Shown here: positions 1 to 64,000 of the stretch, in pieces
How positions within the stretch are numbered: position 1 is the first letter of the stretch
Layout of the letters: each line of letters opens with the position of its first letter
IMG/VR virus record: IMGVR_UViG_2571042390_000001
Direction: 5' to 3' (one strand)
From: a virus
Lineage: Duplodnaviria; Heunggongvirae; Uroviricota; Caudoviricetes
Length of the DNA: 64,000 bases
Notes under the pieces: model-generated
What the model was told of the DNA's origin: nothing
Seen by the model: the letters and a program-made list of their open reading frames with translations, nothing else
Databases searched by the model: none
Program-made: the position numbers and the translations under genes

Positions 1-670
1 CACTAACAGCACGTCTGAAGTGCTGGCCGCTACACCGAAAGCTGTCAAGGCTGCATATGACCTGGCTAACGGAAAACAACCGGCAGATGCCACGCTCACT
101 GCTCTGGCAGGACTTGCCACTGCAGCAGATCGGTTGCCTTATTTTACCGGAGCAGACCGCGCAGCGCTGGCAACCCTTACAGCTATTGGTCGCGCTATTA
201 TCGCTAAGGGCAGTATAAAAGATGTCCTCAATTACCTTGGTTTGGGGGAAGGCTCGGCGCTGCCCGTTGGTGTACCTGTTCCGTGGCCCACTGCCACACC
301 GCCAGCAGGCTGGTTAAAGTGCGACGGGCGCACCTTTACAAAAGAACAATATCCTGTTCTGGCCAGAGTCTACCCGACCCTCCGTCTTCCCGATTTACGC
401 GGTGAGTTTATCCGTGGATGGGACGACGGGCGAAAAGTGGATACAGGGCGCGATCTGCTTTCACGGCAGGATGGTACAAGTTTTTCTCATTACGCAGGTA
501 ATTTTGACATTGGGTCTGGTCATGCAATCAATAACTATGACCAAATCGTTGACAACCACCCTGGATTCTCCCGTTTTTCATTTGCAGGTCCTTCGCGAGG
601 CGATGGGGTTAATTTTGTGACCATTCGTCCCCGTAACATTGCGTTTAATTACATCGTAAGGGCGGCATAG
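1..670 (+). CDS. Tail-fibre protein, C-terminal part (cassette A); reading frame enters from upstream of the window
   Basis: Frame is open from position 2 to stop at 670. Contains the block PVGVPVPWPTATPPAGWLKCDG...RGEFIRGWDDGRKVDTGR shared with two other cassettes and the C-terminal motif RPRNIAFNYIVRAA. Confidence 0.7.
   Translation, partial: TNSTSEVLAATPKAVKAAYDLANGKQPADATLTALAGLATAADRLPYFTGADRAALATLTAIGRAIIAKGSIKDVLNYLGLGEGSALPVGVPVPWPTATPPAGWLKCDGRTFTKEQYPVLARVYPTLRLPDLRGEFIRGWDDGRKVDTGRDLLSRQDGTSFSHYAGNFDIGSGHAINNYDQIVDNHPGFSRFSFAGPSRGDGVNFVTIRPRNIAFNYIVRAA
227..252. other. Candidate Cin/Gin-type crossover site 1 (cix-like), inside the tail-fibre reading frame
   Basis: Reverse complement reads TTCCCCCAAACCAAGGTAATTGA, resembling the AAACC-NN-GGTTT core of Hin/Gin/Cin sites; sits at the start of the conserved cassette block. 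Confidence 0.4.
237..440 (+). repeat. Conserved cassette 5' block, copy 1 of 3 (about 200 bp)
   Basis: Near-identical DNA to 675-880 and, inverted, 2085-2290; a roughly 90-nt core (aaagaacaatatcctgttctggccagagtctacccgaccctccgtcttcccgattt...) is almost invariant. Confidence 0.8.
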
Positions 671-689
671 AAACGTTGGTTTGGGGGAA
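664..689. other. Candidate cix-like crossover site 2
   Basis: Core aaacgttggttt; reverse complement TTCCCCCAAACCAACGTTTCTATGCC; same orientation as site 1. Confidence 0.4.
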
Positions 690-880
690 GGCTCTGCATT
701 GCCTGTTGGTGTACCGGTTCCATGGCCCACCGCCACACCGCCAGCAGGCTGGTTACAGTGCAACGGAGCTACGTTCACCAAAGAACAATATCCTGTTCTG
801 GCCAGAGTCTACCCGACCCTCCGTCTTCCCGATTTGCGCGGTGAGTTTATCCGTGGATGGGACGGTGGTCGCAAGGTTGA
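675..880 (+). repeat. Conserved cassette 5' block, copy 2 of 3
   Basis: Direct repeat of 237-440. Confidence 0.8.
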
Positions 881-1142
881 TACCGGGCGTGCGCTACTTT
901 CATTTCAGGAAGGGACTATCGTATCCGGTTTTGATGATAATGATACCGGAGATATCAGTTCGCTCGGCTCTACACAATACGGATTTGGTGACGCTTTAAC
1001 CTCTAATCAACTGGGGGTCTTAAATGGCAAAAAGTGGATATTTGATGCATCCTCTAAAGGTGCACGAAGATATGACTGGTGGGCTTATGTATCAGCTCGC
1101 CCCCGCAATATCGCATTTAACTATATCGTGAGGGCGGCGTGA
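681..1142 (+). CDS. Promoterless alternative tail-fibre C-terminal cassette B
   Basis: Begins in frame inside crossover site 2 (GEGSALPVGVPVPWPTATPPAGWLQCNG...) and ends with RPRNIAFNYIVRAA; no own start context. Confidence 0.55.
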   Translation: MGEGSALPVGVPVPWPTATPPAGWLQCNGATFTKEQYPVLARVYPTLRLPDLRGEFIRGWDGGRKVDTGRALLSFQEGTIVSGFDDNDTGDISSLGSTQYGFGDALTSNQLGVLNGKKWIFDASSKGARRYDWWAYVSARPRNIAFNYIVRAA

Positions 1143-1148
1143 TACCGT

Positions 1149-1763
1149 TCAACTGGCAAGTGCCAGTGGTGCTTCCGGCCAGCTGATTTCAGGTGCCGTG
1201 CTGATATCCAGTGCGTTCAGCTCGTCGATATAATCCAGCACGGCGTTCAGTTTTGCCGTTTCTTCTGGTGTCAGACTGCGACCAGCACGCAGTTTGAGGT
1301 TGATAAGATCGACGGACGCCATCGCCTGTTTCACCCGTTGCTGGCGTTGCTGTCTGGCAACCTCCAGTTCTGCGGTTCGCTGCCGTTCAGTATCGGTTAC
1401 CCACGCCTCACCGTTCCAGGTATCCCATGGCGTGGCTGGCTGTTTTGTGGTGGTGTCCGCCGGGTAATCACCCGGTTGGGTAATCAGAACGGGGTTACCG
1501 TTCTCCGTGCTGTATACCGTCTCGCCGCGGTGATCAGGCACATGCTCCCACCCGTTCAGCGTGGCAGTCCGGCAAACCACGTAACCCGAAATTGCCTCCG
1601 GCGGTGCATCGGCGCACGAATGTGCCGGAGTACCCACCCCAAGGGCGAGATACTCCACAGAGGATGAGGTGTATTCCCGGGTTTCCTCGTCATAGTGATA
1701 TACAGTGATATCGCCCGCTACAGTGGCGATACCGTTTTCATCCAGAACTGCAGTGTTACTCAT
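1149..1763 (-). CDS. Tail fibre assembly protein (Tfa / Mu gpU-like)
   Basis: 204 aa; typical Tfa architecture with variable N-terminus and conserved C-terminal region (LNAVLDYIDELNALDISTAPEISWPE); immediately downstream of inverted cassette C. Confidence 0.8.
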   Translation of the reverse strand: MSNTAVLDENGIATVAGDITVYHYDEETREYTSSSVEYLALGVGTPAHSCADAPPEAISGYVVCRTATLNGWEHVPDHRGETVYSTENGNPVLITQPGDYPADTTTKQPATPWDTWNGEAWVTDTERQRTAELEVARQQRQQRVKQAMASVDLINLKLRAGRSLTPEETAKLNAVLDYIDELNALDISTAPEISWPEAPLALAS

Positions 1764-2245
1764 TAAACTGCCCTCACAATGTAATTAAGTGCAATGCTAC
1801 GGGGTCTGACAGTGATACCCTTCGCATACCCGCTTCTGATAGAGGTCAGAATAGTAGCCTGCATACCATTGTCTGACATTACTATGACAGGATCGCTGAA
1901 TGTTGTCCCGTCCGGCATTTTAAAGCTGCCCTCACGAAGGTCTGTAATGGAATCTTCATTGTTGAATCCCATGCCGACTATCCCCGAGGTTCCCGTAGTG
2001 TCCTGGTTATAATAATCCAGCATTGCTGTTCTTAACAGCGTTGCCCCTTGTGCGGACAGCAACTTACGTCCTGTATCAACTTTGCGCCCGTCATCCCATC
2101 CACGGATAAACTCACCGCGTAAATCGGGAAGACGGAGGGTCGGGTAGGCTCTGGCCAGAACAGGATATTGTTCTTTTGTAAAGGCGCGCCCGTCGCACTT
2201 TAACCAGCCTGCTGGCGGTGTGGCGGTGGGCCACGGAACAGGCAC
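1763..2245 (-). CDS. Alternative tail-fibre C-terminal cassette C (inverted orientation)
   Basis: Starts with the same conserved block (PVPWPTATPPAGWLKCDGRAFTKEQYPVLARAYPTLRLPDLRGEFIRGWDDGRKVDTGR) and ends RPRSIALNYIVRAV; conserved coding continues upstream through site 3. Confidence 0.6.
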   Translation of the reverse strand: MPVPWPTATPPAGWLKCDGRAFTKEQYPVLARAYPTLRLPDLRGEFIRGWDDGRKVDTGRKLLSAQGATLLRTAMLDYYNQDTTGTSGIVGMGFNNEDSITDLREGSFKMPDGTTFSDPVIVMSDNGMQATILTSIRSGYAKGITVRPRSIALNYIVRAV

Positions 2246-2290
2246 ACCAACGGGTAGCGCCGAGCCTTCTCCTAAACCAACGTTTATCTC
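2085..2290 (-). repeat. Conserved cassette 5' block, copy 3 of 3 (inverted)
   Basis: Reverse-complement copy of 237-440 and 675-880. Confidence 0.8.
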
Positions 2291-2293
2291 TCA
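2268..2293. other. Candidate cix-like crossover site 3 (inverted relative to sites 1 and 2)
   Basis: Plus strand TTCTCCTAAACCAACGTTTATCTCTC; 54 bp upstream of the invertase start codon. Confidence 0.45.
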
Positions 2294-2346
2294 AATCCTC
2301 CCCACATTATCTCAGTACTTTAACCACTCAAAAGGGAGTATTTTTA

Positions 2347-2919
2347 ATGCTGATTGGCTACATACGTGTGTCAACAAATGACCAAAACACAGATTTGCAA
2401 CGCAATGCATTAATGTGCGCAGGATGTGAACAGATTTTTGAGGACAAAATGAGCGGAACCAAGTCGGAACGACCAGGCCTGAAACGCGCTTTAAAGTGCC
2501 TTAAAAGAGGGGATACATTGGTGGTCTGGAAGCTGGATCGGTTGGGTAGAAGAATGAAACACCTCATTGCTCTCACAGAAGAGTTACGCGCAAAAGGTGT
2601 CAATTTTCGCAGTCTGACGGATTCAATCGATACCAGCACTCCGATGGGAAGGTTCTTTTTTCATATGATGGGTGCACTGGCAGAAATGGAGCGTGAACTG
2701 ATAGTTGAGCGCACGCTGGCAGGACTGGCTGCTGCGCGAGCACAAGGAAGAGTTGGAGGACGTCGCCCGAAACTGACGAAGGAGCAGCATGAGCAGATCG
2801 CAAGATTGCTCCAGAAAGGGTATGACAGAAAGCGGCTGGCAATTATCTATGATATTGGACTGTCAACGATCTACCGCTATCACCCTGTTGGGACTGTCAT
2901 AACGCAACCTGAAATGTAA
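2347..2919 (+). CDS. cin: Serine DNA invertase (Cin/Gin/Hin/Pin family)
   Basis: 190 aa starting MLIGYIRVSTNDQNTDLQRNAL with catalytic serine context and C-terminal HTH (GYDRKRLAIIYDIGLSTIYRY); RBS aagggag upstream of ATG 2347. Confidence 0.9.
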   Translation: MLIGYIRVSTNDQNTDLQRNALMCAGCEQIFEDKMSGTKSERPGLKRALKCLKRGDTLVVWKLDRLGRRMKHLIALTEELRAKGVNFRSLTDSIDTSTPMGRFFFHMMGALAEMERELIVERTLAGLAAARAQGRVGGRRPKLTKEQHEQIARLLQKGYDRKRLAIIYDIGLSTIYRYHPVGTVITQPEM

Positions 2920-3135
2920 TTCTTTTTCAAATAATGAAACGCCGCGTGGATGCCATTTATCGCACAAGATAGAGTGCATTTATCGCGCGGCGCATCATCA
3001 TTTGTTGATATGCGAATGTATCCAATAAGCATATGTCTCCCTTGTATGCTAAGGATACGATCCTAGAAGATGTCCTGTAAGGAAATAACAAACTGACTAA
3101 GTTAGTGGCGCATTAGATGTTATTTCTGGAGGGGT

Positions 3136-3462
3136 ATGTTTGCAGATTATGAAAATCTGGCTGTAGTAGTCATAACATCCCTACTAAGTGGAACCGGCGT
3201 ATTCCTTCTCGGAGTTAGAGACGGGCGCATTTCTGCGTCCCTGCTCAATCTTGCGAGTGAATTGTTTACTGCGGTAACAGCCGGGCTTGCGGGGTATGGG
3301 GTGGCGGTTAGCCAAGAATGGCCTGAAGGTATCATTTTCTGCGTTGTTCTGATTGCCAGTAACAACGGTAGTGAAATTTTACAGGGCTTGAAGTCCAGAG
3401 CTAGTTACGTCTTGAATCTCTTAAGCGTAATAGCGAATGGGGGAAAAGGTGGAGAGAAATAA
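3136..3462 (+). CDS. Holin-like membrane protein (LydA-like by size and position)
   Basis: 108 aa with three hydrophobic segments; first gene of a plus-strand operon after the invertase. Confidence 0.45.
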   Translation: MFADYENLAVVVITSLLSGTGVFLLGVRDGRISASLLNLASELFTAVTAGLAGYGVAVSQEWPEGIIFCVVLIASNNGSEILQGLKSRASYVLNLLSVIANGGKGGEK

Positions 3463-3908
3463 TGGGTAACTTTGGAAATTATTTCATTTTTATCATGGCA
3501 TTTGTTGCCATCATTGACCGTTTCATTTTTCGTCGCAAGAGTGTTGAGATTTTGAGTATTGGTGACGCTGTAGTGAAAGAATCCGCTATAGCATTTCCTG
3601 TTTCGCTACGTGTTAAGCGAAGCTGGGTCAGCAATGCTCAAATCGAATATTGGTTGCAAGACCTGAAAAATCCATCTGTGGTTATTTCAGGGAAAACGCG
3701 ACCAGTTGACGCCTCAAAACGCGGTGAGAGAGAAGAGTATTTGCTCATCGATACGAAATATCTTGAGCCAACGAAGTGGGATCTGAAAGTCACATTGACT
3801 AACGGTAACTGCCGACTGAATCCGCTTTATCGCATTTTCCCTATCAATGACTGCATAGAGCGCCAGTTTACGATCGAAAAGCGTAAAGGAGACTGGGATG
3901 TCAAATAA
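3462..3908 (+). CDS. Membrane-anchored protein (LydB/antiholin-like by position)
   Basis: 148 aa, N-terminal transmembrane segment; start overlaps upstream stop. Confidence 0.3.
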   Translation: MGNFGNYFIFIMAFVAIIDRFIFRRKSVEILSIGDAVVKESAIAFPVSLRVKRSWVSNAQIEYWLQDLKNPSVVISGKTRPVDASKRGEREEYLLIDTKYLEPTKWDLKVTLTNGNCRLNPLYRIFPINDCIERQFTIEKRKGDWDVK

Positions 3909-4518
3909 GAATAATTATGTTCTTCTTAATTATGATGAGTTAAACGAAAAGGGGCTGGCAAAACTCGTCAAAGAAATCAGCAAAGGTGGTTACAAGATAG
4001 CGAGGGTGATCCCTGCAAGTAATGGCAGGAAGAAAGATGGGATCATGACGCGCACGTTTACCCTTATTGGTATTGATGAACAGACAATGGAAGTTCAGGT
4101 TAACGATACCGGTGATATATCTGGGATCAAACTGAATGGTAAAACAGTACCGTTCAAGCCAGTAAAAACAATGTCGGCTTTGGGGCAATCTCTTGCGGCT
4201 TTATTTAATCGCGGAGCAACTTCTTTCCAGAAGTCATTAGCTCGAAAACTTGCTCGTGCAGCAAAAAATATTGATGACGGAAATAAGAAGCGGCAGGGAG
4301 TTAAATCTAACGCTCAGAAATTAGCTGAAGCGAAAGAATCACGTGATGCACTCCGTGAAGATATCGCTAATGCTAACGACAAACTGTCTAAACTCCAGAG
4401 CAAGTCAGACAAAGTAATGCAAGATACGGGTAACGTTAAAGCTGCCTTGTCTCAGGAAGTAGCTAAGACACGTGCTCTTAAAGAAGAAATCGCGCGCCTG
4501 GAGGATGAGCATGATTAA
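3898..4518 (+). CDS. Hypothetical coiled-coil protein (Hdf-like position in a dar-type operon)
   Basis: 206 aa, charged C-terminal half with heptad-like repeats. Confidence 0.5.
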   Translation: MSNKNNYVLLNYDELNEKGLAKLVKEISKGGYKIARVIPASNGRKKDGIMTRTFTLIGIDEQTMEVQVNDTGDISGIKLNGKTVPFKPVKTMSALGQSLAALFNRGATSFQKSLARKLARAAKNIDDGNKKRQGVKSNAQKLAEAKESRDALREDIANANDKLSKLQSKSDKVMQDTGNVKAALSQEVAKTRALKEEIARLEDEHD

Positions 4519-6436
4519 CAATCCTTTACGAATTAATATTCAGTCTACTTTTGCTGATACGATCCCCGGCTATGTGCCAAGTCGCTGGTCTTCAGAAGAA
4601 TTAAGCGAAGATGACCTGATTTTTGAGGCGGCGACCTTAGAAGATATTGAGCTTGCCTATATGGGCAATGAAATTCTGGTTGTGTCTGACGAAGCTATGT
4701 TTGAGTCCATAACTACAACCAGAATTCGGTTAGCTCAAACAATGCGAGCTTTCGTCCGTGCGCTGAATCGTGGCCTGAATGGTACGAATATTATGGCAGG
4801 GACTGATGAAGCCGGGACCGATGAAAATGGACGTAATTGTATTGGTGGTGCGATTATCGGTCGTGTACGTCGGGTAGCTAATATCCCTGTTTTGACCGCG
4901 CAGATACCGCTTACTGACGGGCAGAGTACAAGCATAATTTTCCACTCTCCAACAGCTGACGGGGCAAAAATAAAGAGTAACGACGAGCTTGTTGCATTTC
5001 AGTTTTTACTTAATAAGCGTAACGTAACTCACGTTGTCGCCCCGATTGGTGGGAGAGATGTTTCTTTAAGCCAGGTATGCCAGGCGCTATCTAATTTGAT
5101 TGAGCGTAACAGCGAAAAATTTAAGAAAGCAAAAGAGCGCCAGGACAAAATGAAGGCAGATATTGAGAGTTATCTCAATGAAGCAGATAAACTGGCAGAA
5201 GAACGGTCAATAATGATTGATCAGGTGGACGTTGCGCAACGTGGGCTGACTGAAAAGCGTGCTGCTCTTACGGAGATGCAAAAAAAACTTGATGCCCAGA
5301 AAGCCATCAACGAGGAATTACAAGAAAAACGCGATAAATTGTTGTCTGCTAAAGGTGAAAAAACGAAGGAACGAGCGTTTAGTGACCAGCTGCGACATGT
5401 AAAACATAATCTTGCCATTGACGGAAAAACAGTGCTGGATAATGGCGCTGAAGTTAATTATATCACGTCCGGCAGTGACAATTTCGTTACGATAGTAGCA
5501 CCTGAAGGTAAATTCAGTATTGATGCCAGTGCTGTCAAAGGAGGCAGTTTGGCAGATGCTGCAACCAAATTACTTAAAGCCTACCGAGAGCATAACGCAG
5601 ATAAATATAAAGTTGATGTGTTACCAGGCCAGCAGGAAGACCCCGAACCACCACAGACAGACCCCGAGACGAACCCAGTATCACAACCAGAGAGCCAGGA
5701 TGTAGGTAAATACCACTATGCACTTCAATCTCGCCCGGCTGGTGTTGGTGCTGTGCCGGATGGAAATAAAGCCGTGCTTGATCGTCCTGACCAGGCTGAT
5801 CAGTATTACGAATATGCTCGTCACGGTATCATTACGTATGACCGTAAACTGACAGATGAAGAAGTCAGCCAGTACGAGTTGCTCTATCTTCCTGATGAAG
5901 ATGAGCTGAAAGATTTTGCAGGCCAATTGGTTGTGTCCAGCATGTCGAAACATATTGATGGCTATGTAGACCTGTTTGGCAGTGACCTGAAAACATTCAA
6001 GGCGCAAGTGAAAATTCTTTTCCGCAAAGCGTTTCCAAACGTGGCGTATCCACTTGGTGATGGGGAGAACCTTTTCATTATGGACGTGTATAACGCCCTT
6101 CAAAATCATTCAAGCGAAGTAAAAACAGAGCATGTGGTTGAGCCGGAATCACAACCACAACCAGCACCAGAACAGGAGCCGGAGCCAGAAGAAGCTGGTG
6201 AATCAGCAAGTGAAGCTGATCAGGAGGCAGATAAAGCACTGGAGTACCTGAAATCCGTGCCGGAGCAGTTTACATCCCGCGATCTGACGGTCATCAGTGC
6301 TGAACTTGATCATGTGCAGGAAGCAGCAAACGCTCTAATCAGCGCAGGTCGATACGACGAGAACGAAGCCACTGTTGGTGCAGCAGTTGACTACCTGATC
6401 AACATTCTGGCTGAAATTCAGCAGGGAGGTGCTTAA
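4511..6436 (+). CDS. Large virion-type protein, DarA-like by size and operon position
   Basis: About 642 aa; GGAGG RBS 7 nt upstream of ATG 4511; coiled-coil core and Pro/Glu-rich linkers (EDPEPPQTDPETNPVSQPESQ, EPESQPQPAPEQEPEPEE). Confidence 0.5.
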   Translation: MINNPLRINIQSTFADTIPGYVPSRWSSEELSEDDLIFEAATLEDIELAYMGNEILVVSDEAMFESITTTRIRLAQTMRAFVRALNRGLNGTNIMAGTDEAGTDENGRNCIGGAIIGRVRRVANIPVLTAQIPLTDGQSTSIIFHSPTADGAKIKSNDELVAFQFLLNKRNVTHVVAPIGGRDVSLSQVCQALSNLIERNSEKFKKAKERQDKMKADIESYLNEADKLAEERSIMIDQVDVAQRGLTEKRAALTEMQKKLDAQKAINEELQEKRDKLLSAKGEKTKERAFSDQLRHVKHNLAIDGKTVLDNGAEVNYITSGSDNFVTIVAPEGKFSIDASAVKGGSLADAATKLLKAYREHNADKYKVDVLPGQQEDPEPPQTDPETNPVSQPESQDVGKYHYALQSRPAGVGAVPDGNKAVLDRPDQADQYYEYARHGIITYDRKLTDEEVSQYELLYLPDEDELKDFAGQLVVSSMSKHIDGYVDLFGSDLKTFKAQVKILFRKAFPNVAYPLGDGENLFIMDVYNALQNHSSEVKTEHVVEPESQPQPAPEQEPEPEEAGESASEADQEADKALEYLKSVPEQFTSRDLTVISAELDHVQEAANALISAGRYDENEATVGAAVDYLINILAEIQQGGA

Positions 6437-6804
6437 TGACCATCTCTGTTTTAGACCGCCTGAAATTAGGTAAAGAGCTATCAGATCTAATGCAGGCGCA
6501 GAAAACGGCGCCAGTATTGCAACGCGTCACCATTGGTAAGCAGATTGTTGATGTGATGCTGAAATTGGGCTTGGGGACTGCCGCGCAACCGGCAGCGGAA
6601 CCGCAACAACAGACTGATCCTGTTGTAGATGAAGTTCCTAAGATAGTGACTGACTTCCTGGGCGGTGTGTTCACAAAGTCCACACAAATGGAATTTATTG
6701 ATGCGCTGCGTGGGATCTCAAACTATGTTGGCGAGTTCCTTACGTTGGAACAGGCAAAAGAGCAGACCATAAGCTGGGTGAAAGCCAACGGTTATGCAGG
6801 GTAA
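6436..6804 (+). CDS. Hypothetical protein (DdrA-like position)
   Basis: 122 aa; ATGA start/stop overlap with upstream gene. Confidence 0.5.
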   Translation: MTISVLDRLKLGKELSDLMQAQKTAPVLQRVTIGKQIVDVMLKLGLGTAAQPAAEPQQQTDPVVDEVPKIVTDFLGGVFTKSTQMEFIDALRGISNYVGEFLTLEQAKEQTISWVKANGYAG

Positions 6805-6807
6805 TCA

Positions 6808-6833
6808 AAGGGGCTGAAATGCCCCTTTCACTT
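6808..6833 (+). terminator. Intrinsic terminator or attenuator hairpin inside the operon
   Basis: aaggggc-tgaaat-gcccctt followed by T-rich tract. Confidence 0.45.
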
Positions 6834-6897
6834 TCCTGTAAGTCCATAAATCACACACTTTTTACACTTCCTGCTTTCTATGTAAGGGGAGTGTATT

Positions 6898-9800
6898 TTG
6901 AACAAGTCAGTTACTTCCGCGCTATCCGAAGCAGCAGACATTAACAGTGTTATTGCGCTGGTTTCTTCATTAGAGAGGCGAGAAACACGCCAGGGGCGCA
7001 GTAGTTACGTAGTCACCAGTAAAGGGGCAGAGGTAAAGACGGCTTTTAAGGTCGTTGATGCCAGCAGTCTGATCATTTCGAACAACCTTGACGGTACGAT
7101 TAATCCGGCCTTCCCGGAAGAACTCCAGCCACGTGACCGTACACGGCTATCAAGCAAACTCCAGGTTAACCGTATTGCCTCCAATTTACGCCCGGCACAA
7201 TTAACGGATTCCGGCATGAGCAGCCACGGAGCGCCGATAGTTGGTCCGGACAACGTTGTTGAATCCGGCAACGGAAGGAGCATGGGTATCTGGCGTGCCT
7301 ATGAGCAAGGGCAGGCGGATGAATATCGCCAGTACCTGATCGATCATGCAAAAGAGTTTGGTCTGAATCCTGACGACATTTCACAAATGTCTATGCCCGT
7401 ATTGGTGCGAGAAAGACTCACAGATGTAGACCGCGCACAATTTGCCCGCGATTCAAACATCAGCGATCTGCAAGAGATGGCTGCAAGTGAAAAAGCGTAT
7501 GCGGATGCGCAATTTCTCACTGAGAGCGTCATGGCGCTATTTAATCCTTCAGATGATGGAAATCTACTGGCGCGGTCCAATGATGCGTTTATTCGTGCGT
7601 TTTTGCGCGAAATAGGTGATACGGCGACGGCAGGTTTGCTTACTGCCGATGGGCGTCCAACGAAACAACTTATCGACCGCATCCAGAATGCAATTTTTGC
7701 CAAAGCGTACAAGGATGAAAGGCTTGTTCGGCTGGTGGCGGAAGAGCCAGATCCGGAAATGCGTAACATTCTTACCGCATTAAATACGGCAGCCAGCGAT
7801 TTTGCGCAAATGCAGTCGCTTTCAGGTGATGTTCACCATGACACGGTAACCGGACTGGTAGACGGTATAGAGCAATTGAATGGTCTGGATAAACAGGCTA
7901 TTGCCGCGCTACAGGAAGCAATTAACCTTGTTCGTGAAGCAAAAGATAACGGTCAGGCAGTAGAAGAGGTGATCGCACAGCGTGGATTGTTTGGAGATAG
8001 CACTCCGGAAGCAGAAGCGCTTGCTCTGTTTATTGTTGCCAACAACCGAAGCGCTAAGCGAATGGGGGCAGCTTTCAAGAAACTGGCGCAAAAAATTAAC
8101 GATGAACTTATTCACCAGCAACAAGCGTTAGGCGATATGTTCGGCGGCGGAGATGTCGATCTGCGTAGCATTTTATCTGCCGTTTCTGATGAAATTGAGG
8201 CTGAGTATGGCGAAGGTAAAGGGCTTAATTTCGCCATGTTTGAATCGGTTTCAGGAGAGGTCGAACCATACATTTCAAAGCTAATTGCTGATGCGACCAG
8301 CGTGGAGGACTTGATCCGAATCGTGAAGGTGTCAGAAAAAATTAAGGAGTCCGCAAAAAAAATAAAGCGCAATGTATTTTTGGAACTTGGTTTTTATATT
8401 CGCAATGTCACCGTTAATGAGATTAAGGAGTGGGCTAAACGTTATGGATACAGCGACGCTGTGTTAACAACGATGTTATTGTCTTATCAACGCAGCAATT
8501 TTTATGCTAACGCACTGCGTGACGCGATTGAAAAAGGAGATGAAGCTCCTTCGCTCGCAGATGAAAGAAATATTGATTGTGATATTGAAACGTTTTGCAA
8601 CATATCAGAAGAAGGCGTGCCCGCTGAACAATTTATACGTGTTTTACATAATGCAGCAAAACATATTCCTGATGACTTTAGTATTGATGAATTGCGCAAT
8701 GGTTGTCTTGTTTGGTTAGGTAACTATTTAAAATCTCCAGCGTCTATTGCAGAGAAAACAGCTTTAAGATTTAGAAAGGAAATGAATAAAGCTGGAAGCG
8801 CAGAAGAGATGGTGTGCATAATCCAAAATACTTTGAAGTTATTCAAAAAGAGCTTGCATAATATCGACGATATTATGGCGGCTGGTAGGAAAATAACAGC
8901 CAGTGTCGGAGTTAGCTCTGAACTAACGGCAGAGGAGATCGCTGATGCGTATATTGAGACACTTGTCAGGCTTAAGGAGATAGTGGAATTAGCAGAGCAT
9001 TCCTCATATTACGGAATCAAGGAGCGTGTTGACTTTACTATAGAACAAATCAATAAAGTTAGGTCAAATAAGGAAAAACTCACTGACTACCTTGCTGAGG
9101 TTTTGCACCAGAATGATCATGGGATTGGATATGATCTGAAAAAAATGCTTGTTTTTAATCTGGACATACCGGAAGACTTGCAAGCAGAACTATATGAAAT
9201 AGCTTCATTAACACGTGGACAAAAAGCCTATCCTAATGCGCTTGAAAATGTAGTACATAAAAAAGTCAGAGCCGCATTTGACATGATTCTTGAATCGTCA
9301 AATGTGTCACATGACCAGTCTAAGGAATGGAGTCGTGGGATTGCTATTTCTGATGAAGCAGAGCAGTTAAGTGGTCACGATAATGAAACTTTCTCCCGTA
9401 AAGCATACAGTATTCGCGAGACGATTGAAAAAGCCTATATTATTTCAGGAGGGACTTTATCTACATTAAAAAATATTAACCACAAGAACAATGTTCGTGC
9501 TTTTGCAAGTCGAAATGGGAATATAACAATTGATGCTAATAGTGATCACGAGCGTGTATTATGGCATGAAATAGGTCACCATATAGAACATTCAAATCCC
9601 CATCTATTGGAGAGGGCCAAAGCCTTCATTAAATCAAAAACTAACGGTAAAGTTTCTTATCATAATATTGGTAGCCGTGGCAGTGCTGAGTATTTGGTGC
9701 GAACCGACCTAAGTCATGGATATATGTCTAAAATTTATATGGAAAATACGGTAAGTTCTGTCAGCGGCAGATTTATATCAAAGCCACCTGCATTAAGCAA

Positions 9801-9939
9801 TTGCAGGGCGACTGAGATTTTTTCTATGGCCTTGCAGATGTATGCCGATCCGGAGCAGGCGACTAACTCTGTATTAAACAATGACGGCGTGCTGGAATTT
9901 TTCTTGGGATGTATGAAGGAGTTGCAAAATGAAGTATAG
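6898..9939 (+). CDS. Large protein with C-terminal HExxH zinc-metallopeptidase-like motif (DdrB-like position)
   Basis: 1013 aa; TTG start after RBS aagggga; motif ERVLWHEIGHHIEHSN near the C-terminus. Confidence 0.6.
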   Translation: MNKSVTSALSEAADINSVIALVSSLERRETRQGRSSYVVTSKGAEVKTAFKVVDASSLIISNNLDGTINPAFPEELQPRDRTRLSSKLQVNRIASNLRPAQLTDSGMSSHGAPIVGPDNVVESGNGRSMGIWRAYEQGQADEYRQYLIDHAKEFGLNPDDISQMSMPVLVRERLTDVDRAQFARDSNISDLQEMAASEKAYADAQFLTESVMALFNPSDDGNLLARSNDAFIRAFLREIGDTATAGLLTADGRPTKQLIDRIQNAIFAKAYKDERLVRLVAEEPDPEMRNILTALNTAASDFAQMQSLSGDVHHDTVTGLVDGIEQLNGLDKQAIAALQEAINLVREAKDNGQAVEEVIAQRGLFGDSTPEAEALALFIVANNRSAKRMGAAFKKLAQKINDELIHQQQALGDMFGGGDVDLRSILSAVSDEIEAEYGEGKGLNFAMFESVSGEVEPYISKLIADATSVEDLIRIVKVSEKIKESAKKIKRNVFLELGFYIRNVTVNEIKEWAKRYGYSDAVLTTMLLSYQRSNFYANALRDAIEKGDEAPSLADERNIDCDIETFCNISEEGVPAEQFIRVLHNAAKHIPDDFSIDELRNGCLVWLGNYLKSPASIAEKTALRFRKEMNKAGSAEEMVCIIQNTLKLFKKSLHNIDDIMAAGRKITASVGVSSELTAEEIADAYIETLVRLKEIVELAEHSSYYGIKERVDFTIEQINKVRSNKEKLTDYLAEVLHQNDHGIGYDLKKMLVFNLDIPEDLQAELYEIASLTRGQKAYPNALENVVHKKVRAAFDMILESSNVSHDQSKEWSRGIAISDEAEQLSGHDNETFSRKAYSIRETIEKAYIISGGTLSTLKNINHKNNVRAFASRNGNITIDANSDHERVLWHEIGHHIEHSNPHLLERAKAFIKSKTNGKVSYHNIGSRGSAEYLVRTDLSHGYMSKIYMENTVSSVSGRFISKPPALSNCRATEIFSMALQMYADPEQATNSVLNNDGVLEFFLGCMKELQNEV

Positions 9940-10222
9940 CATTGTGAGTCCCGCTGGGATTAGAGGGATTGTTGAATGCTCTGATGACGGCACATTGCGT
10001 ATATTTGAAGGCGATATTTCGGAAGAAAATATTGCGCAAGATTTACGCTTTATCAACACAAATTCCGCAATGGGGATCGTGAATACCATTCATGCCGATG
10101 GGGTGTTTGTTCTGCGGAGCCTGGAAACTGTTGGCTGGGAGGTTGAGTGGCCAGAGGTGGAAGGAGATCCTGACGACGAAGACGATACTGGCGAATCATA
10201 TCAAGACATTGATGTGAATTGA
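9929..10222 (+). CDS. Hypothetical acidic protein
   Basis: 97 aa, start overlaps upstream stop; acidic C-terminus (EGDPDDEDDTGESYQDIDVN). Confidence 0.45.
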   Translation: MKYSIVSPAGIRGIVECSDDGTLRIFEGDISEENIAQDLRFINTNSAMGIVNTIHADGVFVLRSLETVGWEVEWPEVEGDPDDEDDTGESYQDIDVN

Positions 10223-10235
10223 TATGATTGATAAT

Positions 10236-10258
10236 CCCGCCGTCAGGCGGGTTTTTTT
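10236..10258. terminator. Bidirectional intrinsic terminator
   Basis: cccgcc-gtca-ggcggg followed by TTTTTTT; lies between convergent genes. Confidence 0.65.
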
Positions 10259-10520
10259 AGCGTGGTGTAAGAATAAATTCAGGATGCTCTCCAGCAAGCA
10301 ATAACAGGTACTCAAATTCACCAGCCATAAGGCGTCTCGGTTTATTTCTATCTTCTTTGAATTGCCAAGCCCGGAGTTGATACCCCATTTTGTGGGCTAA
10401 CTCCGTTTGCGTTAGCCCCATTCGCTGGCGGATTTCAATTATAGTTTCCGGGGTGTTTGGTGGGAGTTGTTTCACAATATGCCCTTTGCCAATGCTGTGA
10501 TTCGCAACGAAGTATATCAT
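10257..10520 (-). CDS. XRE-type HTH DNA-binding protein
   Basis: 87 aa; HTH segment RMGLTQTELAHKMGYQLRAWQFKE; 12 bp downstream of partner gene. Confidence 0.6.
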   Translation of the reverse strand: MIYFVANHSIGKGHIVKQLPPNTPETIIEIRQRMGLTQTELAHKMGYQLRAWQFKEDRNKPRRLMAGEFEYLLLLAGEHPEFILTPR

Positions 10521-10532
10521 CGTTGAATCGAT

Positions 10533-10835
10533 TCACAGAGCTGCGCCGAATAGACCGCAGCATGGCATCCCTTCATCACAGTACCTGGCCCATTCTTTTT
10601 GGCATTCTTCTGTTTGCGCGTATTGGCTTAACGCGTCATCCAGCATATCCCAGGCCTTATAGGAATCCTCTGCAACGCTAAACAAAGTCCTGCCTTCCCG
10701 GCTTAGAATTTGCAGATTGTAAATGTTTTCATTGCTCAGACATGCGCGGCTGATATGCATGTAAACCGACCATGCAGGAACTCGATTTTTGATAGCAAGT
10801 TGGTGTAATTTGGAATTAATTAAAGAGCTTTTCAT
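10533..10835 (-). CDS. Hypothetical small protein, partner of the HTH gene
   Basis: About 100 aa from ATG 10835 with RBS GGAGAA; Cys-rich C-terminus (CDEGMPCCGLFG). Confidence 0.5.
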   Translation of the reverse strand: MKSSLINSKLHQLAIKNRVPAWSVYMHISRACLSNENIYNLQILSREGRTLFSVAEDSYKAWDMLDDALSQYAQTEECQKEWARYCDEGMPCCGLFGAAL

Positions 10836-11018
10836 GGGATTTCTCCGCAGCAAAGTGGTCAACTTTTTCAATCTTAATGCGCACAATGTGCATATTCAAG
10901 TTTTATTCTTCACTTTGTTACGAGAGGGGCCAGCCAATATTTCTAGTTGAAAAGATCCATCATCAAAAATCACATACTGATTATGCTGCCGCAAACTGAA
11001 AACATTTCGCGGTGACTC

Positions 11019-12701
11019 ATGGCAACGAAAGACAAAAACAAAGGCTTTCTGTCGGCATTGAAGAAAGCCTTCAACAGTGGCGATGTCACGCCTGCCGATC
11101 CGGTCGTTTTTACGAGCGGTCATAGTGTCGTTGCGCGTTCTGGTCTGTCCGCTTTACGTCCGGGGATACTGGGTGGCAATAGCGATGGCATGACAAGCGC
11201 GGCAGATACAGTATCAATTTCGGCAGAACTGCCCGGCGACCGCCTGCAAAAGTACAACATCCTGGAAACGATGGCTAAAAGCCCGACTATCTCGACGGCT
11301 TTAAATATTCACATTGCACATGCGCTTGCGCCTTCAAAAAAAACCGGACAAGCATTCATCCTTTCGCCAAAGGATGGTTCCGATGCCGAGGCAGTAAGTA
11401 GATGTGAAGAGTTAACCGCTGATTTGGGGACGATGATTAATGACGGACTTCCTTCATGGGCCATGATTATGGCGATCTTTGGGGTGTCTTATGTCCGACC
11501 TTATGCTGAACAGGGCAGGGGGATAACAGGCATTGAGTCCAGTTATTACACTCTGCCACACTTCGTCCAGGAGTTTTATCGTGGTAGCCAGCTGGTAGGT
11601 TTCAGTGGTGATTACATTCTGGATACGCATAGTTTGCGCAGAGTAATAACCGAACCGTGGAATCTGGTTTCCATGAAAAATCCCTATTGGACGCCACAGC
11701 ATAAAGTTATTCCGGTTAGCTACGGCACAAAAGGGTACTCACTGTTAAGTGATCAGGCTGATAAGCCGTTAATGGAGACGCAGAATTACGGAACTTCATT
11801 CCTGGAATACAGCTATGAACCTTACCTTAATTTATGTGCTTCGCTCGCCGCGCTGAAATCAACGCGAAATAATGCAGCCAAAATTGACCGCCTGATTGCT
11901 CTTACGACGAACACACTGGACCCGGTTAATGCGGCGAACTATACGCGTGGCGTCAGCCAGGCATTGAAGCGTCATAGTGACCTGGTGGCGCAAAGGTCGA
12001 TTAATGCCAACGCTATTCCGACTGTGCTTAACCATCTGATACCTGTTATGGGAGACGGGAAGAACGGCATCACCATTGATACGCAATCCATACCCGCAGA
12101 TATCAGTGGTATCGAAGACGTTATGTTTCACCTCCGGCAGCTTGCTGCAAGCCTCGGCATTGACGCAACAATGCTTGGCTGGGCTGATCAGATGAGCGGA
12201 GGGCTTGGAGAAGGCGGCTGGCAGCAAACTGCTATCCAGGCTGCATTGCGTGCGAACTGGATCAGACAGGCCGCCCAGCGAACTATTTATCGGCTTCTGG
12301 ACATTCACCTCGCTTATAAATACGGCAAGGTTTACACCGAAACAAACCGCCCTTATGACGTGCAATTCAACTCAATGAACACAGCTATCCAGGAAGAGGA
12401 AAACCGAGAACTGGATGCACGCGCCAACTTTGTTGCTGTCATCTCCCAAATTATGGACCAGATCCAGAACAACCCGAAACTGGCTGGTAGCGACGCGTTT
12501 ATGCGTTATCTGTTCACTGAGCAGTTGCACATCGACGATGACACTCTCAACACCATGATCAAAGAGTTTAAGGCGAATGAATCAGAGCAAAACAACGAGC
12601 ATGGTATGTACGAATCCGCGCCGTTGTCGTCCGGTGACGATCCGGAAAACTGGACGCCAGAACAGTTAATAAACTTTGCAAAATTTGTGATGAGCAATTA
12701 A
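11019..12701 (+). CDS. Hypothetical head-morphogenesis protein, possibly portal
   Basis: 560 aa; size, acidic C-terminus and position directly before a putative head-processing gene; no diagnostic motif verified. Confidence 0.4.
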   Translation: MATKDKNKGFLSALKKAFNSGDVTPADPVVFTSGHSVVARSGLSALRPGILGGNSDGMTSAADTVSISAELPGDRLQKYNILETMAKSPTISTALNIHIAHALAPSKKTGQAFILSPKDGSDAEAVSRCEELTADLGTMINDGLPSWAMIMAIFGVSYVRPYAEQGRGITGIESSYYTLPHFVQEFYRGSQLVGFSGDYILDTHSLRRVITEPWNLVSMKNPYWTPQHKVIPVSYGTKGYSLLSDQADKPLMETQNYGTSFLEYSYEPYLNLCASLAALKSTRNNAAKIDRLIALTTNTLDPVNAANYTRGVSQALKRHSDLVAQRSINANAIPTVLNHLIPVMGDGKNGITIDTQSIPADISGIEDVMFHLRQLAASLGIDATMLGWADQMSGGLGEGGWQQTAIQAALRANWIRQAAQRTIYRLLDIHLAYKYGKVYTETNRPYDVQFNSMNTAIQEEENRELDARANFVAVISQIMDQIQNNPKLAGSDAFMRYLFTEQLHIDDDTLNTMIKEFKANESEQNNEHGMYESAPLSSGDDPENWTPEQLINFAKFVMSN

Positions 12702-12714
12702 CCGGAGGGAAATA

Positions 12715-13713
12715 ATGCAATCACTGAATACTGTTACGGATCGCTTCTCCCTGGTAGAGAAAATCCGCAAACACACACCGCAGAACAACCGAAATTACGT
12801 CATTCAGTCGGTACGAGACACATTCAACTCGCCAGAAACAAAAGAGCGTATCGCGCTGGGTGAGATGTATGGTTATTACGGTCATGGTCGCCGGGCGATG
12901 CACTATAACAAAACGAAAAGCCTGAACTTGCCGGAAGTCTCTGTTGTGATGGTAGATGGGAAGCCTGTTGTATTGGAGAACGTGCCGTCAAACAGGACTA
13001 TCGACATTTCGATTGACGACAACGGCATTGTTACTCATACGCAGGAAATACTGGATACAGACACCGGGCGTATTGTTCAGGGCATGATTAATTCTGGTGC
13101 TGGTGGTTGGTCGTGGGCTACATCTGGTCCAGATTCATCGGTATCCCTGGTAAAGTCTTTCCACGGCTTTGATTACGTAACTGTGCCTAACTATATCAGC
13201 CTCGACAAGAAAAGCCTGATGCTTGAATCAGCAGAAGAGCGCGATGCGGCTATTCATGCAGCACTTATCGAACAAGGTTTTACCGATAACGCTGCTACGG
13301 ATCTGGTTCACCACTTTTCAGCAATGAAAAATCAGCAAGCCATGCTCGAATCTGCACATCGTGAAGCCCTGGAATCAGAATTGATGCTCCTTGAAGTGGA
13401 AAACATACAGCTTCGAGATAAGCTGCGCGCTCAAACAGCGATGATGGAAAGCCAGGGGGAAAATGCAAAGCAATACCGCCGGATTTTGCGTGAAGCTATC
13501 CAGGAAATGCCTGTTTTTATCAGCGCAGAACAGCGCCGGGCGCTCTGCCGTATGCAGTCTGAAGATGATGCCCGCATAGTGGCTGCGATGCTTGAATCTC
13601 TTGGGGCAAATGCTACTTATGGCTTACCGGTATCAGGCAAGAAAGAACCAGAGTTATCACCGAAGGAGAACAAAAACACTACCCCGTTACTCTTCGTTTC
13701 CAGAAGGGGGTAA
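12715..13713 (+). CDS. Hypothetical protein, possibly prohead protease or scaffold
   Basis: 332 aa; coiled-coil C-terminal half; tightly follows the 560-aa gene. Confidence 0.4.
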   Translation: MQSLNTVTDRFSLVEKIRKHTPQNNRNYVIQSVRDTFNSPETKERIALGEMYGYYGHGRRAMHYNKTKSLNLPEVSVVMVDGKPVVLENVPSNRTIDISIDDNGIVTHTQEILDTDTGRIVQGMINSGAGGWSWATSGPDSSVSLVKSFHGFDYVTVPNYISLDKKSLMLESAEERDAAIHAALIEQGFTDNAATDLVHHFSAMKNQQAMLESAHREALESELMLLEVENIQLRDKLRAQTAMMESQGENAKQYRRILREAIQEMPVFISAEQRRALCRMQSEDDARIVAAMLESLGANATYGLPVSGKKEPELSPKENKNTTPLLFVSRRG

Positions 13714-13727
13714 TCGCCTTGTTAAGT

Positions 13728-13745
13728 TAAATTTCTAACATAGTG
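13728..13745. promoter_or_regulatory. Copy of dispersed operator-like motif (TTTCTAACA core)
   Basis: aaatttctaacatagtg; member of a family of at least 14 intergenic sites. Confidence 0.5.
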
Positions 13746-13827
13746 TATTTATATACACTGTTGATCCTGGTGGATGGGATCGAGTAGGATCGCGGTCACT
13801 GCTCCGGTAGCGACTGCCAAAAAAGCA

Positions 13828-13851
13828 AAAGCCGCTTCTCAGCGGCTTTTT
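13828..13851 (+). terminator. Intrinsic terminator
   Basis: agccgct-tctc-agcggct followed by TTTTT. Confidence 0.65.
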
Positions 13852-13913
13852 GGGTGTATAAATCCACTGCCATAGATTTATACGGTAGATAGATTTTTTC
13901 ACGGAACTATCTG

Positions 13914-14876
13914 GTGAGTATTTTAAATTCAGTTTCAGTAACTTTCAACACTTCTGAGTATAAAAACAACACTGAATACCACAAAAAAATCAAAGGTCAT
14001 CAGTTGAGTTTTTTTGCTCGTCATAGCGGTCTTCTTTCCCCTTCACATAGCGCCATTATTGCCGAGTTCGCCAACCTGGCAGGGTCTACCGATGAATACA
14101 TGATCCGTCGCTCATATGCTGATATGTCCGAGATTACAGGACGCAGTATTTCTACTGTGCGCCGGGCATTTGCTGAAGCGACGAAGTGCGGAATGCTTGT
14201 TAAGCAACATCAGGTAGCGAATAACAATGCCCAGGTGTGTAACGTATATCGGTTTACGACACAATTTCTCCACTTCATTCATGTAGCAATGGAGATAGGG
14301 GGTAAGCAGGGCATCAAATTTGCCAACGCCACAAAACTGGTTAAGCAGTTGATTTCAAAGGTTCGTTATTTTTTTGAAACTGGGAACCCCCTGTTCAAAT
14401 TGAACAAGTCCCCCCATGTTCAAAATGAACAGCCAATAGAAAATAAGAGTCACTCTATAGCCAAAAGAAGAGAAAGATCATGCGCGGTTCAGCCAAAGGC
14501 TTCACCTGCAGATAGTTCTCAAACGGATAACGGGGTACTGGATAAAAAACCAGTAATCAGGGAAGAACATACCAACCACTGCCTGGCGGCGGCAAAAGCG
14601 AGAGCTGCAAAGCGTCGTTCAGACGAGGGGCACGCAAAACGGCAGGCTCTGTATCGTACCGCTGAAAATCTGGCAAAAAAATTTGCATGGATACGTAGTG
14701 CCGCTACCGCAGTGAATAAGCCTAAACAATCCAGTGCCCTAGATTTCTCAATGGATTATTCTGGCTCCCAGGGGTGTGCAACCATTGGTGAAGCCTTTGA
14801 CCTGATGAAACAGCGTGGCTATCGGTCTGAATTTGACCGTGAGGATTGGTCAATCCCTGCGGGATTTAGGGGATGA
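13914..14876 (+). CDS. Hypothetical protein with HTH-like segment; start uncertain
   Basis: 320 aa from GTG 13914; segment ITGRSISTVRRAFAEATKCGML resembles a DNA-binding helix-turn-helix. Confidence 0.45.
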   Translation: MSILNSVSVTFNTSEYKNNTEYHKKIKGHQLSFFARHSGLLSPSHSAIIAEFANLAGSTDEYMIRRSYADMSEITGRSISTVRRAFAEATKCGMLVKQHQVANNNAQVCNVYRFTTQFLHFIHVAMEIGGKQGIKFANATKLVKQLISKVRYFFETGNPLFKLNKSPHVQNEQPIENKSHSIAKRRERSCAVQPKASPADSSQTDNGVLDKKPVIREEHTNHCLAAAKARAAKRRSDEGHAKRQALYRTAENLAKKFAWIRSAATAVNKPKQSSALDFSMDYSGSQGCATIGEAFDLMKQRGYRSEFDREDWSIPAGFRG

Positions 14877-14928
14877 CCTGTGTGTCTACAAAACATCCCA
14901 ATGATCGGAAAATGCTCGGCCGATTATT

Positions 14929-14963
14929 TATGTTAGAAAATTAATTTGCTGTTTCTAAAACGG
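14929..14963. promoter_or_regulatory. Pair of divergent operator-like motifs upstream of the first icd/ant module
   Basis: atgttagaaaattaatttgctgtttctaaaacgg: one TGTTAGAAA and one TTTCTAAAA copy 11 bp apart. Confidence 0.5.
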
Positions 14964-15289
14964 AATGTATGATCTGCATCATCGACTGAAGTCATCCATT
15001 GCTGAAATTTTTAGTTGATCTTCCATGTTTTCAGGCTTATATTCATGCCGTCGTAGCAAATTCTGCGACCGGGTTTGACAGCCTGAATGTTAGTGCGGAC
15101 AACCGCAGATTTCCGATATTGCGGTATTTTTGTGTCCGTAAACCGCGTTACGCCCGAATTATGGTGGGGCGTGATGGGGAGGCTTCGGCCTGCTGGTTTC
15201 ACTAACGCCAGTCTGTCAACCCTGTCACGTCCTGCCACCTGTTTGACAGCGGGTGGCAGGTTGTTAAACCTGTTAGTGAGGCCGTAACT

Positions 15290-15514
15290 ATGGTTAATGC
15301 CAATCCTTGCTCACGTCCAGAATTCATCTGGCGTTTCCACTCCCTGCAAAAACGCTGCGATCACTTCGCAATTGCCGCAACCGAAAAAGAAGCCCGTTCT
15401 CTGATCCCTGATCAGCATGGTGTTCTTACTGGTCGTTTCTCTACTTCCCCACAACCAAACACTAATCCCTGGTATCGCAATATTACCAATCCCGGCATTG
15501 CGGAGGCTCACTGA
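15290..15514 (+). CDS. icd: Icd-like small protein (copy 1)
   Basis: 74 aa; shares FIWRF, AATE and EARS segments with the 71-aa ORF at 55564-55779; directly precedes an antirepressor-like gene. Confidence 0.5.
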   Translation: MVNANPCSRPEFIWRFHSLQKRCDHFAIAATEKEARSLIPDQHGVLTGRFSTSPQPNTNPWYRNITNPGIAEAH

Positions 15515-16221
15515 TGGGTATCTGCATTCTCGAAAAACTATCAATGACCAGCATTGAGATTGCGGAGCTGGTGGGAAGCCAACACTCTGACGTTAAACGT
15601 AGTATTGAGCGTATGGTTGCTCGAAGCATTATCCGAAAACCGCCAATGGCTGTTTTCGAAAAAATCAATAACTTAGGATTGCGTCGTGGCGTTGAGGCTT
15701 ACGTCTTCGAAGGCGAGCAAGGCAAACGAGACAGCATCATTGTCGTCGCGCAGCTCTCTCCCGAATTCACCGCCCGGCTGGTGGACCGCTGGCGCGAACT
15801 GGAAGAACAAGTACGCCAGCCGTTGACCGAAATAGAGATGATCGCTGCAATGGCTGCGAATGCAGTTCAGCAGCAAAAGCTGATTCATGCTGTTGAGTCA
15901 AAGGTTAGCCAGGTCGCTGAAACCGTCGAGCAAATAAAGAAAGGCAATATTCCGGAAGGCTACATTGGCTACCGCCAGTTGGCGGCGAAATGCGGCCTGA
16001 CTGAAGCCAAATGCCGAAACCTTGTCAACGCTTACCGGATTCCCACCGATACACATGAGTTTTTGACTCCAGAGGGGGTATTGTCGCGTCGTTCCATCGT
16101 GGCCTTATCTCCCTTCATGAATGCTTTTAACCGGATGATGTCGGAGGCTGAACACCGAGGAAAACGCTGGTATCACCCCAAAATGGGGCAATTCCAGGTG
16201 ATCGGTTGGGGAGGTGAGTGA
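15514..16221 (+). CDS. ant: Antirepressor-like protein (copy 1)
   Basis: 235 aa; N-terminus MTSIEIAELVGSQHSDVKRSIERMVA; C-terminal segment EGYIGYRQLAAKCGLTEAKCRNLVNAYRIPTDTHEFLTPEG nearly identical to 55779-56720. Confidence 0.7.
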   Translation: MGICILEKLSMTSIEIAELVGSQHSDVKRSIERMVARSIIRKPPMAVFEKINNLGLRRGVEAYVFEGEQGKRDSIIVVAQLSPEFTARLVDRWRELEEQVRQPLTEIEMIAAMAANAVQQQKLIHAVESKVSQVAETVEQIKKGNIPEGYIGYRQLAAKCGLTEAKCRNLVNAYRIPTDTHEFLTPEGVLSRRSIVALSPFMNAFNRMMSEAEHRGKRWYHPKMGQFQVIGWGGE

Positions 16222-16418
16222 TGGACATCATGCAGGCGGTAAAAAAAATCAGGGAAGGACAGGCTGAAGTGTGCCGCCGTAAAGCATGGAGTGTTGGTGT
16301 ATGGGCCTGGCCTGATAATTACTCTACTACCGGATGGTTTTGTATTAATGGACTCCAGATCCGGGAAGTTGATTTATCGACGGCTGATATAGTCGGTAAT
16401 GATTGGATCGTGACTTGA
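16221..16418 (+). CDS. Small DUF2829-like protein, split from the antirepressor by a TGATG junction
   Basis: About 65 aa; motifs CRRKAW and DIVGNDWIV match the C-terminal extension that is fused in frame in the second ant copy. Confidence 0.5.
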   Translation: MDIMQAVKKIREGQAEVCRRKAWSVGVWAWPDNYSTTGWFCINGLQIREVDLSTADIVGNDWIVT

Positions 16419-16426
16419 AGCGTGAT

Positions 16427-16452
16427 GCCCCGGCCTGGCCGGGGCTTTTTTC
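16427..16452. terminator. Bidirectional intrinsic terminator
   Basis: gccccgg-cctgg-ccggggc followed by TTTTTT. Confidence 0.7.
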
Positions 16453-16936
16453 ATGCCTCATTAGTTGAGGTTGCTGCGTCTCCGACTGGTAACAGGGCGG
16501 TATTGCGTGGTTCGCCAGCAGGCCAGCGATAGCCAGACACTCTTGATGTTGGGAATGCGCGAATATTAACCGCATCCCCCTGGTTCCCACCCAGGACAAG
16601 CAGATCGCCATTGGCGCGGCGTCCGACAACGAAGCCTACGTGCCCACCGCCTACGCGGGTAAATACAACGATACATCCGTATGCCGGTGTATCTAATTTC
16701 TCGCCCCAATCCAGATAGGATTTTGCCGACTCAAATCTTGTTGAGCGAATGCCTACACGTTCCAGCATTGCACCGACAAATGCTGCGCACCACGGCGTTT
16801 CATCGTCTTTAATTCCGCCGCGCTTGATGTCGCGCCAGAACTGAACGATTTCAGGGTTGTGTTTAGCGCCTTTTATTTCAGTCAAGCCAATGTGCTTACG
16901 GGCTTCAATTAGCCAGCGAGGTTCAATGTTTGCCAT
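16451..16936 (-). CDS. Putative papain-like (CHAP / NlpC-P60-like) peptidase
   Basis: 161 aa; candidate catalytic Cys in TPWCAAFVGAM and His in GGGHVGFVVG. Confidence 0.45.
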   Translation of the reverse strand: MANIEPRWLIEARKHIGLTEIKGAKHNPEIVQFWRDIKRGGIKDDETPWCAAFVGAMLERVGIRSTRFESAKSYLDWGEKLDTPAYGCIVVFTRVGGGHVGFVVGRRANGDLLVLGGNQGDAVNIRAFPTSRVSGYRWPAGEPRNTALLPVGDAATSTNEA

Positions 16937-17087
16937 ATTTTTCTCCCGGTCATGGGTTAATAAGTAGGCAAACTATGGGGAGTATGTGATTTTGACGGTA
17001 GTATCGTCCCCCTGAAAATAACATTCTCCATACCCTCTCAACCGTACCGCATAGCGGAATTTTTTACGGTTTAGAGGGGGAAATCCT

Positions 17088-20000
17088 TTGGACAAACTAC
17101 TTCATTCAATCAGTGAAGCCTCCAGCTTAGGCGAACTGATTGAAATTGTTAGTCGGTTGCATAAATTACGTGCTGTTGCGACCTTTGGCGTCAGGAAAGC
17201 CGATGGCGTCAGTATTCAGAAAACACGCCGGGCAGCAAACAATGCCGCAGTAAATCTTCTTAATTCCCTTCCGCCCGGCTTCGATGGGGCGAAATTAACT
17301 GACGAACAACGTCAGATTCTTGCTGGGTATACCGGTGAAGGCGGCCTGACAGATGGTGAGGGCAGCCAATACGAATACTACACGCCACAGTTTATGGCTG
17401 AAGGTATATGGGAGCTGTTTGCTGACTACGGTATTGATGGCGGTCACGTACTGGAACCATCAGCTGGCACGGGTATTTTCCAGGAGACAAAACGGCAGGG
17501 AATGATAATGACCAGCGCCGAGCTGTCTCCGATCTCCGGTCGAATCAACCAGCTGTTGCACCCGGAAGACGATGTGAACATTGGGGCGTTTGAGGCTCTG
17601 GCGGCGAAAGACGCAATGTATGACCACGCTGTTGGTAACGTACCGTTTGGCGAAGGCCGTTCCGGCGTTGCAGGGCTTGATCCGGCATATGCAAACGAGA
17701 AGAACGTTGGCAATTACTTTGTGCTGCGCACGATCGACAAGGTTAAACCTGGTGGGCTTATCGTATTGGTGGTGCCGAATGGCATGACTGATGGTACGAA
17801 ATACAAAAAATTGCGCGATAAAGTCAGCCGTAAAGCGGAATTTTTGGGCGCGCATCGTATGCCTTCCGGTACGTTCAGTGAATCAGGTACAGATACCGTG
17901 GTGGACGTATGGGTATTGCGTAAACACCCGGAAGCCTTCCTGGAGATGATCCCCGATACGGATGATTCGACGCTCAAATCGGCAAACGTCCTTTGGGTTA
18001 CCTTCCTCAAAGGGAAATGGTTTACAACCGAAGGGAAGCGATTTGTTTACGGCGACATGGAACGTACCAGCTTCCGCAATACCCTAGTGGTGAAAAAAGA
18101 CGGTCGTGTATCCAATGAGTCGATGAAAACCGCGCTATCTCGTCGCTTTGATAGTCGCATCAATTGGGATTTGCTCGGCGTAACTACTCAGGCATGGCAG
18201 GGCGCGAAAGTGGGCGATAAACGCCTTGTAGGCGGTATCTGGCATGAGTTTGATGGTCTGAAATGGGTTCAGGACACGACAACCAAATCCTCCGCGCTTG
18301 ATGTAAGTCGATATGGTGTTTCGACGTTTGGCGATCTGCAGATCGCGTTCCAGTCAACAAACGGGATTCTGGCTTTGTCATGGGACCAGATATCGGCGAT
18401 CGCGTCCGACTATCCATCGGTTGTCAGTGATGAAGTGGCAGCAATGATTCGCTTTGCTGGCAAGCAGCGAGAAAAAGACAGGGAGCGCGTTATGCGCGGT
18501 GCACTGATAGGTCAGTTGATCAACAAGGCACTTGATTTGCGTAACCTGGGGGTGAACGTTGATGACAAACTGGCAGATGCATCCCGCTTGGCGGCAGCAG
18601 AAGTTGCGAAGTATGGACCACCGCACGCGATTAAGCTGAATGGGCTTGCTGAAGCTGGCGCTAAAAACTGGATGACGTTCACTGGCAATGTGAAACAGGA
18701 TGGTTCCACTTCTGACCTTCTGGCAGGGCGACTTGATGTAACGGATGGTGCTGCCGGTATTGACTTTACGCGTCCTGAACAAGTGATAGCACATCTTTTT
18801 AGTGATGTAGCCCTTAATCCTATAACGCTGGGCGACTTTCGTGAGGCGTTTGCTGGTGAACTGCCAGAGGACGACGACGCGGTCCTTGAATACCTGGCGA
18901 AATTTGATGATATCGCTATTGATGGGTATGGCTGTCTGCTGCCGATGGACCGCGCCACCAGCGGCGATGTTGCAACCAAAACAGCACTGCTGGTGGGCTG
19001 GCGTGATGCGTCAACAGGTGAGCAGAAAGCGAACTTTGAGCGTCAGTTGGCGAAAATCGAAGAGAAACGCATTTTCACGCCACTAAATAAAGTCACCGTT
19101 AATCTGAATGCCCGCTGGCTGGATCGCCGCTTGATAAAAGAGTTCCTGGCAGAGCAGGGCTATGACGAGTTTAAGTACACTGAACCTGATCTGAAGGTCG
19201 TCGATGGCATTCTGGTATCTCCGGACGATTACGAAGGTAAGGACGGGGTATTTACCGGCTATCAGCTACGAACCGTAAACGGCAAAAACGGGAATGAGTT
19301 CAAGAAGGCCAACAATAAAGACGGCTTCCTGAACCAGTTAGAAAACTACCTGAACGGTGTTAAACCGCGTGGGCAGAACGCTAACGAGTACCTGGATAAA
19401 ATTGCTCAACTGGAAGTTAGCTTTAACGACTGGTTACGCACCCACCCGCAGGCGGATCAGATAGCCCGTGACTATAACGACGCATTCAATGGTTTCATTC
19501 CGTTCACACATTCTGACGCACCGCTTGGCCTGGAAGGGATTAGTGGAAAGCGCATTCCTCTGACTTATCAGAATGAAGAAGTTCGGCGCTTGTCAGAAGA
19601 TGGGCGTGGCATCATGGGATTTGGTACCGGGCTGGGTAAAACCACGACCGCGCTTGCGCTTGAGGCGTATAACTTCGAAACAGGTCGCACTAAACGCACG
19701 TGTATTGTTGTTCCGAAGGCGGTTTATCAGAACTGGTATCACGAGGCACAGAGTTTCTACAGTGCTGATGCCTTCGCCAATATGATGTTTATCGGTTTGG
19801 ATGAAGTTCGTGATGACAGCGGAAATATTCTGACCGCGCCGGTGCTTGATGAAAATGGCGAACCACGCCTCGACAGTAACGGGCAGCCTCTTACCAGAAA
19901 TGTTGTGAAAGAGTCCTCCAGCGCCGTTATCGTTCAGCGTATGAACATGATCCCGTCGTCAAATTGGCGAACGGTCATCATGACAAAAGAACAATTCGCG

Positions 20001-23000
20001 TCTATCCCGCTACGAGAAAAAACCATCGAGGAGAACTCACAGCAAGCTGTCTTTAATGCTGTGGAAATGGGGCGTCTTGACCTGGCGTCCGGTAAACACC
20101 GTGATGCGCAGAAGAAGAACAAGATTAAGGATCAGGCCGCGAATACCGGTACAACGAAGAAGCAGAATATCCCTTACTTTGAGGATATGAACTTCGATAG
20201 CGTGATTGCCGACGAGGGGCATAACTACCGCAACTCCTTTAATGCCGGGCGTGAAGCGGGACAACTGGCATATTTGCCTAACCCGGCAGTATCCAAGATG
20301 GCCCGCGACATGGCTGTAAAAGCTGCGTACATGATGAAACGCAACAACGGGCGTGGTGTAGTCATGCTGACGGCAACACCGCTGGTGAACAGTCCGATTG
20401 ATGCCTTCAACATGCTGTCTACTGTCATTCCGCAGGAAGAGTGGATGCGTATGGGCATCATTACGCCTGATGATTTCGTTCGTGTGTTTGGCAAAACAGC
20501 CACAGTTCAGGTCCAGAAAATTTCCGGGGAAGTGGAAGAGAAGCAGGGGCTGGTGGGCTTCCAGAACCTTGACGGCCTGCGTGGTATTTTCCATCGTTGG
20601 ACCACTCTGAAGACTGCTGCAGATGTCGGAGCGACGGTTAAAATTCCCGACATCATCGAGAACACCTTGCAGATCCCGATGACAGGGGAGCAGGAGACTG
20701 CTTATGAAGAGCTTCGTAAGCGTGCTCAGGAGTTAAGTCGCAATGATGAGCTGACAGTCGATGAAAACGGGCATATCACTAACGACAAACCGGATGATTT
20801 CATCTTCTCCATCATCCGTGACATGGATAAGGTTGCTATAGACCCGGATCTGTATGCCAGTGCGATTACATTCCAGTTCCCCGTTGAGCTTGCAGACCAG
20901 GTAAAAGCTATTGCTGATGCCTTGCCAAAAGTAGCTGGCGGTAAAGTGGCAGATGATGTTGATGAGGCCGAGGAAGACGGCGCTGGCGGGCTGGTCAGTA
21001 CGCGTACCAGCAAGGTAGTGAAGACCGCTTTTAGTGAACATCCGACGCATGTTGAAATACGTGCCAGCATTGAACTGGAAGCTGAAATACTGAAGGCCAT
21101 TGCGGCTGCCGGCATTGATATGCAGCAGGTGTCGCACCCCATCCCGCCGAAGTATGCCGCGCTGATCGAAAATCTTCGTGAAGGTCTGAAGAACGGTAAG
21201 CAGATCGTCTTTATTGATGAAAAAGCCCAGCACCAGAAGCTGCGCCGTATTATCGCCAGTGCACTGCAAATGCCGGAGCAGGAGATTGGCATTATCAATG
21301 CGACGACAGTTAGCCAGGCTGGTGGCATCAAGCTGAAGAAGGTGAATAAGCCGACCGAACCTACTCCAAACAAAAACGGTGAATACAAAGAAGGGGCATG
21401 GGAAACCTACTACAGCAAACTTGCCCAATATGAGGATTATCTCTCCGCTAAAAATGATGCTGGCCTTGAGGGCATGGAAGGTATTGCCGCCGACTATAAC
21501 GAAGGTCGCACGCGCATCATAATCTGTAACAAGAAGGCTGAAGTAGGTATTAACCTGCACATCGGGACAACCGATATCCACCACCTGACACTACCCTGGA
21601 CACCAGCCAGTATCGACCAACGAAATGGGCGCGGTGCGCGCGTAGGTTCACCGCAAGAAAAGGTCAATGTTCACTACTATTGTGGCAAAGGCACATTCGA
21701 CGACTTCCGTCTGGATACGCTGAAACGTAAGAAAGACTGGATCAAGATGGTGATGACATCCGACATGTCAGAGATCGCCAATGGTGATGCGGATGATGCT
21801 GATGAACGCGCCATTATGCTGGCGGCAAACCCGGAAGAACGCCGCGCAATCATGGCTCGCCAGGCGCAAGAGCGTGAAGAACGTCTGAAACTGAAAGCAC
21901 AGCGCGAGGCCAACAATGCTCTCGATATCTACCTGAAAGCGGCAAACGCCGCCGGAAAAGATATCGGCATGATGGAGACAGAACTGAAAAGCGCGATGGA
22001 ACAGATAGAGTATTACCAGCGCAATCTTGACGACCTGATAAAAGCGGGTACGAACAGGAATGGGCAAAAATACGCGCTTGAGCAGTTGAGTAGCTACAGA
22101 AAACGTGCGCGGGTGCTGCGGTTTGCGATCACCAGGGCAAAAGACGCGGATACCATAATGAAACGCTCTCGTGGTGATGTGGAGCGCGCTATTAAGTCTG
22201 GTGTGCTGGATATCAGTATCGATGTTATTCAGAACCCACAGGAATATATGCGCACTGACAAGAATATCCTGTTGCATAAAGGTAGTTATTACCGTGCAGT
22301 CATTGATGATCGCGAAACAACAGCGATTGTCCGGGTGGAAAAAATTGACGGTGAAAAAGCACAATACCTCTGCCGTATCGCCTGGCTGGATAGAGCAAGT
22401 CGTTACGCTCGAGCACCGGGGTCAATCGTTACATTGCCGTTTGACTCTGTGATTGAAGCGGTAACTTTTGAAGAGGGGGTAGCTGAATCGCGCGCAACGG
22501 CTGCGCGTGGTGTTCAGTGCCACCAGCTATCAACAATACTTACTCGCGATCAGTTCTATGATGCTATTCGCAATGGGGTAATGAATGTTATTGCTGGTAA
22601 ACCTGGTAATGCATGGGGCGGTGGGTCAGCTATTAAATACTGGGCATATCGCACAGATGATGGTCAGATCGCGCTGTCATCGGCCTATGATGGCGTGATA
22701 GGCCAAAAAATCGGGCGAGCATCGGATATAGCACCTGAGCGATGGATATATCCTGATGGCAACGACGAGGCGCTGAAGCGTGAAGTGGCAAAAATACAAG
22801 CCAGTGATAACCCGCTGAATATCGTGGACGGCGAGGGATTCCTCCAGGCATTGTATGGGTATGATTACACCCAGGGAATGCAGGCATGGGGCGCACAGGC
22901 AACGATGGATGATGTTGCCCATGAGTTCGAAAACTGGATGGCTGGGCGTGGTCTGTCAGGTCGTTCGCTTAATAAAGTCACTTCTGAAGATATTCTTAGC

Positions 23001-23924
23001 TTGTTCCGCAAACCGTCCGGAGAAGGTCTGGAATCATTCTGGAGGACCGTGCTGGCATACCGTTTATTCCAGGGCAGGATGAAAGCCTTTAGCAATATCG
23101 ATGATATTGAACGGATGTTTAATCAGGTCAAGATCGCGAAAATTAAGGCGAAGATCGAAAAAACACGTTCTGCGCTGGTGGCCTGGCGCGATGCATTGTT
23201 TGAGCAATATAAATCACTCAGTGATGCAGATGGATGGGCGGCATTGGAACAGCTGGCGAATAATGGGGTAGATGGAGCGAAACTCGCCATTGTTCAGGCT
23301 GATAACCCCCTGGAATCACCGGCAGCACAGTGGATTAAGGTGGGGGCTGTCATCAATGCATTTGATGAAAAACACATTAGTAAGGACGATTTTGCTGATG
23401 CTGTTTCTGTTAATCGCCTGGTAGAAATGGCTACCCGCCGCGCCCGTGAGTTGAAAGACGGCGACTATGTGAATGAGTTGCCGGATACGCTCAAATCGGC
23501 AACGTGGCAGGACTATGTATCGCTGAAAAACGGCGGGGCCACTGAATCAGAGATCGCGGAAAGGCTTGAGCAGGCTGAAAGCAAAAGAGAAGAGCAGGCG
23601 GCAGTGGCTGAAGCCAGAGCTGATGAAGCGGCGAATGATGACTATATCATTGTGGTTAATGATAAGCCGATTCGCGCTAAGGCGCGTGTTCGCGGGCGCT
23701 GGTGGAGCGTCAGCGAGGACGTTGGCGCGGTTTATCTCATTGCCGACCAACCAGGTTCCTCGACAATACGGAACGCCAAAGACGCGATTAAGAAGATTGG
23801 CGGACGTTTCTGGAATTTTGAAGCAAACCCGGTTGCTGATGTGAACTTTGACCGTCCTGCATGGATGGTATCTACGCGTTACTCGGTAGATGAACTGCGT
23901 AAAATAATCGCCGATGCGGCCTAA
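17088..23924 (+). CDS. darB: Giant DarB-like protein: N6-adenine methyltransferase domain plus SF2 helicase domain
   Basis: 2278 aa; MTase motif I VLEPSAGTGIF and motif IV NVPFGE; helicase Walker A GFGTGLGKTTTA, DEGH box VIADEGHNYRN, later QRNGRGARVG; TTG start after RBS. Confidence 0.8.
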   Translation: MDKLLHSISEASSLGELIEIVSRLHKLRAVATFGVRKADGVSIQKTRRAANNAAVNLLNSLPPGFDGAKLTDEQRQILAGYTGEGGLTDGEGSQYEYYTPQFMAEGIWELFADYGIDGGHVLEPSAGTGIFQETKRQGMIMTSAELSPISGRINQLLHPEDDVNIGAFEALAAKDAMYDHAVGNVPFGEGRSGVAGLDPAYANEKNVGNYFVLRTIDKVKPGGLIVLVVPNGMTDGTKYKKLRDKVSRKAEFLGAHRMPSGTFSESGTDTVVDVWVLRKHPEAFLEMIPDTDDSTLKSANVLWVTFLKGKWFTTEGKRFVYGDMERTSFRNTLVVKKDGRVSNESMKTALSRRFDSRINWDLLGVTTQAWQGAKVGDKRLVGGIWHEFDGLKWVQDTTTKSSALDVSRYGVSTFGDLQIAFQSTNGILALSWDQISAIASDYPSVVSDEVAAMIRFAGKQREKDRERVMRGALIGQLINKALDLRNLGVNVDDKLADASRLAAAEVAKYGPPHAIKLNGLAEAGAKNWMTFTGNVKQDGSTSDLLAGRLDVTDGAAGIDFTRPEQVIAHLFSDVALNPITLGDFREAFAGELPEDDDAVLEYLAKFDDIAIDGYGCLLPMDRATSGDVATKTALLVGWRDASTGEQKANFERQLAKIEEKRIFTPLNKVTVNLNARWLDRRLIKEFLAEQGYDEFKYTEPDLKVVDGILVSPDDYEGKDGVFTGYQLRTVNGKNGNEFKKANNKDGFLNQLENYLNGVKPRGQNANEYLDKIAQLEVSFNDWLRTHPQADQIARDYNDAFNGFIPFTHSDAPLGLEGISGKRIPLTYQNEEVRRLSEDGRGIMGFGTGLGKTTTALALEAYNFETGRTKRTCIVVPKAVYQNWYHEAQSFYSADAFANMMFIGLDEVRDDSGNILTAPVLDENGEPRLDSNGQPLTRNVVKESSSAVIVQRMNMIPSSNWRTVIMTKEQFASIPLREKTIEENSQQAVFNAVEMGRLDLASGKHRDAQKKNKIKDQAANTGTTKKQNIPYFEDMNFDSVIADEGHNYRNSFNAGREAGQLAYLPNPAVSKMARDMAVKAAYMMKRNNGRGVVMLTATPLVNSPIDAFNMLSTVIPQEEWMRMGIITPDDFVRVFGKTATVQVQKISGEVEEKQGLVGFQNLDGLRGIFHRWTTLKTAADVGATVKIPDIIENTLQIPMTGEQETAYEELRKRAQELSRNDELTVDENGHITNDKPDDFIFSIIRDMDKVAIDPDLYASAITFQFPVELADQVKAIADALPKVAGGKVADDVDEAEEDGAGGLVSTRTSKVVKTAFSEHPTHVEIRASIELEAEILKAIAAAGIDMQQVSHPIPPKYAALIENLREGLKNGKQIVFIDEKAQHQKLRRIIASALQMPEQEIGIINATTVSQAGGIKLKKVNKPTEPTPNKNGEYKEGAWETYYSKLAQYEDYLSAKNDAGLEGMEGIAADYNEGRTRIIICNKKAEVGINLHIGTTDIHHLTLPWTPASIDQRNGRGARVGSPQEKVNVHYYCGKGTFDDFRLDTLKRKKDWIKMVMTSDMSEIANGDADDADERAIMLAANPEERRAIMARQAQEREERLKLKAQREANNALDIYLKAANAAGKDIGMMETELKSAMEQIEYYQRNLDDLIKAGTNRNGQKYALEQLSSYRKRARVLRFAITRAKDADTIMKRSRGDVERAIKSGVLDISIDVIQNPQEYMRTDKNILLHKGSYYRAVIDDRETTAIVRVEKIDGEKAQYLCRIAWLDRASRYARAPGSIVTLPFDSVIEAVTFEEGVAESRATAARGVQCHQLSTILTRDQFYDAIRNGVMNVIAGKPGNAWGGGSAIKYWAYRTDDGQIALSSAYDGVIGQKIGRASDIAPERWIYPDGNDEALKREVAKIQASDNPLNIVDGEGFLQALYGYDYTQGMQAWGAQATMDDVAHEFENWMAGRGLSGRSLNKVTSEDILSLFRKPSGEGLESFWRTVLAYRLFQGRMKAFSNIDDIERMFNQVKIAKIKAKIEKTRSALVAWRDALFEQYKSLSDADGWAALEQLANNGVDGAKLAIVQADNPLESPAAQWIKVGAVINAFDEKHISKDDFADAVSVNRLVEMATRRARELKDGDYVNELPDTLKSATWQDYVSLKNGGATESEIAERLEQAESKREEQAAVAEARADEAANDDYIIVVNDKPIRAKARVRGRWWSVSEDVGAVYLIADQPGSSTIRNAKDAIKKIGGRFWNFEANPVADVNFDRPAWMVSTRYSVDELRKIIADAA

Positions 23925-23960
23925 CAGATAAGGAGCGGCCCCAACTGGGGCCGAATTTGA

Positions 23961-24395
23961 ATGACGACATTAATTGACACTGTAAAACCGACGGAATCCT
24001 ACCTTGAGGACATTTTGCCGCAGGCGCTCAATGGCAGGAGTGAAGAGGCGTTTCTGGATGCATATCTGAATGGCATGGTGGAAAGGCTGAAACGAGATCC
24101 ACAGCTTTATCACCTTTATGGGCCGTGGTGGCCTGCGCTTAAAACGTTATTGCTGGAGCGCGGCGACATATCATTTGGACAAGTTGTAGATAGTGATGTG
24201 GCAGAGATCTACAAAATGAGTCGCCCGGCGCTTACGGTTTTGGCTGGGCATCTGTATTCGAGCGATCGCCTGGAAAATGACGCGGTATACAATCCTGTTC
24301 ATGCTCTGGAAGTCGCACCTTATGCCGATGATACAGAGCCATACGTGTACACAAGTTACGACGAGTCTATAGAGAAATATCGAATTATGGGGTAG
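23961..24395 (+). CDS. Hypothetical protein
   Basis: 144 aa, follows darB-like gene with RBS aaggag. Confidence 0.5.
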   Translation: MTTLIDTVKPTESYLEDILPQALNGRSEEAFLDAYLNGMVERLKRDPQLYHLYGPWWPALKTLLLERGDISFGQVVDSDVAEIYKMSRPALTVLAGHLYSSDRLENDAVYNPVHALEVAPYADDTEPYVYTSYDESIEKYRIMG

Positions 24396-24397
24396 CC

Positions 24398-24658
24398 ATG
24401 CGAAAGAATCGTAGGTTTACGGTCGAAGACCTAAAGGAATATTCCATATCGAAGGGGTATATCCTTGAGTTCCACCGATACAAGAAGGTTTTTACGCTGC
24501 GAAAAGCAGAAAACCCTGCGAACTGGAGCTGGATATACTTTCCTCACACCGATGATAAGTTGGTAGAACTTGTTGATGATTTAACCTATGAAGGTTGGTT
24601 GATCGCAATCGACAAGACAATCAAAGAATTATCCGAACAGGATAAAATAACCCTTTAA
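24398..24658 (+). CDS. Hypothetical protein
   Basis: 86 aa, 2 bp after upstream stop. Confidence 0.5.
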   Translation: MRKNRRFTVEDLKEYSISKGYILEFHRYKKVFTLRKAENPANWSWIYFPHTDDKLVELVDDLTYEGWLIAIDKTIKELSEQDKITL

Positions 24659-24794
24659 AAATAACAGGTTGGGTAAATGCCATGCGATTTACCCTCCTTG
24701 TTGATTAAGGTCACTCTTTACTCTAAAAGCAAATCCGACCTGTTGCATATAGACCATCCTTGAGTAGTATCTCTCTTGTTTTACAAATCTAACG

Positions 24795-25289
24795 TTGTTG
24801 TTATTATTTCGCATATTTACTATCAATGGGTGTGTTAGAAAAATAGCGCGAAAGAGAAGGCGTCGCAGTGAATATTCTGAAACATCCCCACATGCCGCAG
24901 CTCTTAGAGAACTGGAGAAAAACCCAGATCTAATCAAAAGGAACCATGAGCATTACGAGCAGGTTCGCGTCCTGGACTGGATGTATCGCAATATGCGTTA
25001 TGTGTATGAGCATACTCACGCCACTCCAAACGGTGGCCTGCGAGGCATAAGGACGGCAATAAAAATGGTGGCAGAGGGCCAAAAGAAGGGATATCCCGAT
25101 CTTTCTATAGACCTTGCTTGTGGGGGATACCACGGAATGCGCATTGAGATGAAACATGGGAGAAATCGCCTGACTCCCGAACAACTCGTCTGGATGACTC
25201 GCCTCACAGAAGCCGGTTACTACTGCTTTGAGGCGCGCAGTGCCGCTGAAGCCATAAAAGCTATCACGGAGTATGTTTGTCTTGATTAA
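24795..25289 (+). CDS. VRR-NUC domain nuclease-like protein; start codon uncertain
   Basis: Segments EHYEQVRVLDWM, KGYPDLSIDLACGGYHGMRIEMKHG and LTPEQLVWMTRL fit the PD-(D/E)xK VRR-NUC pattern; the operator motif lies inside the annotated 5' end. Confidence 0.55.
   Translation: MLLLFRIFTINGCVRKIARKRRRRSEYSETSPHAAALRELEKNPDLIKRNHEHYEQVRVLDWMYRNMRYVYEHTHATPNGGLRGIRTAIKMVAEGQKKGYPDLSIDLACGGYHGMRIEMKHGRNRLTPEQLVWMTRLTEAGYYCFEARSAAEAIKAITEYVCLD
24831..24846. promoter_or_regulatory. Operator-like motif
   Basis: tgtgttagaaaaatag in an AT-rich stretch upstream of the VRR-NUC domain. Confidence 0.45.
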
Positions 25290-25303
25290 ACGGAGAAATC
25301 GTT

Positions 25304-25504
25304 TTGCGGTTACTTAACGTGGCAGAACTTATCCCTGCAGGAACTAATGCTATCGCTCGTCGTCGCTCATGGCAGCAGGCTCTATGTATTGAGATCTCGA
25401 AACGTATCAATGGAAGTTTTGAAGCTCGCAATATTGTTACTGGCGATAAGGTTCACATAACCCCGGAAAGTGCAAGCGCTGATGATTGGGAGTTTGTACA
25501 TTGA
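25304..25504 (+). CDS. Small DUF2829-like protein
   Basis: 66 aa; AIARRRSW and DDWEFV motifs; TTG start after RBS ggaga. Confidence 0.45.
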   Translation: MRLLNVAELIPAGTNAIARRRSWQQALCIEISKRINGSFEARNIVTGDKVHITPESASADDWEFVH

Positions 25505-25800
25505 GCAAAAAATATTATGTGAGTCTGGCGTTCGCTGACGATGCGGGGAGGACGCGGAGTATCACGTTGAGCACACCGGTTAAGGCTGTGACAGCGCCGT
25601 TAATCCGTGAAGCTCTCAGAGAGCTGGAATTGGGGGAAAACTCGGCACTGTTGTCGGTTAGTTGGTTCGGGAAAATGTCAGAGAAACAATACGTGGATGG
25701 AGTTACCCCAATAACAGTAATGAGGCTACTTTCATTGCTGCAATGGGCCATCGTACCTGTATTTATCGCGTATCTTATTTATCAGGCTGCAACACAGTAA
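25501..25800 (+). CDS. Small protein with C-terminal transmembrane helix
   Basis: About 99 aa from TTG overlapping upstream stop; C-terminus VMRLLSLLQWAIVPVFIAYLIY. Confidence 0.4.
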   Translation: MSKKYYVSLAFADDAGRTRSITLSTPVKAVTAPLIREALRELELGENSALLSVSWFGKMSEKQYVDGVTPITVMRLLSLLQWAIVPVFIAYLIYQAATQ

Positions 25801-25807
25801 TTGCATA

Positions 25808-25835
25808 AAAACCCGCCAATTAGCGGGTTTTTTGT
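25808..25835 (+). terminator. Intrinsic terminator
   Basis: acccgc-caatta-gcgggt followed by TTTTTT. Confidence 0.7.
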
Positions 25836-25872
25836 TTATTGCATCTTTCGATACTGTCATCAAACTAATAAA

Positions 25873-25890
25873 ATATGTTAGAAAAATAAT
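25873..25890. promoter_or_regulatory. Operator-like motif
   Basis: atatgttagaaaaataat, 25 bp upstream of the 402-aa gene. Confidence 0.5.
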
Positions 25891-25913
25891 TTAACAAAGT
25901 AACGGGAATAGCA

Positions 25914-27122
25914 ATGAGTCAACACACTGATACTTCTAATCTGGAAATTATCTCGACAGCAATTGAAACGCTGCGCACACAAATCGCTCTTATACAGAAA
26001 CGGAATCCGGGTGATGACCTGTCAAAGCGACTGCACGAGAGTGTCATTGCCACTACAGATAACCTGGTGGCGGAAATCAACAAGCTGCTTGATGATGGGG
26101 CAGTTGATTACAATAAGCTGGTGGATCAGTTTGAGGAATACCAACAAGCAGTTAATGATGGCTTGATCCGTTTTTCACAAGTCACAGGCGTATCAGCGAC
26201 AGTTGAAAGCCTGGGTGATGCAGTTAATCAATTTGCCGCGAATATGCGTAATGAGATCGGCAATCTGGAAGCGCGTCTTGAACAGGCAAATACACTGCGT
26301 AAATCTGCCGAAGCCGATTTGAACCGTTACAAAAAAGACTATCCGCCAAGCCTGACAAAGCGGCTGGATGTTGCGGAGAAGGATAACCGCACGCTGAAAA
26401 GAGAGCGCCGGGAACTAAAAGAGCGTTTAACCAAGCTCAATCAGCAATGCATTGATTATCAAGGCGAAGGCGTCACACTGCGTAAAAAGTTGGCTACAGC
26501 GCAGAGCATTATCGAAACATTAAAGCGAGAGTGCTCACAGCTTGGTCACGATCTGAACCGTGCTTGTGGCATGGGACAAAGACCAGAGACATTTCCACTT
26601 ATGTATGATGGAAGGGATGCCATTGCCTACATCCATGAGTATCCGCACGGCCTGGTTGCGGAAACTGGGCAGCGTGGCGAAGCACTGCTGACGGCTAATT
26701 ACCATCAACAAATCAGAACCAATCGCCTGTTAACGATGGATGTGATCCCATCGGTATGGGGAACGCCGCTTTACTATCGCCTGCCGGGCTTCGAAAAGGA
26801 CTGGAATACCGACATAGACGAATGTCTCGCAGATAAAATTATGGCGTATCTGGAGACGGATTTTCCGCGCTTATATCGCCGGATTATGGACTCTAAGGAT
26901 GCGCCAATCGATGAATTAAAAATGCGTCCGGAGACGCTGGAGGCAATCAAGCAGACGGAGTTTGATACTGTATTCAGTGTGGCCTGCATTCCAAGCTGTT
27001 TCCATGAAAGCATCCCGTTCATGCAAGGAGATCGTCGTCAGGAAATCATTGACGCTTGCCGGGTATGGGCGAACGAATGGGATAAGAAGAATGGGGGTGT
27101 AGAAGATCTTTATGGGAAATAA
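25914..27122 (+). CDS. Hypothetical protein, N-terminal coiled coil and C-terminal globular domain
   Basis: 402 aa; flanked by operator-like motifs on both sides. Confidence 0.6.
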   Translation: MSQHTDTSNLEIISTAIETLRTQIALIQKRNPGDDLSKRLHESVIATTDNLVAEINKLLDDGAVDYNKLVDQFEEYQQAVNDGLIRFSQVTGVSATVESLGDAVNQFAANMRNEIGNLEARLEQANTLRKSAEADLNRYKKDYPPSLTKRLDVAEKDNRTLKRERRELKERLTKLNQQCIDYQGEGVTLRKKLATAQSIIETLKRECSQLGHDLNRACGMGQRPETFPLMYDGRDAIAYIHEYPHGLVAETGQRGEALLTANYHQQIRTNRLLTMDVIPSVWGTPLYYRLPGFEKDWNTDIDECLADKIMAYLETDFPRLYRRIMDSKDAPIDELKMRPETLEAIKQTEFDTVFSVACIPSCFHESIPFMQGDRRQEIIDACRVWANEWDKKNGGVEDLYGK

Positions 27123-27140
27123 TGTGTTAGAAATCTAAAA
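27122..27140. promoter_or_regulatory. Operator-like motif
   Basis: atgtgttagaaatctaaaa, overlapping the stop codon of the 402-aa gene. Confidence 0.45.
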
Positions 27141-27276
27141 TCACAATTCGAATGTATTGATTGTGAAGATAACTTAACATAGAATTTTCCTTGCTGGTGG
27201 GCGGTACCCACGTTTCGCTTGCTGGGCTTGATAGTCACTTATTGGTTATTGTTCGCCCACCAGCATTTAACAAATT

Positions 27277-27296
27277 AAAGTGTTAGAAATGTATAG
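27277..27296. promoter_or_regulatory. Operator-like motif
   Basis: aaagtgttagaaatgtatag. Confidence 0.45.
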
Positions 27297-27872
27297 TAAT
27301 GCAAGAGCACGCTTTGGCACCGTGCAGGCCAAAGTTCAGCAGGTTTAGTGCGGAAAGTGGTTTCAGAGAGAGCACTTTGCGGAGTAAACGACAATACATG
27401 TTGAGCCACGGAAGGTCTTTTTAAGGTGTTCATTGATGATGGTCCGGCAGAGAGTAACGGTACATGCTGCATCTAATCATCAATGCACATCTTCAACATT
27501 AAGGAGGCATAGGGATTTTTGTGGCGGTTACCTTTTGCCCTGAGTCTCCTTAATGTTGCGGTAATGCACCTATGCGGATGTGGCCTTGCATTGTGTCTTG
27601 AAAGAATGGGGTAAGGCCGGGGATATCCCCAGGGGGAGGCACCCCCGCTGCAACGAACAGCCACAGACGGCAGTCGAGTGATGGAAACGTGTAAAGACTT
27701 TAAACCTCGTTACGGCTGGCGTGGCAAACGCGACAACCGAGACAGAGCGGTGACGGGCGGAGAGAGTGCCGCATCAAGAAAGAAGCCGACTTGTGATCCC
27801 TTTCAGCGGGCATTTGAAAGTGAATCCAGCTCAGGCAGTCGGCTTCTTTCTTGTGTGAGATGTAGCGTATTT

Positions 27873-27896
27873 GCCCATCTTCGGGTGGGCTTTTTT
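27873..27896 (+). terminator. Intrinsic terminator inside the ORF-poor region
   Basis: gcccatc-ttcg-ggtgggc followed by TTTTTT; preceded by a 16-bp-stem hairpin at 27767-27846. Confidence 0.55.
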
Positions 27897-28357
27897 AGGG
27901 TTTTCGTCATGGTTAGCGACTTTGCGGCGGTTTAGAAACTGACCATTAAAGTAAATGCAAACGATGATCTGATGATGGTAGCGGCCTAAGAAGCCAGACG
28001 CCACGGGGTATGAGTCGTCCCCCGTCAAAAAAATCGACCGCAGAGTGTCCCCGTCTGTGTATTAGGGAACGGGGAGGCATAACAGGCAAGGGCGCTGGTG
28101 TGATTAACCAGATGAATGAGAAGGGTCAGGTCTTTCTGGTCAGCGCCCTTACCTGTTGCGTCCTTCCCGCGTAACAGCCATTGCTTAATGGCATCCTGGG
28201 AGAACTTCTTGTAACGGGTATATCCCGTCATGCTGAAGGCGCTAATCACGCTGGAAGCCAGGGTTGTGCATCCCCTGTTACCGAATTGCAGCCAGGGCGC
28301 GGTGCGCCGAAAAGCATACGGAGGTGGAAGCCCTCGCCGGAGACGTACCCGGCAAGT

Positions 28358-28432
28358 GATGGTGTAGCTCAGCGGTAGAGCAGTTGGCTGTTAACCAACT
28401 GGTCGGTGGTTCGAATCCACCCACCATCGCCA
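28358..28432 (+). tRNA. tRNA-Asn (anticodon GTT)
   Basis: 75 nt with CCA; acceptor gatggtg/caccatc, T-arm ggtgg-ttcgaat-ccacc, anticodon loop ctGTTaa. Confidence 0.85.
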
Positions 28433-28437
28433 ATTTA

Positions 28438-28524
28438 GGGGAGTTAGTCCGTAGGGGTAGCGGGGTAGACTGTAAATCTACTGTCATTGCGACTCGGGTG
28501 GTTCGACTCCATCACTCCCCACCA
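28438..28524 (+). tRNA. tRNA-Tyr (anticodon GTA), type II with long variable arm
   Basis: 87 nt with CCA; acceptor ggggagt/actcccc, anticodon arm gtaga-ctGTAaa-tctac, variable arm gtcattgcgac, T-loop ttcgact. Confidence 0.7.
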
Positions 28525-28528
28525 AATT

Positions 28529-28604
28529 GCCGGTTTAGCTCAGTTGGTAGAGCAGTCGCTTTGTAAGCGAATGGTCAGCGGTTCGATCCCGTTAACCGGC
28601 ACCA
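28529..28604 (+). tRNA. tRNA-Thr (anticodon TGT)
   Basis: 76 nt with CCA; acceptor gccggtt/aaccggc, anticodon loop ttTGTaa, T-loop ttcgatc. Confidence 0.85.
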
Positions 28605-29058
28605 ACACAACAGGTAAGAGCATTTGTAGAGTTCGACTCTCTACCGTGGGCTTTTTCCCGCGATGCGAGCCATAAATGCTCTTACCGTTGTGATGAAGTG
28701 CAGCTCTTTGAAGCAACCAGAAGATAAGCATCTGGCTTCACAACATAAACCGCAGGAACGACCAATAAACGGTAGTCCGTATGGAGAACACCCCGTTGAG
28801 GAAGAGGTCTGGCCGGAACCGTAACCGGCACTACAACGTTGAGAACACTGGCGTAACGGGGTCATATCCCAATCTACGAATAAATGTTGCGTTGCAGCGT
28901 GACAACCAGTGTTCTCAACATTGTGGTGAATGCGCAGGCTGATGCGCGAAAGACATTGCAGCTATTGCGGAAAAGAGCTGTTCGGCGGGGCAATTAAACG
29001 CCCGTGAGAGTCTGAAATAACCGCAAGCCGGAGATCAGCACCGGTCGCCACAATAACG

Positions 29059-29145
29059 GGAGAGTAGGGAGCATGGTGCTCAAGCGGTCTTGAAAACCGT
29101 CCCATTGCGCAAGCGATGATGGTTCGATTCCATTACTCTCCGCCA
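29059..29145 (+). tRNA. tRNA-Ser (anticodon TGA), type II
   Basis: 87 nt with CCA; acceptor ggagagt/actctcc, anticodon arm gcggt-ctTGAaa-accgt, T-loop ttcgatt. Confidence 0.7.
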
Positions 29146-29436
29146 GTGCAACATTAAGGGTATTTGGCTAATTAAGCGAATGCCGGAAGCAGAACCGGAT
29201 CACCAAATGCGTACAGGCGTCATCGCCGCCCAGTCAGCCAAATGCTCTTACCATTGCGGTGAATGCGGCTAAGCGCACGCGGAACAGTTAAAACAGTAAA
29301 GGTGGTCTTTTTACTGGCGTAACGAGAATCCATAAGTGATCCGGCGTTAATTGTTAACTGGTTAACGTCACCGGGAGGCGCCCGGCACCGCAACCTAACA
29401 GCAATGGCGTTTTGTCTTAAAAGGTGGCTGCAAGTG

Positions 29437-29565
29437 ATGGATTTTTGGGCGTTTGCCGATAAAAACCCGGAGTGGACATTATTGTTTCTGCTGGTGGTTG
29501 CATACGGGGTAGAGCAAGCGGCAAAAGCCTTACGCGGTTCTGGCAAAAAGCGTAAGCGTAATTAA
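29437..29565 (+). CDS. Possible small membrane peptide (42 aa)
   Basis: RBS aaggtgg then ATG; MDFWAFADKNPEWTLLFLLVVAYGVEQAAKALRGSGKKRKRN; hydrophobic core with basic tail; sits between tRNA genes. Confidence 0.25.
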   Translation: MDFWAFADKNPEWTLLFLLVVAYGVEQAAKALRGSGKKRKRN

Positions 29566-29574
29566 CAGTAATCT

Positions 29575-29650
29575 GGCCCTTTAGCTCAGTGGTTAGAGCG
29601 GGCGACTCATAATCGCACGGTCACCGGTTCAAGTCCGGTAGGGGCCACCA
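29575..29650 (+). tRNA. tRNA with CAT anticodon (Met or lysidine-modified Ile)
   Basis: 76 nt with CCA; acceptor ggccctt/aggggcc, anticodon loop ctCATaa, T-arm accgg-ttcaagt-ccggt. Confidence 0.85.
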
Positions 29651-30102
29651 CATTTGGTTGTAACACGGCGTATGGCACATGCGTCGTTAGCGGTCTGGTG
29701 TAGCTGTTAGGTACCTTTTACTAACACTGCATGGGCACACCAGGTAGCCGGAATGTGCAAGCCCCGTTCATAGCGTCGGACTGCGGATTCACCATCCTGG
29801 CGATTCGGTGTGACAGCCGGAAGAGCACGGCGCACAACAGGAAAAGGCGTTTAATTAGCGTGAGCGCCGTTTCCGTTGTGGTAATTGCGGCTATGCGCTC
29901 GTGACGAAGCCATTTTCATTCACTACGTTCTGATAAGTGACGTCGCCAGGAGTGGCTAACCTGGCAGGTGGAGGCACCACCGCCACAACTCCTTTCAATT
30001 CATCATATAGCCGCTCAGGCTGTACCCCTTAATTAATACGAAGTTACGACATCACTACCGGTACTTCCGGGGGATAGTCGCGCGTGTAAAAAAGGAAACG
30101 TT

Positions 30103-30678
30103 ATGTTAATGGCGAACGATAACGCATATACAGAAGAAGATCTCATTTTGAGTGACTTCATAGGGAAGCGTGAACGCTGGACCCAAAAGCGAGAGGAAAT
30201 TTACGCCTCATTAGTTCGCAAAGGCGTCAATATCGAAACCGCACAGAGCGGCGATATGACAGTGGTAAGCGTTGGATTGCACGGTGTAAGCGTGTCAGCA
30301 ATCAATCATGAGCCATACGTTGCGTTATCCGAGTCAATGGTAAGGTTAGTTAAGTTCCTGAAATACACAGAAGCGAATAATGTAATCATTGGCAAAAAGA
30401 ATATCCCTTTTTCCTCGGCTTTTTACTGGATGATGAAAGGGCTTGATGCCCGGCGGACATCATGGCCCAAAGGGAGCTATATATCGATGTTCCGTGGCAG
30501 TATTGGCAGCAAAGAAAAGCTCTTCGAATTCTTGCCGGAAGAGGCATTCGATATTGTGGAAGGGTGCGATGTGATGGTGATGCCTCGCCTGGTAATGATG
30601 AATGGGGATTTACAGGCGCAGACAGACTGGTTTGCAACTGGTGTGGATATTATCGCGACTGACTGGGAGGCTTTCTGA
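30103..30678 (+). CDS. Hypothetical protein with C-terminal DUF2829-like domain
   Basis: 191 aa; C-terminal part FSSAFYWMMKGLDARRTSWPKG ... QTDWFATGVDIIATDWEAF. Confidence 0.55.
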   Translation: MLMANDNAYTEEDLILSDFIGKRERWTQKREEIYASLVRKGVNIETAQSGDMTVVSVGLHGVSVSAINHEPYVALSESMVRLVKFLKYTEANNVIIGKKNIPFSSAFYWMMKGLDARRTSWPKGSYISMFRGSIGSKEKLFEFLPEEAFDIVEGCDVMVMPRLVMMNGDLQAQTDWFATGVDIIATDWEAF

Positions 30679-31070
30679 TGTACGGGACTACCAAATTAAG
30701 CACTCAACAGGCCACCAATATGGAGTGGTCTATCGCTAACTGTAAGATCGAGTCATGCAATGCCACGCGTACTGATGTGGGCCATAAAAGCACTATAACA
30801 GGCTATCTAGTAATGACCACCAGGGGGATAAGGGTTAGATTTCGCTGGAAAGCAGAGCAAGTAACCCCATTCAGAGAGCCATCAATGCCGCTGCAGGTTG
30901 AGCAGGATTATCTATGTTTACCAGAAATAGATGGAGGAATGCTGGTGGAGTCTGATGGTAGTAAGGCTGATTTTGAAGCCAATTTGAAGCTGGCACAGGC
31001 CGTAATCAATAGTTATCGCGGACAGTGGATCGCAAAAGTGAAACATGTTGTTCGTTTGTCTCGCTGGTAG
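30678..31070 (+). CDS. Hypothetical protein
   Basis: 130 aa; ATGA overlap with upstream gene. Confidence 0.5.
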   Translation: MYGTTKLSTQQATNMEWSIANCKIESCNATRTDVGHKSTITGYLVMTTRGIRVRFRWKAEQVTPFREPSMPLQVEQDYLCLPEIDGGMLVESDGSKADFEANLKLAQAVINSYRGQWIAKVKHVVRLSRW

Positions 31071-31087
31071 CATTAGATATTTAGTAT

Positions 31088-31104
31088 TAATTTTCTAATA
31101 CATT
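31088..31104. promoter_or_regulatory. Operator-like motif (variant TTTCTAATA)
   Basis: aattttctaatacattc, upstream of the gene preceding pacA. Confidence 0.4.
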
Positions 31105-31178
31105 CATCTTTTTACCAGTCTATACAGTTTTAACATTCTCATTATCATCCCCTCGGTCATTTCCTGCCCGGGGGATTA

Positions 31179-31571
31179 ATGGAACAAATCAGCAGCGCAG
31201 AAATTGCGGATATCATGATCAGGGCTGACTGCTATCTGACAGTCACTGAAATTACCACTCTCGCCAAAGAAAAATACCCTCATCTCCATGTTTCACGAGT
31301 AAGTGTAACTAACATCATTCGTCATTTTGTTCGTTCAAGCAGGGCAATCTGTGAGCTTGATGATCGTGTTTACCCACGAAAATACTGGTTGCATGGCCTG
31401 AACGGATATCAGTTCAAGGTGCGTGGGCGAACCCCTGAATATGGCAGTTTACTGGTTAAAAACTGTAGCAGGAAATCAGTCGAACAGGCGCGAAAAGAGC
31501 AACGAGAGCTGGTGGACATGGCGAATAAGCTGTGGAATGCCGCCGTTAAAAAGCGTGGTGTTGCTTTATGA
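31179..31571 (+). CDS. Hypothetical protein in the position P1 uses for the late-promoter activator Lpa
   Basis: 130 aa; operator-like motif upstream; immediately precedes pacA; homology not verified. Confidence 0.4.
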   Translation: MEQISSAEIADIMIRADCYLTVTEITTLAKEKYPHLHVSRVSVTNIIRHFVRSSRAICELDDRVYPRKYWLHGLNGYQFKVRGRTPEYGSLLVKNCSRKSVEQARKEQRELVDMANKLWNAAVKKRGVAL

Positions 31572-32932
31572 GTCTGGTTAATTGGGAGGAGCACCGCGCC
31601 CGCTTTATAGCGTTGCGTGAAGAAAAAGGGATCACTGTAAAGGAATACTGTGAGGAGCATGGCCTTAGCTTCAATACAGCCAGAAAGCATCTCAATATGA
31701 AAAAAAATGAGGTGCGGTCGCAGGTAAAGACAACAAAAAAAAGCACCAAATCACCTGAAAAAAAACGGGCGGGAAGAGCAACAAAAAAGCTGGAAGAGGG
31801 TGCAGAAAAAACAAAATTTACAGAAATTGACAATTCGCAGGGCGCAGGTTCTTTCCGAAGTATGCCGAGAAAGAAAACTTCGGATCATGAAAATAATTCA
31901 AATAATAACAATGAGATAAAAGAATCTGTCAGGAGATCATTGCGCGAAAAAATGGCGAAAATGATCCCCGAAGAAGATAAAAACGCCCCAAAAATTGAGG
32001 GATCTTCTGCAATGATCCCTGACGGTGCTGTGCAGCGTGCCACATTGCCAACTACGAATGTGGCTCGCGATATGATGAAGAACGGCGCAGAAGAACACCT
32101 GCGGTTAGCAATTCAAATGGCGCAAGAGCGCGCACTTCAGTATCAAAGCATTGTTGATCAGGAGGCCGAACGTCTACAGGCGGAAATAGACGCCTTGGGC
32201 GATAAAGAGCCAGAAGGAATGCACCCTGGGCAGCGCCTTCTCGGTCTAATCAGTGACGCGGCCTACTACATGAATGATTTTATCAGTAGGTTGGCAGCTA
32301 TATATCAGTCCGAACAAAAGCTGCGACAGGGGGATGAAAAGCTTCGTCAGAGCGCTCGCCAGCAAGCATTCAAAGAGGCTGAGGCCAGAGAAAAACTCGA
32401 ATTAGCACGCCTACAGGCCGAACAGCGTGGCAAAGAGATTGAATATCGCATTGGCGCTGACGCACGCGCAGCCAGAGTTATCGCCGCCGCTATACGTATG
32501 CGTGAGCGCGAGGAACTGGATGATATCGGTGTTGCTGAATACATCGAGCGCCAGGGTGTCAGCGTCCCGGCTATCCTCGCGGCGCGCGCGGCGAAAGCTA
32601 TCACTCTTCTCGAACCACCTGTTTCTGACGTCAATGATGTTGATGATGAACAGCTGGACAAAGAGGCAAGGGAGTTTGCAACGCTTCAGGCTAACCATCC
32701 GCAATGGCTGGCAGAGCGCCGGGCGGATGTGGCAACCATTGTTGAAGAATTGGGGTGCGGAGATTACGACCGCAATGGCGAGCGTAAAGCTGGAGAATTC
32801 GAGGCCAACGACGAAGAGCTGGATATTGACCCTTCGGCAACGGCTGAAATTTACGGTGATTATGATGCATCTGATGCAGGGTATGACGCCGGAGATGATG
32901 ATATCGCGATAGAACCGCCGGAGGATGATTAA
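31568..32932 (+). CDS. pacA: Terminase small subunit, PacA-like
   Basis: 454 aa; N-terminus MSLVNWEEHRARFIALREEKGITVKEYCEEHGLSFNTARKHL resembles my recollection of P1 PacA; acidic C-terminus; overlaps the large subunit gene. Confidence 0.65.
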   Translation: MSLVNWEEHRARFIALREEKGITVKEYCEEHGLSFNTARKHLNMKKNEVRSQVKTTKKSTKSPEKKRAGRATKKLEEGAEKTKFTEIDNSQGAGSFRSMPRKKTSDHENNSNNNNEIKESVRRSLREKMAKMIPEEDKNAPKIEGSSAMIPDGAVQRATLPTTNVARDMMKNGAEEHLRLAIQMAQERALQYQSIVDQEAERLQAEIDALGDKEPEGMHPGQRLLGLISDAAYYMNDFISRLAAIYQSEQKLRQGDEKLRQSARQQAFKEAEAREKLELARLQAEQRGKEIEYRIGADARAARVIAAAIRMREREELDDIGVAEYIERQGVSVPAILAARAAKAITLLEPPVSDVNDVDDEQLDKEAREFATLQANHPQWLAERRADVATIVEELGCGDYDRNGERKAGEFEANDEELDIDPSATAEIYGDYDASDAGYDAGDDDIAIEPPEDD

Positions 32933-34440
32933 TGGCTGGCGGGCGCAAGATTAAATGCGTCACCAGCGATCCACGCTGGCGCGATATGGTAATCAAATAC
33001 CGCTACAACTTTACCCAGGCTGTAGTCGATATTTTTGGGATGTTCCCCTCCCACCAGCAGCAGCAGATCATTCAGTCAGTGCAGGAAACGGGGAGTAGGA
33101 CGACCGTCACGTCCGGACACGGAACGGGGAAGTCGTCCCTTACCGCGATGTTGCTGTTGATTTTTATGATCCTGTTCCCCGATGCCCGTGTCATCATTGT
33201 TGCTAACAAGATAGGCCAGGTAAAAACAGGCGTATTCAAATACGTTAAACAGTATTGGGCGAATGCAGTTAAGCGTCATGGGTGGTTGCAGACCTATTTT
33301 GTCCTCTCTGACACCATGTTTTATGAGCGCTCCCGTAAGGGGATTTGGGAAGTTCTCTGCAAAGGTTATCGACTCGGCAACGAAGAAGCGCTGGCGGGGG
33401 AACACGCGGCACATTTGCTTCTAATTCTGGATGAAGCATCTGGTATATCTGATAAGGCGATCGGCGTAATGACCGGTGCTCTTACTGAAGAAGATAACCG
33501 GATGTTGATGCTATCCCAGCCAACAAGGCCAAGTGGTTATTTCTACGATTCGCACCATTCTCGAGCAAAAACCCCAGACAACCCGAAAGGGATCTGGACA
33601 GCAATTGTTCTTAACTCGGAAGAATCACCGTTCGTCACACCACAATTCATCAAGGAGAAGCTTCTGGAATATGGTGGGCGCGATTCTATTGAGTACATGG
33701 TCAAGGTGCTTGGTCAGTTCCCACGAGAAATTAACGGCTATTTGCTTGGTCGTGATGAATGCGATCGCTCTGCTCGCCGCAAGGTGTTGTTGGAGAAAAA
33801 CTGGGGATGGGTGGCAACGGCTGACGTTGGTAATGGGCGAGATAAGTCGGTCCTCAACATCTGCAAGGTATCAGGTCACAGGGATAAGCGGCGCGTTGTT
33901 AACTTTAAGGTAATGGAGATGCCTGGCACTATGGACCCATTGGCCTTTGCTGACTTCATATATAACGAATGTACGCCGGAAAAATACCCGAATATAACAA
34001 TCGCGGTTGATGCTGATGGTTTTGGTTCTGATACGTGTGCGCAGTTGGTGCGTCGTGGTGCGAACCCGGTACGTATTCGGTGGGGAAAACCCATGTTTGC
34101 GAACAAAGACAGGGAGCGATTTGTTAATCAGCGTGCCTACGCAAATATTATGGCGCGAGATGCCATAAAGTCAGGGCGTATGCGGATAGACAGTGACCCT
34201 AAAACGGCAGAGCAAGCGTCAAAAATCCCCTTTTTACTGAATGAAGAAGGGAAAATGGCGATGATGCGCAAAGAGCACATGCGGCAAAAGCTAAACATCA
34301 AATCGCCTGACCGATGGGATACCTACTGCTTCACTATGCTGGTGGACTATGTGCCTGCTAATGAAGATATTGGTGCCGAAATGGCAACTTTCCGAGATCA
34401 GGTTCTGGCGGATATCGAAATGCCGGATCTGGATATATAA
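32932..34440 (+). CDS. pacB: Terminase large subunit, PacB-like
   Basis: 502 aa; Walker A TSGHGTGKSS, Walker B LLLILDEASG, C-terminal nuclease-type region with conserved acidic residues. Confidence 0.8.
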   Translation: MAGGRKIKCVTSDPRWRDMVIKYRYNFTQAVVDIFGMFPSHQQQQIIQSVQETGSRTTVTSGHGTGKSSLTAMLLLIFMILFPDARVIIVANKIGQVKTGVFKYVKQYWANAVKRHGWLQTYFVLSDTMFYERSRKGIWEVLCKGYRLGNEEALAGEHAAHLLLILDEASGISDKAIGVMTGALTEEDNRMLMLSQPTRPSGYFYDSHHSRAKTPDNPKGIWTAIVLNSEESPFVTPQFIKEKLLEYGGRDSIEYMVKVLGQFPREINGYLLGRDECDRSARRKVLLEKNWGWVATADVGNGRDKSVLNICKVSGHRDKRRVVNFKVMEMPGTMDPLAFADFIYNECTPEKYPNITIAVDADGFGSDTCAQLVRRGANPVRIRWGKPMFANKDRERFVNQRAYANIMARDAIKSGRMRIDSDPKTAEQASKIPFLLNEEGKMAMMRKEHMRQKLNIKSPDRWDTYCFTMLVDYVPANEDIGAEMATFRDQVLADIEMPDLDI

Positions 34441-34442
34441 AG

Positions 34443-34457
34443 CCCCGCGATGCGGGG
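34443..34457. terminator. Weak hairpin between convergent genes
   Basis: ccccgc-gat-gcgggg; flanking T-tract only on the minus-strand side. Confidence 0.35.
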
Positions 34458-34467
34458 CCGGTTGTGA

Positions 34468-35505
34468 TTACCAGAGCTTCGCGGCGTACTGCGTTTGGGG
34501 GAATGTGTATCCGTAACGTTCTTCGATTGCTTTGCCGTATTTTTTACGAGCTTCATTCAGTTTTATGCCGGTCAGGTCGTCTCCAGAGGCCATCATTACG
34601 TCTAACAATTCCAGATCCATTTTATCCAGCCTTGCCATTGCTTCACGTGATGTACGTATCTTACGCTCAATGATATGGCGAATAGCCGGATCGGCATCCT
34701 CCAGCATCTTAGCGGATTTCTGCTTAAGGCTTTCATTGCGAATATCGATGTTCCTTAAGATGTACGACTTCGCAACGTAGCTTGGCTGGTGTTTTTCCAG
34801 GTCACGAACACGATATAAGTTAAAATCGCCGAGAAGGCTGCAAGGTACCGATTCGACGCCAGAATAAATTGTAATGCTCCGGCGCTCACCAACATTATTG
34901 ACAACGGGGATCGTTGTCTTCGGTAGTCTTGCGAAAACCAATGCGCCATGTGCGCCAACTCTAAAGCGAGAAAGGGCATTGCTGCCTTCGATGTTTGTTG
35001 TCAGCACAACATCTGTATATGCCTCTTTACGCGCCCGGTAGATCTCGCCTTCAGGCTCAGCTTCAAAGAAGCGCTGTTCTTCTTCAAGAGCACCTACGAT
35101 TTGAGAAAAAACCCTATTTTTCAGGCTTTTCTTTATGATTTTGTCGTATTTTTTGAGCAATTGTTCACGTGTAAATGTACGTGTTGTTGTAGCGCTTTGC
35201 ACAACAACATGCGTGCTTTGATTGGTGTCCTCAATGATGAATGGGATCGGAGAATATACAGACTCAACAATGTTCGACGCTTTGCCGTCGGCATCGCGGC
35301 ACATGTCAACGAAGGCTTTCCATTCAGCAAGACATTTTTCAGCTTCTTCTAATATGTTTTGGTCATGCGTTAATGCAACATGGCGGAATTCCTCGCCAGC
35401 ATAACTGGTATCATGGAAAACAGAGTTTGCGACCACCAGCTCTTTCCACCGTTCAGCGGTTTGCAGGAACCGTTTGTACTCTTTCTCGATCGACTTCTTA
35501 CTCAT
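34468..35505 (-). CDS. Putative immunity repressor (C1-like by position and operator overlap); function unverified
   Basis: 345 aa; lies between pacB and the lox-type site as c1 does in P1; an operator-like motif sits 17 bp upstream of its start. Confidence 0.35.
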   Translation of the reverse strand: MSKKSIEKEYKRFLQTAERWKELVVANSVFHDTSYAGEEFRHVALTHDQNILEEAEKCLAEWKAFVDMCRDADGKASNIVESVYSPIPFIIEDTNQSTHVVVQSATTTRTFTREQLLKKYDKIIKKSLKNRVFSQIVGALEEEQRFFEAEPEGEIYRARKEAYTDVVLTTNIEGSNALSRFRVGAHGALVFARLPKTTIPVVNNVGERRSITIYSGVESVPCSLLGDFNLYRVRDLEKHQPSYVAKSYILRNIDIRNESLKQKSAKMLEDADPAIRHIIERKIRTSREAMARLDKMDLELLDVMMASGDDLTGIKLNEARKKYGKAIEERYGYTFPQTQYAAKLW

Positions 35506-35520
35506 TATTCCTACTCGATT

Positions 35521-35538
35521 TAGTTTTCTAACATAAAA
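35521..35538. promoter_or_regulatory. Operator-like motif at the promoter of the putative repressor gene
   Basis: agttttctaacataaaat. Confidence 0.5.
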
Positions 35539-35715
35539 TTACTATGACAAATTTATGTCGAATAACAGAGTGAGTAAAGGATCGAACTGTGATTTTTTGT
35601 CATCAAATTTAGAAAACCAACTGTATAAACCACGCTTCGCAAATTAAAGACCATGAAGGCAACGTGTTACTGGTCAGAATCAATCTGTGATGGATTAAAA
35701 AAAATCGCCATTTTA

Positions 35716-35747
35716 TAACTTTAAATAATTGGCATTATTTAAAGTTA
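35716..35747. other. rox recombination site (Dre target): 14-bp inverted repeats around a 4-bp spacer
   Basis: TAACTTTAAATAAT-TGGC-ATTATTTAAAGTTA; reverse complement matches the rox sequence as I recall it (TAACTTTAAATAATGCCAATTATTTAAAGTTA); 150 bp upstream of the recombinase gene. Confidence 0.85.
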
Positions 35748-35899
35748 GGCTATAATTATGGGTAGATGATCAGTATTGACATCACTGAAAATACGCGCCT
35801 CGAATCAAAGGCTTGAATCTTGAAAATTAACTTATAGCTACCCTGTCATTTTTATATTTTTCGCGTAGCGTTATCTGTATATAGAGGTTAAATAGTTTC

Positions 35900-36928
35900 A
35901 TGAGTGAATTAATTATCTCTGGCAGCTCCGGTGGTTTTCTGCGCAACATTGGCAAAGAGTACCAGGAGGCCGCAGAAAACTTTATGCGGTTCATGAATGA
36001 CCAGGGGGCTTATGCGCCGAATACTCTGCGCGACCTCCGGTTGGTGTTTCATTCATGGGCGCGCTGGTGTCACGCTCGCCAGCTTGCCTGGTTTCCGATC
36101 TCACCAGAAATGGCCCGCGAGTATTTTCTTCAGCTGCATGATGCCGATCTGGCTTCGACCACCATTGATAAGCACTACGCCATGCTGAATATGCTGCTTT
36201 CGCATTGTGGCCTTCCGCCACTTTCGGATGATAAAAGTGTTTCTCTGGCTATGCGGCGCATCCGGCGCGAAGCGGCAACTGAAAAAGGCGAACGAACAGG
36301 CCAGGCTATACCGCTTCGGTGGGACGATCTGAAACTGCTCGACGTCCTGTTGTCCAGGTCAGAACGGCTGGTGGACCTGCGCAACCGGGCTTTTCTCTTT
36401 GTTGCATACAATACGCTGATGCGTATGTCGGAAATCTCGCGTATTCGTGTAGGAGATCTGGACCAAACAGGTGACACTGTCACGCTACATATTTCACACA
36501 CGAAGACAATAACGACCGCCGCCGGGCTTGATAAGGTGCTTTCCCGTCGCACTACCGCTGTGCTGAATGACTGGCTGGATGTTTCCGGGCTTCGCGAACA
36601 TCCTGACGCAGTGCTGCTCCCGCCGATACACCGTAGCAATAAGGCCAGGATCACGACAACGCCCCTTACTGCACCTGCAATGGAGAAAATATTCAGCGAC
36701 GCCTGGGTGTTGCTGAATAAAAGAGATGCTACGCCAAACAAAGGAAGATACCGGACGTGGACCGGGCATAGTGCACGCGTCGGGGCCGCTATTGATATGG
36801 CTGAAAAGCAGGTGTCTATGGTGGAGATCATGCAGGAAGGAACCTGGAAGAAACCGGAAACACTTATGCGGTATCTTCGCCGTGGCGGCGTGTCTGTGGG
36901 GGCTAATAGCCGCCTGATGGATTTGTAA
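35900..36928 (+). CDS. dre: Cre-family tyrosine recombinase (Dre-like)
   Basis: 342 aa; Cre catalytic residues conserved (ISRIRVGDL, HTKTITTAAG, GHSARVGAA, GTWKKPETLMRYL); N-terminus MSELIISGSSGGFLRNIGKEYQ matches my recollection of Dre. Confidence 0.9.
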   Translation: MSELIISGSSGGFLRNIGKEYQEAAENFMRFMNDQGAYAPNTLRDLRLVFHSWARWCHARQLAWFPISPEMAREYFLQLHDADLASTTIDKHYAMLNMLLSHCGLPPLSDDKSVSLAMRRIRREAATEKGERTGQAIPLRWDDLKLLDVLLSRSERLVDLRNRAFLFVAYNTLMRMSEISRIRVGDLDQTGDTVTLHISHTKTITTAAGLDKVLSRRTTAVLNDWLDVSGLREHPDAVLLPPIHRSNKARITTTPLTAPAMEKIFSDAWVLLNKRDATPNKGRYRTWTGHSARVGAAIDMAEKQVSMVEIMQEGTWKKPETLMRYLRRGGVSVGANSRLMDL

Positions 36929-36930
36929 AT

Positions 36931-36948
36931 TAAATTTCTAACACATCT
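36931..36948. promoter_or_regulatory. Operator-like motif
   Basis: taaatttctaacacatct, just after the dre stop. Confidence 0.45.
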
Positions 36949-37001
36949 TTTTAGATTAACGCCTTTGCTGTAAAGTACCCTCGCCTATTTAGGAGGGTGC
37001 T

Positions 37002-37346
37002 TTGCAGAGCCAAATCACGGAATCAAGACGCTTCAAGGTGGATGGTTACACCGTAACCTTCGCCGCTGGTGTTAAGAACAGTCATGCTGTTGTTGTGTTC
37101 GGCATCATGACCGGGCTTGAGGCCGTCCCTGTGTTTACCCTCGAAAAAAACTGGCGAAATCTGGAGGAAGCAGAAAGCTACGTCCGGAAAGTAACCATCA
37201 TTGCCGCCGAAAAACTCCTGGCCCACTATCAGGAAAATTATCGCACTATGGTCGAGAAGATTAATCTCGCTTTCACTCGCCCCACTACCGGCTTTATTGC
37301 ACCGAATACTAATGCAGGTCGATATCCGGCAAGGGGGCGTCGGTGA
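37002..37346 (+). CDS. Hypothetical protein
   Basis: 114 aa; TTG start 5 nt after strong RBS aggaggg. Confidence 0.5.
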   Translation: MQSQITESRRFKVDGYTVTFAAGVKNSHAVVVFGIMTGLEAVPVFTLEKNWRNLEEAESYVRKVTIIAAEKLLAHYQENYRTMVEKINLAFTRPTTGFIAPNTNAGRYPARGRR

Positions 37347-37819
37347 AAACTTATTACCCATCTCTGAATTGTTACCCGTCTTCCTATCCAGAATTATCCG
37401 GGAAGCTGTTAGCTCTATTAGCTAAAGCACCTACGGAATGGTTTAAGCCAGTCGTTATCAATCCACACTTCCTGGATTACGGATCTGTTCGCACTCGTAA
37501 CGAACTCAAAAACCTACTGGCGCATGGATTCATTCGACACCGTTCCGGTAAAGGCTATCAGTTAGCGATTGCGCCAGAAGAGGCCGTGCGGCTATTCGCA
37601 TATCGTGACAGCCAGACAAAAGCTCGGGTAATAGCTCAAATACTTCATAACGGCAGCACCTATGCCCGCCAGTTTGGCGGCGACACGTCGCAGTTCTTGC
37701 GGGCGGTGCGATCGCTGGAGGAGCAAGGAATTATTGAAAGTTCCTGTCTTCCTGTTCCTACCGTTCCACATATCAAACGTCGGGTTTACACCTTCACGCA
37801 GAGAGCTAAAAAACAATGA
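37343..37819 (+). CDS. Hypothetical protein
   Basis: 158 aa; overlapping start/stop with neighbours. Confidence 0.5.
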   Translation: MKTYYPSLNCYPSSYPELSGKLLALLAKAPTEWFKPVVINPHFLDYGSVRTRNELKNLLAHGFIRHRSGKGYQLAIAPEEAVRLFAYRDSQTKARVIAQILHNGSTYARQFGGDTSQFLRAVRSLEEQGIIESSCLPVPTVPHIKRRVYTFTQRAKKQ

Positions 37820-38310
37820 TTTACGTAAAAGTGAAACGCCTACATCCGGCAGCAAAACTTCCAGCTTATGCCACCTCCGGATCGGCGGCGATGGATTTTG
37901 AGGCTGTTGAAATAAAACCATGCGTCGATAGCAATGGTGCAATTTCCTCAAGCTGGTGGGTGTATACCGGACTGGCTATGGAGATCCCGCCCGGCTGGTG
38001 TCTGAAACTCTATCCGCGATCCGGATTGGGCTGCAAAAAACATACTCGCCTGGCTAACTGCGTAGGAATTATCGACTCCGATTATCGCGGCGAAATCATG
38101 GCAAAACTGATTACTGATCCCGGCGGGGAAGGCGTTTGTCTCAAGCCTGGAATGGCGGTCATGCAAGGCATTTTTGAGCGTGTTGAACCGGTATCGCTGG
38201 TAGAAGTTGATGAACTCGATGAAACAGAGCGAGGTGCTGGTGGCTTTGGTAGCACATCGGAAGACCGCATTGAAATCAAGCGTACACCGCTTCAGTACGA
38301 AAAGTTTTAA
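37816..38310 (+). CDS. dut: dUTPase
   Basis: dUTPase motifs YPRSGLG, GIIDSDYRGEI and RGAGGFGSTS. Confidence 0.85.
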   Translation: MIYVKVKRLHPAAKLPAYATSGSAAMDFEAVEIKPCVDSNGAISSSWWVYTGLAMEIPPGWCLKLYPRSGLGCKKHTRLANCVGIIDSDYRGEIMAKLITDPGGEGVCLKPGMAVMQGIFERVEPVSLVEVDELDETERGAGGFGSTSEDRIEIKRTPLQYEKF

Positions 38311-38324
38311 GTAGAGGAAAGATT

Positions 38325-38987
38325 ATGGCCAGCACTTTTCAGGTGTTCCCCAAATACAAAAGCCACAGCATCATTCGGGCATCGAAAATCAAAGATATTG
38401 TTATTGTCGGCGAAGCTTATGCGCCCATTTTTGGCAGTATCGAAGTCGTTGAGCCAAAAGGAATGACGCTTCGTGTTGATGGTGTGTTCTTGGAAAAATT
38501 CCGACCGCAAATAGGAGGATATCTCGTCACTGCTGAAAATGGCTATCTGGTCTATGTGCCAGAGAAAGCATTTGAAAAATGCTATAGCCGGGTTAACGAC
38601 GCCTCCGAAAATGGGGTATCGCTCAGCATTGAAGGTCACAATGGGGTGACATTCATTACAGCCAGGGACGTAACTATTTCTGCTGGCGGTATCGCTACTC
38701 TACAAGAAGAAATCGACCTTGAAGCAGCCGACTTTTCTGACGCGCTGATGTGGCTGAAGGATGGCAAGAAAGTTGCCCGACGTGGGTGGAACGGCGAAAA
38801 CCAATTCTGCTGGCTGGTTCCCGAAGGACAGTACCCGGCACGAATGGAAGCCATTAAGGGATATTTCCCCGGCGATCTCGTTCCGTATGGTGCTTATTTC
38901 GCCTTAAAAAATGCACAAGGTGTAGTTGTTCCGTGGGTTCCTTCTGTAGGCGACTTACTGGCATGTGACTGGTTTGTGGTGGAGTGA
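38325..38987 (+). CDS. Two-domain protein with C-terminal DUF2829-like domain
   Basis: 220 aa; C-terminal FSDALMWLKDGKKVARRGWNG ... VPWVPSVGDLLACDWFVVE. Confidence 0.6.
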   Translation: MASTFQVFPKYKSHSIIRASKIKDIVIVGEAYAPIFGSIEVVEPKGMTLRVDGVFLEKFRPQIGGYLVTAENGYLVYVPEKAFEKCYSRVNDASENGVSLSIEGHNGVTFITARDVTISAGGIATLQEEIDLEAADFSDALMWLKDGKKVARRGWNGENQFCWLVPEGQYPARMEAIKGYFPGDLVPYGAYFALKNAQGVVVPWVPSVGDLLACDWFVVE

Positions 38988-38993
38988 TTTAAC

Positions 38994-39761
38994 GTGGAAA
39001 ATACTAAAGCAATTCAATACCGCTTGCGTAATGGCCTGCTGGTGGCTGTTAACGCCGACATGTCACTGCCGTTTGACACGATTGAACGCACTATCATGAC
39101 GTATCTCGGCTTTAATGAAGAACTGAATGAAGAGCATGGCGTAGCTATATGGAACGATGCAGATAACGGCGCTCGTCGTCATATTACAGCCAGAGGAAAA
39201 GACTACTCTCTGGAAGAACTGTTTACCCTTGCACAGTCTTTCGAATGTGTAGCATTGGACCTGTTTAATGATCATGCTATAGCGCAACGACTTATCCGCG
39301 AGCTTGGGCTGTCCGTTACCCCAATCATCTTTAGAAATGGCAGCCTGACTGGCACATGGCGCGTAGAACGCATCTCAAACTACCTTCCATATAACCGACT
39401 GTTAAATGGAGTAATCTCCGGCGTTAATCAGCCCGTAGCGTGTGAAAATGTAAACCTGGTTGTCGCTGTTTTGGCAACCGCATGTCGTGTTATCGGTTTG
39501 GCTAAACAGGCATTTATTCATTTCCCAAATGGTGCAGAAGGTAGCGCAGAGATTATCGCGTGTGATTTCGAATTTACCTGGATGCTACGAGAATATCTGG
39601 ACCAAACAGTGTTCCGCGCCGAAGAACTGGATATGTATATCACGTCAACGATTCCTGATGATGTGCGTGCTGAAGCAATCGCTACAGCAAGGGCCAAATG
39701 CCGTGCGGCGATTGCAGAGCAGGCCAAAGAAGAAGTTAAGGAAGTGGCAGATGGCGACTAA
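38994..39761 (+). CDS. Hypothetical protein
   Basis: 255 aa from GTG; stop overlaps the next start. Confidence 0.45.
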   Translation: MENTKAIQYRLRNGLLVAVNADMSLPFDTIERTIMTYLGFNEELNEEHGVAIWNDADNGARRHITARGKDYSLEELFTLAQSFECVALDLFNDHAIAQRLIRELGLSVTPIIFRNGSLTGTWRVERISNYLPYNRLLNGVISGVNQPVACENVNLVVAVLATACRVIGLAKQAFIHFPNGAEGSAEIIACDFEFTWMLREYLDQTVFRAEELDMYITSTIPDDVRAEAIATARAKCRAAIAEQAKEEVKEVADGD

Positions 39762-40845
39762 GAGCAATATTTATAAAGATCCGCGCTGGCTGTCGCTGGT
39801 GGAGAAATATAAAGACAATTGGGTTCTGGCAGCAAAAGAATTGTTTGATATTGATTTAAGCCACCAGCAACAACAAATTGTTGAAGCTATACAGCCCAAT
39901 AATGCAAAAGCTACTGTCACCACTCCGCATGGGATCGGACGACCGCAAGTGCTTGCTGTTATTAGTACCCTTTATACGATTATGTATCCTGATTCCCGGA
40001 CAGTAATTGTTTATCCAAAATCAAATGCTTGCAAAAAAGGAATTGTTGCATATGTGTGGCAATGTTGGGAGGCATTACTGAAAAAACAACCTTTTATCAT
40101 TGAGTATTTTAAGGTCGGTGATAGCGGTCTGATGTTCAATGAATTTTGGGGAATGTGCTTTTGTAACTACCGCCTTAACTATGAAGATAGCATTGCAGGT
40201 CACTACGCCGACCATCTGTTATTCATTATTGTGGATTCCGCACATATCAGCGATCGGGCATACAGTATTGTGTGGGCAAGCATGACTAGTGGTGATTCAC
40301 GCATATTGCTCACTTCAATTCCGTCACCAGAGGAAATAGGATTTTTTTATGATTCTCATCATGGGCGTGCTTTAGCTGAAGATAATCCGAGTGGTGCCTA
40401 TAAAGCCATTAAGCTGAGTGCTGAGGATTCACCATTTATTACCCAAGAATATCTTGATCATTTTGCCGAAAGGTATGGCGGGCGAAATAGTGATGACTAC
40501 CGTCGTATGATTCTTGGTGAGTTCCCTGGTATTAGGGAGGCTGTTCTTGAATCAGATATGCCGAAGACAATGCGCTTTTCGATGCCTGATGGTAGTGAAT
40601 GGACAATACCATTACGAGTGATAGCCCGGCATCATGCGCAGCACCACGCCAAAAAACATGGCGTCACGACATTAGAATGGTTGAAATCGCACACCATTCC
40701 ACTCTTCACTGCAGATCACAATGCTATCGTTGAGTGGGCAAAAACAATTCCGTGGGAGAATGTCGCTGAATACGCCCACATGCTAAAACCGCCGAAAGAC
40801 AGGCAAGAAATTAGCTGGCTGACAGCAGAAAAAATCATTGAGTGA
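39751..40845 (+). CDS. Terminase large-subunit paralogue with degenerate ATPase motifs and no nuclease region
   Basis: About 364 aa; aligns with PacB-like N-terminus (DPRW, HQQQQI) but Walker A reads PHGIGRPQ and Walker B IIVDSA; C-terminus unrelated to PacB nuclease region. Confidence 0.6.
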   Translation: MATKSNIYKDPRWLSLVEKYKDNWVLAAKELFDIDLSHQQQQIVEAIQPNNAKATVTTPHGIGRPQVLAVISTLYTIMYPDSRTVIVYPKSNACKKGIVAYVWQCWEALLKKQPFIIEYFKVGDSGLMFNEFWGMCFCNYRLNYEDSIAGHYADHLLFIIVDSAHISDRAYSIVWASMTSGDSRILLTSIPSPEEIGFFYDSHHGRALAEDNPSGAYKAIKLSAEDSPFITQEYLDHFAERYGGRNSDDYRRMILGEFPGIREAVLESDMPKTMRFSMPDGSEWTIPLRVIARHHAQHHAKKHGVTTLEWLKSHTIPLFTADHNAIVEWAKTIPWENVAEYAHMLKPPKDRQEISWLTAEKIIE

Positions 40846-40848
40846 TAG

Positions 40849-40880
40849 TAAGAAGCCCGCCTGGTTGAGCGGGCTTCTTT
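40849..40880. terminator. Bidirectional intrinsic terminator
   Basis: aagaagcccgc-ctggttga-gcgggcttctt followed by TT. Confidence 0.7.
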
Positions 40881-41261
40881 TCAAATATTGGAACCATATA
40901 GTTCACGTAGTTTTTTCGCTACTGAAGATACGGGGATTTCACCAGTTGCAGCCCCCACTGCAAGCTCCACCAGCACGGGATCATCATATACCTGTATACC
41001 GTTACGGCGTAGAAATAGCAGCGCACTGTTTAGCGCGGTACGCTTATTGGCATCATTGAATATATGCCCTCTCGCCGTAGCCACCAGGTAGGTGGCGGAG
41101 ACTTCGAAAAGGTCGGTGATCTCTTCGTAGGCAACTCTGGCCTGAACTCTCCCGATAATGGCCTCTGCCCTACCCGGATCTGACATTCCCGGCAGGCCGC
41201 CGTAGCGGCTTATATTCGCATCATGAAGCGCAATAAGTTCTTCCGGTGATATATGCCTCAT
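40881..41261 (-). CDS. doc: Doc toxin (Fic/Doc family)
   Basis: 126 aa; Fic-type motif region [11 protein letters not shown]; overlaps phd stop. Confidence 0.9.
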
Positions 41262-41482
41262 TATCGGTTAACCAGTTCCTTGTTGGTGGAGTCCAGGGTG
41301 TCAAACAGGGATGCAAATTCAGCATCCAGCGCCGCCTTTTTGTAGGCTTCGAAAGTAGCCTTGCTGACAATTACTGCTGGTTCACGGCCTCTGCGGGTGA
41401 TTTCAACCTCTTCCCCGGCTTCAACATTGTTGAGCAATTCAGAAAGGTTGCCGCGCGCGGTACGGAAGTTAATAGATTGCAT
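41261..41482 (-). CDS. phd: Phd antitoxin
   Basis: 73 aa from second Met ([16 protein letters not shown]...STNKELVNR), near-identical to P1 Phd as I recall it. Confidence 0.9.
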
Positions 41483-41554
41483 AAACACCTCGTGTACTCG
41501 TTATGTGTACACAATCATAAACCTCACAGGCATAAAGCACCAGCACTTTGCAGC

Positions 41555-41944
41555 TTAAATAACCGGACAATCATCAAACTCCCCACTTCGGGCATCATTG
41601 ATGACATGAGTGATCACACCAAAAACAGCATTACTGCCCGTGCATCCATCGTCATCTACTGGTAACGCCTCTTTCTTCCCGGTGCTTAAATCCTCCAGGT
41701 GCTGGCGCGGATACTTTCGGTATCTCTTTATGCGATATTCTCCCTCCATAGCGCACACAAGCAGCGAACCATCAACCGGAGTAAGCGAGGAATCAACCAC
41801 CAGCAAAGCACCCTGCAATATTCCCTCACGGTGATGGCTATCAGCTGCCCGCATGAAGTAGGTCGCTGAAGGATGTCTAATTATCTGCTGATCAAGAGAA
41901 ATTCGGCTTTCAACATAATCCGCCGCAGGAGAAGGGAAGCCCAT
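41555..41944 (-). CDS. humD: UmuD-like S24 peptidase (HumD)
   Basis: 129 aa; LexA/UmuD fold signature, Ser in LVVDSS and Lys in EYRIKRY. Confidence 0.8.
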   Translation of the reverse strand: MGFPSPAADYVESRISLDQQIIRHPSATYFMRAADSHHREGILQGALLVVDSSLTPVDGSLLVCAMEGEYRIKRYRKYPRQHLEDLSTGKKEALPVDDDGCTGSNAVFGVITHVINDARSGEFDDCPVI

Positions 41945-42067
41945 AGCGTTTTACCTCAATGATACTGTTTATTCATACAGTATACATTGAAAAGGCATAG
42001 TTTGTGAAAGCGGGGTTTGTAGGCGCGCCACGCTGGGGGCTAATCACATTTCTCCCCCATCTTGCCG

Positions 42068-42319
42068 TTATTTTTTTGGTGCATCCTCGTTCTGATACAC
42101 CGGATCGCTCCCTTTTGGCAACTGGAGGTTTAACTGCCGGTAGTGCCGTAGCCGTTCCATGAAATAGGCGCGCAGGTTTTCCGGTTGCTCACGGGCCACC
42201 TGCTCTGCAATCACAGGTATATTCAGCCGTTCTTTGTAAGCAACGCCGCTGGCGGCAAGGTCTACGTTCACCTTGTCTCGCTCTTCCTGGCTTTTAGCTG
42301 CTATATTTCGATCTGACAC
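42068..42319 (-). CDS. hot: Homologue of DNA polymerase III theta subunit (Hot)
   Basis: 83 aa; [36 protein letters not shown] closely matches E. coli theta (HolE) as I recall it. Confidence 0.75.
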
Positions 42320-42351
42320 AAGAAACCTCCAGGAGTTAGTGGATCAGGCAC

Positions 42352-42702
42352 ATGCACAACAACGTTCTCAATGTTAGCCGTTCAATTCAGACAATCAGAG
42401 ACTGCACCAGTGTGGTGGCATCAATCCCATTGCGAAACAGCATAGACGAACTGCAAATTCGTGTATTGAATCTGAATCAGGCTAATAAGCAATTGCGCTT
42501 TATTTTGACGCTGAAAAGTGAAACAGAGGGGATAAAGCACAGCGTAAAAGTGTTTTCTGAGGCCATTCTGCTTCATGGGACGCTCCGGCATCTGGTAAGG
42601 CCAGAACGTCAATATCCTGACGTCCTGGCGCGTGAAAAAGACCTTCTTTCCGAAGTTCAGAATAGGGTGATCGATTTCGTTAAATGCCACCCACTACAAT
42701 GA
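42352..42702 (+). CDS. Possible plus-strand hypothetical protein inside a minus-strand block
   Basis: 116 aa with protein-like composition but weak start context. Confidence 0.3.
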   Translation: MHNNVLNVSRSIQTIRDCTSVVASIPLRNSIDELQIRVLNLNQANKQLRFILTLKSETEGIKHSVKVFSEAILLHGTLRHLVRPERQYPDVLAREKDLLSEVQNRVIDFVKCHPLQ

Positions 42703-42758
42703 TTTGTAGTAACCAGGGGTACTGCGGGTAGCCAGAACTACAAGCTCACCAGTCATCA

Positions 42759-43556
42759 TTAATACCGGCATTCATAGCATGAGTATCTCCACTGTTCATG
42801 GTCAAAGCACCAGAATGCTTCCCTGGGCAGATTGTGTTTGTTCATTAGCGCCAGAACTTGCGTAGGCGTATTCGCGGGAATTTCTGGTAATAAAGCCTTC
42901 GCCATTTCATGAACCAACATGGCATCAATGACGCCTAGCGTATGGCCTGCCTTAATCTTTAATGCAGTTTCAAGATAGCTCCTTTCCAGAGTTGTGCTTA
43001 CTCTTGGCTTCGGCACCTCTTGTGGATGAGTATCCAGACGGTTGCCAGATTCATAGGCTACCCGCAGCCAGTGCATGAATGTTTCAGTAGACACACAACC
43101 GCAGTCCAAGTCGATTTTTTCGCGTTGTTGCCCCAGCCATTGCTCAAAATTTAACTTATTGGATGCTTCAAGAGCCTCTTCGTATTGTTTGCGCGAAATT
43201 ATTTCCGTGTATTCCTCGCGATCAAGGTTACTTATCGGAAGCCTGACCTCAAGGCAAAAATTGCGCCCACGCGGGCTTTTCGCTGGATCAGAGCCAAAAG
43301 CAAAGAAACCATATGATGGTTCACAGCAGTCCTCTCTAACCATGCGACAATCGAGCACATCATCAGGCCACCCTCCACGCTTTGGCAGCTCCTGCACCAA
43401 CAAGTCAATCAGCTTTATACTCTCACCGTCTTTGCAGGTTGCTAACGCTATTTGGGCAAGCTCCAATACCTCATCTGCCGTGTATCCAGCGCCGTGTCCA
43501 TACATTTCGATGCGTGCAATAATCTCTGATATGCGAAATTTAGTGATTTTAGTCAT
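42759..43556 (-). CDS. Hypothetical protein
   Basis: About 266 aa from ATG 43556 with RBS aagga; ATGA overlap with upstream gene. Confidence 0.5.
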   Translation of the reverse strand: MTKITKFRISEIIARIEMYGHGAGYTADEVLELAQIALATCKDGESIKLIDLLVQELPKRGGWPDDVLDCRMVREDCCEPSYGFFAFGSDPAKSPRGRNFCLEVRLPISNLDREEYTEIISRKQYEEALEASNKLNFEQWLGQQREKIDLDCGCVSTETFMHWLRVAYESGNRLDTHPQEVPKPRVSTTLERSYLETALKIKAGHTLGVIDAMLVHEMAKALLPEIPANTPTQVLALMNKHNLPREAFWCFDHEQWRYSCYECRY

Positions 43557-43762
43557 AGTTTTATTTCCTTGCATGGTTCGCCTTTACGGCATATAGCTGC
43601 ACGGTCATTTCTTACATTAACCACGGTCACCGTTCCGTCATCGCATTGAATAACGATGAAAGGGTGTTCATTCTCTTTTGTGCAATGTTGCTGTTCCCCT
43701 GCTATAACAGTGAGGGGAATTAATAAAATAATAATTACTGCGAATTTACTAAATGTTGCCAT
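43553..43762 (-). CDS. Small secreted Cys-containing protein
   Basis: 69 aa; signal peptide MATFSKFAVIIILLIPLTVIAG; four Cys in the mature part. Confidence 0.45.
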   Translation of the reverse strand: MATFSKFAVIIILLIPLTVIAGEQQHCTKENEHPFIVIQCDDGTVTVVNVRNDRAAICRKGEPCKEIKL

Positions 43763-43786
43763 AGCAATCTTTCTTTCTGTTTTTCA

Positions 43787-44080
43787 TTATGGTTGAATCC
43801 AGTTATCTTCAATAGCAATGCTCAATCTTTGTAACCATTCTGCTAATTTCAGCATTGCTTCTCTTTCGCTTAAACCACGAGGAAAATCATCAAGCGATAT
43901 TGTTGGCTTGAAGTTTCCCAAATTATCCATTTCAACGGTCAGATTTTGCTCCAGCACGGTATTCCTTACGCGGCTATTGTGCCGAAGCAAATATACTGAA
44001 CGTGATTTATTGGTTTTGTGGTCGAGCTGATATTCGGTAAGTATCATCTGGCTTCCGCCATGATTATTACCGCGCCACAT
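43787..44080 (-). CDS. Hypothetical protein
   Basis: 97 aa. Confidence 0.4.
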   Translation of the reverse strand: MWRGNNHGGSQMILTEYQLDHKTNKSRSVYLLRHNSRVRNTVLEQNLTVEMDNLGNFKPTISLDDFPRGLSEREAMLKLAEWLQRLSIAIEDNWIQP

Positions 44081-44103
44081 AATTACTCCGTGTTAATTGA
44101 AAT

Positions 44104-44406
44104 TTAGCTATTAATCTTCACTTTTATCGCGAACACCTTTACCGGTTTATCACCGAAGTGCGGATGTGTGATTGTCTTGATTTCATATCCACCATACGGA
44201 ACATCAATTCTGCGACTGGAATCGTCGCGCTTCGGATATCCCTTTGTGATAATCAGGCGGTCATACTTACGGTTAACGAGGCGCTTATTCCAGTAGTCAT
44301 TACACAGGCGATACTCTTCCGTTTTATCTCCGCGAATCATGGCATCGAAGTATTCACCTTTGACGGCAAGTTGCAGGTTAGCCATTACCTCACCTCCAGT
44401 CTCCAT
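44104..44406 (-). CDS. ASCH-like domain protein
   Basis: 100 aa; GDKTEEYR fits the ASCH GxKxxExR motif. Confidence 0.45.
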   Translation of the reverse strand: METGGEVMANLQLAVKGEYFDAMIRGDKTEEYRLCNDYWNKRLVNRKYDRLIITKGYPKRDDSSRRIDVPYGGYEIKTITHPHFGDKPVKVFAIKVKINS

Positions 44407-44645
44407 ACCGCCTGACCAATCCGGCTGGCATGGGTATCTTTGGATACTGTTCCGTCTTTAGCCAGCTCCATAAGAATTTTGCGCAAATCTGCCGAGCGCC
44501 ATTCTTCATCAGGAAATTCCTTCTCCATTGCCAACCGCAGATTCCAGGTTGCTATCGTGAATGGATATTCACCGCCGAGAGCTTTCTCTTGTAGGGCAGC
44601 ACGGGAACGCATCACCTGCAAAACCTTCTCTTTTACATCCATCAT
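44385..44645 (-). CDS. Hypothetical protein
   Basis: 86 aa; overlaps neighbours by a few bases. Confidence 0.4.
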   Translation of the reverse strand: MMDVKEKVLQVMRSRAALQEKALGGEYPFTIATWNLRLAMEKEFPDEEWRSADLRKILMELAKDGTVSKDTHASRIGQAVWRLEVR

Positions 44646-45331
44646 TACGCCTCCTTCGGCGGTTCTGGTAGCGGCATCCAGTGGGTTACTTCTTTGAGAT
44701 GCAGGTCTTCGCCATCACCGTCATCCCAAGTGGGATTGCCATCATTAAACCAGTCGCCATATACGCCGACCTGAGTGTTGGGGATGCTTGGTGGGTAGTT
44801 GTTTTTAAAGTCAGCTGCTAACACATAGTATTGTCGCTCTCCCATTTCTGGCATTCGATCACTACAGCTTATCCAACCATCCGGAGTTACCGGAGAGTTG
44901 GTTGACGTTTCCGCAATTTCCCGAAAATTATTGGTTGACGAATTCGCGTTTTTCCGAAAGTTTCCGGCATGAAGCATAGCCGCGCGGCAGGCATTCCACC
45001 CCTTCACATAACCGAACGCCATCAACTGATCACTCATGGCGGGCAGCATTGTGTGGGTCGTACTGATTTCTTCCGGCACTACCGGCGCTGGCGGGGCGAT
45101 GCGTCCAAGCAACTTATTTACCTCTTTCGCCATCGCGTCATATTTATCTAAATGGCGATTAGCTTCTAAGCAGACTCGGCGCATCTGATCTGAGTTAACT
45201 CGTTTAACTGGATCTGCTTCCAGCGATGCCAGCGCAATCCGTGCCAGTTCCATTTGTTCACCACGGGTAAGCCCGTTTTCAAGCGGATTTTTAATGAACA
45301 ATTCAATACGTTCTTTGGTAATAGTGGTCAT
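44645..45331 (-). CDS. Member of a paralogous family (MTTIT...RIALASLEA N-terminus)
   Basis: 228 aa; N-terminus homologous to 46101-46550. Confidence 0.55.
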   Translation of the reverse strand: MTTITKERIELFIKNPLENGLTRGEQMELARIALASLEADPVKRVNSDQMRRVCLEANRHLDKYDAMAKEVNKLLGRIAPPAPVVPEEISTTHTMLPAMSDQLMAFGYVKGWNACRAAMLHAGNFRKNANSSTNNFREIAETSTNSPVTPDGWISCSDRMPEMGERQYYVLAADFKNNYPPSIPNTQVGVYGDWFNDGNPTWDDGDGEDLHLKEVTHWMPLPEPPKEA

Positions 45332-45341
45332 GTGTTACTCC

Positions 45342-45605
45342 TTAACCCGCAGTGCTTTCAACTGATGAGGGGAACAAAATCTTTTCATCAAACCCTGCAT
45401 TCATATCATGAACAGCAACACACCAATCCATCGACGAACGATTATCAAGAGTCTCCATGATTTCATCCATGCGGCGCAGGTCATACAGGTAAATGCTTTT
45501 ATCGCCAATGGTGTAAAAACCAATTTTTTTCGGTGATGGACAGCGATCAAGAACGTCCTGTAATTCGCTCAACCATGCTTGTTCTTTTTTTGTCAAAGTT
45601 GCCAT
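45342..45605 (-). CDS. Hypothetical protein
   Basis: 87 aa. Confidence 0.45.
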   Translation of the reverse strand: MATLTKKEQAWLSELQDVLDRCPSPKKIGFYTIGDKSIYLYDLRRMDEIMETLDNRSSMDWCVAVHDMNAGFDEKILFPSSVESTAG

Positions 45606-45606
45606 A

Positions 45607-46098
45607 TCACTCTCCTTTGATGCGAATGCCAGTGGTACTCATTCTCCTGATTTCCCAGAGCACACGAGGAACACCACCGTTTCCGACCGGATCGCGTTTA
45701 CTCCGCAGGGCGACGCTTGATTCCGCCCAGCTTTTTCTTGGAGGAAGCTCTTTCACACGAACAAAACCAGCTGCGCGGAGAGATGCTCCTGATTCATCTG
45801 CCTGGGTGTACGTAATACAACGTTGATAACCCATAGCCTTTGCTGCCCGCCAGACAGCACCATAAAGCGCGCTGTTAGCGTTGCGTTCTCCTGTGGTACA
45901 TGTGCGATTTACTTCAAGCGTTAATCCATCGTCCAAATGTCGTGCAACAGGTCTACCGGCTGTCGCCACACCTATCAATTCTCCGGCATCATTTCTCAGA
46001 CCAATGCTGAATTTATGCCCCACTGGTGGTTTATTGTGTCGGTGATGTCTGGATATAAACGCCTTCGCAACACGAAGAGTAACCGGTGAAATTTGCAT
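45607..46098 (-). CDS. Hypothetical protein, possibly acetyltransferase-like fold
   Basis: About 164 aa from ATG 46098 preceded by AAAGGAGAG; fold assignment not verified. Confidence 0.45.
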   Translation of the reverse strand: MQISPVTLRVAKAFISRHHRHNKPPVGHKFSIGLRNDAGELIGVATAGRPVARHLDDGLTLEVNRTCTTGERNANSALYGAVWRAAKAMGYQRCITYTQADESGASLRAAGFVRVKELPPRKSWAESSVALRSKRDPVGNGGVPRVLWEIRRMSTTGIRIKGE

Positions 46099-46100
46099 TC

Positions 46101-46550
46101 TCACTCTCCTTTGATGCCAATGTTTACAGACTGGCAAGCCTCTTTGAGCACCCAGTCAACAGCGTCTTTCCATGCTCCGGTTTCGACTGGCGGATTCTCA
46201 CGCTTAACTTGTTCATAGAAACGCACGGCTTTAACCAGTCCTTCTGATGTCACCGGGACTGGCGGGGCAGTGAATAAGGCCTGAATCTCATAGCTCGGCC
46301 TGTCGTTGCAATCCTCTTTTGTCGGTACATATTTCCAGTCACCAACCCACGGCTCCCCCTGAGAGTCCGTAACGCCTTTTTTCACGTAGCGATATCGCCA
46401 CGCGACTGGCTCTGCTTCCAACGATGCCAGTGCGATACGAAACACATTGGCAAGCAGACTGCTTGAAGATTGGTTATCGTGCGCCGGGTCGCTCAGGAAA
46501 CCAGTGATGAATGATTTAATTTCCGCGTTTTCTCTGGTAATAGTGGTCAT
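46101..46550 (-). CDS. Paralogue of 44645-45331
   Basis: 149 aa; MTTITRENAEIK...RIALASLEAEPV. Confidence 0.55.
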   Translation of the reverse strand: MTTITRENAEIKSFITGFLSDPAHDNQSSSSLLANVFRIALASLEAEPVAWRYRYVKKGVTDSQGEPWVGDWKYVPTKEDCNDRPSYEIQALFTAPPVPVTSEGLVKAVRFYEQVKRENPPVETGAWKDAVDWVLKEACQSVNIGIKGE

Positions 46551-46756
46551 TTATTAATCCTCAAAACTTTATGCCCGGGCGCAAAAGCACGTGTTTTGTC
46601 TTTGCTTATTCGCCAGCCATCCTTGCGCGCCTCTTTTGCACAGCCAGCCCATGACGTACCGATATACTCACCGAAGTCTGGCGTTTGATATTTACCATTT
46701 GTACACTGGCGACAATCACAGTAGAGATGCATGGTGTAACTTGCAGCGATAGCCAC
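46547..46756 (-). CDS. Small Cys-rich protein, possible zinc ribbon
   Basis: About 70 aa from GTG after RBS aaggag; CDCRQC ... GC pattern. Confidence 0.35.
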   Translation of the reverse strand: MAIAASYTMHLYCDCRQCTNGKYQTPDFGEYIGTSWAGCAKEARKDGWRISKDKTRAFAPGHKVLRINK

Positions 46757-46757
46757 A

Positions 46758-46946
46758 TCACTCTCCTTTAGTACGCAAGTGGTTTTTCCAGCGGTTTTGC
46801 GCCGCACTGGGCTTTTTGCAACAACTGTTACCCATCACCCCGCAACACCCCGCCAACCTCACTCGTCTGTTACTAATCCTCAACCAGCGCCAGATCCCAA
46901 CACCGTTTCTGCGAGCTAACAGAATTTTTGCTTTACGGTTTTTCAT
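46758..46946 (-). CDS. Possible small basic Cys-rich protein
   Basis: 62 aa; CCGVMGNSCC; weak RBS. Confidence 0.25.
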   Translation of the reverse strand: MKNRKAKILLARRNGVGIWRWLRISNRRVRLAGCCGVMGNSCCKKPSAAQNRWKNHLRTKGE

Positions 46947-46950
46947 CGCT

Positions 46951-47616
46951 TTACTCTTCTTCCTCACGCCCAAGATATGAAAGAGATGTGACTGCTGTTG
47001 CATGGAAACCACAAACCTTGCTAAGTGCGCTTTTAAACTCTTCAAGGTCGGATTGCGATTTGATTCTGAAAGGTGACTGCGCAATCCCGGACATGGTAAT
47101 GCCACTAACATTGCTCACTGCGTTGTAGTGATATACGTGCCTATTAGCTGATTGAGTCACGCGTTCCTGTTGGCTGTTTATATTGGCATCCTGCCCTGTG
47201 GTGGTCTTCTCCAACTCTTCGATACGTTCAGCCATCGCAGCACACTCTTCAAAGTTGCTTGATGCTTTTCTCTCCCATTCGGCGCATTGTTTTCCAAGCT
47301 CTGCAATCAGCTTGTCTTTGCCTTCAAGCTCAACACGCAGCTTCCCTACCGTTAGCGCAATATCCTCGTTCTCCTGGTCGCGAGATTTGATGTATTGCTG
47401 GTTTCTTTCCAGTTCATCCAGTAATGCCAAAGCAACCTTTGGATTAAAGGCAGCAATAAATTCAGCGTTGTTTTTCAGAACGTGTTGCGCAATGGCCTGA
47501 CCACTTAGTCGGACCTTATAACCACGTGCGCCACGGTGTGGTTTATATGAGTCCCAGTCTCCCCACGTTGCTTTCTCTGCCGCCTCACGCAGTGCCTGGT
47601 AATTAATTTTGCTCAC
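46951..47616 (-). CDS. Ead/Ea22-like family protein (paralogue set)
   Basis: 221 aa; N-terminus MSKINYQALREAAEKAT and AAFNPKVALALL shared with 48552-49274. Confidence 0.55.
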   Translation of the reverse strand: MSKINYQALREAAEKATWGDWDSYKPHRGARGYKVRLSGQAIAQHVLKNNAEFIAAFNPKVALALLDELERNQQYIKSRDQENEDIALTVGKLRVELEGKDKLIAELGKQCAEWERKASSNFEECAAMAERIEELEKTTTGQDANINSQQERVTQSANRHVYHYNAVSNVSGITMSGIAQSPFRIKSQSDLEEFKSALSKVCGFHATAVTSLSYLGREEEE

Positions 47617-48148
47617 TGACTGCCTCCTTCTTAATCAGTTTACACAGGTGCTCCACAGCCACAGAGAGTGCATCCACCGCTCGTTTATCCAGACGCGGGG
47701 CCAGAGCAAGCAGTTCATTTATTGCAATCTGAATACCATGCTCCGCCGCCAGCGCCGCGCGATTGCTCTCCAGCTCTGCAATGCGCTGTTTTGCGGTATC
47801 AAGTTCAATCGATAATTTTTCCAACTGCTCTTTATGCTTCTTGTATTCCTGATATGCGTGCCAGGACTGACCTTTGCGCACACTATCAGTAATATCAGTA
47901 ATCTGTTCTGGTGTTAGAGTGGTCAGTGGCTGTGCTGGGAAAATCAGCACTTTCCCGGAATCCCAATCAAAACCAGCGTGAATTGACTGAACCTCAACTG
48001 AGGGTGTTGAACCAATGCTGCCAGGCGAATGAACAACGATCGTTACATCCATATCGCGACGATGGCTGTGGTTGTTGGACAAAATACGATTCAACAAAAT
48101 ACGATTCACCAACTCAGAAAATTTGGAGAATTTCATGCGGAGCCTCAA
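47603..48148 (-). CDS. Hypothetical coiled-coil protein
   Basis: 181 aa; contains an in-frame 15-bp tandem duplication near the 5' end. Confidence 0.45.
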   Translation of the reverse strand: MRLRMKFSKFSELVNRILLNRILSNNHSHRRDMDVTIVVHSPGSIGSTPSVEVQSIHAGFDWDSGKVLIFPAQPLTTLTPEQITDITDSVRKGQSWHAYQEYKKHKEQLEKLSIELDTAKQRIAELESNRAALAAEHGIQIAINELLALAPRLDKRAVDALSVAVEHLCKLIKKEAVSEQN

Positions 48149-48555
48149 TATGCAAAATAGACCGTTGCCACGCCGTTATAGTGATCAAACGATACGGCGT
48201 TTACTTCATAACTGGCCGGGAGCTTCGAGCCAAGAACGTATCCGGGCCACGTTTTCCATGGAATTTCTCTATTCTCACTACCCCCATATACCGTACATCC
48301 AAGTGAACCTACAGCTTCATTAGAACGCGTGCCGCACGTTATGAATCCCAGATTTTGCTTACTGCTCTTAATGGTGATTGAGTGAACGCTGGCTGATGCA
48401 TTAGCAGCACGCTGTGCCTGTTGGTTTGCGATATTCGCAGAGTTCGCAGCAGCTACAGCAGCCGTAGTCGCGGCGGTAGAGGCTACAATAGCTGCTGAAG
48501 CATGCACTTGTTGGATATTCACCAACAATGCCGCGATAAAAATCATCTTCTTCAC
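48145..48555 (-). CDS. Secreted protein
   Basis: 136 aa; signal peptide MKKMIFIAALLVNIQQVHA; Ala/Asn-rich region; two Cys. Confidence 0.5.
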   Translation of the reverse strand: MKKMIFIAALLVNIQQVHASAAIVASTAATTAAVAAANSANIANQQAQRAANASASVHSITIKSSKQNLGFITCGTRSNEAVGSLGCTVYGGSENREIPWKTWPGYVLGSKLPASYEVNAVSFDHYNGVATVYFAY

Positions 48556-49274
48556 TTGTCAGCTCCTTTGCGAATCTGTTCCGCCCATTCTTCAAGGGAT
48601 TTCTCCGCATATTCACCAGACAGGCCATCAATCGGATGCGCTTCATTAGCCAACTCTTCTTTCGCTGACAAAATCATGCGTGTAACGTCGAAAACTTCAC
48701 GCAAAGACTTATTGATAAATCCGTGATTGAACGCAGCAGCAAGACGGCTGGCGGTATAGTTAACTCCCTCGTTGCGTGCTTCCGCACGAATTTCAGCCAG
48801 AAAAGCATCGGTGGCTGGCATATTTCCTGTTGCCTTCATGGCCTCCAAAATAACCAGAACGCCATCTCGCCCAACCTCCTCAGCGATAACCTCGGTGTTG
48901 TCGCCAACAACATCGCAGAATGCCTGAACTGCCTTACGAGCCAGTTCATTCTCCGCCGCCAGCGCCGCGAGATTAGTCTCAAGCTCTGCAATTCGACACA
49001 TAGCATCAATATTTGTGTCCTCCAGGCGCTTAATTTCACCAAGAAGCTCCAGTGCAACCTTTGGGTTGAACGCGGCAACATAACGAGCGTTGTTCTCTGC
49101 ATTTTTCTGTCCATCAAAGCCGGTCCATTTGATAACGTCTTCACATCGTTCATCACCGGGCGTGTGCACCGCATAAGTACCAGTATCCGTCGAAATAAAT
49201 GCGACCCATTCGTCTGGTGTTGCCTTTTCTGCCGCCTCACGCAGTACCTGATAGTCAATTGTCATTCTCGCCAT
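48552..49274 (-). CDS. Ead/Ea22-like family protein
   Basis: 240 aa; DYQVLREAAEKAT, AAFNPKVALELL, ATDAFLAEIRAEARNEG shared with paralogues. Confidence 0.55.
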   Translation of the reverse strand: MARMTIDYQVLREAAEKATPDEWVAFISTDTGTYAVHTPGDERCEDVIKWTGFDGQKNAENNARYVAAFNPKVALELLGEIKRLEDTNIDAMCRIAELETNLAALAAENELARKAVQAFCDVVGDNTEVIAEEVGRDGVLVILEAMKATGNMPATDAFLAEIRAEARNEGVNYTASRLAAAFNHGFINKSLREVFDVTRMILSAKEELANEAHPIDGLSGEYAEKSLEEWAEQIRKGADK

Positions 49275-49906
49275 CCTTCACAGTTGTAATCACGACAGCC
49301 TTCAAAATCATATGGGCTGTACTGCCAGGTTATTTTTCCGCAATGCGGACAATTCCAACGCACCTTCCCGCTTCGCGACTTCTTTCTTCTGTTCTGCTCT
49401 TTCAACCAGTCAGGCATGACCAAACCTGCGCCCTGAACCATTGTTCTGCGGTTAAAGTTATTGATATTGAACGTCCGGCGCTTTGCTGCATCAGCAATGG
49501 AAAATGGCAACCAAACTATTCCTGGTTCGTTTTTGTTGGCGAAGCTAAAGATGGTCGCTTTACTGAAGTCATCTGTTGGCAATCCACCGTGTTGAAGCCA
49601 GTAAACATCGTTGCCGTTCCAGCTACCTTTTTTGTAGGCCACATACTCAGTGCAATCTGACTCAATCAGGCTTTCTGTAGGGATGTACTGGCAATCAACG
49701 TGCCACACAGCCATTGCATCCACACTATCGGCACAAACAGGCTGATCGATATCTCGCCCACAATTCCAGGCTTTTTGGGCTTCTTCCAGCGTGTAAATAT
49801 GAGCGCGATCGATATCAGAACTGTAACCATTGCCGTTATGGCAATGGAATGAGGCGTTATTACCCACAGTTTCACGCAAGCACATCATGTAAAAGCGGTT
49901 ATTCAC
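49262..49906 (-). CDS. Hypothetical protein with C-terminal Cys cluster
   Basis: 214 aa; CPHCGK ... C ... C near the C-terminus. Confidence 0.45.
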   Translation of the reverse strand: MNNRFYMMCLRETVGNNASFHCHNGNGYSSDIDRAHIYTLEEAQKAWNCGRDIDQPVCADSVDAMAVWHVDCQYIPTESLIESDCTEYVAYKKGSWNGNDVYWLQHGGLPTDDFSKATIFSFANKNEPGIVWLPFSIADAAKRRTFNINNFNRRTMVQGAGLVMPDWLKEQNRRKKSRSGKVRWNCPHCGKITWQYSPYDFEGCRDYNCEGWRE

Positions 49907-50192
49907 TGGTTGCCTCCGCTTCCCACGTTTTCAGACTTTCACCACAGAATGGGCAAAATGAAACTCGAATAGGCGATTTAGAAAATTCACCAGACCGCAG
50001 CATGATCAGGTCTTGTGAATGAATTAATTCATGGTTATAGATTTTGTATTTCAGCAGACCTTTCCGCGTCGTGTATTCAGCATCCTGCTCCAGAGATTGT
50101 GCCAACGCCGCGCACGGTTCTATTTTTTTGTCATTAATCAAACAAGTGGAGATTCTGCACTTTGCAGCTCCGTCACCATTACCTTGACTCAT
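49899..50192 (-). CDS. Hypothetical small Cys-containing protein
   Basis: 97 aa; CPFCGES motif. Confidence 0.4.
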   Translation of the reverse strand: MSQGNGDGAAKCRISTCLINDKKIEPCAALAQSLEQDAEYTTRKGLLKYKIYNHELIHSQDLIMLRSGEFSKSPIRVSFCPFCGESLKTWEAEATSE

Positions 50193-50205
50193 TGCATTGC
50201 TCCCA

Positions 50206-51201
50206 TCAGTTATTGAACGTGATCACTCCGCGCTCAATGGCGAAGTCGAAAAGCTGGTTAGCGGCTACGTAAAGGCGTATGCCATGTGCTTTTTCCCATG
50301 CCCGGACATCGTTTTCTGCGCTTCTGGCGCAGTCATCGCAAAGAGGAACAGTCCAGCGGTCGTGTTCGTTTAACGAGCGGGCGCGGTACATGAATGGGTG
50401 ATTAACCTTGCCGCCGCAGCCTACACACGGGCGAGACACCACAAACCGGAGATAAGCCGGGCTTTTTCCGAGTAAGGTTTTTGGACGGCGCATATATAGG
50501 AGGCCAGAATCTTCATCGACGGACAGATTGACGATCTGCTCTGCGGAAATATCCACCAGCTCGCGGGTACTATGCTCCCAAGTAATATCCGACTCTTTCA
50601 GAGTGCCGGTAGGGATTTCAGTTTTTGGCTGACAAAATGCAATGCGACCAGCTTCATCAGGCAGTTCGTCTTTAAGATTCCGGCGAATGGCCCAAAAGGT
50701 GAGTTCAACCATGCTCAGATCGCGATCTGGCGGAAGTTTTAACTCGCTGGCAGCCCAGTTCATAATCCAGTTGGCGCGATTCAGTGACAGTTGGTCTTCC
50801 AGCTTGCCGTATCCCTTCATCATGTATTCCGCATCATGCTTCCAGCACAGGCGAACGGCAGAACCGTTATAGAAATGGGTGGTTAGCTGGTGGCTGCAAT
50901 CGCGCTTATCATGCACCTGGCAATCGTGAATGTTGGTGCTAACCCAGTGAACGAGAGAATCCTCACCACCTAACGCGTTAAATACGCGCTCACTTTGAAA
51001 AAAGGGTGCCAGTGACTGGTTGGCAACCAGTGAATAATTCAGGTCAACGACACCATCAGGGGTGTTTTCAGCCTGTTCACGCGGCAATGGGGATATAAGA
51101 AAACGGCGTCCTGCGCCGATGTAATTGCTGGTGGGCTTATCTACAGGAAAGACAGCCACACCAGTTTCATTTACGACATATGGGGTGATTATTGCACTCA
51201 T
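50206..51201 (-). CDS. Hypothetical protein, DUF968-like by recollection
   Basis: 331 aa; C-terminal CVGCGG ... CDDC cluster; operator pair directly upstream. Confidence 0.45.
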   Translation of the reverse strand: MSAIITPYVVNETGVAVFPVDKPTSNYIGAGRRFLISPLPREQAENTPDGVVDLNYSLVANQSLAPFFQSERVFNALGGEDSLVHWVSTNIHDCQVHDKRDCSHQLTTHFYNGSAVRLCWKHDAEYMMKGYGKLEDQLSLNRANWIMNWAASELKLPPDRDLSMVELTFWAIRRNLKDELPDEAGRIAFCQPKTEIPTGTLKESDITWEHSTRELVDISAEQIVNLSVDEDSGLLYMRRPKTLLGKSPAYLRFVVSRPCVGCGGKVNHPFMYRARSLNEHDRWTVPLCDDCARSAENDVRAWEKAHGIRLYVAANQLFDFAIERGVITFNN

Positions 51202-51240
51202 AATGCATACCGACTCTGTTTTGTTCCGATCGGTAAAATA

Positions 51241-51275
51241 ATATGTTAGAAAACTAAAATCAATGTTCTAACGTG
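51241..51275. promoter_or_regulatory. Pair of divergent operator-like motifs
   Basis: atatgttagaaaactaaaatcaatgttctaacgtg. Confidence 0.5.
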
Positions 51276-51429
51276 ATTTTGAGTGCGTAAATGATTTGAT
51301 CAGACTTTAAGCTGCCCTCCCTTCACCTGCATTAGCGTCAGATTTCCGCTAAAAACCGCGCCCGTGTCTAGTTTCTATAGCCAGAACCATCAATACGGCT
51401 ATATAAATTCACTTCATGCAGAGCCTGGG

Positions 51430-51741
51430 TCATGCGGCAACCTTCTCACGCAGCCAGATACAAACCGGACCATCTTCAGTGTCATGAATAGAGCCAACAA
51501 ACCAGCCTTCACCCTCTGGTCGCTCCGGTTCCCAGGCGGCAATATCGGGACCAGCTGCGTCCAGATCAAAATCATCTTCATCCATACTGCGAATAGTCCA
51601 CTGAAGATTATTTTCCTTCATCCAGGCGTCAAATTCCTCAGTGGAAATATATTCACGACCTGCGCAAAACTTCTCATACTCCGGATGTGTCCAGCAGCCA
51701 TATTCATCACGTTCTACCGGCATTTCTTTAATTGTGTTCAC
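51430..51741 (-). CDS. Hypothetical acidic protein
   Basis: 103 aa. Confidence 0.45.
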   Translation of the reverse strand: MNTIKEMPVERDEYGCWTHPEYEKFCAGREYISTEEFDAWMKENNLQWTIRSMDEDDFDLDAAGPDIAAWEPERPEGEGWFVGSIHDTEDGPVCIWLREKVAA

Positions 51742-51962
51742 TCTTCATCCTCCAAATCAGCAACCGCGTCCATCACATCAGAACCGCGAATAACTTCAAA
51801 AGCGCGGCAGGCCATTTGAAATACCCGTTGCTCTTGCGGGTGCGGAGACTCCCAATATTTGAAGCCTGGGCGATGCGTGTACCCCATCATGGAATAAAAA
51901 TCGCCAGCAAGTTCAATCGCGGCATCAACAAGTTCGCGATTTGTCATCGTCTGTTCTGTCAT
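51738..51962 (-). CDS. Hypothetical acidic protein
   Basis: 74 aa; overlapping stop/start. Confidence 0.4.
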   Translation of the reverse strand: MTEQTMTNRELVDAAIELAGDFYSMMGYTHRPGFKYWESPHPQEQRVFQMACRAFEVIRGSDVMDAVADLEDEE

Positions 51963-52234
51963 TTGGTTTTCTCCTGTCTGAACATCACTATCATCAGGTC
52001 GCCTTTTGTCGCTATTCTGGCTGTTGTGCCTGGTTCAATGCGGCTAAGTTCAAATGCGTCATAGAACGCTTCTAATGCCTTCTGGCGTAGTTCCTGTTTG
52101 CGCCGTTTTTTCCACTCTTTTAGGAAAATGGAACCCAGCCATCGCCAGGTACGGGACATGATGTAAAGCCAACCAAGAAGTGCCAGACCGGTATTTAGGG
52201 CCGTATCGAGCGTTATCGTGGTGTCGATATTCAC
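51959..52234 (-). CDS. Small membrane protein
   Basis: 91 aa; hydrophobic N-terminal half. Confidence 0.4.
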   Translation of the reverse strand: MNIDTTITLDTALNTGLALLGWLYIMSRTWRWLGSIFLKEWKKRRKQELRQKALEAFYDAFELSRIEPGTTARIATKGDLMIVMFRQEKTK

Positions 52235-52479
52235 TGTGGTGGTTCCTGCTTTTCTGCCTTCAATACCATGCGAGAACCATCATCCAGCTCCCAATTAATT
52301 TCACCGCCTTCTGCCATGACCAGATGCCAGACGAGTTGAGCGGCCTCGTTGGTTACATCACGACCGCGATCATTGCCAACACGACGTTTTGTTCCATCCC
52401 CTAAGTCACGCATTTTTGCCAACACGATGGTTTTTGATAGCGGTGAAAAACCAAGCTGTAGTCGTGCGGTATTACTCAC
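52231..52479 (-). CDS. Hypothetical protein
   Basis: 82 aa. Confidence 0.4.
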   Translation of the reverse strand: MSNTARLQLGFSPLSKTIVLAKMRDLGDGTKRRVGNDRGRDVTNEAAQLVWHLVMAEGGEINWELDDGSRMVLKAEKQEPPQ

Positions 52480-52482
52480 TGT

Positions 52483-52986
52483 TTACCTTCCTTTTCTAAG
52501 CTGTTCGGCGATATCTTCGAGAACGCCATCAGAGAATGAGCGGTCAAAATCGCCTTCCCGCGCATTAGCCATAAACTCAGTAGAGGTAAGAATCATCCGG
52601 GCAATATCCGCGGCGTTCTTCGCAGTATCATCAATAAAACCAGCTTCCCAAGCAGCCAGCATCCTGTTCGCCACAAAGTAAGCGCCCTCCTTGCGTGCTT
52701 CAGTCTTCACTTCATCCAGGAAAGTGTCGGTCGCAGGAGTGGTTTTTTGTGGTGATAGGGCGAGACGAATTGTTTCGAGAGCTGGATCTATTTCCACTGT
52801 TGGCACCTTGATAAAGCCAAGCTGCACGCCATTCATAATGAACGTGCGGCGATCCTCACATATCGCATTCAGTCTCGCATTCTCCGCCGCCAGCGCAGCA
52901 CACGCTTTCTCAAGTCGGGAAATTTCCGTTACATACTCAGCGTTACGCTCTGCCAGTTGTGCTGGCGTTAAACCTTCAGACTTCAT
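52483..52986 (-). CDS. Ead/Ea22-like family protein
   Basis: 167 aa; TDTFLDEVKTEARKEGAYFVANRMLAAWEAGF shared with paralogues. Confidence 0.5.
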   Translation of the reverse strand: MKSEGLTPAQLAERNAEYVTEISRLEKACAALAAENARLNAICEDRRTFIMNGVQLGFIKVPTVEIDPALETIRLALSPQKTTPATDTFLDEVKTEARKEGAYFVANRMLAAWEAGFIDDTAKNAADIARMILTSTEFMANAREGDFDRSFSDGVLEDIAEQLRKGR

Positions 52987-53293
52987 GTACTCTCCTTTCG
53001 AAATAAACGTACTGATTAATCATGCCCAGGGGCATTTCGAGTTTTTCCGCGATCTCACGGCGGGGAACACCACACTGATGAAGCTGCCGCGCCAGTTCTA
53101 TATCGCTCTGCCGGAATTTGGCTGACGGATGAAAGTCTCCTTTCAGAATCATGCTGATCCCCAACTCCCGCGCTTTAGTCCTGACGGCATCACCGGTACG
53201 ACCGATCAGCTTCCCAATACTCTCGACCGTCATAGTTCCGGCGCACTGGCGGAGTATCATGATTTCTGCCCTTCCCCATCCCCGCCAGCTCAC
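52976..53293 (-). CDS. Small DNA-binding-like protein with two HTH-like segments
   Basis: 105 aa; SIGKLIGRTGDAVRTKAREL and GVPRREIAEKLEM. Confidence 0.4.
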   Translation of the reverse strand: MSWRGWGRAEIMILRQCAGTMTVESIGKLIGRTGDAVRTKARELGISMILKGDFHPSAKFRQSDIELARQLHQCGVPRREIAEKLEMPLGMINQYVYFERRVHEV

Positions 53294-53928
53294 GCAGAAC
53301 TCCTTCTAACCAAAAGAACGCCATCTTCAGAAACAACGTTGCAGGACTTCAGGTAATTCATTGCCTCTTTCGGTAATGGATTCTTTGGATCGGCGTTTGC
53401 CAGGGATTTCGATAACCTCATGATAAATTTGATCATTACCTTCTGGCGGAGCTTGTGCTCATGAGATAAAGACAGGTAATAGGAAATGGTATGGGCTAAA
53501 CGCTCACGAAGCTGTTCTGTGCCGTGATATACAGCAGCGATATCACGCAGTGCATTGACCAGTTCCCGGTAAATATGCGGAGCAACCTGGCATTCAATGT
53601 TGGTTGGTGACTCATAAATTACAGTCAGCCCCAGCTTTTCAGCCAGCGCGTGCTCTGCGCGAGCACCAACCGATTCTTCCCATCGATTGAGCAAGTAGAT
53701 CGCATCAGCAGAACGCACCATTGCCAGGCAAATATCCATGTATTCACTCTGACAAAGGCCACCAGGTAACATAGCTGGATTCAGAACGATATGCCCTTCA
53801 GCCATCAACTCGCTCGCTTTCGCATTAAACGCCGCACGGTTGTAATCTGGATAACCAGTCATCGGCCCCGCGATGTAAATTTTCAAAACACGTTTCACCA
53901 TCAAAATTTCCCCAGAATCGTGACGCAA
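53290..53928 (-). CDS. Protein with N-terminal nucleoside 2-deoxyribosyltransferase-like (DUF4406-like) domain
   Basis: 212 aa; LKIYIAGPMTGYPDYNRAAF and AEHALAEKLGLTV; first gene after the operator at about 54100. Confidence 0.4.
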   Translation of the reverse strand: MRHDSGEILMVKRVLKIYIAGPMTGYPDYNRAAFNAKASELMAEGHIVLNPAMLPGGLCQSEYMDICLAMVRSADAIYLLNRWEESVGARAEHALAEKLGLTVIYESPTNIECQVAPHIYRELVNALRDIAAVYHGTEQLRERLAHTISYYLSLSHEHKLRQKVMIKFIMRLSKSLANADPKNPLPKEAMNYLKSCNVVSEDGVLLVRRSSA

Positions 53929-54093
53929 AACATAAGCACTGCGAAAAGCTCAATACCAAGCTCAAGTAGCGCCAACGCCCCGAAAAACAACACATAGAAC
54001 AGGCCAATCTCATTCACAGATGGCTGGTGGATCGCACTTAAAGCTATAAGCATCATGTCCTCCAAACAGTTATCAGGAATGATATTAATGTTT

Positions 54094-54112
54094 TGTGTTA
54101 GAAAATCAATTT
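54094..54112. promoter_or_regulatory. Operator-like motif between divergent operons
   Basis: tgtgttagaaaatcaatt. Confidence 0.5.
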
Positions 54113-54173
54113 TGAATATCTAACCATTTTGATCAATCATAGAAAAATCGTTGAAAAGTAAGAGACTGCCATC

Positions 54174-54752
54174 ATGCAGAAACAGAGTTATTGGGAGAAA
54201 CAGAGACAAAAAGCCATGCAAAAATTGGCTGACCCGGCCTGGCGAGAGGAACAAAGGGCAAAGCGCCTTCAACAAGCTCAACGCCAGCAGCAGCGAGCGA
54301 GAGAAAAAGCCGCATCGCCTGAATATCGGCAAAAGAAAATTGAAAAAGCAAAGCAATATGAACAGCGGAGAAAAGATAAAGCTGTATCCGCTCCGTCCAA
54401 AAAAACACGCACGTCACGCGGCCTGAAAGGCAGATCACTCACAGCCGATGAACGCCGGATACAGACCGCTATCGGTGCTCTCCCCTGCATTGCCTGCCAT
54501 ATTCACGGGCAACATAGCCCAGTGGTATCCCTGCACCATATCTTCGGGAGAACGGCAGAGAACGCGCATAAATATGTCCTCCCTTTGTGTAAATGGCACC
54601 ACCAGTACGCAGCGCCAGCCGAGGTCAGAGAACAATATCCCTGGCTGGTCCCTGTTCATGCTGACGGAAAAATAGGCGGAAAAGCAGATTTCATGCGGCA
54701 CAATGCCGATGAAATGACGTTGTATCAGATGGCGATTGAGTTGATAAATTAG
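54174..54752 (+). CDS. ref: Ref-like HNH endonuclease (recombination enhancement function)
   Basis: 192 aa; basic N-terminal region and HNH-type core LPCIACHIHGQHSPVVSLHHIFGRTAENAHKYVLPLCKWHH. Confidence 0.75.
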   Translation: MQKQSYWEKQRQKAMQKLADPAWREEQRAKRLQQAQRQQQRAREKAASPEYRQKKIEKAKQYEQRRKDKAVSAPSKKTRTSRGLKGRSLTADERRIQTAIGALPCIACHIHGQHSPVVSLHHIFGRTAENAHKYVLPLCKWHHQYAAPAEVREQYPWLVPVHADGKIGGKADFMRHNADEMTLYQMAIELIN

Positions 54753-54767
54753 TTTTCTAACATTTTA
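54750..54767. promoter_or_regulatory. Operator-like motif upstream of the second icd/ant module
   Basis: ttagttttctaacatttt. Confidence 0.5.
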
Positions 54768-55389
54768 AGTTGAATTGAAAAACTCTCCGATGTACATTCA
54801 CTACCGATTGGCACACCGGTCAACTTTTTGAGACAAACTGTTTAGTTTTTCGTATTATTGCCTCCGCCATACCTATGGCGGTGCAATATAGGTGGCTGAA
54901 AAGCCCCCGTTGACTCACGGTGTTCCAGCCTTTATTGCGCCGCCACCAGACCGTGGAACAGTCGATGGCGGCTCCGAAAGCAAGGAGTCACAACACTATG
55001 AACAACTACAGTCTTTTCCCATCACTCGTCTTCCACCACTCACGCGATAATCTGCATTCTTTGCTCGCGCCGGGGGTGTCAAAATGACTGTTCGCTACCT
55101 CAACTTTCAAATCAAGAACATTACTGGCGGTTGCTATGACTGGTTTGTCACTCTCGGAAAAGAAGTGATCACCGGGAAGCTGGATGAAGTGAAAGCTAAA
55201 GCAATGGCCTACGCCTGCAAGCAAGTCAGGAAGAAATCCGCCAAAGCATAAAATACTGACTGTTGCGCCCTGGCATTATCGTGGGGTATATTTCTACGGC
55301 ACCTTAGAAAAACGGGTGCCGGGATTGGAACCCCGGATAATGTCAAAGGCGACACAGACGCCGAACGCGTCTTTTTTTGTGTCATGCCA

Positions 55390-55560
55390 TCGCACAGCCA
55401 TACTTAGCGTTTAGCTCAGAGATCAATGGTAGTGCTGGCTGGGCTGCCGAAAGGCAGGCCGGTTCCCTTTGACGCCGGTAGTTCCAACCCAGTCAGTGCT
55501 ACCGCCATTGAGATTGGAACCTCACGCGGTAGCTCCTTAACTTAGTCAAAGGAGGCTGCC
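55390..55560 (+). ncRNA. Candidate c4-type antisense regulatory RNA locus; boundaries not defined
   Basis: ORF-free, hairpin-rich leader between operator and icd-like gene, where P1 places c4; no sequence match verified. Confidence 0.2.
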
Positions 55561-55563
55561 AAT

Positions 55564-55779
55564 ATGGCTACTATCCCTACCCCAACTCATTCTGAATTTA
55601 TCTGGCGTTTCTATTCCTGCCAAAAACACCTGTATATCTGCGTCATGGCTGCTACCGAAGCAGAGGCGCGCTCATACCTTCCCGAAGAACCCTGCATTTT
55701 TGCTGCTCGCTTCACTCTTGATGCGATGGAGATCCTCAATTACTGGAATCTGCCGATGAACTGCGTGGAGGTGCACTGA
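55564..55779 (+). CDS. icd: Icd-like small protein (copy 2)
   Basis: 71 aa; EFIWRFYSCQKH ... AATEAEARSYLPEE; strong RBS aaggagg. Confidence 0.6.
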   Translation: MATIPTPTHSEFIWRFYSCQKHLYICVMAATEAEARSYLPEEPCIFAARFTLDAMEILNYWNLPMNCVEVH

Positions 55780-56720
55780 TGAATCTGTCCATCTCTCAAA
55801 AAGCGACAATGACCAGTATTGAGATCGCGGAACTGGTGGGAAGTCGTCACTCTGATGTTAAACGCAGCATCGAAAGACTTGTTGCTAAAGGAGTTATCCA
55901 ACATACGCCATTGGCTACAGTTGAGAATAATCAATCACTTAGCCCTAATAAATACACAAAAGCCTATTTCTTCGAAGGCGAACAAGGCAAGCGCGATAGT
56001 ATTGTCGTCGTCGCGCAGCTCTCTCCCGAATTTACCGCCCGGCTGGTGGACCGCTGGCGCGAACTGGAGAATGCCCGGGTACAGTTAAAATCAAAAGCCG
56101 AAATCCTGGCTGAAATGGCGCAAATGCATCTTGAGCATGAACGCCGGATCAACGCCGTAAATGCCCAGGTAGCCGAGGTATCGGCACAAGTGTCCAGGGT
56201 CGCTGAAACCGTTGAGCAAATCAAGAAAGGCAATATGCCGGAAGGCTACATTGGCTACCGCCAGCTGGCGGCGAAATGTGGCCTGACTGAAGCCAAATGC
56301 CGTAACCTTGTCAACGCTTACCGGATTCCCACCGATACACATGAGTTTTTGACCCCCGATGGCTTGCTTGCGCGACGCTCCATTGTGGCCCTTGCCCCCT
56401 TCCGGAAAGCCTTTAAGCAGGTGATGTCGGAGGCAGAACCACGCAATAAACGCTGGTATCATCCAAAGATGGGGATGTTTCAGGCAATCCACCATCCTGT
56501 GCCTGAAAGCCCAAAGGATAATCTGTCACTACATACCGCCAGAGAGAAGATCAGGACTGGATACGCAACAGTGTGTCGTCGTTCTTCCTGGCCTGAAGGT
56601 ATATGGGTGTGGCCCGAAGGTGGATCACGAAAGCACTGGCGCACCATCCGTGACGGGAAAATCCATGCTATTGATTTAGCTCCAGAGGATGTTATTGCTA
56701 TGGACTGGATTGTTAGTTAA
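55779..56720 (+). CDS. ant: Antirepressor-like protein fused to a C-terminal DUF2829-like domain (copy 2)
   Basis: 313 aa; N-terminus MTSIEIAELVGSRHSDVKRSIERLVA; C-terminal extension VCRRSSWPEGIWVWPEG ... DVIAMDWIVS. Confidence 0.75.
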   Translation: MNLSISQKATMTSIEIAELVGSRHSDVKRSIERLVAKGVIQHTPLATVENNQSLSPNKYTKAYFFEGEQGKRDSIVVVAQLSPEFTARLVDRWRELENARVQLKSKAEILAEMAQMHLEHERRINAVNAQVAEVSAQVSRVAETVEQIKKGNMPEGYIGYRQLAAKCGLTEAKCRNLVNAYRIPTDTHEFLTPDGLLARRSIVALAPFRKAFKQVMSEAEPRNKRWYHPKMGMFQAIHHPVPESPKDNLSLHTAREKIRTGYATVCRRSSWPEGIWVWPEGGSRKHWRTIRDGKIHAIDLAPEDVIAMDWIVS

Positions 56721-56727
56721 ATGCTGC

Positions 56728-56750
56728 ATCCCCGGCGACGCCGGGGATTT
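56728..56750 (+). terminator. Intrinsic terminator
   Basis: tccccgg-cgacg-ccgggga followed by TTT. Confidence 0.6.
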
Positions 56751-56779
56751 AACTGCCAAATAATCGGATTATCCGCACG

Positions 56780-57091
56780 ATGAAAAAAATAGATTTCACT
56801 TATTCTGCCGCCACACTTGAGCGGCGCTTCACCCTCATTAGAGAGTTGGAACTGTCAAAAGTCTGGTATCAAATCCTACTGGATGAAGAGTTTTCACTGA
56901 TGGTTATAGCAGAAAAATTGGCTATGCCTAATGACCGGCACAAGGTCATAGCCAGCCTCGATCTGGTGACAAACAGATACTGGGAAACAGAGGAACTACA
57001 TGAGGCGGGAGTAATTCGTGACCTGATGGAGAATTCCGTTCCCCGCCGCTATCGTGCAGGGAACGGCATCTCCGTGGTTAAAGGTGTTTAA
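56780..57091 (+). CDS. Hypothetical protein
   Basis: 103 aa. Confidence 0.45.
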   Translation: MKKIDFTYSAATLERRFTLIRELELSKVWYQILLDEEFSLMVIAEKLAMPNDRHKVIASLDLVTNRYWETEELHEAGVIRDLMENSVPRRYRAGNGISVVKGV

Positions 57092-57480
57092 AGCTCACCT
57101 GCGCGCTGTTTTTCAAGCACAGATTTAACATTTGGCGCTTTCCCTTTAAAAGAATGGAAAGTGCCACATTTTTCTGTTTTAACCTCGCGCAGAGCTTCGC
57201 CATCGGCGTTCTGCCATTGATGGGATAATGTCATATCACCGCGAGAAGGAACATCCAGCGAGTACAGCGTGTAAGTTCCCCCCATCTCCGCATACTCCTG
57301 GAACACATAGCTCATTACGTCAGATTCAGTTTTTCGGTGTGCGTTATCAACCTTATTCCCATTCAGAAATATGGCATCTGGATAGATTTTTATATCAAAC
57401 CTACCGCACTTAACTTGTAAATTTCCGGCGCTCGCGATCAAAGGGAAAGACGCCAGTAAAGCAATAGCCAATCTTTTCAA
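57088..57480 (-). CDS. Secreted protein
   Basis: 130 aa; signal peptide MKRLAIALLASFPLIASA. Confidence 0.55.
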   Translation of the reverse strand: MKRLAIALLASFPLIASAGNLQVKCGRFDIKIYPDAIFLNGNKVDNAHRKTESDVMSYVFQEYAEMGGTYTLYSLDVPSRGDMTLSHQWQNADGEALREVKTEKCGTFHSFKGKAPNVKSVLEKQRAGEL

Positions 57481-57500
57481 TTCTGCCTCCGCTGCGTAAC

Positions 57501-58124
57501 TTATTGCCCGTATTTTTTACACCATTGCTCTGCCATTTGTTTGGCTAAAGGCCCGGCTACTGCACTGTATTCTGCTGTTTTACTTTGCACACATGAAGCA
57601 GATGGTTTTTTATTTCGCTGCTCGGTTAGTTTGCGCTCATAAGCCATCATGCTATCGAACCCGGCAATATCACTTTGGCGAAGCATTCCCTTTTTAACCA
57701 AAAATTGCTGCCCCTCGGGCACCAGCGCAAGCATAAAAAGTGGTTGTAATAACTCACCTAATCCTTGCTGGCGATACACTTCGAATTGCTGCCATCCCTG
57801 ACTTAATCTGGAAAGAGTATCTTTGGTTGAATAACCTGTTTTTGTTATAGCTTTGTCCGTCAGATATGCTGTATATGCAAAAACGCAAAAGTCAGTTTTA
57901 CCAATAAACTGAGTTCCAACAGGCCGTAATGGAATGCCCTCTCTCTTGCAAAAGTCCATAATTGCCGCTTGTGAATGATCCCCACCAGCGTTATTCATAA
58001 CCTGCTGCCCTGCCCTGAATTGTGCAGGTAACGCAGTTGCATTGGCTGTATTAACAGATACGCATCCCAACATAGCCGCGAGCGCGGTCCCTAAAACCCT
58101 TAACTTCACTACACCGTCCTTCAT
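57501..58124 (-). CDS. Secreted protein or lipoprotein
   Basis: 207 aa; N-terminal hydrophobic segment with possible lipobox (AAMLGC). Confidence 0.5.
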   Translation of the reverse strand: MKDGVVKLRVLGTALAAMLGCVSVNTANATALPAQFRAGQQVMNNAGGDHSQAAIMDFCKREGIPLRPVGTQFIGKTDFCVFAYTAYLTDKAITKTGYSTKDTLSRLSQGWQQFEVYRQQGLGELLQPLFMLALVPEGQQFLVKKGMLRQSDIAGFDSMMAYERKLTEQRNKKPSASCVQSKTAEYSAVAGPLAKQMAEQWCKKYGQ

Positions 58125-58392
58125 GTAAACAAAATGAAGTTTTATGTTACAAAAACAATCAACTACATCAACATGATTTAGGCCAAATTTCGGTCAAAAA
58201 ATAAAATCCACAAAAAGTGGTTGACACTATTTTGGAAATCACAAACTGCACATAATCCATCGCGCTAACGGCTCCCGTTGAAGGTTCTTTTGACGATTAA
58301 CTTTCAGCCGAAGCGCGGTAGGGAGTCATAACGCCAAAGCAGGCCGCCATGTGCGGCCTTTTTTTGTATCCGTCATCCGTGGAGGAAGGACA

Positions 58393-59046
58393 ATGGAGAA
58401 GATAGCAATATTCAGCCTGACCACCAGCAAACCGCAAATGCTCACTGCAATACTGAAAGACGGTGCTCTCGTGATTAACGAAGTAAAACCCCTTCCCGCG
58501 TCAGCATTGGAACAAAAGCAAAAGATTCCTCCAGCTATAGCAGCCCTGCGGAAAAGCAAATTTAAGGTGCTGGTAGACGAAATTACGCCAACGATCTCCG
58601 CTGGCACCGGAGCAAGCCAGGTAACACTCAAGACACGTCATGCCGACGGCAGAGCTGCGATCATCGTAGGGATGGAAAGATACAGAGAGCTAAAACTCCA
58701 GAAGCTATTATCCCTGCCGCAAAACAATAAAGGTGCTTTCGAAATTCCCGACTCCATCGTTGACACCGAATACAACGGTAACGGAGAAGAAGTTTACCGG
58801 GTGAACTGGCAGGATATTAGGCCGGAACATATTTTGATGATCCTGTGTTGCTACGCGACCGTATACCACAATGTTGCCAGTGCGGATTACGTAGAGCAGA
58901 TGACCGGTACAGTCGAGAAAGAGCAAAAAACAGGCATACTCGCTTCGTTCCTGTCCATTATTGGGCATGAAAAAGTTAAAGCAGGCACCTCCCAGCCAAA
59001 GTCGCTGACTGGGAAAGAAGTTGATGAAGATACCGTGATACTTTGA
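58393..59046 (+). CDS. Hypothetical protein
   Basis: 218 aa from ATG 58393 after RBS ggaggaagg. Confidence 0.55.
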   Translation: MEKIAIFSLTTSKPQMLTAILKDGALVINEVKPLPASALEQKQKIPPAIAALRKSKFKVLVDEITPTISAGTGASQVTLKTRHADGRAAIIVGMERYRELKLQKLLSLPQNNKGAFEIPDSIVDTEYNGNGEEVYRVNWQDIRPEHILMILCCYATVYHNVASADYVEQMTGTVEKEQKTGILASFLSIIGHEKVKAGTSQPKSLTGKEVDEDTVIL

Positions 59047-59319
59047 TCACATTAGTAGCTTTGTTAACTCCCTCAATACCAGGTAGAAGAGTAACAAAAA
59101 CACTGACGTGGATACCTGCTGAGTTAAAGAAGCACTAATAAATTTATTCAATAAATCAATCAGCTTATTAAAAATATTCATCTTTTCGAATCCATTCGAT
59201 CGGTAAATAACACCCAGCTCACTATCGAGCTGGTCCACGCCTTAAGATTAATGAAAGTCACTTGTTGACAGTCAATAAATTCCAGGGTGGCGAAAAAACT
59301 CTGTCTATACGGATAGTGC

Positions 59320-59664
59320 TTGCATTTTACTCTTTCTGTGTGTAGCGTATATACACAGGTTGCACGCACGAATGGAATTATTTTGATTAAGTCATTTCGC
59401 CATAAAGGGCTTGAACGCTTTTTCAAGACAGGTTCAACCGCAGGCATTCAGGCCAAACATGCGGTTAAGCTACGCATTCAATTGACTGCGCTTAATACAG
59501 CTAAACGCCCGGACGATATGTCTGCGCCTGGATGGGAATTGCACCCTCTAAAGGGGGCGGACCTTAAAGGTCACTGGGCAATATCGGTAAACGGTAACTG
59601 GCGACTTACCTTCCGATTTGAAGGAGAAGACGCAATTCTAGTTGACTATCAGGATTATCATTGA
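59320..59664 (+). CDS. higB: HigB-type toxin (RelE/ParE superfamily); true start probably downstream of 59320
   Basis: C-terminal 92 aa [13 protein letters not shown] ... [40 protein letters not shown] matches the plasmid-maintenance-killer family. Confidence 0.7.
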
Positions 59665-59954
59665 GGAACACTATGAGTCGCATGCATAATCCCGCGCATC
59701 CAGGCGCGGTTCTTCGTGAATATTTGGGAGACATGTCAGTCACAGACGCCGCTGCGGCATTAGGCATTACTCGCACGGCGCTTTCCCGAATTCTGAATGA
59801 AAAAGCAGGTATATCTGCTGATATGGCACTTCGTCTGGAGTCCGCTCTTGGAACCAGTGCCGAAATGTGGACCGGTATGCAATCCCAGTATGAGCTTTGG
59901 GTTGCTTCGCAAACCACTCGCCCAAACATCCGTCCATTATTTTTCCACGCATAA
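59661..59954 (+). CDS. higA: HigA-type HTH antitoxin
   Basis: 97 aa; HTH region [31 protein letters not shown]; overlaps toxin stop. Confidence 0.75.
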
Positions 59955-60046
59955 TTTCACAGCGTCACCAGGCCTGGTGACGCTGCTTTCTCGCATTTCA
60001 CACCCTGCATACAGTTTCCCCCAGGTTATGACTGAGGGGCTTTGTT

Positions 60047-60376
60047 ATGGGCTATAGCAGACTCGACGATAGGTACATTGAAGACGATATTTTTCGTGCG
60101 CTGTTTCACCAGGAAATGATTAAGCGGGTATCGGAGTATCACTCTGATAATTTCCAGTACACGATAAAGATTGATGAAGTATATCGTTCAGACCTTGCAG
60201 CCTACAGGGCGTATGGCAATGCAGATTTGCGCTGGGTATTCCGGGTGCTGGTGGGCCATGAGTCAGAAATGGAAGAAATGCCCGCAGGGACCACGTTAAC
60301 TCTTCCTGATGTGGCATGGCTGAGGAACAAGATCCGTGATTACGCAAGCGCGGAACCGGAGATAGAAAATGCCTGA
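60047..60376 (+). CDS. Hypothetical protein
   Basis: 109 aa; overlaps start of next gene. Confidence 0.45.
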   Translation: MGYSRLDDRYIEDDIFRALFHQEMIKRVSEYHSDNFQYTIKIDEVYRSDLAAYRAYGNADLRWVFRVLVGHESEMEEMPAGTTLTLPDVAWLRNKIRDYASAEPEIENA

Positions 60377-61562
60377 TTTCCTGAAAAACCAGGACGGGCG
60401 CTATATCACTGACGGTCTGTCCTCTAAGGACTTCACGCGTATATTCGAGCTTATCAGGAAAGAACAAACCCGTAAGCGCCGACAAGCTCACCGGACGCTG
60501 ACGCCAGGTAGACTGAGGAACAAATCCGCCGAAGATATTCTCAAGTTAGGGAAGAAAAAAGGCGGCACGTTCTTCACGCGAGACGACCTGAAAGGTTTCG
60601 AAAAGCTACGGAGTAAAACACGCGAAAAATATGACAGCAAGACGGCTGGCATCACATACGCCCAGCTGGTGGCATCCAGCCAGGCAATCGATATTAAGCG
60701 TGCAAATAACGCCGTGGATGACGGATCTGGTATCAAAAGAGCTACCCCCGTATCTCTTCGCCACAACGTGATTAATATCCGCGTAGAAGCATCGGATATA
60801 TCCGTCCACCAGCACCATATCGTCCGGATACGCTTTGAAGAATGGGATCAGATGGTCGATGACATCGCAGAAGACGATAAATCAGCTCTCAAAATCACTA
60901 AATCACTGTGCGCCGGGCGAGTGTCTTTCGATTGTGACTGTGGTCGTCATCAATACTGGTATCGTTACATCGCTACTGCGGGTAACTTTGCCCTGGCCCC
61001 GCCAAAAGAATACGCCTATCCAAAAGTTCGTAACCCTAAGCTACAAGGCGTCGCCTGTAAACACGTGATCCACTCAATGACGCGGTTACAGTCCGCAAGT
61101 TGGCAAATGAGTATTGCTCGTGCACTACAAAAGGCTGCAACGCAAATTGCATTTGGTGACGATCGCCGCCGTACAACCAAACACTTCTCAAAAGAAGACG
61201 AGAAGGAGTTTAATCGCAATCGTAGCAGTAAAACGAACGTTGACGCTGCCAAGCGAGAATGGAGACTCTATCAGAAGCGCCAGGCCGCTTTAAGCACAAA
61301 ACTGGCAAAGGACAACGGCAAGATTGACAAGCTACGTGACCAACTGACCAAGGCCAGAAAGTTGTCAGACGCACAGAAAAAACGGGCGGCAGCAAAAGAA
61401 GCGGCGTTGCAACGTGAGAAACAGAAAAACAAGGAGCTTCAGCAACGCCTGGCCGATCAGTTCGCACTGAAGAAGCAGGCGTTTATTGATGCGCTTGTCA
61501 TGGCAGGAACGCCACAAGAACATGCTGAAAAAATGTTTATGGCGTATGTAAAAAAAGCATAA
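60369..61562 (+). CDS. Hypothetical protein with SWIM-type zinc-finger-like motif and basic coiled-coil tail
   Basis: 397 aa; CxC...CxH pattern (FDCDCGRH ... GVACKHVIH); Lys/Arg-rich C-terminal coiled coil. Confidence 0.5.
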   Translation: MPDFLKNQDGRYITDGLSSKDFTRIFELIRKEQTRKRRQAHRTLTPGRLRNKSAEDILKLGKKKGGTFFTRDDLKGFEKLRSKTREKYDSKTAGITYAQLVASSQAIDIKRANNAVDDGSGIKRATPVSLRHNVINIRVEASDISVHQHHIVRIRFEEWDQMVDDIAEDDKSALKITKSLCAGRVSFDCDCGRHQYWYRYIATAGNFALAPPKEYAYPKVRNPKLQGVACKHVIHSMTRLQSASWQMSIARALQKAATQIAFGDDRRRTTKHFSKEDEKEFNRNRSSKTNVDAAKREWRLYQKRQAALSTKLAKDNGKIDKLRDQLTKARKLSDAQKKRAAAKEAALQREKQKNKELQQRLADQFALKKQAFIDALVMAGTPQEHAEKMFMAYVKKA

Positions 61563-61573
61563 ACCACACATAT

Positions 61574-61606
61574 AGCCTGGTGGTCTATGCCAGGCTTTCA
61601 CTTTTC
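61574..61606. terminator. Hairpin between convergent genes
   Basis: agcctgg-tggtctatg-ccaggct followed by T-rich tract. Confidence 0.5.
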
Positions 61607-62389
61607 TGATAAATCAGTTTGCATTTCAGAATACAATCGAGAAATATCAGAGAACAATTCATTAAAATCAGTACTATAGAATGATGTTTTCTTTATTGCT
61701 GCAATAAAATCATATAAATCCTGCGGAGTTTCAATTTTACATTTCCTATTCTCATACAGAGTAGGCAAAATGTGAATATTTTTATATGTAAGCGTTATGG
61801 CATCATCAAACCTTTCTTTCATTTTATCATATTTTTCTTTTTCATCTTCTATTTTGTTTAAAATGTCTTCCAGTTCTTTTTTTCTTTCATCCAGCTTTTG
61901 TTGGCTATAGCTAGCCTCTATTTCACGCTCAGCTCTTTTCTTGGCTCTTTTTGCTAATTTCTCTTTCTCGTTTTCGTCTGTTTTATTGTCCAAAATTTTT
62001 ATTTTATAGTACACCTTAGTTGTAATGCAAGATACCGCAAGTGTAATTACTGGTGCCACAATCGACGCAATCACACCATAGAAAAACGGCAAGAAAAAGT
62101 GGGCAAACCAAGGAGGTAAAATCTCGCCATCAAGAAATTGTATTTTTTCACCGGTAAAAACTATTGACAGAGTATATAGAACATCTTCTTTTGATTTGAA
62201 CAAAATTAATATATCTCTCCAGTTAACAACCAGAAAAGATATAAAAATATATGCAAAAAGCTTATTAAATACTTTATCTTTTATAACATATTCCATTGTA
62301 TTCTTGACGGAATCAACAACGGACTCATTTTCTTTATCTGATTCAGATGTCTTCTTTACTGATGAATCTGTACTCATATATGCTACCAA
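61598..62389 (-). CDS. AT-rich membrane protein with C-terminal charged coiled coil
   Basis: 263 aa; hydrophobic segments (FAYIFISFLVVNW, VIASIVAPVITLAVSCI) then KEKLAKRAKKRAEREIE-type coiled coil; much lower GC than surroundings. Confidence 0.55.
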   Translation of the reverse strand: MVAYMSTDSSVKKTSESDKENESVVDSVKNTMEYVIKDKVFNKLFAYIFISFLVVNWRDILILFKSKEDVLYTLSIVFTGEKIQFLDGEILPPWFAHFFLPFFYGVIASIVAPVITLAVSCITTKVYYKIKILDNKTDENEKEKLAKRAKKRAEREIEASYSQQKLDERKKELEDILNKIEDEKEKYDKMKERFDDAITLTYKNIHILPTLYENRKCKIETPQDLYDFIAAIKKTSFYSTDFNELFSDISRLYSEMQTDLSEK

Positions 62390-62440
62390 ATTTCTAGTAT
62401 CTATTTTTTATAAAAACAGCGGTCATCCAGACCGCAAAAC

Positions 62441-62800
62441 TCAAACGCCAACCAGGCTTTCCAGTGGAATACCAAACTGGGCATGTAAACGACGAATCAT
62501 AGGTAACGTCAAATTTCGTGTCCCATTAAGCACTTCGTAAACACGGTTTGACTTACCAATTGCCGGTTCCAGATCCTTCACGGTCAGTCCTTGCAGTTCC
62601 ATACGGAATTTAATGGCCTCAATAGGTGATGGTGGCTCAATTGGGTAATGTTTTTTCTCGTACTCCTCAATGAGAAGACACATAACCTCAAAGAAATCAC
62701 CTTCCGGAGTATTCATTTCCGGTTCGTTATCGAACATCGGTTCGACCGCACGCAGTGCGGCCTCATAATCTTGTTCTGTACGGATAGGTTTAATGTTCAT
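62441..62800 (-). CDS. HigA-like HTH protein
   Basis: 119 aa; C-terminal HTH GLTVKDLEPAIGKSNRVYEVLNGTRNLTLPMIRRLHAQFGI; upstream of the membrane protein gene in the same orientation. Confidence 0.6.
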   Translation of the reverse strand: MNIKPIRTEQDYEAALRAVEPMFDNEPEMNTPEGDFFEVMCLLIEEYEKKHYPIEPPSPIEAIKFRMELQGLTVKDLEPAIGKSNRVYEVLNGTRNLTLPMIRRLHAQFGIPLESLVGV

Positions 62801-62814
62801 TAATTACAAAGGAA

Positions 62815-62841
62815 AGCCCACTTGCTAAGTGGGCTTTTTGT
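62815..62841. terminator. Hairpin separating the two minus-strand units
   Basis: agcccac-ttgctaa-gtgggct followed by TTTTT on the plus strand. Confidence 0.45.
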
Positions 62842-62856
62842 ATGTGTTTTACTATA

Positions 62857-63195
62857 TCAGGCTGCTTTTTTATTCAGGTTCCGCTGAGAAATAAATTTTT
62901 CAGCAGTATTGATACGACTTAACTCTTCCTGAACGCGCATATCATTTTCGACTTCCCACAGATCTACTGCGGTCTGAAGATTAATCCAAAAATCTACAGA
63001 AGTATCGAATGCTTTTGCCAGGCGATATGCCATATCCATCGTTAGCTTACGATTATTATTAACAAGAGCACTTACGGTGTTACGATGAACATGAAGTATT
63101 TCTGCTAACTCGTTGATCTTCAGCTCTAACGGCTCCAGGTATTCGTACAGCAGGATATCACCTACGGTCGTCGGTTTTCTGGTTGCCTGTTTCAT
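62857..63195 (-). CDS. higA: HigA-type HTH antitoxin
   Basis: 112 aa; HTH ELAEILHVHRNTVSALVNNNRKLTMDMAYRL. Confidence 0.75.
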   Translation of the reverse strand: MKQATRKPTTVGDILLYEYLEPLELKINELAEILHVHRNTVSALVNNNRKLTMDMAYRLAKAFDTSVDFWINLQTAVDLWEVENDMRVQEELSRINTAEKFISQRNLNKKAA

Positions 63196-63265
63196 TTTTT
63201 GCCCTTACTAGCGTGCGTATTAAGTGGACTCTGGTCAGAACCCGGTCCGTAACCGGGTATCTGTT

Positions 63266-63568
63266 TTAGTATTTGTGAGGGTCGAGATACAAGTCCTCGG
63301 CCTTTCCGTTAACCCACTTAAAAATTAACCTATATTGCTTATTCACCCTTACTGATGAATAGCCATTTAGCTTCCCTGACAGTTCCTCATACCGATTACC
63401 TGGTGGTGATCTTAAATCCTTACAGGTAGTTGCGGCATTGATAATGTCCAACTTCCGTGACAATGTCATATGAATATCAGGAGGTATCTTTCTATGTGGT
63501 GTTGAAAATTCAAAAAAATCATCAAGCCACGCATCCCTGAAATCCTTTATGTTAATTTTTTTGGTCAT
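63266..63568 (-). CDS. higB: HigB/RelE-type toxin
   Basis: 100 aa; sits immediately upstream of the HTH antitoxin in toxin-first order. Confidence 0.65.
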   Translation of the reverse strand: MTKKINIKDFRDAWLDDFFEFSTPHRKIPPDIHMTLSRKLDIINAATTCKDLRSPPGNRYEELSGKLNGYSSVRVNKQYRLIFKWVNGKAEDLYLDPHKY

Positions 63569-63791
63569 TAGTCATTTGATCCTCCGTGATGATTACCGAA
63601 TGCCATAACTATAGCGCACCGTTGCACTGTGCGCAAGTGCATTTTATGAATTCCCCCTCCTTCATCCAAAATCACAATCTCCCGAAAATCTTCCTTTCGA
63701 TACCTGACAGATCGACCTTTGAGGATGCTTATGGGCCGTTTTGACGAATGGTTTGCTGACGATGCAAACCTGGCAAGTAAGGAGTCAGAAC

Positions 63792-63980
63792 ATGACAGCA
63801 CGCAGAGAGAAACGCCAGCGCCGATTGAAGCGAATGCAGGAGGCGCGCCGGAACATGGCAATACCGGTTCGGATTCATTCAGCATTCTGGAAGAGCAACC
63901 CGCCGCCAAAGCTGATAGCCATGATAATTTTGCTGATAGCAACGGTGGCCTTACTCCGGATGCTGGCGAATCAGATATAG
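63792..63980 (+). CDS. Possible small tail-anchored membrane protein
   Basis: 62 aa; RBS aaggag 7 nt upstream; basic N-terminus (TARREKRQRRLKRMQEARR) and hydrophobic C-terminus (LIAMIILLIATVALL). Confidence 0.3.
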   Translation: MTARREKRQRRLKRMQEARRNMAIPVRIHSAFWKSNPPPKLIAMIILLIATVALLRMLANQI

Positions 63981-64000
63981 CCATACTTCCATCTTCCCTG

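Follow-up and report, generated by a model that had tools for sequence, protein, structure and literature searches.

A conserved tmRNA-like module with a putative tag template in the predicted leader of a phage tRNA operon

Location and composition of a gene-poor region upstream of phage tRNA genes

Why does a phage keep 1.2 kb of DNA without a convincing gene directly in front of its tRNA genes? We addressed this question for positions 27142-28357 of a 64,000-nt stretch of viral DNA (IMG/VR record IMGVR_UViG_2571042390_000001; this whole stretch is called the window below). The window is a D6-like relative of phage P1, being 98.8% identical to phage D6 over positions 27100-28400. The region lies between a pmgS-like gene and tRNA-Asn, the first of five tRNA genes on the same strand. 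Positions 27870-28357 are about 92% identical to P1 68855-69390, i.e. to the leader of the P1 ban operon, which runs from the C1 operator Obanab to trnA. The features that we recognized are the following.

27117..27137 (+), operator-like motif 1, core TGTTAGAAA at 27125-27133, overlapping the last codons and stop of the pmgS-like gene
27157..27185 (+), predicted sigma-70 promoter, TTGATT-17 nt-TAGAAT, with a predicted transcription start near 27192
27192..27265 (+), stem-loop with 12-bp arms TGCTGGTGGGCG / CGCCCACCAGCA, an inverted pair of Chi sites (27193-27200 on +, 27257-27264 on -)
27273..27293 (+), operator-like motif 2, core at 27281-27289, overlapping a weaker promoter candidate, TTAACA-19 nt-TATAGT (27267-27297)
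27296..27665 (+), first part of the lineage-specific structured leader RNA, with hairpin I1 (about 27429-27486), hairpin I2 (27490-27562, sequestering AAGGAGG), a hairpin at 27583-27617, GGGGAUAUCCCC (27619-27630) and GGGGGAGGCACCCCC (27632-27646)
27519..27614 (+), candidate 31-codon mini-ORF (TTG start; MWRLPFALSLLNVAVMHLCGCGLALCLERMG), probably not a conserved gene
27666..27771 (+), linker segment found in D6-like sequences only
27772..27855 (+), long hairpin D, a perfect 17-bp outer stem (27775-27791 / 27837-27853) plus an inner helix
27873..27896 (+), intrinsic terminator, a 7-bp stem with 5 G-C pairs, a UUCG loop and U6
27898..28046 (+), tmRNA-like module: 5' part 27898-27956; resume codon GCA at 27957; tag frame 27957-27986 (ANDDLMMVAA); stop TAA at 27987-27989 in a hairpin loop (27983-27985/27993-27995 and 27976-27978/28001-28003); pseudoknot stem 1 at 28004-28008/28020-28024; pseudoknot stem 2 at 28014-28017/28035-28038
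28076..28162 (+), hairpin I4 (arms 28081-28097 / 28141-28157), one copy of a repeated tRNA-cassette-like long hairpin unit
28163..28357 (+), 3' part of the P1-family leader, a variable stretch (28163-28215) followed by a near-invariant one (28216-28357) ending at tRNA-Asn

An earlier note, made from the sequence alone, had described the region as ORF-poor and had listed an operator-like motif, an inverted repeat, a palindrome, two hairpins and a terminator. All of these are present in the sequence, so its observation is confirmed. The inverted repeat has arms at 27494-27514 / 27538-27558 (21 nt, 86% complementary) with a perfect 13-bp core CAACATTAAGGAG/CTCCTTAATGTTG; the palindrome GGGGATATCCCC is at 27619-27630; the terminator-like GCCCATCTTCGGGTGGGC is followed by T6; the last hairpin, given a 14-bp stem in the note, has 17-nt arms that are 94% complementary; and the operator-like motif AAGTGTTAGAAAT is at 27278-27290, with a twin at 27122-27134. 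Only the long hairpin was misplaced, its coordinates (27767-27846) being about 8 nt off and its stem 17 bp rather than 16 bp. The note missed the most informative element, the tmRNA-like module, which lies between the terminator and the last hairpin.

The region has no conserved ORF

None of the ORFs of 30 aa or more matched a Pfam or NCBIfam family at the family cut-off, and only two Pfam hits, far below threshold, were obtained. The 85-aa ORF at 27678 carries an in-frame TGA in six relatives, and the linker segment that it overlaps is absent from the Shigella dysenteriae and E. fergusonii relatives. The 74-aa minus-strand ORF (28025-28249) is cut to 14-21 aa in 39 of 59 relatives. In the 3' part of the leader, indels are not multiples of three and ORFs are truncated in relatives, indicating that it is noncoding.

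The candidate mini-ORF at 27519-27614 looked more promising. A strong AAGGAGG lies 11 nt upstream of it, and an in-frame start with a hydrophobic N-terminus is kept in four divergent loop variants. As the predicted product of 31-33 aa resembles a single transmembrane helix, and as the Shine-Dalgarno sequence pairs within a hairpin that covaries, we considered that 27296-27665 could be a type-I-toxin-like cassette in which a small hydrophobic peptide would be kept silent by hairpin I2. However, the ORF is broken in E. fergusonii (a frameshift with no start), loses its N-terminus through a 41-bp loop inversion in three records, and carries a +1 G, i.e. a frameshift, or a stop loss in others. It was absent from the protein collection searched, tblastn found no relatives elsewhere, and no antisense promoter was found in the promoter scans. 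The toxin reading is therefore unlikely.

The 41-bp inversion was found in 1 of 77 plasmids plus two metagenomic or viral contigs. Because the flip is rare and a 41-bp segment with 13-bp arms is too short for known invertases, we rejected a programmed inversion switch and read it as template switching at a quasi-palindrome.

A predicted promoter between two operator-like motifs

The promoter at 27157-27185 was the only promoter-like site found by a consensus scan of 26900-29800. Both hexamers and the 17-nt spacing are kept in all 20 relatives compared, while the spacer sequence diverges. A second scan found the weaker candidate that overlaps motif 2; the Shigella relative has a perfect TATAAT at this place. 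Neither scan found a promoter-like site in 28163-28357, and the P1 record annotates none between Pban and trnA.

The 13-mer ATGTGTTAGAAAT of motif 1 occurs 3 times in the window against 0.46 expected, and the 9-mer core TGTTAGAAA 11 times against 0.57 expected (about 20-fold enrichment), always in an A/T-rich asymmetric context like that of a P1 C1 operator, and it lies at promoters. The P1 17-bp operator consensus ATTGCTCTAATAAATTT is absent. The assignment of these motifs as operators is thus putative, resting on enrichment and on analogy with P1. Motif 2 is a direct repeat of motif 1, 156 bp downstream. The distance from motif 1 to the -35 hexamer is the same in all 20 relatives, whereas the distance between the two motifs varies (150, 156, 161 and 163 bp), so that there is no helical phasing; repressor looping was rejected on this basis.

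In the stem-loop that follows the promoter, the 12-bp arms are 100% complementary. The core arms TGCTGGTGG / CCCACCAG are invariant in relatives, while the interior varies in sequence and length. Chi occurs 38 times in the window against 1.8 expected.

Evidence that the hairpins are selected at the RNA level

The RNA minimum free energy z-score was -6.4 for 27190-27900 on the + strand and -3.2 for 27897-28357, indicating that the structure exceeds chance. Conservation of the hairpins in related genomes had been set beforehand as a test of the note's proposal, and three of them were found to keep pairing through compensatory and G-U-type changes. For hairpins I1 and I2, the alignment fold predicted 43 pairs, 3 of them with changes on both sides and many with G-U to A-U or G-C switches, which would be A-C mismatches on the other strand and only make sense for + strand RNA. 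For hairpin D, the fold has 30 pairs, is 98% paired, and shows changes on both sides in 9 pairs; no shuffle of 500 reached the observed values for four of the five measures, and slid controls paired only 42-47%. The stem of hairpin I4 is kept in 59 relatives while its loop is highly variable. The same position in other phages holds ACAGGTAAGAGCATT...AGTGCTCTTTCCGTTGTGG units, some with a T-arm-like hairpin inside. There is too little variation to test structure in 28163-28357.

The first part of the leader (27296-27665) occurs only on D6-like plasmids (98 of 5426 E. coli genomes, with no chromosomal copy). A species-representative genome collection contained none of the D6-specific part and only two Escherichia contigs with the P1-type leader. 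The paper on D6-like plasmids does not discuss this region.

The note's alternative of an origin-like element is not supported and we consider it very unlikely. The many inverted repeats, and the 41-bp inversion, which shows that the DNA can form hairpins, would fit a DNA-level element. However, the region has only short two-copy direct repeats and no iterons, no DnaA box, and no AT-rich block or skew switch (GC content 0.40-0.56), and the G-U-type changes in the stems fit only one RNA strand.

Comparison with the P1 ban leader

The terminator hairpin is conserved in all 59 P1-like and D6-like relatives, and homology to P1 starts exactly there. The two leaders occupy the same position, share the terminator and 490 nt up to tRNA-Asn, and have a promoter under a repressor operator (putative in the window). 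In P1 (operator Obanab/Op72, promoters P1ban and P2ban), the operators differ in sequence and overlap, instead of lying 156 bp apart. The genes downstream also differ, those in the window being tciA/B, lpa and pacA/B, with no ban. The P1 record states that the operator 'controls expression of ban'; since ban lies 2.6 kb downstream, beyond the same terminator, read-through happens in P1.

Just upstream of the shared terminator, P1 has a 'dicF-like region', where the window has 0.6 kb of other hairpins ending with hairpin D and a short linker. The P1 segment is homologous to the roughly 100 nt immediately 5' of a copy of DicF, an sRNA of the dicB operon, in a lambdoid prophage. It is absent from the window, and Rfam scans reported no DicF match at E up to 1 in window positions 24000-32000 or in the P1 locus, and none in the prophage stretch searched. 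More generally, nothing in 27142-28357 reached an Rfam threshold. Weak microRNA-type hits on hairpin I2 only reflect its being a long hairpin, and a suspected kinship between the tail of I2 and the STnc100-like element was not confirmed.

A strong predicted terminator lies between the only promoter detected in the consensus scan and all downstream genes, and two adjacent long hairpins lie near the 5' end. This raised the possibility that the leader acts in cis on RNA polymerase, like the put RNAs of phage HK022, to let it read through into the tRNA and late-activator genes. We consider this improbable, as P1 shares the terminator but has none of these hairpins, as the hairpins are about twice the size of put stems, and as nothing links them to the polymerase.

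A tmRNA-like module shared by unrelated phages

The unexpected part of the region is a module of roughly 150 nt, which we found neither annotated nor described. BLAST found it in 318 phage records, comprising Ackermannviridae, N4-like Gamaleyavirus, roughly 47-kb siphoviruses, HK620 and lambdoid prophages. All 136 unique copies encode exactly 10 codons followed by a stop, with TAA or TAG in all 30 unique tag sequences and a second in-frame stop in 21 copies. There are 17 different tags of the form AN[DE]..[LM].[AV]A, close to E. coli ANDENYALAA. Most copies were retrieved with a pattern that fixes TAAATGCAAACGA, so that their first three codons are conserved by construction, but the six BLAST-derived lineages are free of this bias. 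Codon differences are mostly nonsynonymous (475 synonymous against 1744 nonsynonymous), indicating that the peptide is constrained in length, stop codon and end composition rather than in sequence. As in tmRNA, whose tag frame starts at a resume codon (usually GCA, Ala) without a start codon or Shine-Dalgarno sequence, the frame begins at a resume codon, GCA, preceded by U-5/A-4 (AUAAAU-GCA, compared with AUAGUC-GCA in E. coli). The flanking arms AGUGCUCUUUCC (upstream) and GGUAAGAGCAUU (downstream) may close the module.

Further evidence came from structure. With our covariance model, the window copy scored 87.5 bits and exactly one copy per source was found in 96 of 96 sources. The structure was 93.4% paired against 82.3% in shuffles (0 of 500), with 122 compensatory cells against 38.9. 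Pseudoknot stem 2 was not in the model, yet 3 of its 4 pairs covary.

Rfam models (tmRNA_permuted RF04321, alpha, beta and standard tmRNA RF00023, clan CL00001) hit the tag region, in register, in six lineages, but always below the gathering scores. The best scores were 33.4 bits (E 9.5e-4) against a threshold of 47 for tmRNA_permuted and 24.7 bits (E 4.4e-4) against 50 for alpha_tmRNA; the window itself scored 23.8 bits (E 0.097). Conversely, the best hit of our phage-only model in K-12 ssrA was the true tag region, in register, although with only 9.5 bits. Plain pairwise alignment to K-12 ssrA was no better than with shuffles.

No tRNA-like domain was found, and the module can therefore not be filed as a tmRNA. 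ARAGORN at default settings called no tmRNA in the window or in any of the 136 copies; relaxed settings gave calls that are not trustworthy. A T-loop motif scan and a search for a 7-bp acceptor partner next to a T-arm-like hairpin gave no consistent site.

Of 126 copies, 62 have a same-strand tRNA gene downstream and almost none have one upstream. In HK620 and in a prophage, the module and the same hairpin units lie between Q and the holin gene, in late-operon leaders (PR'-qut-terminator), between a promoter and a terminator or just after a terminator, at the place where lambdoid phages carry tRNA genes. Those leaders are controlled by the Q antiterminator at a constitutive promoter rather than by a repressor operator, and in HK620 the module precedes the terminator instead of following it.

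Interpretation

The best explanation is that the stretch is the noncoding, + strand leader of an early operon of a D6-like, P1-family plasmid prophage, and we estimate the probability of the whole reading given here at about 0.55. In this view, the promoter, which lies between two copies of a putative D6-type repressor-operator motif, would be silent in the lysogen and fire on induction, as inferred from the homologous P1 leader. The first 0.7 kb of transcript, a chain of long hairpins, would end at the terminator, which predicts two products, a discrete structured RNA and a read-through fraction. As we found no internal promoter, expression of the module, the tRNA-cassette-like hairpin and the tRNA array would depend on this read-through. 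The mechanism that we prefer is that the module is cut out of the tRNA precursor together with the tRNAs and serves as the coding piece of a trans-translation RNA, ribosomes rescued in the infected cell then adding a phage-specified tag, with the acceptor function provided by a partner that we could not identify.

We are confident of the identity of leader, promoter and putative operators, and nearly as confident that the module is a real, selected, tmRNA-like element, but its action as a tag template in trans-translation is only tentative. What the analysis establishes is the presence, homology, conservation and covariation of the sequence features; transcription, repressor binding, read-through and processing, as well as any alanine charging, SmpB binding or tagging of stalled nascent chains, are inferred. 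The earlier note's interpretation, structured noncoding RNAs or a processing leader for the tRNA operon, is partly supported: it pointed the right way, but was generic and did not recognize the P1-family leader, the module, or the last hairpin as a repeated unit.

Two other views of the module appear unlikely to us, though neither is negligible. First, it could be a decoy that titrates SmpB, ribosomal protein S1 or rescued ribosomes and so damps host trans-translation. The absence of a detectable tRNA-like domain and the conservation of the resume-codon context that SmpB reads would fit, and a partial tmRNA that inhibits the host tmRNA has a precedent in mycobacteriophage DS6A (PMC4131195, PMC11915505), of which the module would be the mirror image. 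A decoy has, however, no need for an open 10-codon frame, a conserved stop codon, a frequent second stop or a hydrophobic ..AA/..VA end, all of which are kept in 136 copies even though the codons differ. Second, it could be an ssrA fragment captured long ago and now serving only in the structure or processing of tRNA precursors, for example as an RNase P or RNase E entry site or a stabilizer. Its position 5' of tRNA genes in half of the copies, its embedding among tRNA-cassette-like hairpin units and its weak similarity to ssrA are in favor of this. Yet a relic frame should decay, whereas no copy has a frameshift or an early or late stop across families as distant as Ackermannviridae, N4-like phages and P1, and half of the copies have no tRNA within 1.1 kb.

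Among known systems, the module is closest to the mRNA-like domain of tmRNA, including the coding piece of the two-piece (permuted) tmRNAs of alpha-proteobacteria and cyanobacteria. It shares with it the resume codon and its context, a 10-codon tag beginning with AN(D/E) and ending in small hydrophobic residues plus Ala, a UAA stop, often doubled, in a hairpin loop, and an H-type pseudoknot directly after it. It differs in its size, in its location inside phage operon leaders, in lacking pseudoknot 1, and in that no acceptor stem with G3-U70, T-arm or CCA end could be found. Full tmRNAs are encoded by cluster C mycobacteriophages and Bacillus phage G, while the mini-tmRNA of DS6A keeps the tRNA-like half and lacks a tag frame; neither survey (PMC4131195, PMC11915505) lists enterobacterial phages among those with ssrA. 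The T4 tRNA gene cluster also contains stable RNAs of unknown function (species 1 and 2), structured non-tRNA RNAs that are cotranscribed and coprocessed with phage tRNAs; no tag frame is known for them.

The D6-specific hairpin array is of more local interest, as a swappable leader cassette in front of a shared terminator. The module itself is missed by ARAGORN and by Rfam thresholds and is left unannotated or covered by hypothetical ORFs, so that a dedicated model would improve phage annotation; P1 and D6 being genetically tractable, its role can be tested directly. The furthest-reaching possibility, which is doubtful but not excluded, is that many enterobacterial phages (including P1, D6, HK620, lambdoid prophages, Vi1-like Ackermannviridae and N4-like phages) carry a previously unrecognized, minimal tmRNA-like RNA without its own tRNA-like domain. 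This RNA would work with a separate acceptor partner, or with the host machinery, to reprogram ribosome rescue, and stalled nascent chains would receive a phage-specified tag such as ANDDLMMVAA, ANDDVVLMAA or ANEEMYLAVA. It would be the first natural relative of tmRNA reduced to the coding half, complementing the tRNA half of DS6A, and it raises the question of how a template without an acceptor reaches the ribosome. Trans-translation is the main ribosome-rescue system of bacteria, and several phages (a lambda-P22 hybrid, Mu) depend on host tmRNA. A conserved tag-template RNA in 318 phage records, model phages P1 and HK620 among them, would mean that phages bring their own input to this pathway, one that could change the degradation tag, compete with the host tmRNA, or restore rescue when the host or a defense system shuts it down.

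Genomic context and features of the region

Positions 27100-28400 of the window are 98.8% identical to Escherichia phage D6, a P1-related plasmid prophage, and 100% identical to an E. coli plasmid. The region of interest lies between the stop codon of a pmgS-like gene (27122) and tRNA-Asn (28358), the first of five same-strand tRNA genes. In D6, the same transcription unit continues through tciA/tciB, two small genes, the late-promoter activator lpa and the terminase genes. From 27870 onward, the sequence is about 92% identical to the phage P1 leader that runs from the C1-controlled operator/promoter of the ban operon to trnA, in which the P1 record annotates only a 'dicF-like region'. The features discussed below are the following.

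27157-27185: sigma-70 promoter, TTGATT-17-TAGAAT
27193-27200 (+) and 27257-27264 (-): inverted pair of Chi sites forming the arms of a stem
27296-27855 (+): D6-specific structured RNA
27494-27514/27538-27558: inverted repeat (hairpin I2)
27619-27630: palindrome GGGGATATCCCC
27775-27791/27837-27853: perfect 17-bp stem (hairpin D)
27873-27896: canonical terminator
27929-28046: tmRNA-like element, as delimited by our covariance model
28081-28157: hairpin with 17-nt arms

The earlier note had listed an operator-like motif, an inverted repeat, a palindrome, two long hairpins and a terminator in an ORF-poor stretch, and every one of these features was indeed found in the sequence; only the coordinates of the 17-bp stem, given as a 16-bp stem, were about 8 nt off. 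The folding energy was far below that of shuffled sequences (z -6.4 for 27190-27900 and z -3.2 for 27897-28357). No ORF was credible, as none reached a protein-family cut-off, an 85-aa ORF contained a TGA in six relatives, and a 74-aa minus-strand ORF was truncated in most relatives. The note's interpretation of the stretch as structured non-coding RNA or a processing leader for the tRNA operon was generic but on the right track, and is partly supported, while its alternative, an origin-like element, was rejected.

In 28358-28604, compared with D6 and two plasmids (loci L005 and L006), the first tRNA of the array is swapped between relatives, being Asn(GUU) here and Arg(UCU) in others. The window also has an extra tRNA-Tyr between Asn and Thr that D6 lacks, and its tRNA-Asn differs from that of D6 and P1 at paired positions. 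Downstream of the array, a 191-aa ORF (30103-30678) is named 'MW1434 family type I TA system toxin' in RefSeq copies of related plasmids, which is an odd name for a protein of this size.

Promoter and operator-like motifs

The 9-mer TGTTAGAAA occurs 11 times in the window against 0.57 expected, always in an A/T-rich asymmetric context resembling a P1 C1 operator. Two copies, 156 bp apart, flank the only good sigma-70 promoter of the region. In 20 distinct relatives, the two hexamers of this promoter and their spacing were kept while the spacer diverged. A weaker promoter may overlap the second copy. The distance between the two motifs was not phased, as it ranged from 150 to 163 bp across relatives. 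The nine further copies (13732, 14931, 24833, 25876, 35525, 36935, 51244, 54096 and 54754) probably mark the other repressor-controlled promoters of this phage. Repression in the lysogen and firing on induction are inferred from the homologous P1 arrangement.

Between the two motifs, right after the promoter, lies a stem whose invariant arms are the inverted pair of Chi sites. Chi (GCTGGTGG) is about 20-fold enriched in the whole window (38 occurrences in 64 kb against 1.8 expected, mostly on the + strand), and another close inverted pair lies at 18955/18989. The conservation of the stem may therefore reflect selection on DNA rather than on RNA.

A D6-specific structured RNA on the + strand

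The segment 27296-27855 was found only on D6-like plasmids (98 of 5426 complete E. coli genomes, with no chromosomal copy) and is left unannotated by RefSeq. Comparison of relatives that are 70-99% identical showed a modular build, in which three hairpins are supported by evolution. Hairpin D has 30 pairs, is 98% paired, and has 9 pairs changed on both sides; none of 500 shuffles reached the observed values for four of the five measures, and slid controls paired 42-47%. Hairpins I1 and I2 have together 43 pairs, with 3 changed on both sides and many G-U to A-U or G-C switches. Those switches would be A-C mismatches on the other strand, and the + strand also folds 43 kcal/mol better. This indicated that the selected molecule is + strand RNA.

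Hairpin I2 buries an AAGGAGG that precedes a 31-codon hydrophobic ORF, which raised the possibility of a type-I-toxin-like mini-ORF. The frame survives in four divergent loop variants, but it is destroyed in E. fergusonii and by a 41-bp loop inversion in three records, and is altered at its end in others; we consider it an unlikely gene. In these three independent records (locus L017, plasmid NZ_CP058619.1 and locus L134), the inner 41 bp of the hairpin (27507-27547) is found as its exact reverse complement, in one of them with an extra 10-nt deletion. This is a hairpin-loop inversion polymorphism between 13-bp inverted repeats, and it removes the start of the mini-ORF.

All P1-like and D6-like relatives share the terminator, while what precedes it differs by lineage: the 'dicF-like' segment in P1, hairpin D in the window, and both in some plasmids. 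The P1 segment (3437-3538 of the P1 locus, L001) is homologous to the roughly 100 nt immediately 5' of a DicF-like sRNA in the dicB operon of a lambdoid prophage (2460-2570 of locus L114), not to DicF itself, and the Rfam scan of the P1 locus reported no DicF match. A sub-threshold but repeated match to Rfam STnc100 (39.1 bits against a gathering score of 47) was found upstream of the tciB-like small ORF in the window (29255-29392), upstream of tciA in P1 (L001 4726-4845), and between DicF and dicB, just before dicB, in the lambdoid prophage (L114 2608-2815). The P1 operator controls ban, which lies 2.6 kb beyond the terminator, and read-through must therefore occur. No promoter was found between the terminator and the tRNAs. 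A put-like antitermination RNA is a rival, though unlikely, reading of the leader.

A tmRNA-like element shared by unrelated phages

The first roughly 115 nt after the terminator were unexpectedly found to be conserved, at 73-90% identity, in 318 of 50,697 phage records from unrelated groups. These comprise Ackermannviridae of about 157 kb, N4-like Gamaleyavirus, siphoviruses of about 47 kb, HK620, where the element lies between qut and the late terminator, and a lambdoid prophage, where it lies between Q and the holin gene. The stretch contains GCA AAC GAT GAT CTG ATG ATG GTA GCG GCC TAA, which reads ANDDLMMVAA-stop, while the E. coli tmRNA tag is ANDENYALAA. The six BLAST-derived lineages read ANDDLMLMAA, ANDDVVLMAA, ANEEMYLAVA and ANDTEFLAVA. 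Among 136 unique copies collected from viral contigs, every one has exactly ten codons followed by a stop, which is TAA or TAG in all 30 unique tag sequences. There are 17 different tags, and 21 copies carry a second in-frame stop.

Upstream of the tag, AUAAAU-GCA keeps the U-5/A-4 of E. coli AUAGUC-GCA. The stop codon lies in a hairpin loop and is followed by an H-type pseudoknot, the two stems of which exist in several mutually compensating versions (for example CCGA:UCGG, GUCG:CGAC and CCAG:CUGG). A covariance model built from 20 copies found exactly one copy in each of 96 sources, the window copy scoring 87.5 bits. On the resulting alignment, the structure was 93.4% paired against 82.3% in shuffles (0 of 500), with 122 compensatory cells against 38.9, and the pseudoknot stem that was not part of the model covaried at 3 of 4 pairs.

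Further evidence for a relation to tmRNA was that Rfam tmRNA families hit the tag region in six lineages, though below threshold (E down to 4e-4). The best hit of the phage-only model in K-12 ssrA was the real tag region, in register, but this hit was weak (9.5 bits), and plain alignment to ssrA was not significant. In contrast, no tRNA-like domain was found: ARAGORN at default settings called no tmRNA, T-loop-like hairpins occurred in only some lineages, and a search for an acceptor partner gave nothing consistent. In the N4-like phage Bp4 (locus L143), the element is bracketed by two odd tRNA-like calls, 'tRNA-Ala(cgc)' 110 nt upstream (510-581) and 'tRNA-Cys(aca)' 95 nt downstream (873-951), both of which score poorly as tRNAs and could be candidate acceptor pieces. 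With no tRNA-like domain found, the element fails a defining test of tmRNA membership and we do not file it as a tmRNA; it resembles the coding half of one. It might instead be a decoy for SmpB or ribosomes, or a processing relic, though we consider both of these unlikely.

In other phages the element is flanked by long hairpin units (ACAGGTAAGAGCATT...AGTGCTCTTTCCGTTGTGG) that look like degenerate tRNA cassettes, and the hairpin at 28081-28157 is such a unit. The spacers of the tRNA array (window 28604-28700 and 29146-29262) are built from the same long units as found in the lambdoid late-operon leader (ACAGGTAAGAGCATT ... AATGCTCTTACCGTTGTG; locus L141 2416-2486 and 2836-2930). Some of them enclose a T-arm-like hairpin such as GTAGAG-TTCGACT-CTCTAC, and they look like degenerate tRNA cassettes with paired leader and trailer. 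Hairpins D and I2 look like diverged copies of such units, but this is inferred from motif resemblance only. Half of all copies of the tmRNA-like element have a same-strand tRNA gene downstream, at a median of 404 nt from the resume codon.

Two exhaustive surveys of tmRNA list phage tmRNAs only in mycobacteriophages, Bacillus phage G and the tRNA-half-only DS6A form (PMC4131195, PMC11915505). Our literature searches, which did not extend to the text of the D6 and P1 genome papers, found no description of a tmRNA-like element in P1, D6, HK620 or the other groups.

Taken together, the sequence comparisons establish the anatomy of the region, its conservation, the covariation of its stems and the constancy of the tag frame, whereas control by the repressor, partial termination, co-processing with the tRNAs and use of the element as a tag template are inferred. 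The main content of the finding is a widespread phage element that appears to be undescribed and that is directly testable in P1.

Follow-up and report, generated by a model that had tools for sequence, protein, structure and literature searches.

The 64,000-nucleotide stretch of DNA analyzed here (the window) is a D6/P1-family phage-plasmid, and we consider it fairly probable that its tRNA locus is a variable module of this family that combines codon supply with replacement of host tRNAs. As judged from sequence, the array seems mainly to supply decoders of rare codons, and its Asn, Tyr and Thr tRNAs may also replace host tRNAs destroyed by nucleases.

Five tRNA genes, two of them type II

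The five tRNA genes of the array are genuine. Over the whole window, ARAGORN called five tRNA genes on the + strand and none further, and these matched the preliminary description in start, end, order and anticodon:

28358-28432, + strand: tRNA-Asn(GUU), allele AsnB (ARAGORN; Rfam 75.5 bits)
28438-28524, + strand: tRNA-Tyr(GUA), type II (ARAGORN; Rfam 41.9 bits)
28529-28604, + strand: tRNA-Thr(UGU), allele ThrB (ARAGORN; Rfam 67.2 bits)
29059-29145, + strand: tRNA-Ser(UGA), type II, non-canonical (ARAGORN; sub-threshold tRNA-Sec match; covariation)
29575-29650, + strand: tRNA-Ile2, anticodon CAU (ARAGORN; Rfam 66.7 bits)

The Rfam tRNA model (RF00005, gathering score 29 bits) recovered Asn, Thr, the CAT gene and Tyr with window-wide E-values of 1.7e-5 to 9.7e-15, scores that exclude chance for these four. 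All five genes end in an encoded CCA, as had been claimed, and all five tRNAs have 7-nt anticodon loops with U33, of the form N-U-anticodon-purine-N. Tyr and Ser both carry the long variable arm expected from their earlier description as type II; when these two candidates were put to prediction software, ARAGORN called both and RF00005 passed Tyr only.

The last gene had been described simply as a CAT-anticodon tRNA; gene and anticodon were borne out, and its identity is corrected here to tRNA-Ile2, which is predicted to read AUA once lysidine is formed at C34. Its acceptor stem (GGCCCUU/AGGGGCC) carries C4-G69 and C5-G68, the pairs by which TilS, as reportedly established by Ikeuchi and colleagues in 2005, separates Ile2 from tRNA-Met, and its anticodon stem has a G27×A43 mismatch. 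The gene matches E. coli ileX at 68/76 positions (89%) and is 99% identical to P1 trnI, which is annotated tRNA-Ile2 in P1; a sequence identical to the window gene is annotated tRNA-Ile by PGAP.

tRNA-Ser did not reach the RF00005 gathering score, its only match being to the tRNA-Sec model (sub-threshold, 43.5 bits vs 47), and its annotation is patchy elsewhere, with the D6 record noting 'AA not called by tRNAscan-SE' and pE2863-2 giving 'tRNA-OTHER'. Twelve homologues from phages of Escherichia, Klebsiella, Pseudomonas and Acinetobacter were segmented by hand against the real sequences; MAFFT mis-registered the D-arm of divergent copies. Because all stems pair across these 12 homologues, and the D, anticodon, T and acceptor stems show compensatory exchanges on both strands, we take Ser to be a genuine conserved tRNA despite its low model score. 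In its fold, position 8 is A rather than U, the D stem of 4 bp closes a loop of 5 nt, and the variable stem of 6 bp is capped by a GCAA loop; every homologue has a variable stem of 5-7 bp and retains G2-C71 and A3-U70, and most have G73. An (8/4) class of tRNA-Ser has been reported in bacteriophages and proteobacteria (PMC5389517, Mukai et al.), and Ser shares with this class and the allo-tRNAs a long variable arm, the acceptor features G1-C72, G2-C71, A3-U70 and G73, and a D-arm consisting of a stem and a very small loop, while its position 8 could lengthen the acceptor to 8 bp and leave a T stem of 4 bp. The A8-U pair of the 8/4 form is possible in 12/12 homologues, as is the G.U pair of the rival 7/5 form, and since both are invariant the sequence does not decide between them; Ser is thus described as compatible with the (8/4) tRNA-Ser of phages. 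Filing it as an allo-tRNA was considered and rejected, its anticodon stem being a standard 5 bp rather than lengthened and the D-arm of its homologues (D stem 4(-5) bp, loop 3-6 nt) only partly Sec-like.

tRNA-Tyr shows the bacterial type II features (GUA anticodon, long variable arm, A73, G1-C72), with termini GGGGAGU...ACUCCCC-A-CCA, a variable region of UGUCAUUGCGACUCG, a 4-nt connector ahead of the D stem, and a U28-A42 pair that replaces C28-G42 of the host. Its identity is 84% with T5 Tyr and 69% with host tyrU, and a 33-nt block spanning the variable arm and T-arm is identical between window Tyr and T5 tRNA-Tyr. The virulent rV5-like phages (Vequintavirus) carry a cluster of Arg(UCU), Tyr, Ser(UGA), Thr(UGU), CAU and Pro tRNAs whose anticodon repertoire almost equals the P1-family pool, although they are an unrelated phage type with another gene order. 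Their Tyr is 93% and their Ser 90% identical to those of the window, the Ser variable arm differing by compensatory changes, whereas their Thr, CAU and Arg genes are 68-72% identical, so that only Tyr and Ser are clearly shared. By these comparisons, Tyr and Ser are assigned to phage tRNA families common to rV5 and T5. The junctions around Tyr in P1-likes, rV5 and T5 have only short AT-rich spacers in common, which is too little to demonstrate an en-bloc transfer.

The non-standard D-arm regions of Tyr and Ser, with their low or failing covariance-model scores, the occasional annotation of Ser as 'tRNA-OTHER' or 'pseudogene', the recombinant fusions and two probably decayed alleles (gtt10 and tct2) in the locus, and spacers that resemble tRNA relics could be read to mean that both genes are non-functional baggage, either decaying pseudo-tRNAs or recombination scars from rV5-/T5-like phages. 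We regard this as very unlikely: 20 of 26 Tyr copies are identical, pairing is kept in most Ser variants, and the Ser fold is maintained through double-sided changes in phages of four host genera. Moreover, T5 tRNA-Ser1, whose template the window Ser matches in architecture, is recorded as an 'effective amber suppressor' with a swapped anticodon (T5 GenBank record), and T5 tRNA-Tyr, of the same family as window Tyr, is biologically active (PMC11555353).

A mix-and-match module of P1/D6-type phage-plasmids

The array is an already catalogued, mix-and-match module of P1/D6-type phage-plasmids. P1 had been described as encoding only three tRNAs, and its record (NC_005856) indeed lists trnA (Asn), trnT (Thr) and trnI (Ile2-CAT). 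The accompanying suggestion that Tyr and Ser are additions in this lineage holds insofar as both are accessory relative to P1, but they are recurrent P1/D6 cassettes and not peculiar to the lineage. Among 88 complete P1-like arrays, Tyr is present in 23 and Ser in 31, and eight tRNA compositions occur; the IMG/VR loci surveyed are not independent samples. Wherever Tyr occurs, slot 1 holds AsnB or Arg (23/23) and never the P1-type Asn (0/56), and ThrB is found only together with Tyr (14/14). The same five-gene set was seen in two IMG/VR contigs, and RefSeq plasmids 98.9% identical to the array region are annotated with five tRNAs. D6 also has Ser, P7 has an unannotated copy of it, phage Ro157c2YLVW has an annotated Tyr, and a D6-like plasmid with Asn/Thr/Ser/Met tRNAs has been published (PMC6799933).

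P1 has the same module in the same orientation and slot order (Asn, Thr ... TciC, Ile2). Compared with P1, the window has gained Tyr between Asn and Thr, has Ser in place of plp-upl, lacks tciA and tciB, and differs in its alleles of Asn and Thr (89% and 87% identical); ban follows the array in P1, whereas tad2, lpa and ORFs at the pacA/pacB position follow it in the window. D6, pYU39_89 (PMC6799933) and p95_MLI121 (NZ_CP117014) share with the window the order pmgS-like gene, tRNAs, Tad2-like gene, lpa, and the Ser gene and spacer modules of D6-like plasmid prophages are the same as here. In D6 and pYU39_89, by contrast, Tyr is absent, the four tRNAs are Asn, Thr, Ser and CAT, and the alleles of Asn and Thr are of the P1 type, while p95_MLI121, 98.9% identical over the 1.4-kb array and annotated with five tRNAs, has Arg(UCU) rather than Asn in slot 1.

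Leader, spacers and neighboring genes

The following features surround the tRNA genes:

27157-27185, + strand: candidate sigma-70-like promoter TTGATT-17-TAGAAT, the sole such match upstream of the array
27870-28357, + strand: non-coding leader, ~490 nt (alignment; terminator-like scan)
27873-27896, + strand: hairpin with T-run opening the leader (terminator-like scan)
28613-28686, + strand: spacer hairpin module H1 (MFE -35.8 kcal/mol, z -5.6)
28829-28928, + strand: spacer hairpin module H2 (MFE -49.2 kcal/mol, z -6.8)
29148-29257, + strand: spacer hairpin module H3 (z -2.6)
29434-29565, + strand: 43-aa ORF, homologue of P1 TciC (BLASTP 39% identity over 33 aa, E 3e-8)
30103-30678, + strand: Tad2-like (Thoeris anti-defense) protein, 191 aa (Pfam PF11195, 39.3 bits, cutoff 25)
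31179-31571, + strand: Lpa, late promoter activator (Pfam PF25716, 192 bits)
31568-32932 and 32932-34440: ORFs at the P1 pacA/pacB position (ORF list; by position, not family)

In P1, trnA, trnT and trnI lie in the C1-controlled ban operon; this and the other statements on P1 regulation rest on the GenBank annotation of NC_005856. The window is without P1-type C1 operator or Pban: the operator ATTGCTCTAATAAATTT, with up to 3 mismatches allowed, had no match anywhere in the 64 kb, and regulation of the array therefore cannot be copied from P1. Transcription of the unit may begin at the promoter-like match at 27157-27185. On either side of it lies a perfect copy of GTGTTAGAAAT (27124 and 27280), a repeated motif that is only a lead on regulation. 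The match sits 1.2 kb upstream of the array, with a terminator-like hairpin between. By alignment, the leader is almost identical across P1, D6, p95_MLI121 and the window, with no relationship to P1 in the sequence preceding it; in P1 the leader hairpin is the end of an annotated 'dicF-like region' (GenBank NC_005856).

Among the spacer modules, H1 has a perfect 13-bp outer stem, which covaries between lineages, and a T-arm-like inner hairpin; H2 has 23-nt arms that are 91% complementary and is missing in two loci with the same five tRNAs (L054 and L110); H3, directly 3' of Ser, has 31-nt arms that are 71% complementary. Rfam searches of the leader and spacers at permissive E-values returned nothing credible, the matches being microRNA-type hairpin noise and a sub-threshold STnc100 hit.

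Downstream, homologues of the Tad2-like protein are named 'Thoeris anti-defense Tad2 family protein' by PGAP (WP_000928281.1 in L005, WP_000928280.1 in L006/L007), and Lpa together with the ORFs at the pacA/pacB position indicates that early lytic genes follow the array. DarA, DdrB and a DarB-like gene are present in the same window; glnS, reported in D6-like genomes, was not found among window ORFs of at least 400 aa. The TciC-like ORF ends 9 nt before the CAT tRNA, a position shared with P1, and the same 43-aa ORF is called by PGAP in p95_MLI121. Another conceivable role is that the array, acting jointly with the adjacent tci genes, shields lysogens from tRNase colicins. Of these, E5 attacks the queuosine (Q-family) tRNAs for Tyr, His, Asn and Asp, and D attacks tRNA-Arg (PMC12409363). 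Two members of the Q family, Asn and Tyr, are encoded here, slot 1 can alternatively hold Arg, and P1's tciA/B/C ('tellurite or colicin resistance') lie inside its array, with a tciC homologue still present in the window. We find this hardly credible, as the phage Asn and Tyr have the host's anticodon loops (CUGUUAA, CUGUAAA), which a loop-reading colicin should cut as well, tRNAs for His and Asp are missing from the array, the stated preference of colicin D is for tRNA-Arg of the CGN type and not UCU (PMC12409363), and the P1 operon is annotated as repressed in the lysogen.

Codon usage probably accounts for part of the array

Codon usage in 45 long window ORFs (13.8k codons) was compared with that in 40 MG1655 ORFs, a baseline taken from one 50-kb host segment with ORF-based gene calls. 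The codons most enriched in the phage over the host were AGG (6.4-fold), AUA (4.7-fold), AGA (4.6-fold), CGA (2.8-fold), ACA (2.6-fold) and UCA (2.45-fold), with frequencies per 1000 codons in phage and E. coli of 11.5 vs 2.5 for AUA, 14.1 vs 5.5 for ACA and 13.0 vs 5.3 for UCA. AUA, ACA and UCA thus rank 2nd, 5th and 6th among 61 codons (chance of all three in the top six = 5.6e-4 if ranks are random), AAU ranks 11th (1.83-fold), UAU and UAC are enriched 1.30- and 1.15-fold, and AAC is depleted (0.88-fold). Arg(UCU), the alternative to Asn in slot 1 of sister arrays, serves AGA and AGG (ranks 3rd and 1st).

Based on these frequencies, codon supply would explain Ile2, Thr and Ser but not Tyr, because UAU and UAC are only 1.15- to 1.3-fold enriched. 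For Ser it appears to be the better explanation, because UCA is 2.45-fold enriched, the anticodon arm is essentially host-like, and no tRNase targeting Ser(UGA) or Ile2(CAU) was found in the literature on PARIS, OLD, retron-Eco7 and Schlafen nucleases. Schlafen-type nucleases were considered as a threat specific to Ser or type II tRNAs and rejected, as the bacterial Schlafen paper names no Ser or Tyr target.

It is possible, though rather unlikely, that codon compensation is the whole story, all five tRNAs supplementing the host pool and the anticodon-stem differences being neutral imports from other phages' tRNAs. The ranks of AUA, ACA, UCA and AAU, the service of AGA/AGG by the alternative Arg(UCU) and the host-like arm of Ser all agree with such a role. 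It does not readily accommodate the near-host frequencies of UAU, UAC and AAC, there being no rare Tyr or Asn codon in E. coli, nor the retention of Tyr in 23/88 arrays in strict linkage to certain Asn, Arg and Thr alleles.

Asn and Thr alleles at published nuclease determinants

The Thr(UGU), Asn(GUU) and Tyr(GUA) anticodons of the array match published nuclease targets, and those of Ser(UGA) and Ile2(CAU) do not: PARIS AriB targets Thr(UGU) and Asn(GUU), with Lys as the prime target, P2 OLD targets Thr(UGU), and retron-Eco7 PtuAB targets Tyr(GUA) (PMC12409363, PMC12445682, PMC11555353). AriB cleaves the bond linking positions 40 and 41, in the context U36-A-A-U-C|A, and resistant T5 tRNAs are altered there (PMC12409363). 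Positions 36-41 read as follows:

Host thrU: UAAUCA (AriB target)
Host asnT: UAAUCC (AriB target)
T5 Lys: UAAACC (agrees with published U39A/A41C)
T5 Thr: UAAGCA (validated rescue tRNA)
T5 Asn: UAAGUU (validated rescue tRNA)
P1 Asn: UAAUCA (host-like)
Window Asn: UAACCA (C39)
Window Thr: UAAGCG (G39, G41)

Relative to the host, AsnB (anticodon stem GUUGG/CCAAC) thus has U39C, and ThrB (GUCGC/GCGAA) has U39G, A41G, C28U/G42A and a G27×A43 mismatch, a 27-43 pair also marked non-canonical by the Rfam model. P2 OLD requires CNG at 28-30 and 40-42, and phage tRNA-Thr variants escape it by C28U/G42A plus loss of the 27-43 pair, C28U/G42A alone having left thrU unprotected (PMC12445682). Host thrU and P1 Thr have CUG/CAG and a 5-bp stem, in contrast to UCG/CGA and the broken 27-43 pair in the window Thr, the same combination as in the OLD-resistant tRNA. 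The two Thr alleles of the family (A/B, tgt2 vs tgt4) differ at 12 positions, 10 of them in block 26-45; they agree throughout their first 25 nt and again over the last 16 nt, which start at position 61 with the 3' strand of the T stem and include the CCA end. This concentration, exactly on the published OLD and AriB determinants, argues against codon compensation alone.

T5 Lys, Thr and Asn tRNAs rescue against PARIS (PMC11464382, PMC12409363), and T5 tRNA-Tyr rescues phage from retron-Eco7 (PMC11555353). The window Thr, Asn and Tyr share their anticodons with the T5 rescue tRNAs and, for Thr, with the phage tRNA-Thr(UGU) that acts against P2 OLD, and Asn and Thr, like the T5 variants, are without the U39 of the UAAU motif. 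However, T5 is virulent with about 24 tRNAs, the window element is temperate with five and no Lys(UUU), and its Thr and Asn are 62-66% identical to those of T5 and not homologous in detail. A search for the window Thr allele in experimentally tested phages (e.g. phage 21) found it only in Ro157c2YLVW and CMS-2020a, the next best match being 88% identical. The likeness of Tyr to T5 Tyr proves little, because rescue from retron-Eco7 hinged mainly on promoter strength and host tRNA-Tyr worked too (PMC11555353). tRNA-Lys(UUU), AriB's prime target, was needed in every published PARIS rescue (PMC12409363), and none was found in the window by ARAGORN or in the 88 arrays surveyed; by precedent the array could not alone neutralize characterized PARIS, and the absence also fits codon compensation. 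The AsnB change amounts to one base pair, G31-C39, which could be neutral, G39 is also present in P1's own Thr, as in T5 Thr, and recombination with the tRNA genes of other phages may be all that lies behind the allele differences. Taken together, an anti-defense reading is plausible for Asn, Thr and Tyr on the basis of these sequence features, and nothing supports it for Ser.

Extending that reading to the whole array, as cargo that replaces nuclease-cut tRNAs amid Dar anti-restriction genes upstream and Tad2 downstream, seems unlikely. In its favor, besides the targeted anticodons and altered determinants of Asn, Thr and Tyr, are the Tad2-like gene 450 nt downstream, the DarA, DdrB and DarB-like genes in the window, and the stem-shortening G27×A43 mismatch in Ile2 of all P1-likes. 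Gene adjacency, however, is weak evidence in a mosaic phage, Ser(UGA) and Ile2(CAU) have no tRNase in the tRNA-nuclease defense literature that we could find, the Ser anticodon arm is essentially the host's, Ile2, Thr and Ser strongly match the phage's most over-used rare codons, and P1 Asn retains the ideal AriB motif UAAUCA, which would be odd for a dedicated decoy.

Proposed mechanism and significance

In the combined reading that we prefer, the five genes would probably be transcribed as one precursor on entry to lytic growth, the precursor would be processed by host enzymes and presumably charged by host synthetases, and the mature tRNAs would keep phage translation running in two ways. 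Ile2(CAU), Thr(UGU) and Ser(UGA) would read AUA, ACA and UCA, codons that E. coli uses rarely and that show a 2.5- to 4.7-fold enrichment in the phage, and the linked AsnB-Tyr-ThrB cassette would replace host tRNAs cut by AriB, OLD and PtuAB, its presumed resistance being suggested by the allele differences above.

A bolder reading, which we advance tentatively and hold to be a possibility rather than a likelihood, is that AsnB-Tyr-ThrB is a dedicated counter-measure of temperate P1/D6 phage-plasmids against AriB and OLD, Toprim nucleases that act on the anticodon stem, and against retron-Eco7, in a locus that evolves by swapping of arm segments. D-loop and anticodon-arm segments would be exchanged on fixed acceptor/T-arm scaffolds, slot 1 would have taken either Asn(GUU) or Arg(UCU) identity while its acceptor stem stayed identical, and the P1 alleles (Asn UAAUCA; Thr CUG/CAG) would represent the sensitive and the window alleles the resistant state. 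If this is true, the natural allelic series records an arms race with defense systems borne by competing prophages.

As a five-tRNA array, the locus is a routine, already annotated P1-like feature that leaves the known picture unchanged. The Ser(UGA) family, with homologues in 351 phage records, is often unannotated or tagged as pseudogene or 'OTHER' and is thus undercounted in phage tRNA censuses. The P1 family contains natural arrays that are almost isogenic, with single cassettes and single anticodon-stem alleles setting them apart, and because P1 is genetically tractable and PARIS, P2 Old and retron-Eco7 are cloned, the old question of codon supply versus defense evasion becomes directly addressable in this family.

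The tRNA array and its relatives

ARAGORN, run over the whole 64-kb window, returned exactly five tRNA genes, with the boundaries, order and anticodons that the preliminary description had obtained by manual folding; its reading of an encoded 3′ CCA in every gene (5/5) and of long, type II variable arms in Tyr and Ser was likewise confirmed.

tRNA genes of the window (ARAGORN calls; scores against the Rfam tRNA covariance model RF00005, gathering score 29 bits)
28358-28432, + strand, tRNA-Asn(gtt), 75.5 bits
28438-28524, + strand, tRNA-Tyr(gta), 41.9 bits
28529-28604, + strand, tRNA-Thr(tgt), 67.2 bits
29059-29145, + strand, tRNA-Ser(tga), below the RF00005 threshold
29575-29650, + strand, CAT tRNA, 66.7 bits

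The CAT gene shares 89% identity with E. coli ileX and 99% with P1 trnI, and a sequence identical to it is labelled tRNA-Ile by PGAP. It has the acceptor pairs C4-G69 and C5-G68, which Ikeuchi et al. reportedly described in 2005 as the pairs used by TilS. By sequence, the gene is predicted to be tRNA-Ile2, which reads AUA, and not tRNA-Met. The Tyr gene combines a GUA anticodon with A73, G1-C72, a long variable arm and a 4-nt connector 5′ of the D stem, and is 93% identical to rV5 Tyr and 84% to T5 Tyr, with which it shares an identical 33-nt variable-arm and T-arm block, but only 69% to host tyrU.

Sequence matches place the region among P1-like phages and phage-plasmids. D6 was the closest entry in the phage collection (91.6% identity over 85% of 2 kb), and a search of plasmids and E. 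coli genomes found p95_MLI121 (NZ_CP117014), 98.9% identical across the whole 1.4-kb array. P1 does encode three tRNAs (Asn, Thr and Ile2-CAT), as the preliminary description had it, and the suggestion that Tyr and Ser are additions stands insofar as both are absent from P1; it fails insofar as they were thought peculiar to this lineage, since D6 and P7 carry Ser and Tyr is present in phage Ro157c2YLVW (Asn-Tyr-Thr-CAT). ARAGORN detected an unannotated Ser(UGA) in P7 (locus L004, 2463-2549), identical to the window's, and an unannotated CAT (Ile2) gene in D6 (locus L001, 3549-3624). The published description of the D6-like plasmid pYU39_89 lists tRNAs for Asn, Thr, Ser and Met (PMC6799933), and five tRNAs are annotated in RefSeq plasmids with Arg in slot 1, the first tRNA position (Asn in the window).

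With the invariant 5′ junction of slot 1 as anchor, we retrieved 113 P1-like loci from IMG/VR and ran all of them through ARAGORN; 121 loci were considered in all, and 88 arrays, including the window and seven reference loci, were complete to the CAT gene.

Compositions of the complete arrays
Asn-Thr-Ile, 43/88
Asn-Thr-Ser-Ile, 13/88
Asn-Tyr-Thr-Ile, 12/88
Arg-Tyr-Thr-Ser-Ile, 8/88
Arg-Thr-Ser-Ile, 5/88
Asn-Tyr-Thr-Ser-Ile, 3/88 (the window and loci L054 and L110)
Asn-Ile, 2/88
Asn-Ser-Ile, 2/88

Tyr was present in 23/88 and Ser in 31/88 of these arrays, fractions that are only indicative because the loci are not independent samples; the window's combination is therefore one of the rarer configurations of a modular locus and not an invention of its lineage. 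As a phage tRNA cluster within the P1/D6 tRNA module, with publicly annotated gene content, the array is already known, its closest systems being P1 trnA-trnT-trnI, the four-tRNA D6-like plasmids, the five-tRNA RefSeq plasmids with Arg in slot 1, the rV5 cluster and the T5 rescue tRNAs. The anticodon set of the rV5 cluster (Arg UCU, Tyr, Ser UGA, Thr UGU, CAU, Pro) is near that of the window's family, but a clear gene-by-gene correspondence is limited to Tyr and Ser.

The Ser(UGA) family

In Rfam, the window Ser gave only a sub-threshold tRNA-Sec match (43.5 vs 47 bits). Homologues occur in 351 phage records, many without annotation: in many rV5-like records the matching stretch bears no annotated feature, and the homologue is 'AA not called by tRNAscan-SE' in the D6 record, 'tRNA-OTHER' (PGAP) in pE2863-2 and 'pseudogene' in Klebsiella phage Riker (locus L129, 61-142). 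Twelve members were segmented manually, and the result was checked against their actual sequences; their sources were P1-likes, rV5-likes, one Pseudomonas phage, Klebsiella phages of T5-like and T4-like type, and one Acinetobacter phage. One template fitted 12/12, with a 7-bp acceptor, an invariant A8, a 2-nt connector, a D arm with a 4-bp stem and a loop of 3-6 nt, a 5-bp anticodon stem, a variable stem of 5-7 bp, four inner T-stem pairs and an invariant U directly 5′ of the 3′ acceptor strand. Compensatory double changes were found in D-stem pairs 2-4, the anticodon stem, T-stem pair 2 and acceptor pairs 1, 5 and 6.

The same template describes T5 tRNA-Ser1(UGA), and according to the T5 GenBank note an anticodon-swapped tRNA-Ser1 is an effective amber suppressor; the architecture therefore works in translation. 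An '8/4' acceptor/T arrangement has been reported by Mukai et al. for phage and proteobacterial tRNA-Ser (PMC5389517), and across the 12 homologues the corresponding A8-U pair is possible, with a competing G.U pair (7/5) equally invariant. An allo-tRNA label was rejected because the anticodon stem has the standard 5 bp, without lengthening.

Leader, spacers and neighbouring genes

The array is preceded by a non-coding leader of ~490 nt (27870-28357) that starts with a hairpin and T-run at 27873 and is near-identical in P1, D6 and the window. Compared with P1, two blocks of ~99% identity are split by a diverged stretch with non-multiple-of-three indels, and the sequence 5′ of the leader is unrelated. 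In P1 the leader hairpin closes the annotated 'dicF-like region', and leader and tRNAs lie within the C1-repressed ban operon, whereas a search of the full 64 kb of the window for a P1-type C1 operator (ATTGCTCTAATAAATTT, at most 3 mismatches) gave no hit. The single promoter-like site 5′ of the tRNAs, at 27157-27185, is bracketed by two copies of the motif GTGTTAGAAAT, which occurs six times at up to 1 mismatch against 1.35 expected (1/100 shuffles reached 6), with exact copies at 27124-27134, 27280-27290 and 36934-36944 and copies with 1 mismatch at 13731, 24832 and 54095; this motif may be the repressor operator of the window's lineage. Matches to the C4 antisense RNA lie at 15037-15242 (68.8 bits, with an a1/b1 target match at 15037-15089) and at 55299-55509 (77.1 bits, with an adjoining isrK match at 55299-55377), and suggest two immI-type regulatory regions.

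Spacer hairpins of the array
28613-28686, H1, MFE -35.8 kcal/mol, z -5.6
28829-28928, H2, MFE -49.2 kcal/mol, z -6.8
29148-29257, H3, MFE -39.4 kcal/mol, z -2.6

All three hairpins are very stable, each is followed 3′ by the same direct repeat (...CTCTTACCnTTGnGnTGAA), and none matched an Rfam family or received an ARAGORN call. The outer stem of H1 shows covariation from one lineage to another and has inside it a T-arm-like hairpin, which in D6 is a textbook GGTTCGAATCC T-arm. A precedent is offered by the T5 record, where 'tRNA-like stable RNAs with unknown functions' are annotated within the tRNA region, and the spacer hairpins could be decayed tRNAs, T5-like tRNA-like stable RNAs or RNase III-type processing sites. 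Between Ser and the tciC-like ORF, 29255-29392 gave a sub-threshold match to the gammaproteobacterial sRNA STnc100 in Rfam (39.1 bits vs gathering 47; E 1.2e-6 for the 1.45-kb stretch).

The genes follow a D6-type order (pmgS-like, tRNAs, Tad2-like, one ORF, lpa, two large ORFs), the two large ORFs 3′ of lpa occupying the positions of P1 pacA and pacB. P1 has ban where the window has the Tad2-like gene. TciC and trnI seem to move together as a single unit, a TciC homologue lying immediately 5′ of tRNA-Ile2; tciA and tciB are absent from the window array, and no glnS, reported for D6-like genomes, was found among window ORFs of at least 400 aa.

Protein-coding genes around the array
4472-6436, DarA (PF18788/PF18789), P1-type anti-restriction gene upstream of the array
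6898-9939, DdrB-like ParB-domain protein, P1-type anti-restriction gene
17088-23924, 2278-aa SNF2-domain protein in the DarB position, P1-type anti-restriction gene
29434-29565, TciC homologue, 43 aa, 39% identity to P1 TciC
30103-30678, 191-aa protein with a C-terminal Tad2-like (Thoeris anti-defence) domain (PF11195, 39.3 bits; phrog_7362), 450 nt 3′ of the array
30678-31070, ORF after the Tad2-like gene (phrog_7004)

Judging from the leader and the downstream Tad2-like, lpa and pacA-pacB-position ORFs, the array would be expressed early in lytic growth.

Codon supply

Codon use in 45 long window ORFs was compared with that in 40 ORFs of a 50-kb MG1655 segment under identical ORF calling. 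The most enriched codons (window/MG1655) were AGG (6.4x), AUA (4.7x), AGA (4.6x), CGA (2.8x), ACA (2.6x) and UCA (2.45x). AUA, ACA and UCA are read by Ile2, Thr UGU and Ser UGA, three of the five array tRNAs, and the probability that all three rank among the six most enriched of 61 codons is 5.6e-4; AGA and AGG are read by the alternative slot-1 Arg(UCU). Codon supply is thus well supported as a role of Ile2, Thr and Ser, is weakly consistent with Asn (AAU 1.83x, AAC 0.88x), and is not consistent with Tyr (1.30x and 1.15x).

Alleles and anticodon-arm replacement

The P1-like family has two Asn and two Thr alleles, P1-type (AsnA, ThrA) and window-type (AsnB, ThrB), with anticodon stems GUUGA/UCAAC in AsnA, GUUGG/CCAAC in AsnB, CCUGC/GCAGG in ThrA and GUCGC/GCGAA in ThrB. 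In the ThrA/ThrB comparison (tgt2 vs tgt4), 10 of the 12 differences fall within block 26-45, and identity is complete over the first 25 nt and over the last 16 nt, which run from position 61, in the 3′ strand of the T stem, to the CCA end. Slot 1 was AsnB or Arg in all 23 arrays with Tyr (23/23), Tyr accompanied AsnA in 0/56, and ThrB co-occurred with Tyr in 14/14; the distribution of Ser was independent.

Arg(UCU) occupied slot 1 in 13/88 complete arrays, every one with Ser (13/13), and 15 slot-1 Arg(tct) genes were found over the 121 loci, among them L005 2559-2635, L006 549-625 and L007 462-538, labelled tRNA-Arg by PGAP and equivalent to window 28358-28432. Slot-1 Arg and AsnB are identical in the acceptor stem, the D stem and the whole 3′ half, including variable loop and T arm; they differ in just the D-loop and the anticodon arm, as if tRNA identity had been switched by exchanging arms on a constant scaffold. 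The p95_MLI121 Arg allele has three extra changes that break one D-stem and one anticodon-stem pair; the alleles gtt10, gtt14 and tct2 from IMG/VR loci are recombinant or decaying, and the family's recombinants include an Asn-5′/Thr-3′ fusion gene and an AsnB/AsnA hybrid.

Anticodon arms and tRNA-cleaving defence

PARIS AriB depletes tRNA-Lys(UUU), Thr(UGU) and Asn(GUU), cutting between positions 40 and 41 in the context U36-A-A-U-C|A, and resistant T5 tRNAs are altered at or near this site (PMC12409363). P2 OLD preferentially destroys thrU, with CNG motifs at 28-30 and 40-42 needed, and is escaped by phage tRNA-Thr(UGU) variants in which the 27-43 pair is lost in addition to changes such as C28U/G42A (PMC12445682). 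T5 tRNA-Tyr bypasses retron-Eco7, which depletes tRNA-Tyr (PMC11555353).

Positions 36-41 of host and phage tRNAs
Host thrU, UAAUCA
Host asnT, UAAUCC
T5 Lys, UAAACC
T5 Thr, UAAGCA
T5 Asn, UAAGUU
P1 AsnA, UAAUCA (ideal AriB motif)
Window AsnB, UAACCA
P1 ThrA, UAAGCA
Window ThrB, UAAGCG

The T5 Lys sequence corresponds to the published U39A/A41C, which validates the position numbering. At the OLD determinants, P1 ThrA retains CUG/CAG and all 5 bp, and window ThrB has UCG/CGA and a G27xA43 mismatch; window Tyr has U28-A42 and the host C28-G42. Given these anticodon arms, the AsnB-Tyr-ThrB cassette looks like a candidate set of replacement tRNAs, and nuclease replacement by Asn, Tyr and Thr would be plausible. 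Several points qualify this reading: the window array has no tRNA-Lys, which was needed in every PARIS rescue (PMC12409363), retron-Eco7 rescue was mainly a matter of expression level, host tRNA-Tyr being effective too (PMC11555353), C28U/G42A by itself did not protect thrU from OLD (PMC12445682), and the one-base-pair AsnB change may be neutral. The Ser anticodon arm is essentially host-like, and no nuclease targeting Ser was found in our search of the literature on tRNA-cleaving defence.

Our literature search found no paper on P1-family tRNAs and defence, nor an allele-level sensitive/resistant reading of these tRNAs. We put forward, as a tentative and rather doubtful hypothesis, that P1-type alleles would be sensitive and window-type alleles resistant, with anticodon-arm swapping on fixed scaffolds, including the Asn/Arg identity switch. 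Collectively, with these caveats weighed, the codon support for Ile2, Thr and Ser and the arm changes in Asn, Tyr and Thr lead us to regard the array as probably a dual-purpose supply module, which would serve both codon supply and nuclease replacement.

Follow-up and report, generated by a model that had tools for sequence, protein, structure and literature searches.

Small RNAs of the STnc100 and PasD type are Hfq-associated RNAs of lambdoid and Stx prophages, which accumulate as discrete expressed RNAs and pair with mRNAs. The stability of PasD is Hfq-dependent, and CsrA binds PasD2. [quoted passage not shown] Phage P1 resembles Qin in that a stretch annotated in P1 as a 'dicF-like region' heads the operon that corresponds to the array described here.

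We analysed a stretch of 64,000 nucleotides (64 kb, 'the window', to which all coordinates refer unless otherwise given) from a phage-plasmid of the P1/D6 family. It contains an array of about 3 kb on the plus strand that is almost free of ORFs and holds genes for tRNA-Asn, tRNA-Tyr and tRNA-Thr (28358-28432, 28438-28524 and 28529-28604, as identified by ARAGORN and the Rfam tRNA model), tRNA-Ser(UGA) (29059-29145) and a tRNA with anticodon CAT (29575-29650, annotated as tRNA-Ile2 in P1), all on the plus strand. A small ORF at 29437-29565 (plus strand) encodes a homologue of TciC (MDFWAFADKNP...); relative to D6, tciA and tciB are missing from the window. A previous reading of these letters by themselves (the sequence-only reading) had proposed that repeats and inverted repeats between 28610 and 29893 are duplicated spacer modules or RNA processing signals. 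We consider it fairly probable that these repeats represent the strands that pair within structured-RNA modules of two families, which punctuate the tRNA operon and are co-transcribed and processed with it.

Two families of RNA modules between the tRNA genes

The repeats and inverted repeats are real. The sequence AAATGCTCTTACC has three exact copies in the 64-kb window, at 28674-28686 and 29240-29252 on the plus strand and as a reverse complement at 28613-28625, and no copies are expected from 100 shuffles of the window. Three copies of a longer unit, CCRTTGYGGTGAATGCG, lie at 28918, 29251 and 29873, none with more than two mismatches; a fourth copy, at 28687, is more diverged than the other three. 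At 28674, the repeat copy agrees with the consensus for no more than about 24 nt (88%). The first inverted repeat is a perfect 13-bp match (28613-28625 with 28674-28686), within which lies a T-arm-like hairpin, GTAGAG-TTCGACT-CTCTAC (28626-28644). The second pairs 28829-28851 with 28906-28928 (91% over 23 nt) and contains a core of 14 perfect base pairs (28838-28851 with 28906-28919). The hairpins of both inverted repeats fold far better than shuffled sequences (z = -5.1 and -6.1). In the sequence-only reading, two arms had been placed 3-5 nt off: the inverted partner at 28610-28622 (3 nt from the true site), and the second arm of the other repeat, which had been described as 18 bp long, at 28901-28918 (4-5 nt away). 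The range of that reading took in these copies but missed further ones at 27494-27654 and 28077-28161.

The 30-nt unit of the sequence-only reading is in fact the junction of two different elements, namely the 3′ arm of a hairpin that we call H and the 5′ strand of a domain that we call E. The 3′ partner strand of each repeat unit lies 60-140 nt downstream. The proposal of duplicated spacer modules or processing signals was thus essentially right, in that two structured-RNA modules are repeated here and show compensatory base changes.

There are six H hairpins in the window, each with a stem of 13 bp at the base and an apex that varies and is often Y-shaped, and all lie on the plus strand. H0 (27494-27558) has a 15-bp stem, CAACATTAAGGAGGC / GTCTCCTTAATGTTG, with further predicted pairs and a 35-nt apex; it scores 54 bits on the plus strand versus 16.8 on the minus strand with our own H model, R3. 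Hx (28077-28161), upstream of the tRNA cluster, has 17-nt arms, ACAGGCAAGGGCGCTG / CAGCGCCCTTACCTGT, and was found by R3 as a sixth copy outside the training set (29.6 bits, E-value 3.6e-6). H1 (28606-28692; CACAAC-A-GGTAAGAGCATTT ... AAATGCTCTTACC-GTTGTG; 68.9 bits) begins with a CACAAC that lies within 1 nt of the end of the tRNA-Thr gene, and its apex contains the T-arm-like hairpin and a second hairpin. H2 (28829-28928; 75.7 bits) is formed by the second inverted repeat, with its 14-bp core, an 8-bp extension and two apical hairpins. H3 (29155-29250) pairs TAAGGGTATTTGGCT with AGCCAAATGCTCTTA over 15 bp including G.U, with a weak 3-bp extension and a 66-nt apex (50 bits on the plus strand versus 11.9 on the minus strand), and H4 (29834-29880; CACAAC-A-GGAAAAGGCG ... 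CGCCGTTTCC-GTTGTG; 46.2 bits) is a short hairpin. Adding the CAAC/GTTG extension brings stem length to about 19-23 bp in H1 (13+6 bp), H2 (14+8 bp) and H4 (approximately 13+6 bp).

E domains occur five times in the window, each immediately 3′ of an H. A stem of 8-10 bp closes each domain; inside it come a GAAU junction, a small hairpin called P2, a middle part that varies and a terminal hairpin, and all five copies, as well as their relatives, fold independently into this one architecture. Our model R1 detects exactly five copies in the 64 kb, all on the plus strand. E0 (27555-27654; R1 55.2 bits) has, in its MFE fold, the closing stem GTTGCGGT/GCTGCAAC and the terminal hairpin GGGGG-AGGCA-CCCCC. 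Domain A (28687-28744; 28.9 bits, E-value 2e-6) is a short form, closed by GTTGTGA/TCACAAC and with the terminal hairpin CCAGA-AGATAAGCA-TCTGG. Domain B (28920-29054; 92.7 bits) has the closing stem ATTGTGGTG/CGCCACAAT, a P2 of GCGCA-GGCTGA-TGCGC and the terminal hairpin CCGG-AGATCAGCA-CCGG. The tRNA-Ser gene begins 4 nt past B, and in 8 genomes (9 records) its start lies 2-4 nt beyond the end of the closing stem, in five different variants of E. Domain C (29253-29394) is closed by TTGCGGTG/CACCGCAA and ends in CCGGG-AGGCG-CCCGG, and domain D (29875-29989; R1 63.8 bits) is closed by GTTGTGGT/GCCACAAC and ends in GGTGG-AGGCA-CCACC. A hammerhead-like CUGAUG...GAAA in B was rejected as a ribozyme candidate; it lies inside the P2 loop, is not conserved in the other copies and has no Rfam match.

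The GTTGTG strand has two possible partners, the upstream CACAAC or the downstream E strand. The idea of an obligatory switch, in which the H extension alternates with the closing stem of E, was rejected as a general feature, because the MFE takes the upstream pairing only in H1 with A and H2 with B. The arms of different H hairpins are also mutually complementary (e.g. 28613-28626 with 29239-29252, 14/14, and 28145-28175 with 28591-28621), and long-range helices could therefore also bracket blocks of tRNA genes.

Pairing is conserved, on one strand

The stems of both modules are maintained by compensatory changes. In the 13-bp basal stem of H, 94.6% of cells are paired and 9/13 pairs show changes on both sides, which none of 500 shuffles matches, although this count is biased toward structure because the 5′ arms were located by maximising pairing. 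The closing stem of E is paired in 97.6% of cells, with both-sided changes in 6/9 pairs, and again 0/500 shuffles match. Between RCS47 and the window, the interior of B is 97.7% identical and the closing stem has two compensatory changes. The stems of the terminal hairpin also vary in a compensatory way (CCGGG/CCCGG, CCTGG/CCAGG, GGTGG/CCACC, GGGGG/CCCCC and GTCGG/CCGAC); these changes were read from individual folds, since loop lengths differ and covariation of this hairpin, 64% paired on automatic alignments, is not countable there. Taken singly, the folds of E show no unusual stability (z = -2.1, -1.1 and +0.3).

Several observations concern the strand. The base-pair cells of the stems include 29 G.U but only 7 A.C, which points to one RNA strand. 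Every H copy scores higher with R3 on the plus than on the minus strand, and all E and H copies of the 64 kb are confined to 27.5-30.0 kb on a single strand, that of the tRNA genes. E hits share the strand of neighbouring tRNA or annotated genes in every locus examined. Dispersal of the REP, BIME, ERIC or MITE type, in both orientations and genome-wide, was not seen within the 64 kb.

We rejected the idea that H or E are intrinsic terminators, as none of them qualifies in a terminator scan. The only site in the window that qualifies as a G+C-rich hairpin followed by a U run lies outside H and E, at 27873-27896 (plus strand), and ends the stretch annotated in P1 as the 'dicF-like region'. H4 is a weak terminator match, and the terminator sites found are no more numerous than in shuffles. 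A promoter scan gave one promoter-like site only, at 27157-27185. Since the terminator at 27873-27896 separates E0 from the tRNA genes, one transcript across the array would depend on read-through or on a promoter unseen in the scan.

E domains resemble STnc100 and PasD

As judged by comparison with the sequences of STnc100 members, E is a member of the STnc100/PasD family of prophage sRNAs, scoring below the Rfam threshold. In both, a stem closes the element and GGUGAAU forms the junction; there are also a small hairpin and a middle part that varies, and a terminal hairpin (CCGGG-AGGCA-CCCGG) abuts the 3′ closing strand. Both also have their setting inside long phage operons. An independent model, R2, for which the only sources were sequences of lambdoid STnc100, Klebsiella michiganensis and Pantoea, recovers C (69.4 bits, E-value 1.6e-12), E0 (26.8 bits, 8e-4) and D (22.2 bits, 7e-3) as its best three matches in the window. 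B is the fourth best, with marginal support (13 bits, E-value 0.54), and A has no R2 match in a search of the window. The Rfam STnc100 model (RF02076) matches C only (39.1 bits, E-value 2.6e-6, model positions 31-147 of 206); its gathering threshold is 47 bits, a score reached by no element of the window or of eight P1-like loci.

At gathering thresholds, Rfam finds only tRNAs in the region, and at E-values up to 10 there is no ribozyme, riboswitch, DicF, rtT or Y-RNA-like match in the window. Weak Rfam matches to miRNAs, tmRNA and STnc240 were judged to be noise. The binding of PasD2 by CsrA prompted the idea of a CsrA sponge, which we also rejected: E shows no enrichment of GGA (16 per kb, versus 14 per kb in the window), and the motif sits there at stem ends and not in loops.

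Both modules have homologues in the dicBF operon

Domain C is the counterpart of an element in the dicF-dicB spacer of E. coli K-12. This E domain of Qin, which is unannotated, is detected by R1 with 64.8 bits (E-value 1e-18). Furthermore, an H lies upstream of dicF in Qin (positions 1673-1758 of our Qin locus, L260), where R3 aligns from end to end (20.2 bits, E-value 1e-5) and the predicted stem pairs 1,649,172-1,649,195 with 1,649,232-1,649,257 of NC_000913.3. Counting 190 nt back from the 3′ end of DicF leads to a point near position 1746 of L260, predicted to be about 1,649,245 in NC_000913.3, within the 3′ arm of this H (1739-1751); the position may be off by a few nucleotides, because it is derived from the length of the fragment. 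The H hairpins of the window are thus homologous to a hairpin at an RNase III site placed by fragment length, and, as expected of a dicBF-type RNase III hairpin, they have, with their extensions, a double-stranded stem of about two helical turns. This supports the proposal that the inverted repeats are RNA processing signals, as the Qin homologue of H spans the inferred site of RNase III processing.

The K-12 stretch between H and DicF was considered as a further E domain and rejected (1.2 bits only), and Rfam finds no recognisable DicF in the window. The kinship of the element to STnc100/PasD or to the dicF-dicB spacer was not recognised in the sequence-only reading.

Alternative explanations

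The modules could instead be generic structure, which guards a long untranslated transcript from Rho-dependent termination or decay and gives rise to no specific processing or functional RNA. Such a role would fit an array that is densely folded over its whole ORF-poor length, and the middles of E and apices of H do vary freely. However, nucleotides that are not paired are also kept across distant contexts, i.e. the GAAU junction, CU-R-W-GCG of P2, and the loops AGGCA and AGAUNAGCA. Together with the Qin homologue of H at an inferred RNase III site, and the accumulation of E relatives as discrete RNAs, this makes generic structure an unlikely explanation.

In comparisons with other P1-like phages, the modules proved to be conserved in related arrays, with a mosaic distribution. 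The plasmid NZ_CP117014.1 matches the window without a difference over 28606-29400. Across 12 genomes the array forms a combinatorial mosaic, with E variants of 58, 102, 128, 135 and 146 nt and with the tRNAs Asn/Arg, Tyr and Ser in differing orders, and homology between genomes stops at the ends of E and H. More than 1000 plasmids carry parts of the region, at coverages from 5% to 100%, and H and E with the tRNA block are also present in unrelated Klebsiella phage-plasmids. These findings could suggest that the junction sequences (…CTTACC-GTTGTGGTGAAT… and …CACAAC-A-GGTAAG…) act mainly as DNA, providing short homologies for the recombination of tRNA/spacer cassettes, and that the hairpins are a by-product. 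This is quite improbable, given that pairing is kept by compensatory changes where stem sequences differ, that the excess of G.U over A.C points to one RNA strand, that every copy is oriented with the operon, and that lone copies without a repeat partner are conserved in lambdoid prophages, K-12 and Pantoea. Shuffling is more readily seen as something that results from the repeats than as what they are for. A search of 185,579 genomes (596 Gb) with an 18-nt junction pattern returned chance matches in unrelated phyla, because the pattern is too short for 596 Gb.

The sequence-only reading had also raised the possibility of remnants of further tRNA genes, which did not hold up. H1 does enclose a T-arm-like hairpin with a TTCGACT loop, a relative preserves this stem through two compensatory changes, and H1 of P1 has AGGG-TTCGAAT-CCCT beside its 3′ arm. 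However, this is one variable apical hairpin: there is no T arm in H1 of P7 or Ro157c2, nor in H0, H2, H3 or H4, and the conserved stems (the base of H and the closing stem of E) have no counterpart in tRNA. As ARAGORN and the Rfam tRNA model (E-values up to 10) yield only the five tRNA genes, decayed tRNA genes are a very improbable source of the modules.

Finally, proteins encoded on the opposite strand, as in the annotation of plp and upl over H1, A, H2 and B2 in P1 and RCS47, are most improbable: in the window, a stop and a frameshift interrupt the plp frame, and among relatives the frame is shifted in P7, rearranged as well as broken in Ro157c2, cut short in SJ46 and in fragments in CMS-2020a. 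It encodes a C-terminus that is the reverse complement of tRNA-Thr, and upl is missing from the window, D6, SJ46 and P7 except for a fragment of 10 aa; the two P1 genes are probably annotation artefacts over RNA elements.

A model for processing of the array

The reading that we prefer, of two RNA module families that punctuate a tRNA operon, suggests the following mechanism. The array and the tRNA genes would be transcribed together as one RNA. RNase III would then cut the stems of H, as their homology to the DicF precursor site suggests, and RNase P and RNase E would cut at the ends of the tRNAs. These cuts may release the tRNAs, compact E-domain RNAs that could act in trans, and downstream messages with E as a structured 5′ leader. 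Messages led by E in this way would be of the tciA/tciC type in the P1-family array, and dicB in Qin.

We also put forward, tentatively and as a broader proposal that we think rather improbable, that H and E form a portable 'punctuation cassette' of temperate enterobacterial phages, in which an RNase III hairpin is coupled to an STnc100/PasD-type domain. With such cassettes, phages might build polycistronic operons in which tRNAs are combined with small RNAs (DicF, STnc100/PasD) and with small toxic genes (dicB, tciA), and might release each part post-transcriptionally. P1-family phage-plasmids might make five paralogous E RNAs on induction, which would bind Hfq and/or CsrA and reprogramme the host, and the cassettes might drive the shuffling of tRNA genes.

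Three topics that have been treated separately are joined here: the tRNA region of P1-type elements, STnc100/PasD as found in Stx and EPEC prophages, and the K-12 locus for DicF/DicB. The modules offer a rule for how such operons are cut up, with RNase III predicted to act at H hairpins, and, in sequence terms, a basis for the mosaicism of tRNA sets in over 1000 phage-plasmids. They also indicate that a conserved, unannotated RNA domain precedes dicB in the best-studied bacterium.

Comparison with known systems

Stable RNAs and repeats embedded in tRNA operons are known from phage T4 (species 1 and 2 RNAs) and from the tyrT-linked rtT repeats of E. coli. There, structured RNAs other than tRNAs are transcribed along with the tRNAs and freed by tRNA-processing enzymes, and H and E may behave likewise. 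The likeness is one of analogy, as we found no relationship in sequence or in Rfam to either of them, and rtT has no match in the window. The RNase III processing stems of rRNA operons and T7 early mRNAs are stems of about 20 bp that bracket functional RNAs, and the long stems of H, of about 20 bp, appear analogous. Unlike them, H, as a putative RNase III site, is a local hairpin with a variable apex that is coupled to an E domain.

Among the closest systems are also STnc100/PasD and Qin. Canonical STnc100 has a 3′ single-stranded tail and its own Rho-independent terminator, whereas the five E copies of the window have neither; it also lacks H, whereas each of these copies stands behind an H and they are interspersed with tRNA genes. 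The terminal loop AGAUNAGCA of A and B is a further difference from STnc100. Qin resembles the window in having an H upstream of dicF and a C-type E before dicB, and non-coding RNAs are cut from a repressor-controlled polycistronic prophage transcript in Qin, as they would be in the P1 family. In contrast, Qin has one H, one detectable E and no tRNA genes, and the window has six H, five E and five tRNA genes. The H/E array reveals no new kind of system; it is a variant of known prophage RNAs.

Repeats in the tRNA array mark junctions between two RNA elements

The repeat described in the sequence-only reading is real: AAATGCTCTTACC occurs exactly three times in the 64 kb, once inverted, where no occurrence is expected, and copies of the longer unit lie at 28918, 29251 and 29873, with a diverged copy at 28687. 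Both of the inverted repeats that it reported exist, with two arms displaced by 3-5 nt from where it had placed them, and their hairpins are predicted to be much more stable than shuffled sequence (z = -5.1 and -6.1). The T-arm-like hairpin is also present, at 28626-44. A long hairpin, H, precedes every STnc100-like domain, E, in the P1 family, and its 3′ arm abuts or overlaps the 5′ strand of E, so the 30-nt unit is the 3′ arm of H (AAATGCTCTTACC) joined to the 5′ strand of E (RTTGYGGTGAAT).

The E domains form a structured RNA family

An Rfam scan at a permissive threshold gave a match to STnc100 over 29255-29392, with 39.1 bits (the gathering score is 47) and an E-value of 2.6e-6. In this alignment, the repeat RTTGYGGTG supplies the 5′ side of a closing stem; the 3′ side, CACCRCAAY, lies 60-140 nt downstream, immediately past a terminal hairpin. 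Searching for this arrangement located five + strand copies in the window: E0 (27555-27654), the short element A (28687-28744), B (28920-29054), C (29253-29394) and D (29875-29989). Related elements are present in P1, D6, P7, Ro157c2, RCS47, SJ46, CMS-2020a and one Klebsiella phage-plasmid.

The predicted folds of 18 copies, each folded separately without constraints, share one architecture. The 5′ strand of a closing stem of 8-10 bp is followed by a 3-nt junction, the small hairpin P2 and between one and three variable hairpins, and the terminal hairpin then abuts the closing stem. The closing stem is paired in 97.6% of alignment cells and has changes on both sides at 6 of 9 pairs, which 0 of 500 shuffles matched. 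Terminal stems vary in a compensatory manner (CCGGG/CCCGG, CCTGG/CCAGG, GGTGG/CCACC, GGGGG/CCCCC, GTCGG/CCGAC, CCAGA/TCTGG). The B element of RCS47 has an interior 97.7% identical to that of the window's B, yet in its closing stem two pairs have changed in a compensatory way and a further one from G.U to A.U. Our own E model (R1) recovers exactly the five copies in the window, every one on the + strand. As a non-circular test, we built a second model (R2) solely from lambdoid STnc100 copies, one Klebsiella michiganensis element and one Pantoea element; its top four hits in the whole window are C (69.4 bits), E0 (E-value 8e-4), D (7e-3) and B (0.54). Closing-stem covariation, terminal-stem compensation and both models support E as a real family, of which element A is a putative member on the basis of R1 and its architecture.

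The H hairpins share a covarying stem

Seventeen distinct H copies align in register without gaps. Their 13-bp stem is paired in 94.6% of cells, with both-side changes at 9 of 13 pairs, and none of 500 shuffles equalled this; the 5′ arms had, however, been chosen for maximal pairing, which biases the count towards the structure. Between H1 and H2, 5 of 13 pairs differ, all of them still paired in H2. The apex is not conserved: in the window, H1 carries the T-arm-like hairpin and a second hairpin, H1 of P1 and P7 carries other sequences, and the H4 apex is just 15 nt. In H1, H2 and H4 the stem reaches 19-23 bp if a CACAAC 5′ of H pairs with a GTTGTG 3′ of it, a pairing that minimum-energy folding predicts only for H1+A and H2+B. 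Our H model (R3) recovers a sixth hairpin outside its training set (Hx, 28077-28161, E-value 3.6e-6) and scores all H copies higher on the + strand than on the - strand. The excess of G.U over A.C in the stems (29 versus 7) suggests an RNA of the tRNA strand.

Genomic setting

The window comes from a D6/P1-family phage-plasmid. D6 is the nearest named phage, and E. coli plasmid NZ_CP117014.1 matches 28606-29400 at 100% identity. The + strand carries tRNA genes for Asn, Tyr, Thr and Ser(UGA) and a fifth with a CAT anticodon, called Ile2 in the P1 annotation. Along the array the elements follow one another as H0-E0, terminator, Hx, Asn, Tyr, Thr, H1-A, H2-B, Ser, H3-C, tciC, Ile2, H4-D. The P1 and P7 counterpart is the C1-repressed ban operon, headed by a ‘dicF-like region’. 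A strong intrinsic terminator at 27873-96, the 3′ end of the window's dicF-like stretch, separates E0 from the tRNAs. tRNA-Ser starts 2-4 nt past the closing stem of E in eight genomes (nine records, five different E variants) and CACAAC of H1 begins within 1 nt of the end of tRNA-Thr; the tRNA blocks are therefore flanked on both sides by H hairpins. Arms of different hairpins are also complementary (28613-28626 with 29239-29252, 14/14 nt; 28145-28175 with 28591-28621, 74% over 31 nt), and long-range helices could thus bracket the tRNA blocks, much as processing stems bracket in rRNA operons.

The single credible ORF within 27122-30103 is a 42-aa TciC homologue (29437-29565). Relative to D6, P7 and P1, tciA and tciB are absent (site 29398-29435), and element C consequently lies directly upstream of the TciC homologue. 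Element C and tRNA-Ile2 are likewise 178 nt apart in E. coli plasmid pRHB16-C11_5. The P1 gene plp, which overlaps tRNA-Thr, is broken in the window, P7, Ro157c2, SJ46 and CMS-2020a, and upl is limited to genomes with the B2 variant, which argues that the region is not coding; as judged from sequence, plp and upl (window 28573-29150; 1683-2252 of the P1 locus), antisense to the H and E modules, are probably annotation artefacts.

Several further features were observed. A stretch of ~185 nt 3′ of the CAT-anticodon tRNA (29651-29833) is highly conserved in P1, P7, SJ46, Ro157c2 and D6 and occurs on a Salmonella IncF plasmid without any tRNA; it has no Rfam match and little covariation in its predicted fold. 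tRNA-Ser(UGA) (29059-29145) best matches the Rfam tRNA-Sec model, below the gathering score (43.5 bits), and according to the D6 record tRNAscan-SE left the amino acid of its counterpart there uncalled, which marks it as an atypical long-arm tRNA. The window also has two loci for C4 antisense RNA (15037-15242 and 55299-55509); the c4-a1b1 target element accompanies one of them and an isrK-like RNA the other, which suggests two immI-type immunity regions.

Alternative explanations

Over 12 genomes the array is a combinatorial mosaic, in which homology breaks at conserved E and H ends and E middles are swapped. We read this shuffling not as the function of the repeated junctions but as something that follows from them, because the stems covary, one strand is favoured and single copies lacking a repeat partner are conserved too. 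The conserved unpaired motifs fit poorly with a purely generic role of the structures. The initial interpretation was partly right: its spacer modules or RNA processing signals hold up in essence, and its remnants of further tRNA genes are unsupported. Neither H nor E is a terminator.

Comparison with dicF-dicB, STnc100 and PasD

In the single-copy prophages examined (loci L167 and L161) and in E. coli K-12 MG1655, E is located between dicF and dicB. The K-12 copy (R1 64.8 bits, E-value 1e-18), which has no RefSeq annotation, occupies 1953-2084 of the Qin locus (NC_000913.3 about 1,649,452-1,649,583), has a closing stem of ~18 bp and an interior nearly identical to that of element C, and ends 25 nt upstream of the dicB start codon. 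An H lies upstream of dicF (1673-1758; R3 20.2 bits, E-value 1e-5). In published work, a 190-nt DicF precursor gets its 5′ end from RNase III, and the 53-nt form is made by RNase E (bioRxiv 10.1101/2023.04.14.536235). The point 190 nt before the 3′ end of DicF falls at about 1746, within the H 3′ arm, and mainly because of this position we infer, from homology and fragment length, that H may be an RNase III processing stem. The P1 ‘dicF-like region’ (1002-1103 of the P1 locus; window 27806-27907) aligns with a structured stretch 5′ of Qin dicF (1750-1880); DicF itself is not matched, and Rfam finds no DicF there. E could be a trans-acting sRNA like STnc100 and PasD; alternatively, with tciA and dicB starting about 25-50 nt past it, it could serve these genes as a 5′ leader.

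The H and E elements of the window are a novel form of already known prophage RNAs. STnc100 and PasD have been described as related sRNAs of prophages; PasD depends on Hfq for stability, and PasD2 is the most abundant RNA within CsrA ternary complexes. In a scan of viral contigs, most prophages had one E and P1-like contigs three to five. A Pantoea megaplasmid prophage and a Salmonella IncF plasmid have H+E pairs as well. In the Pantoea prophage (L019 1935-2145) and a K. michiganensis lambdoid plasmid-prophage (L018 1896-2141), E lies early in an operon after a CI-like repressor gene (a pL-type position), preceded by H in the former and by a short A-like element in the latter, whereas in Stx phages E is in the late region, canonical STnc100 lying downstream of stx2. 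STnc100 shares its core with the window's E domains, but there a tail and an intrinsic terminator come after the core, and H is lacking, whereas in the window E stands behind H.
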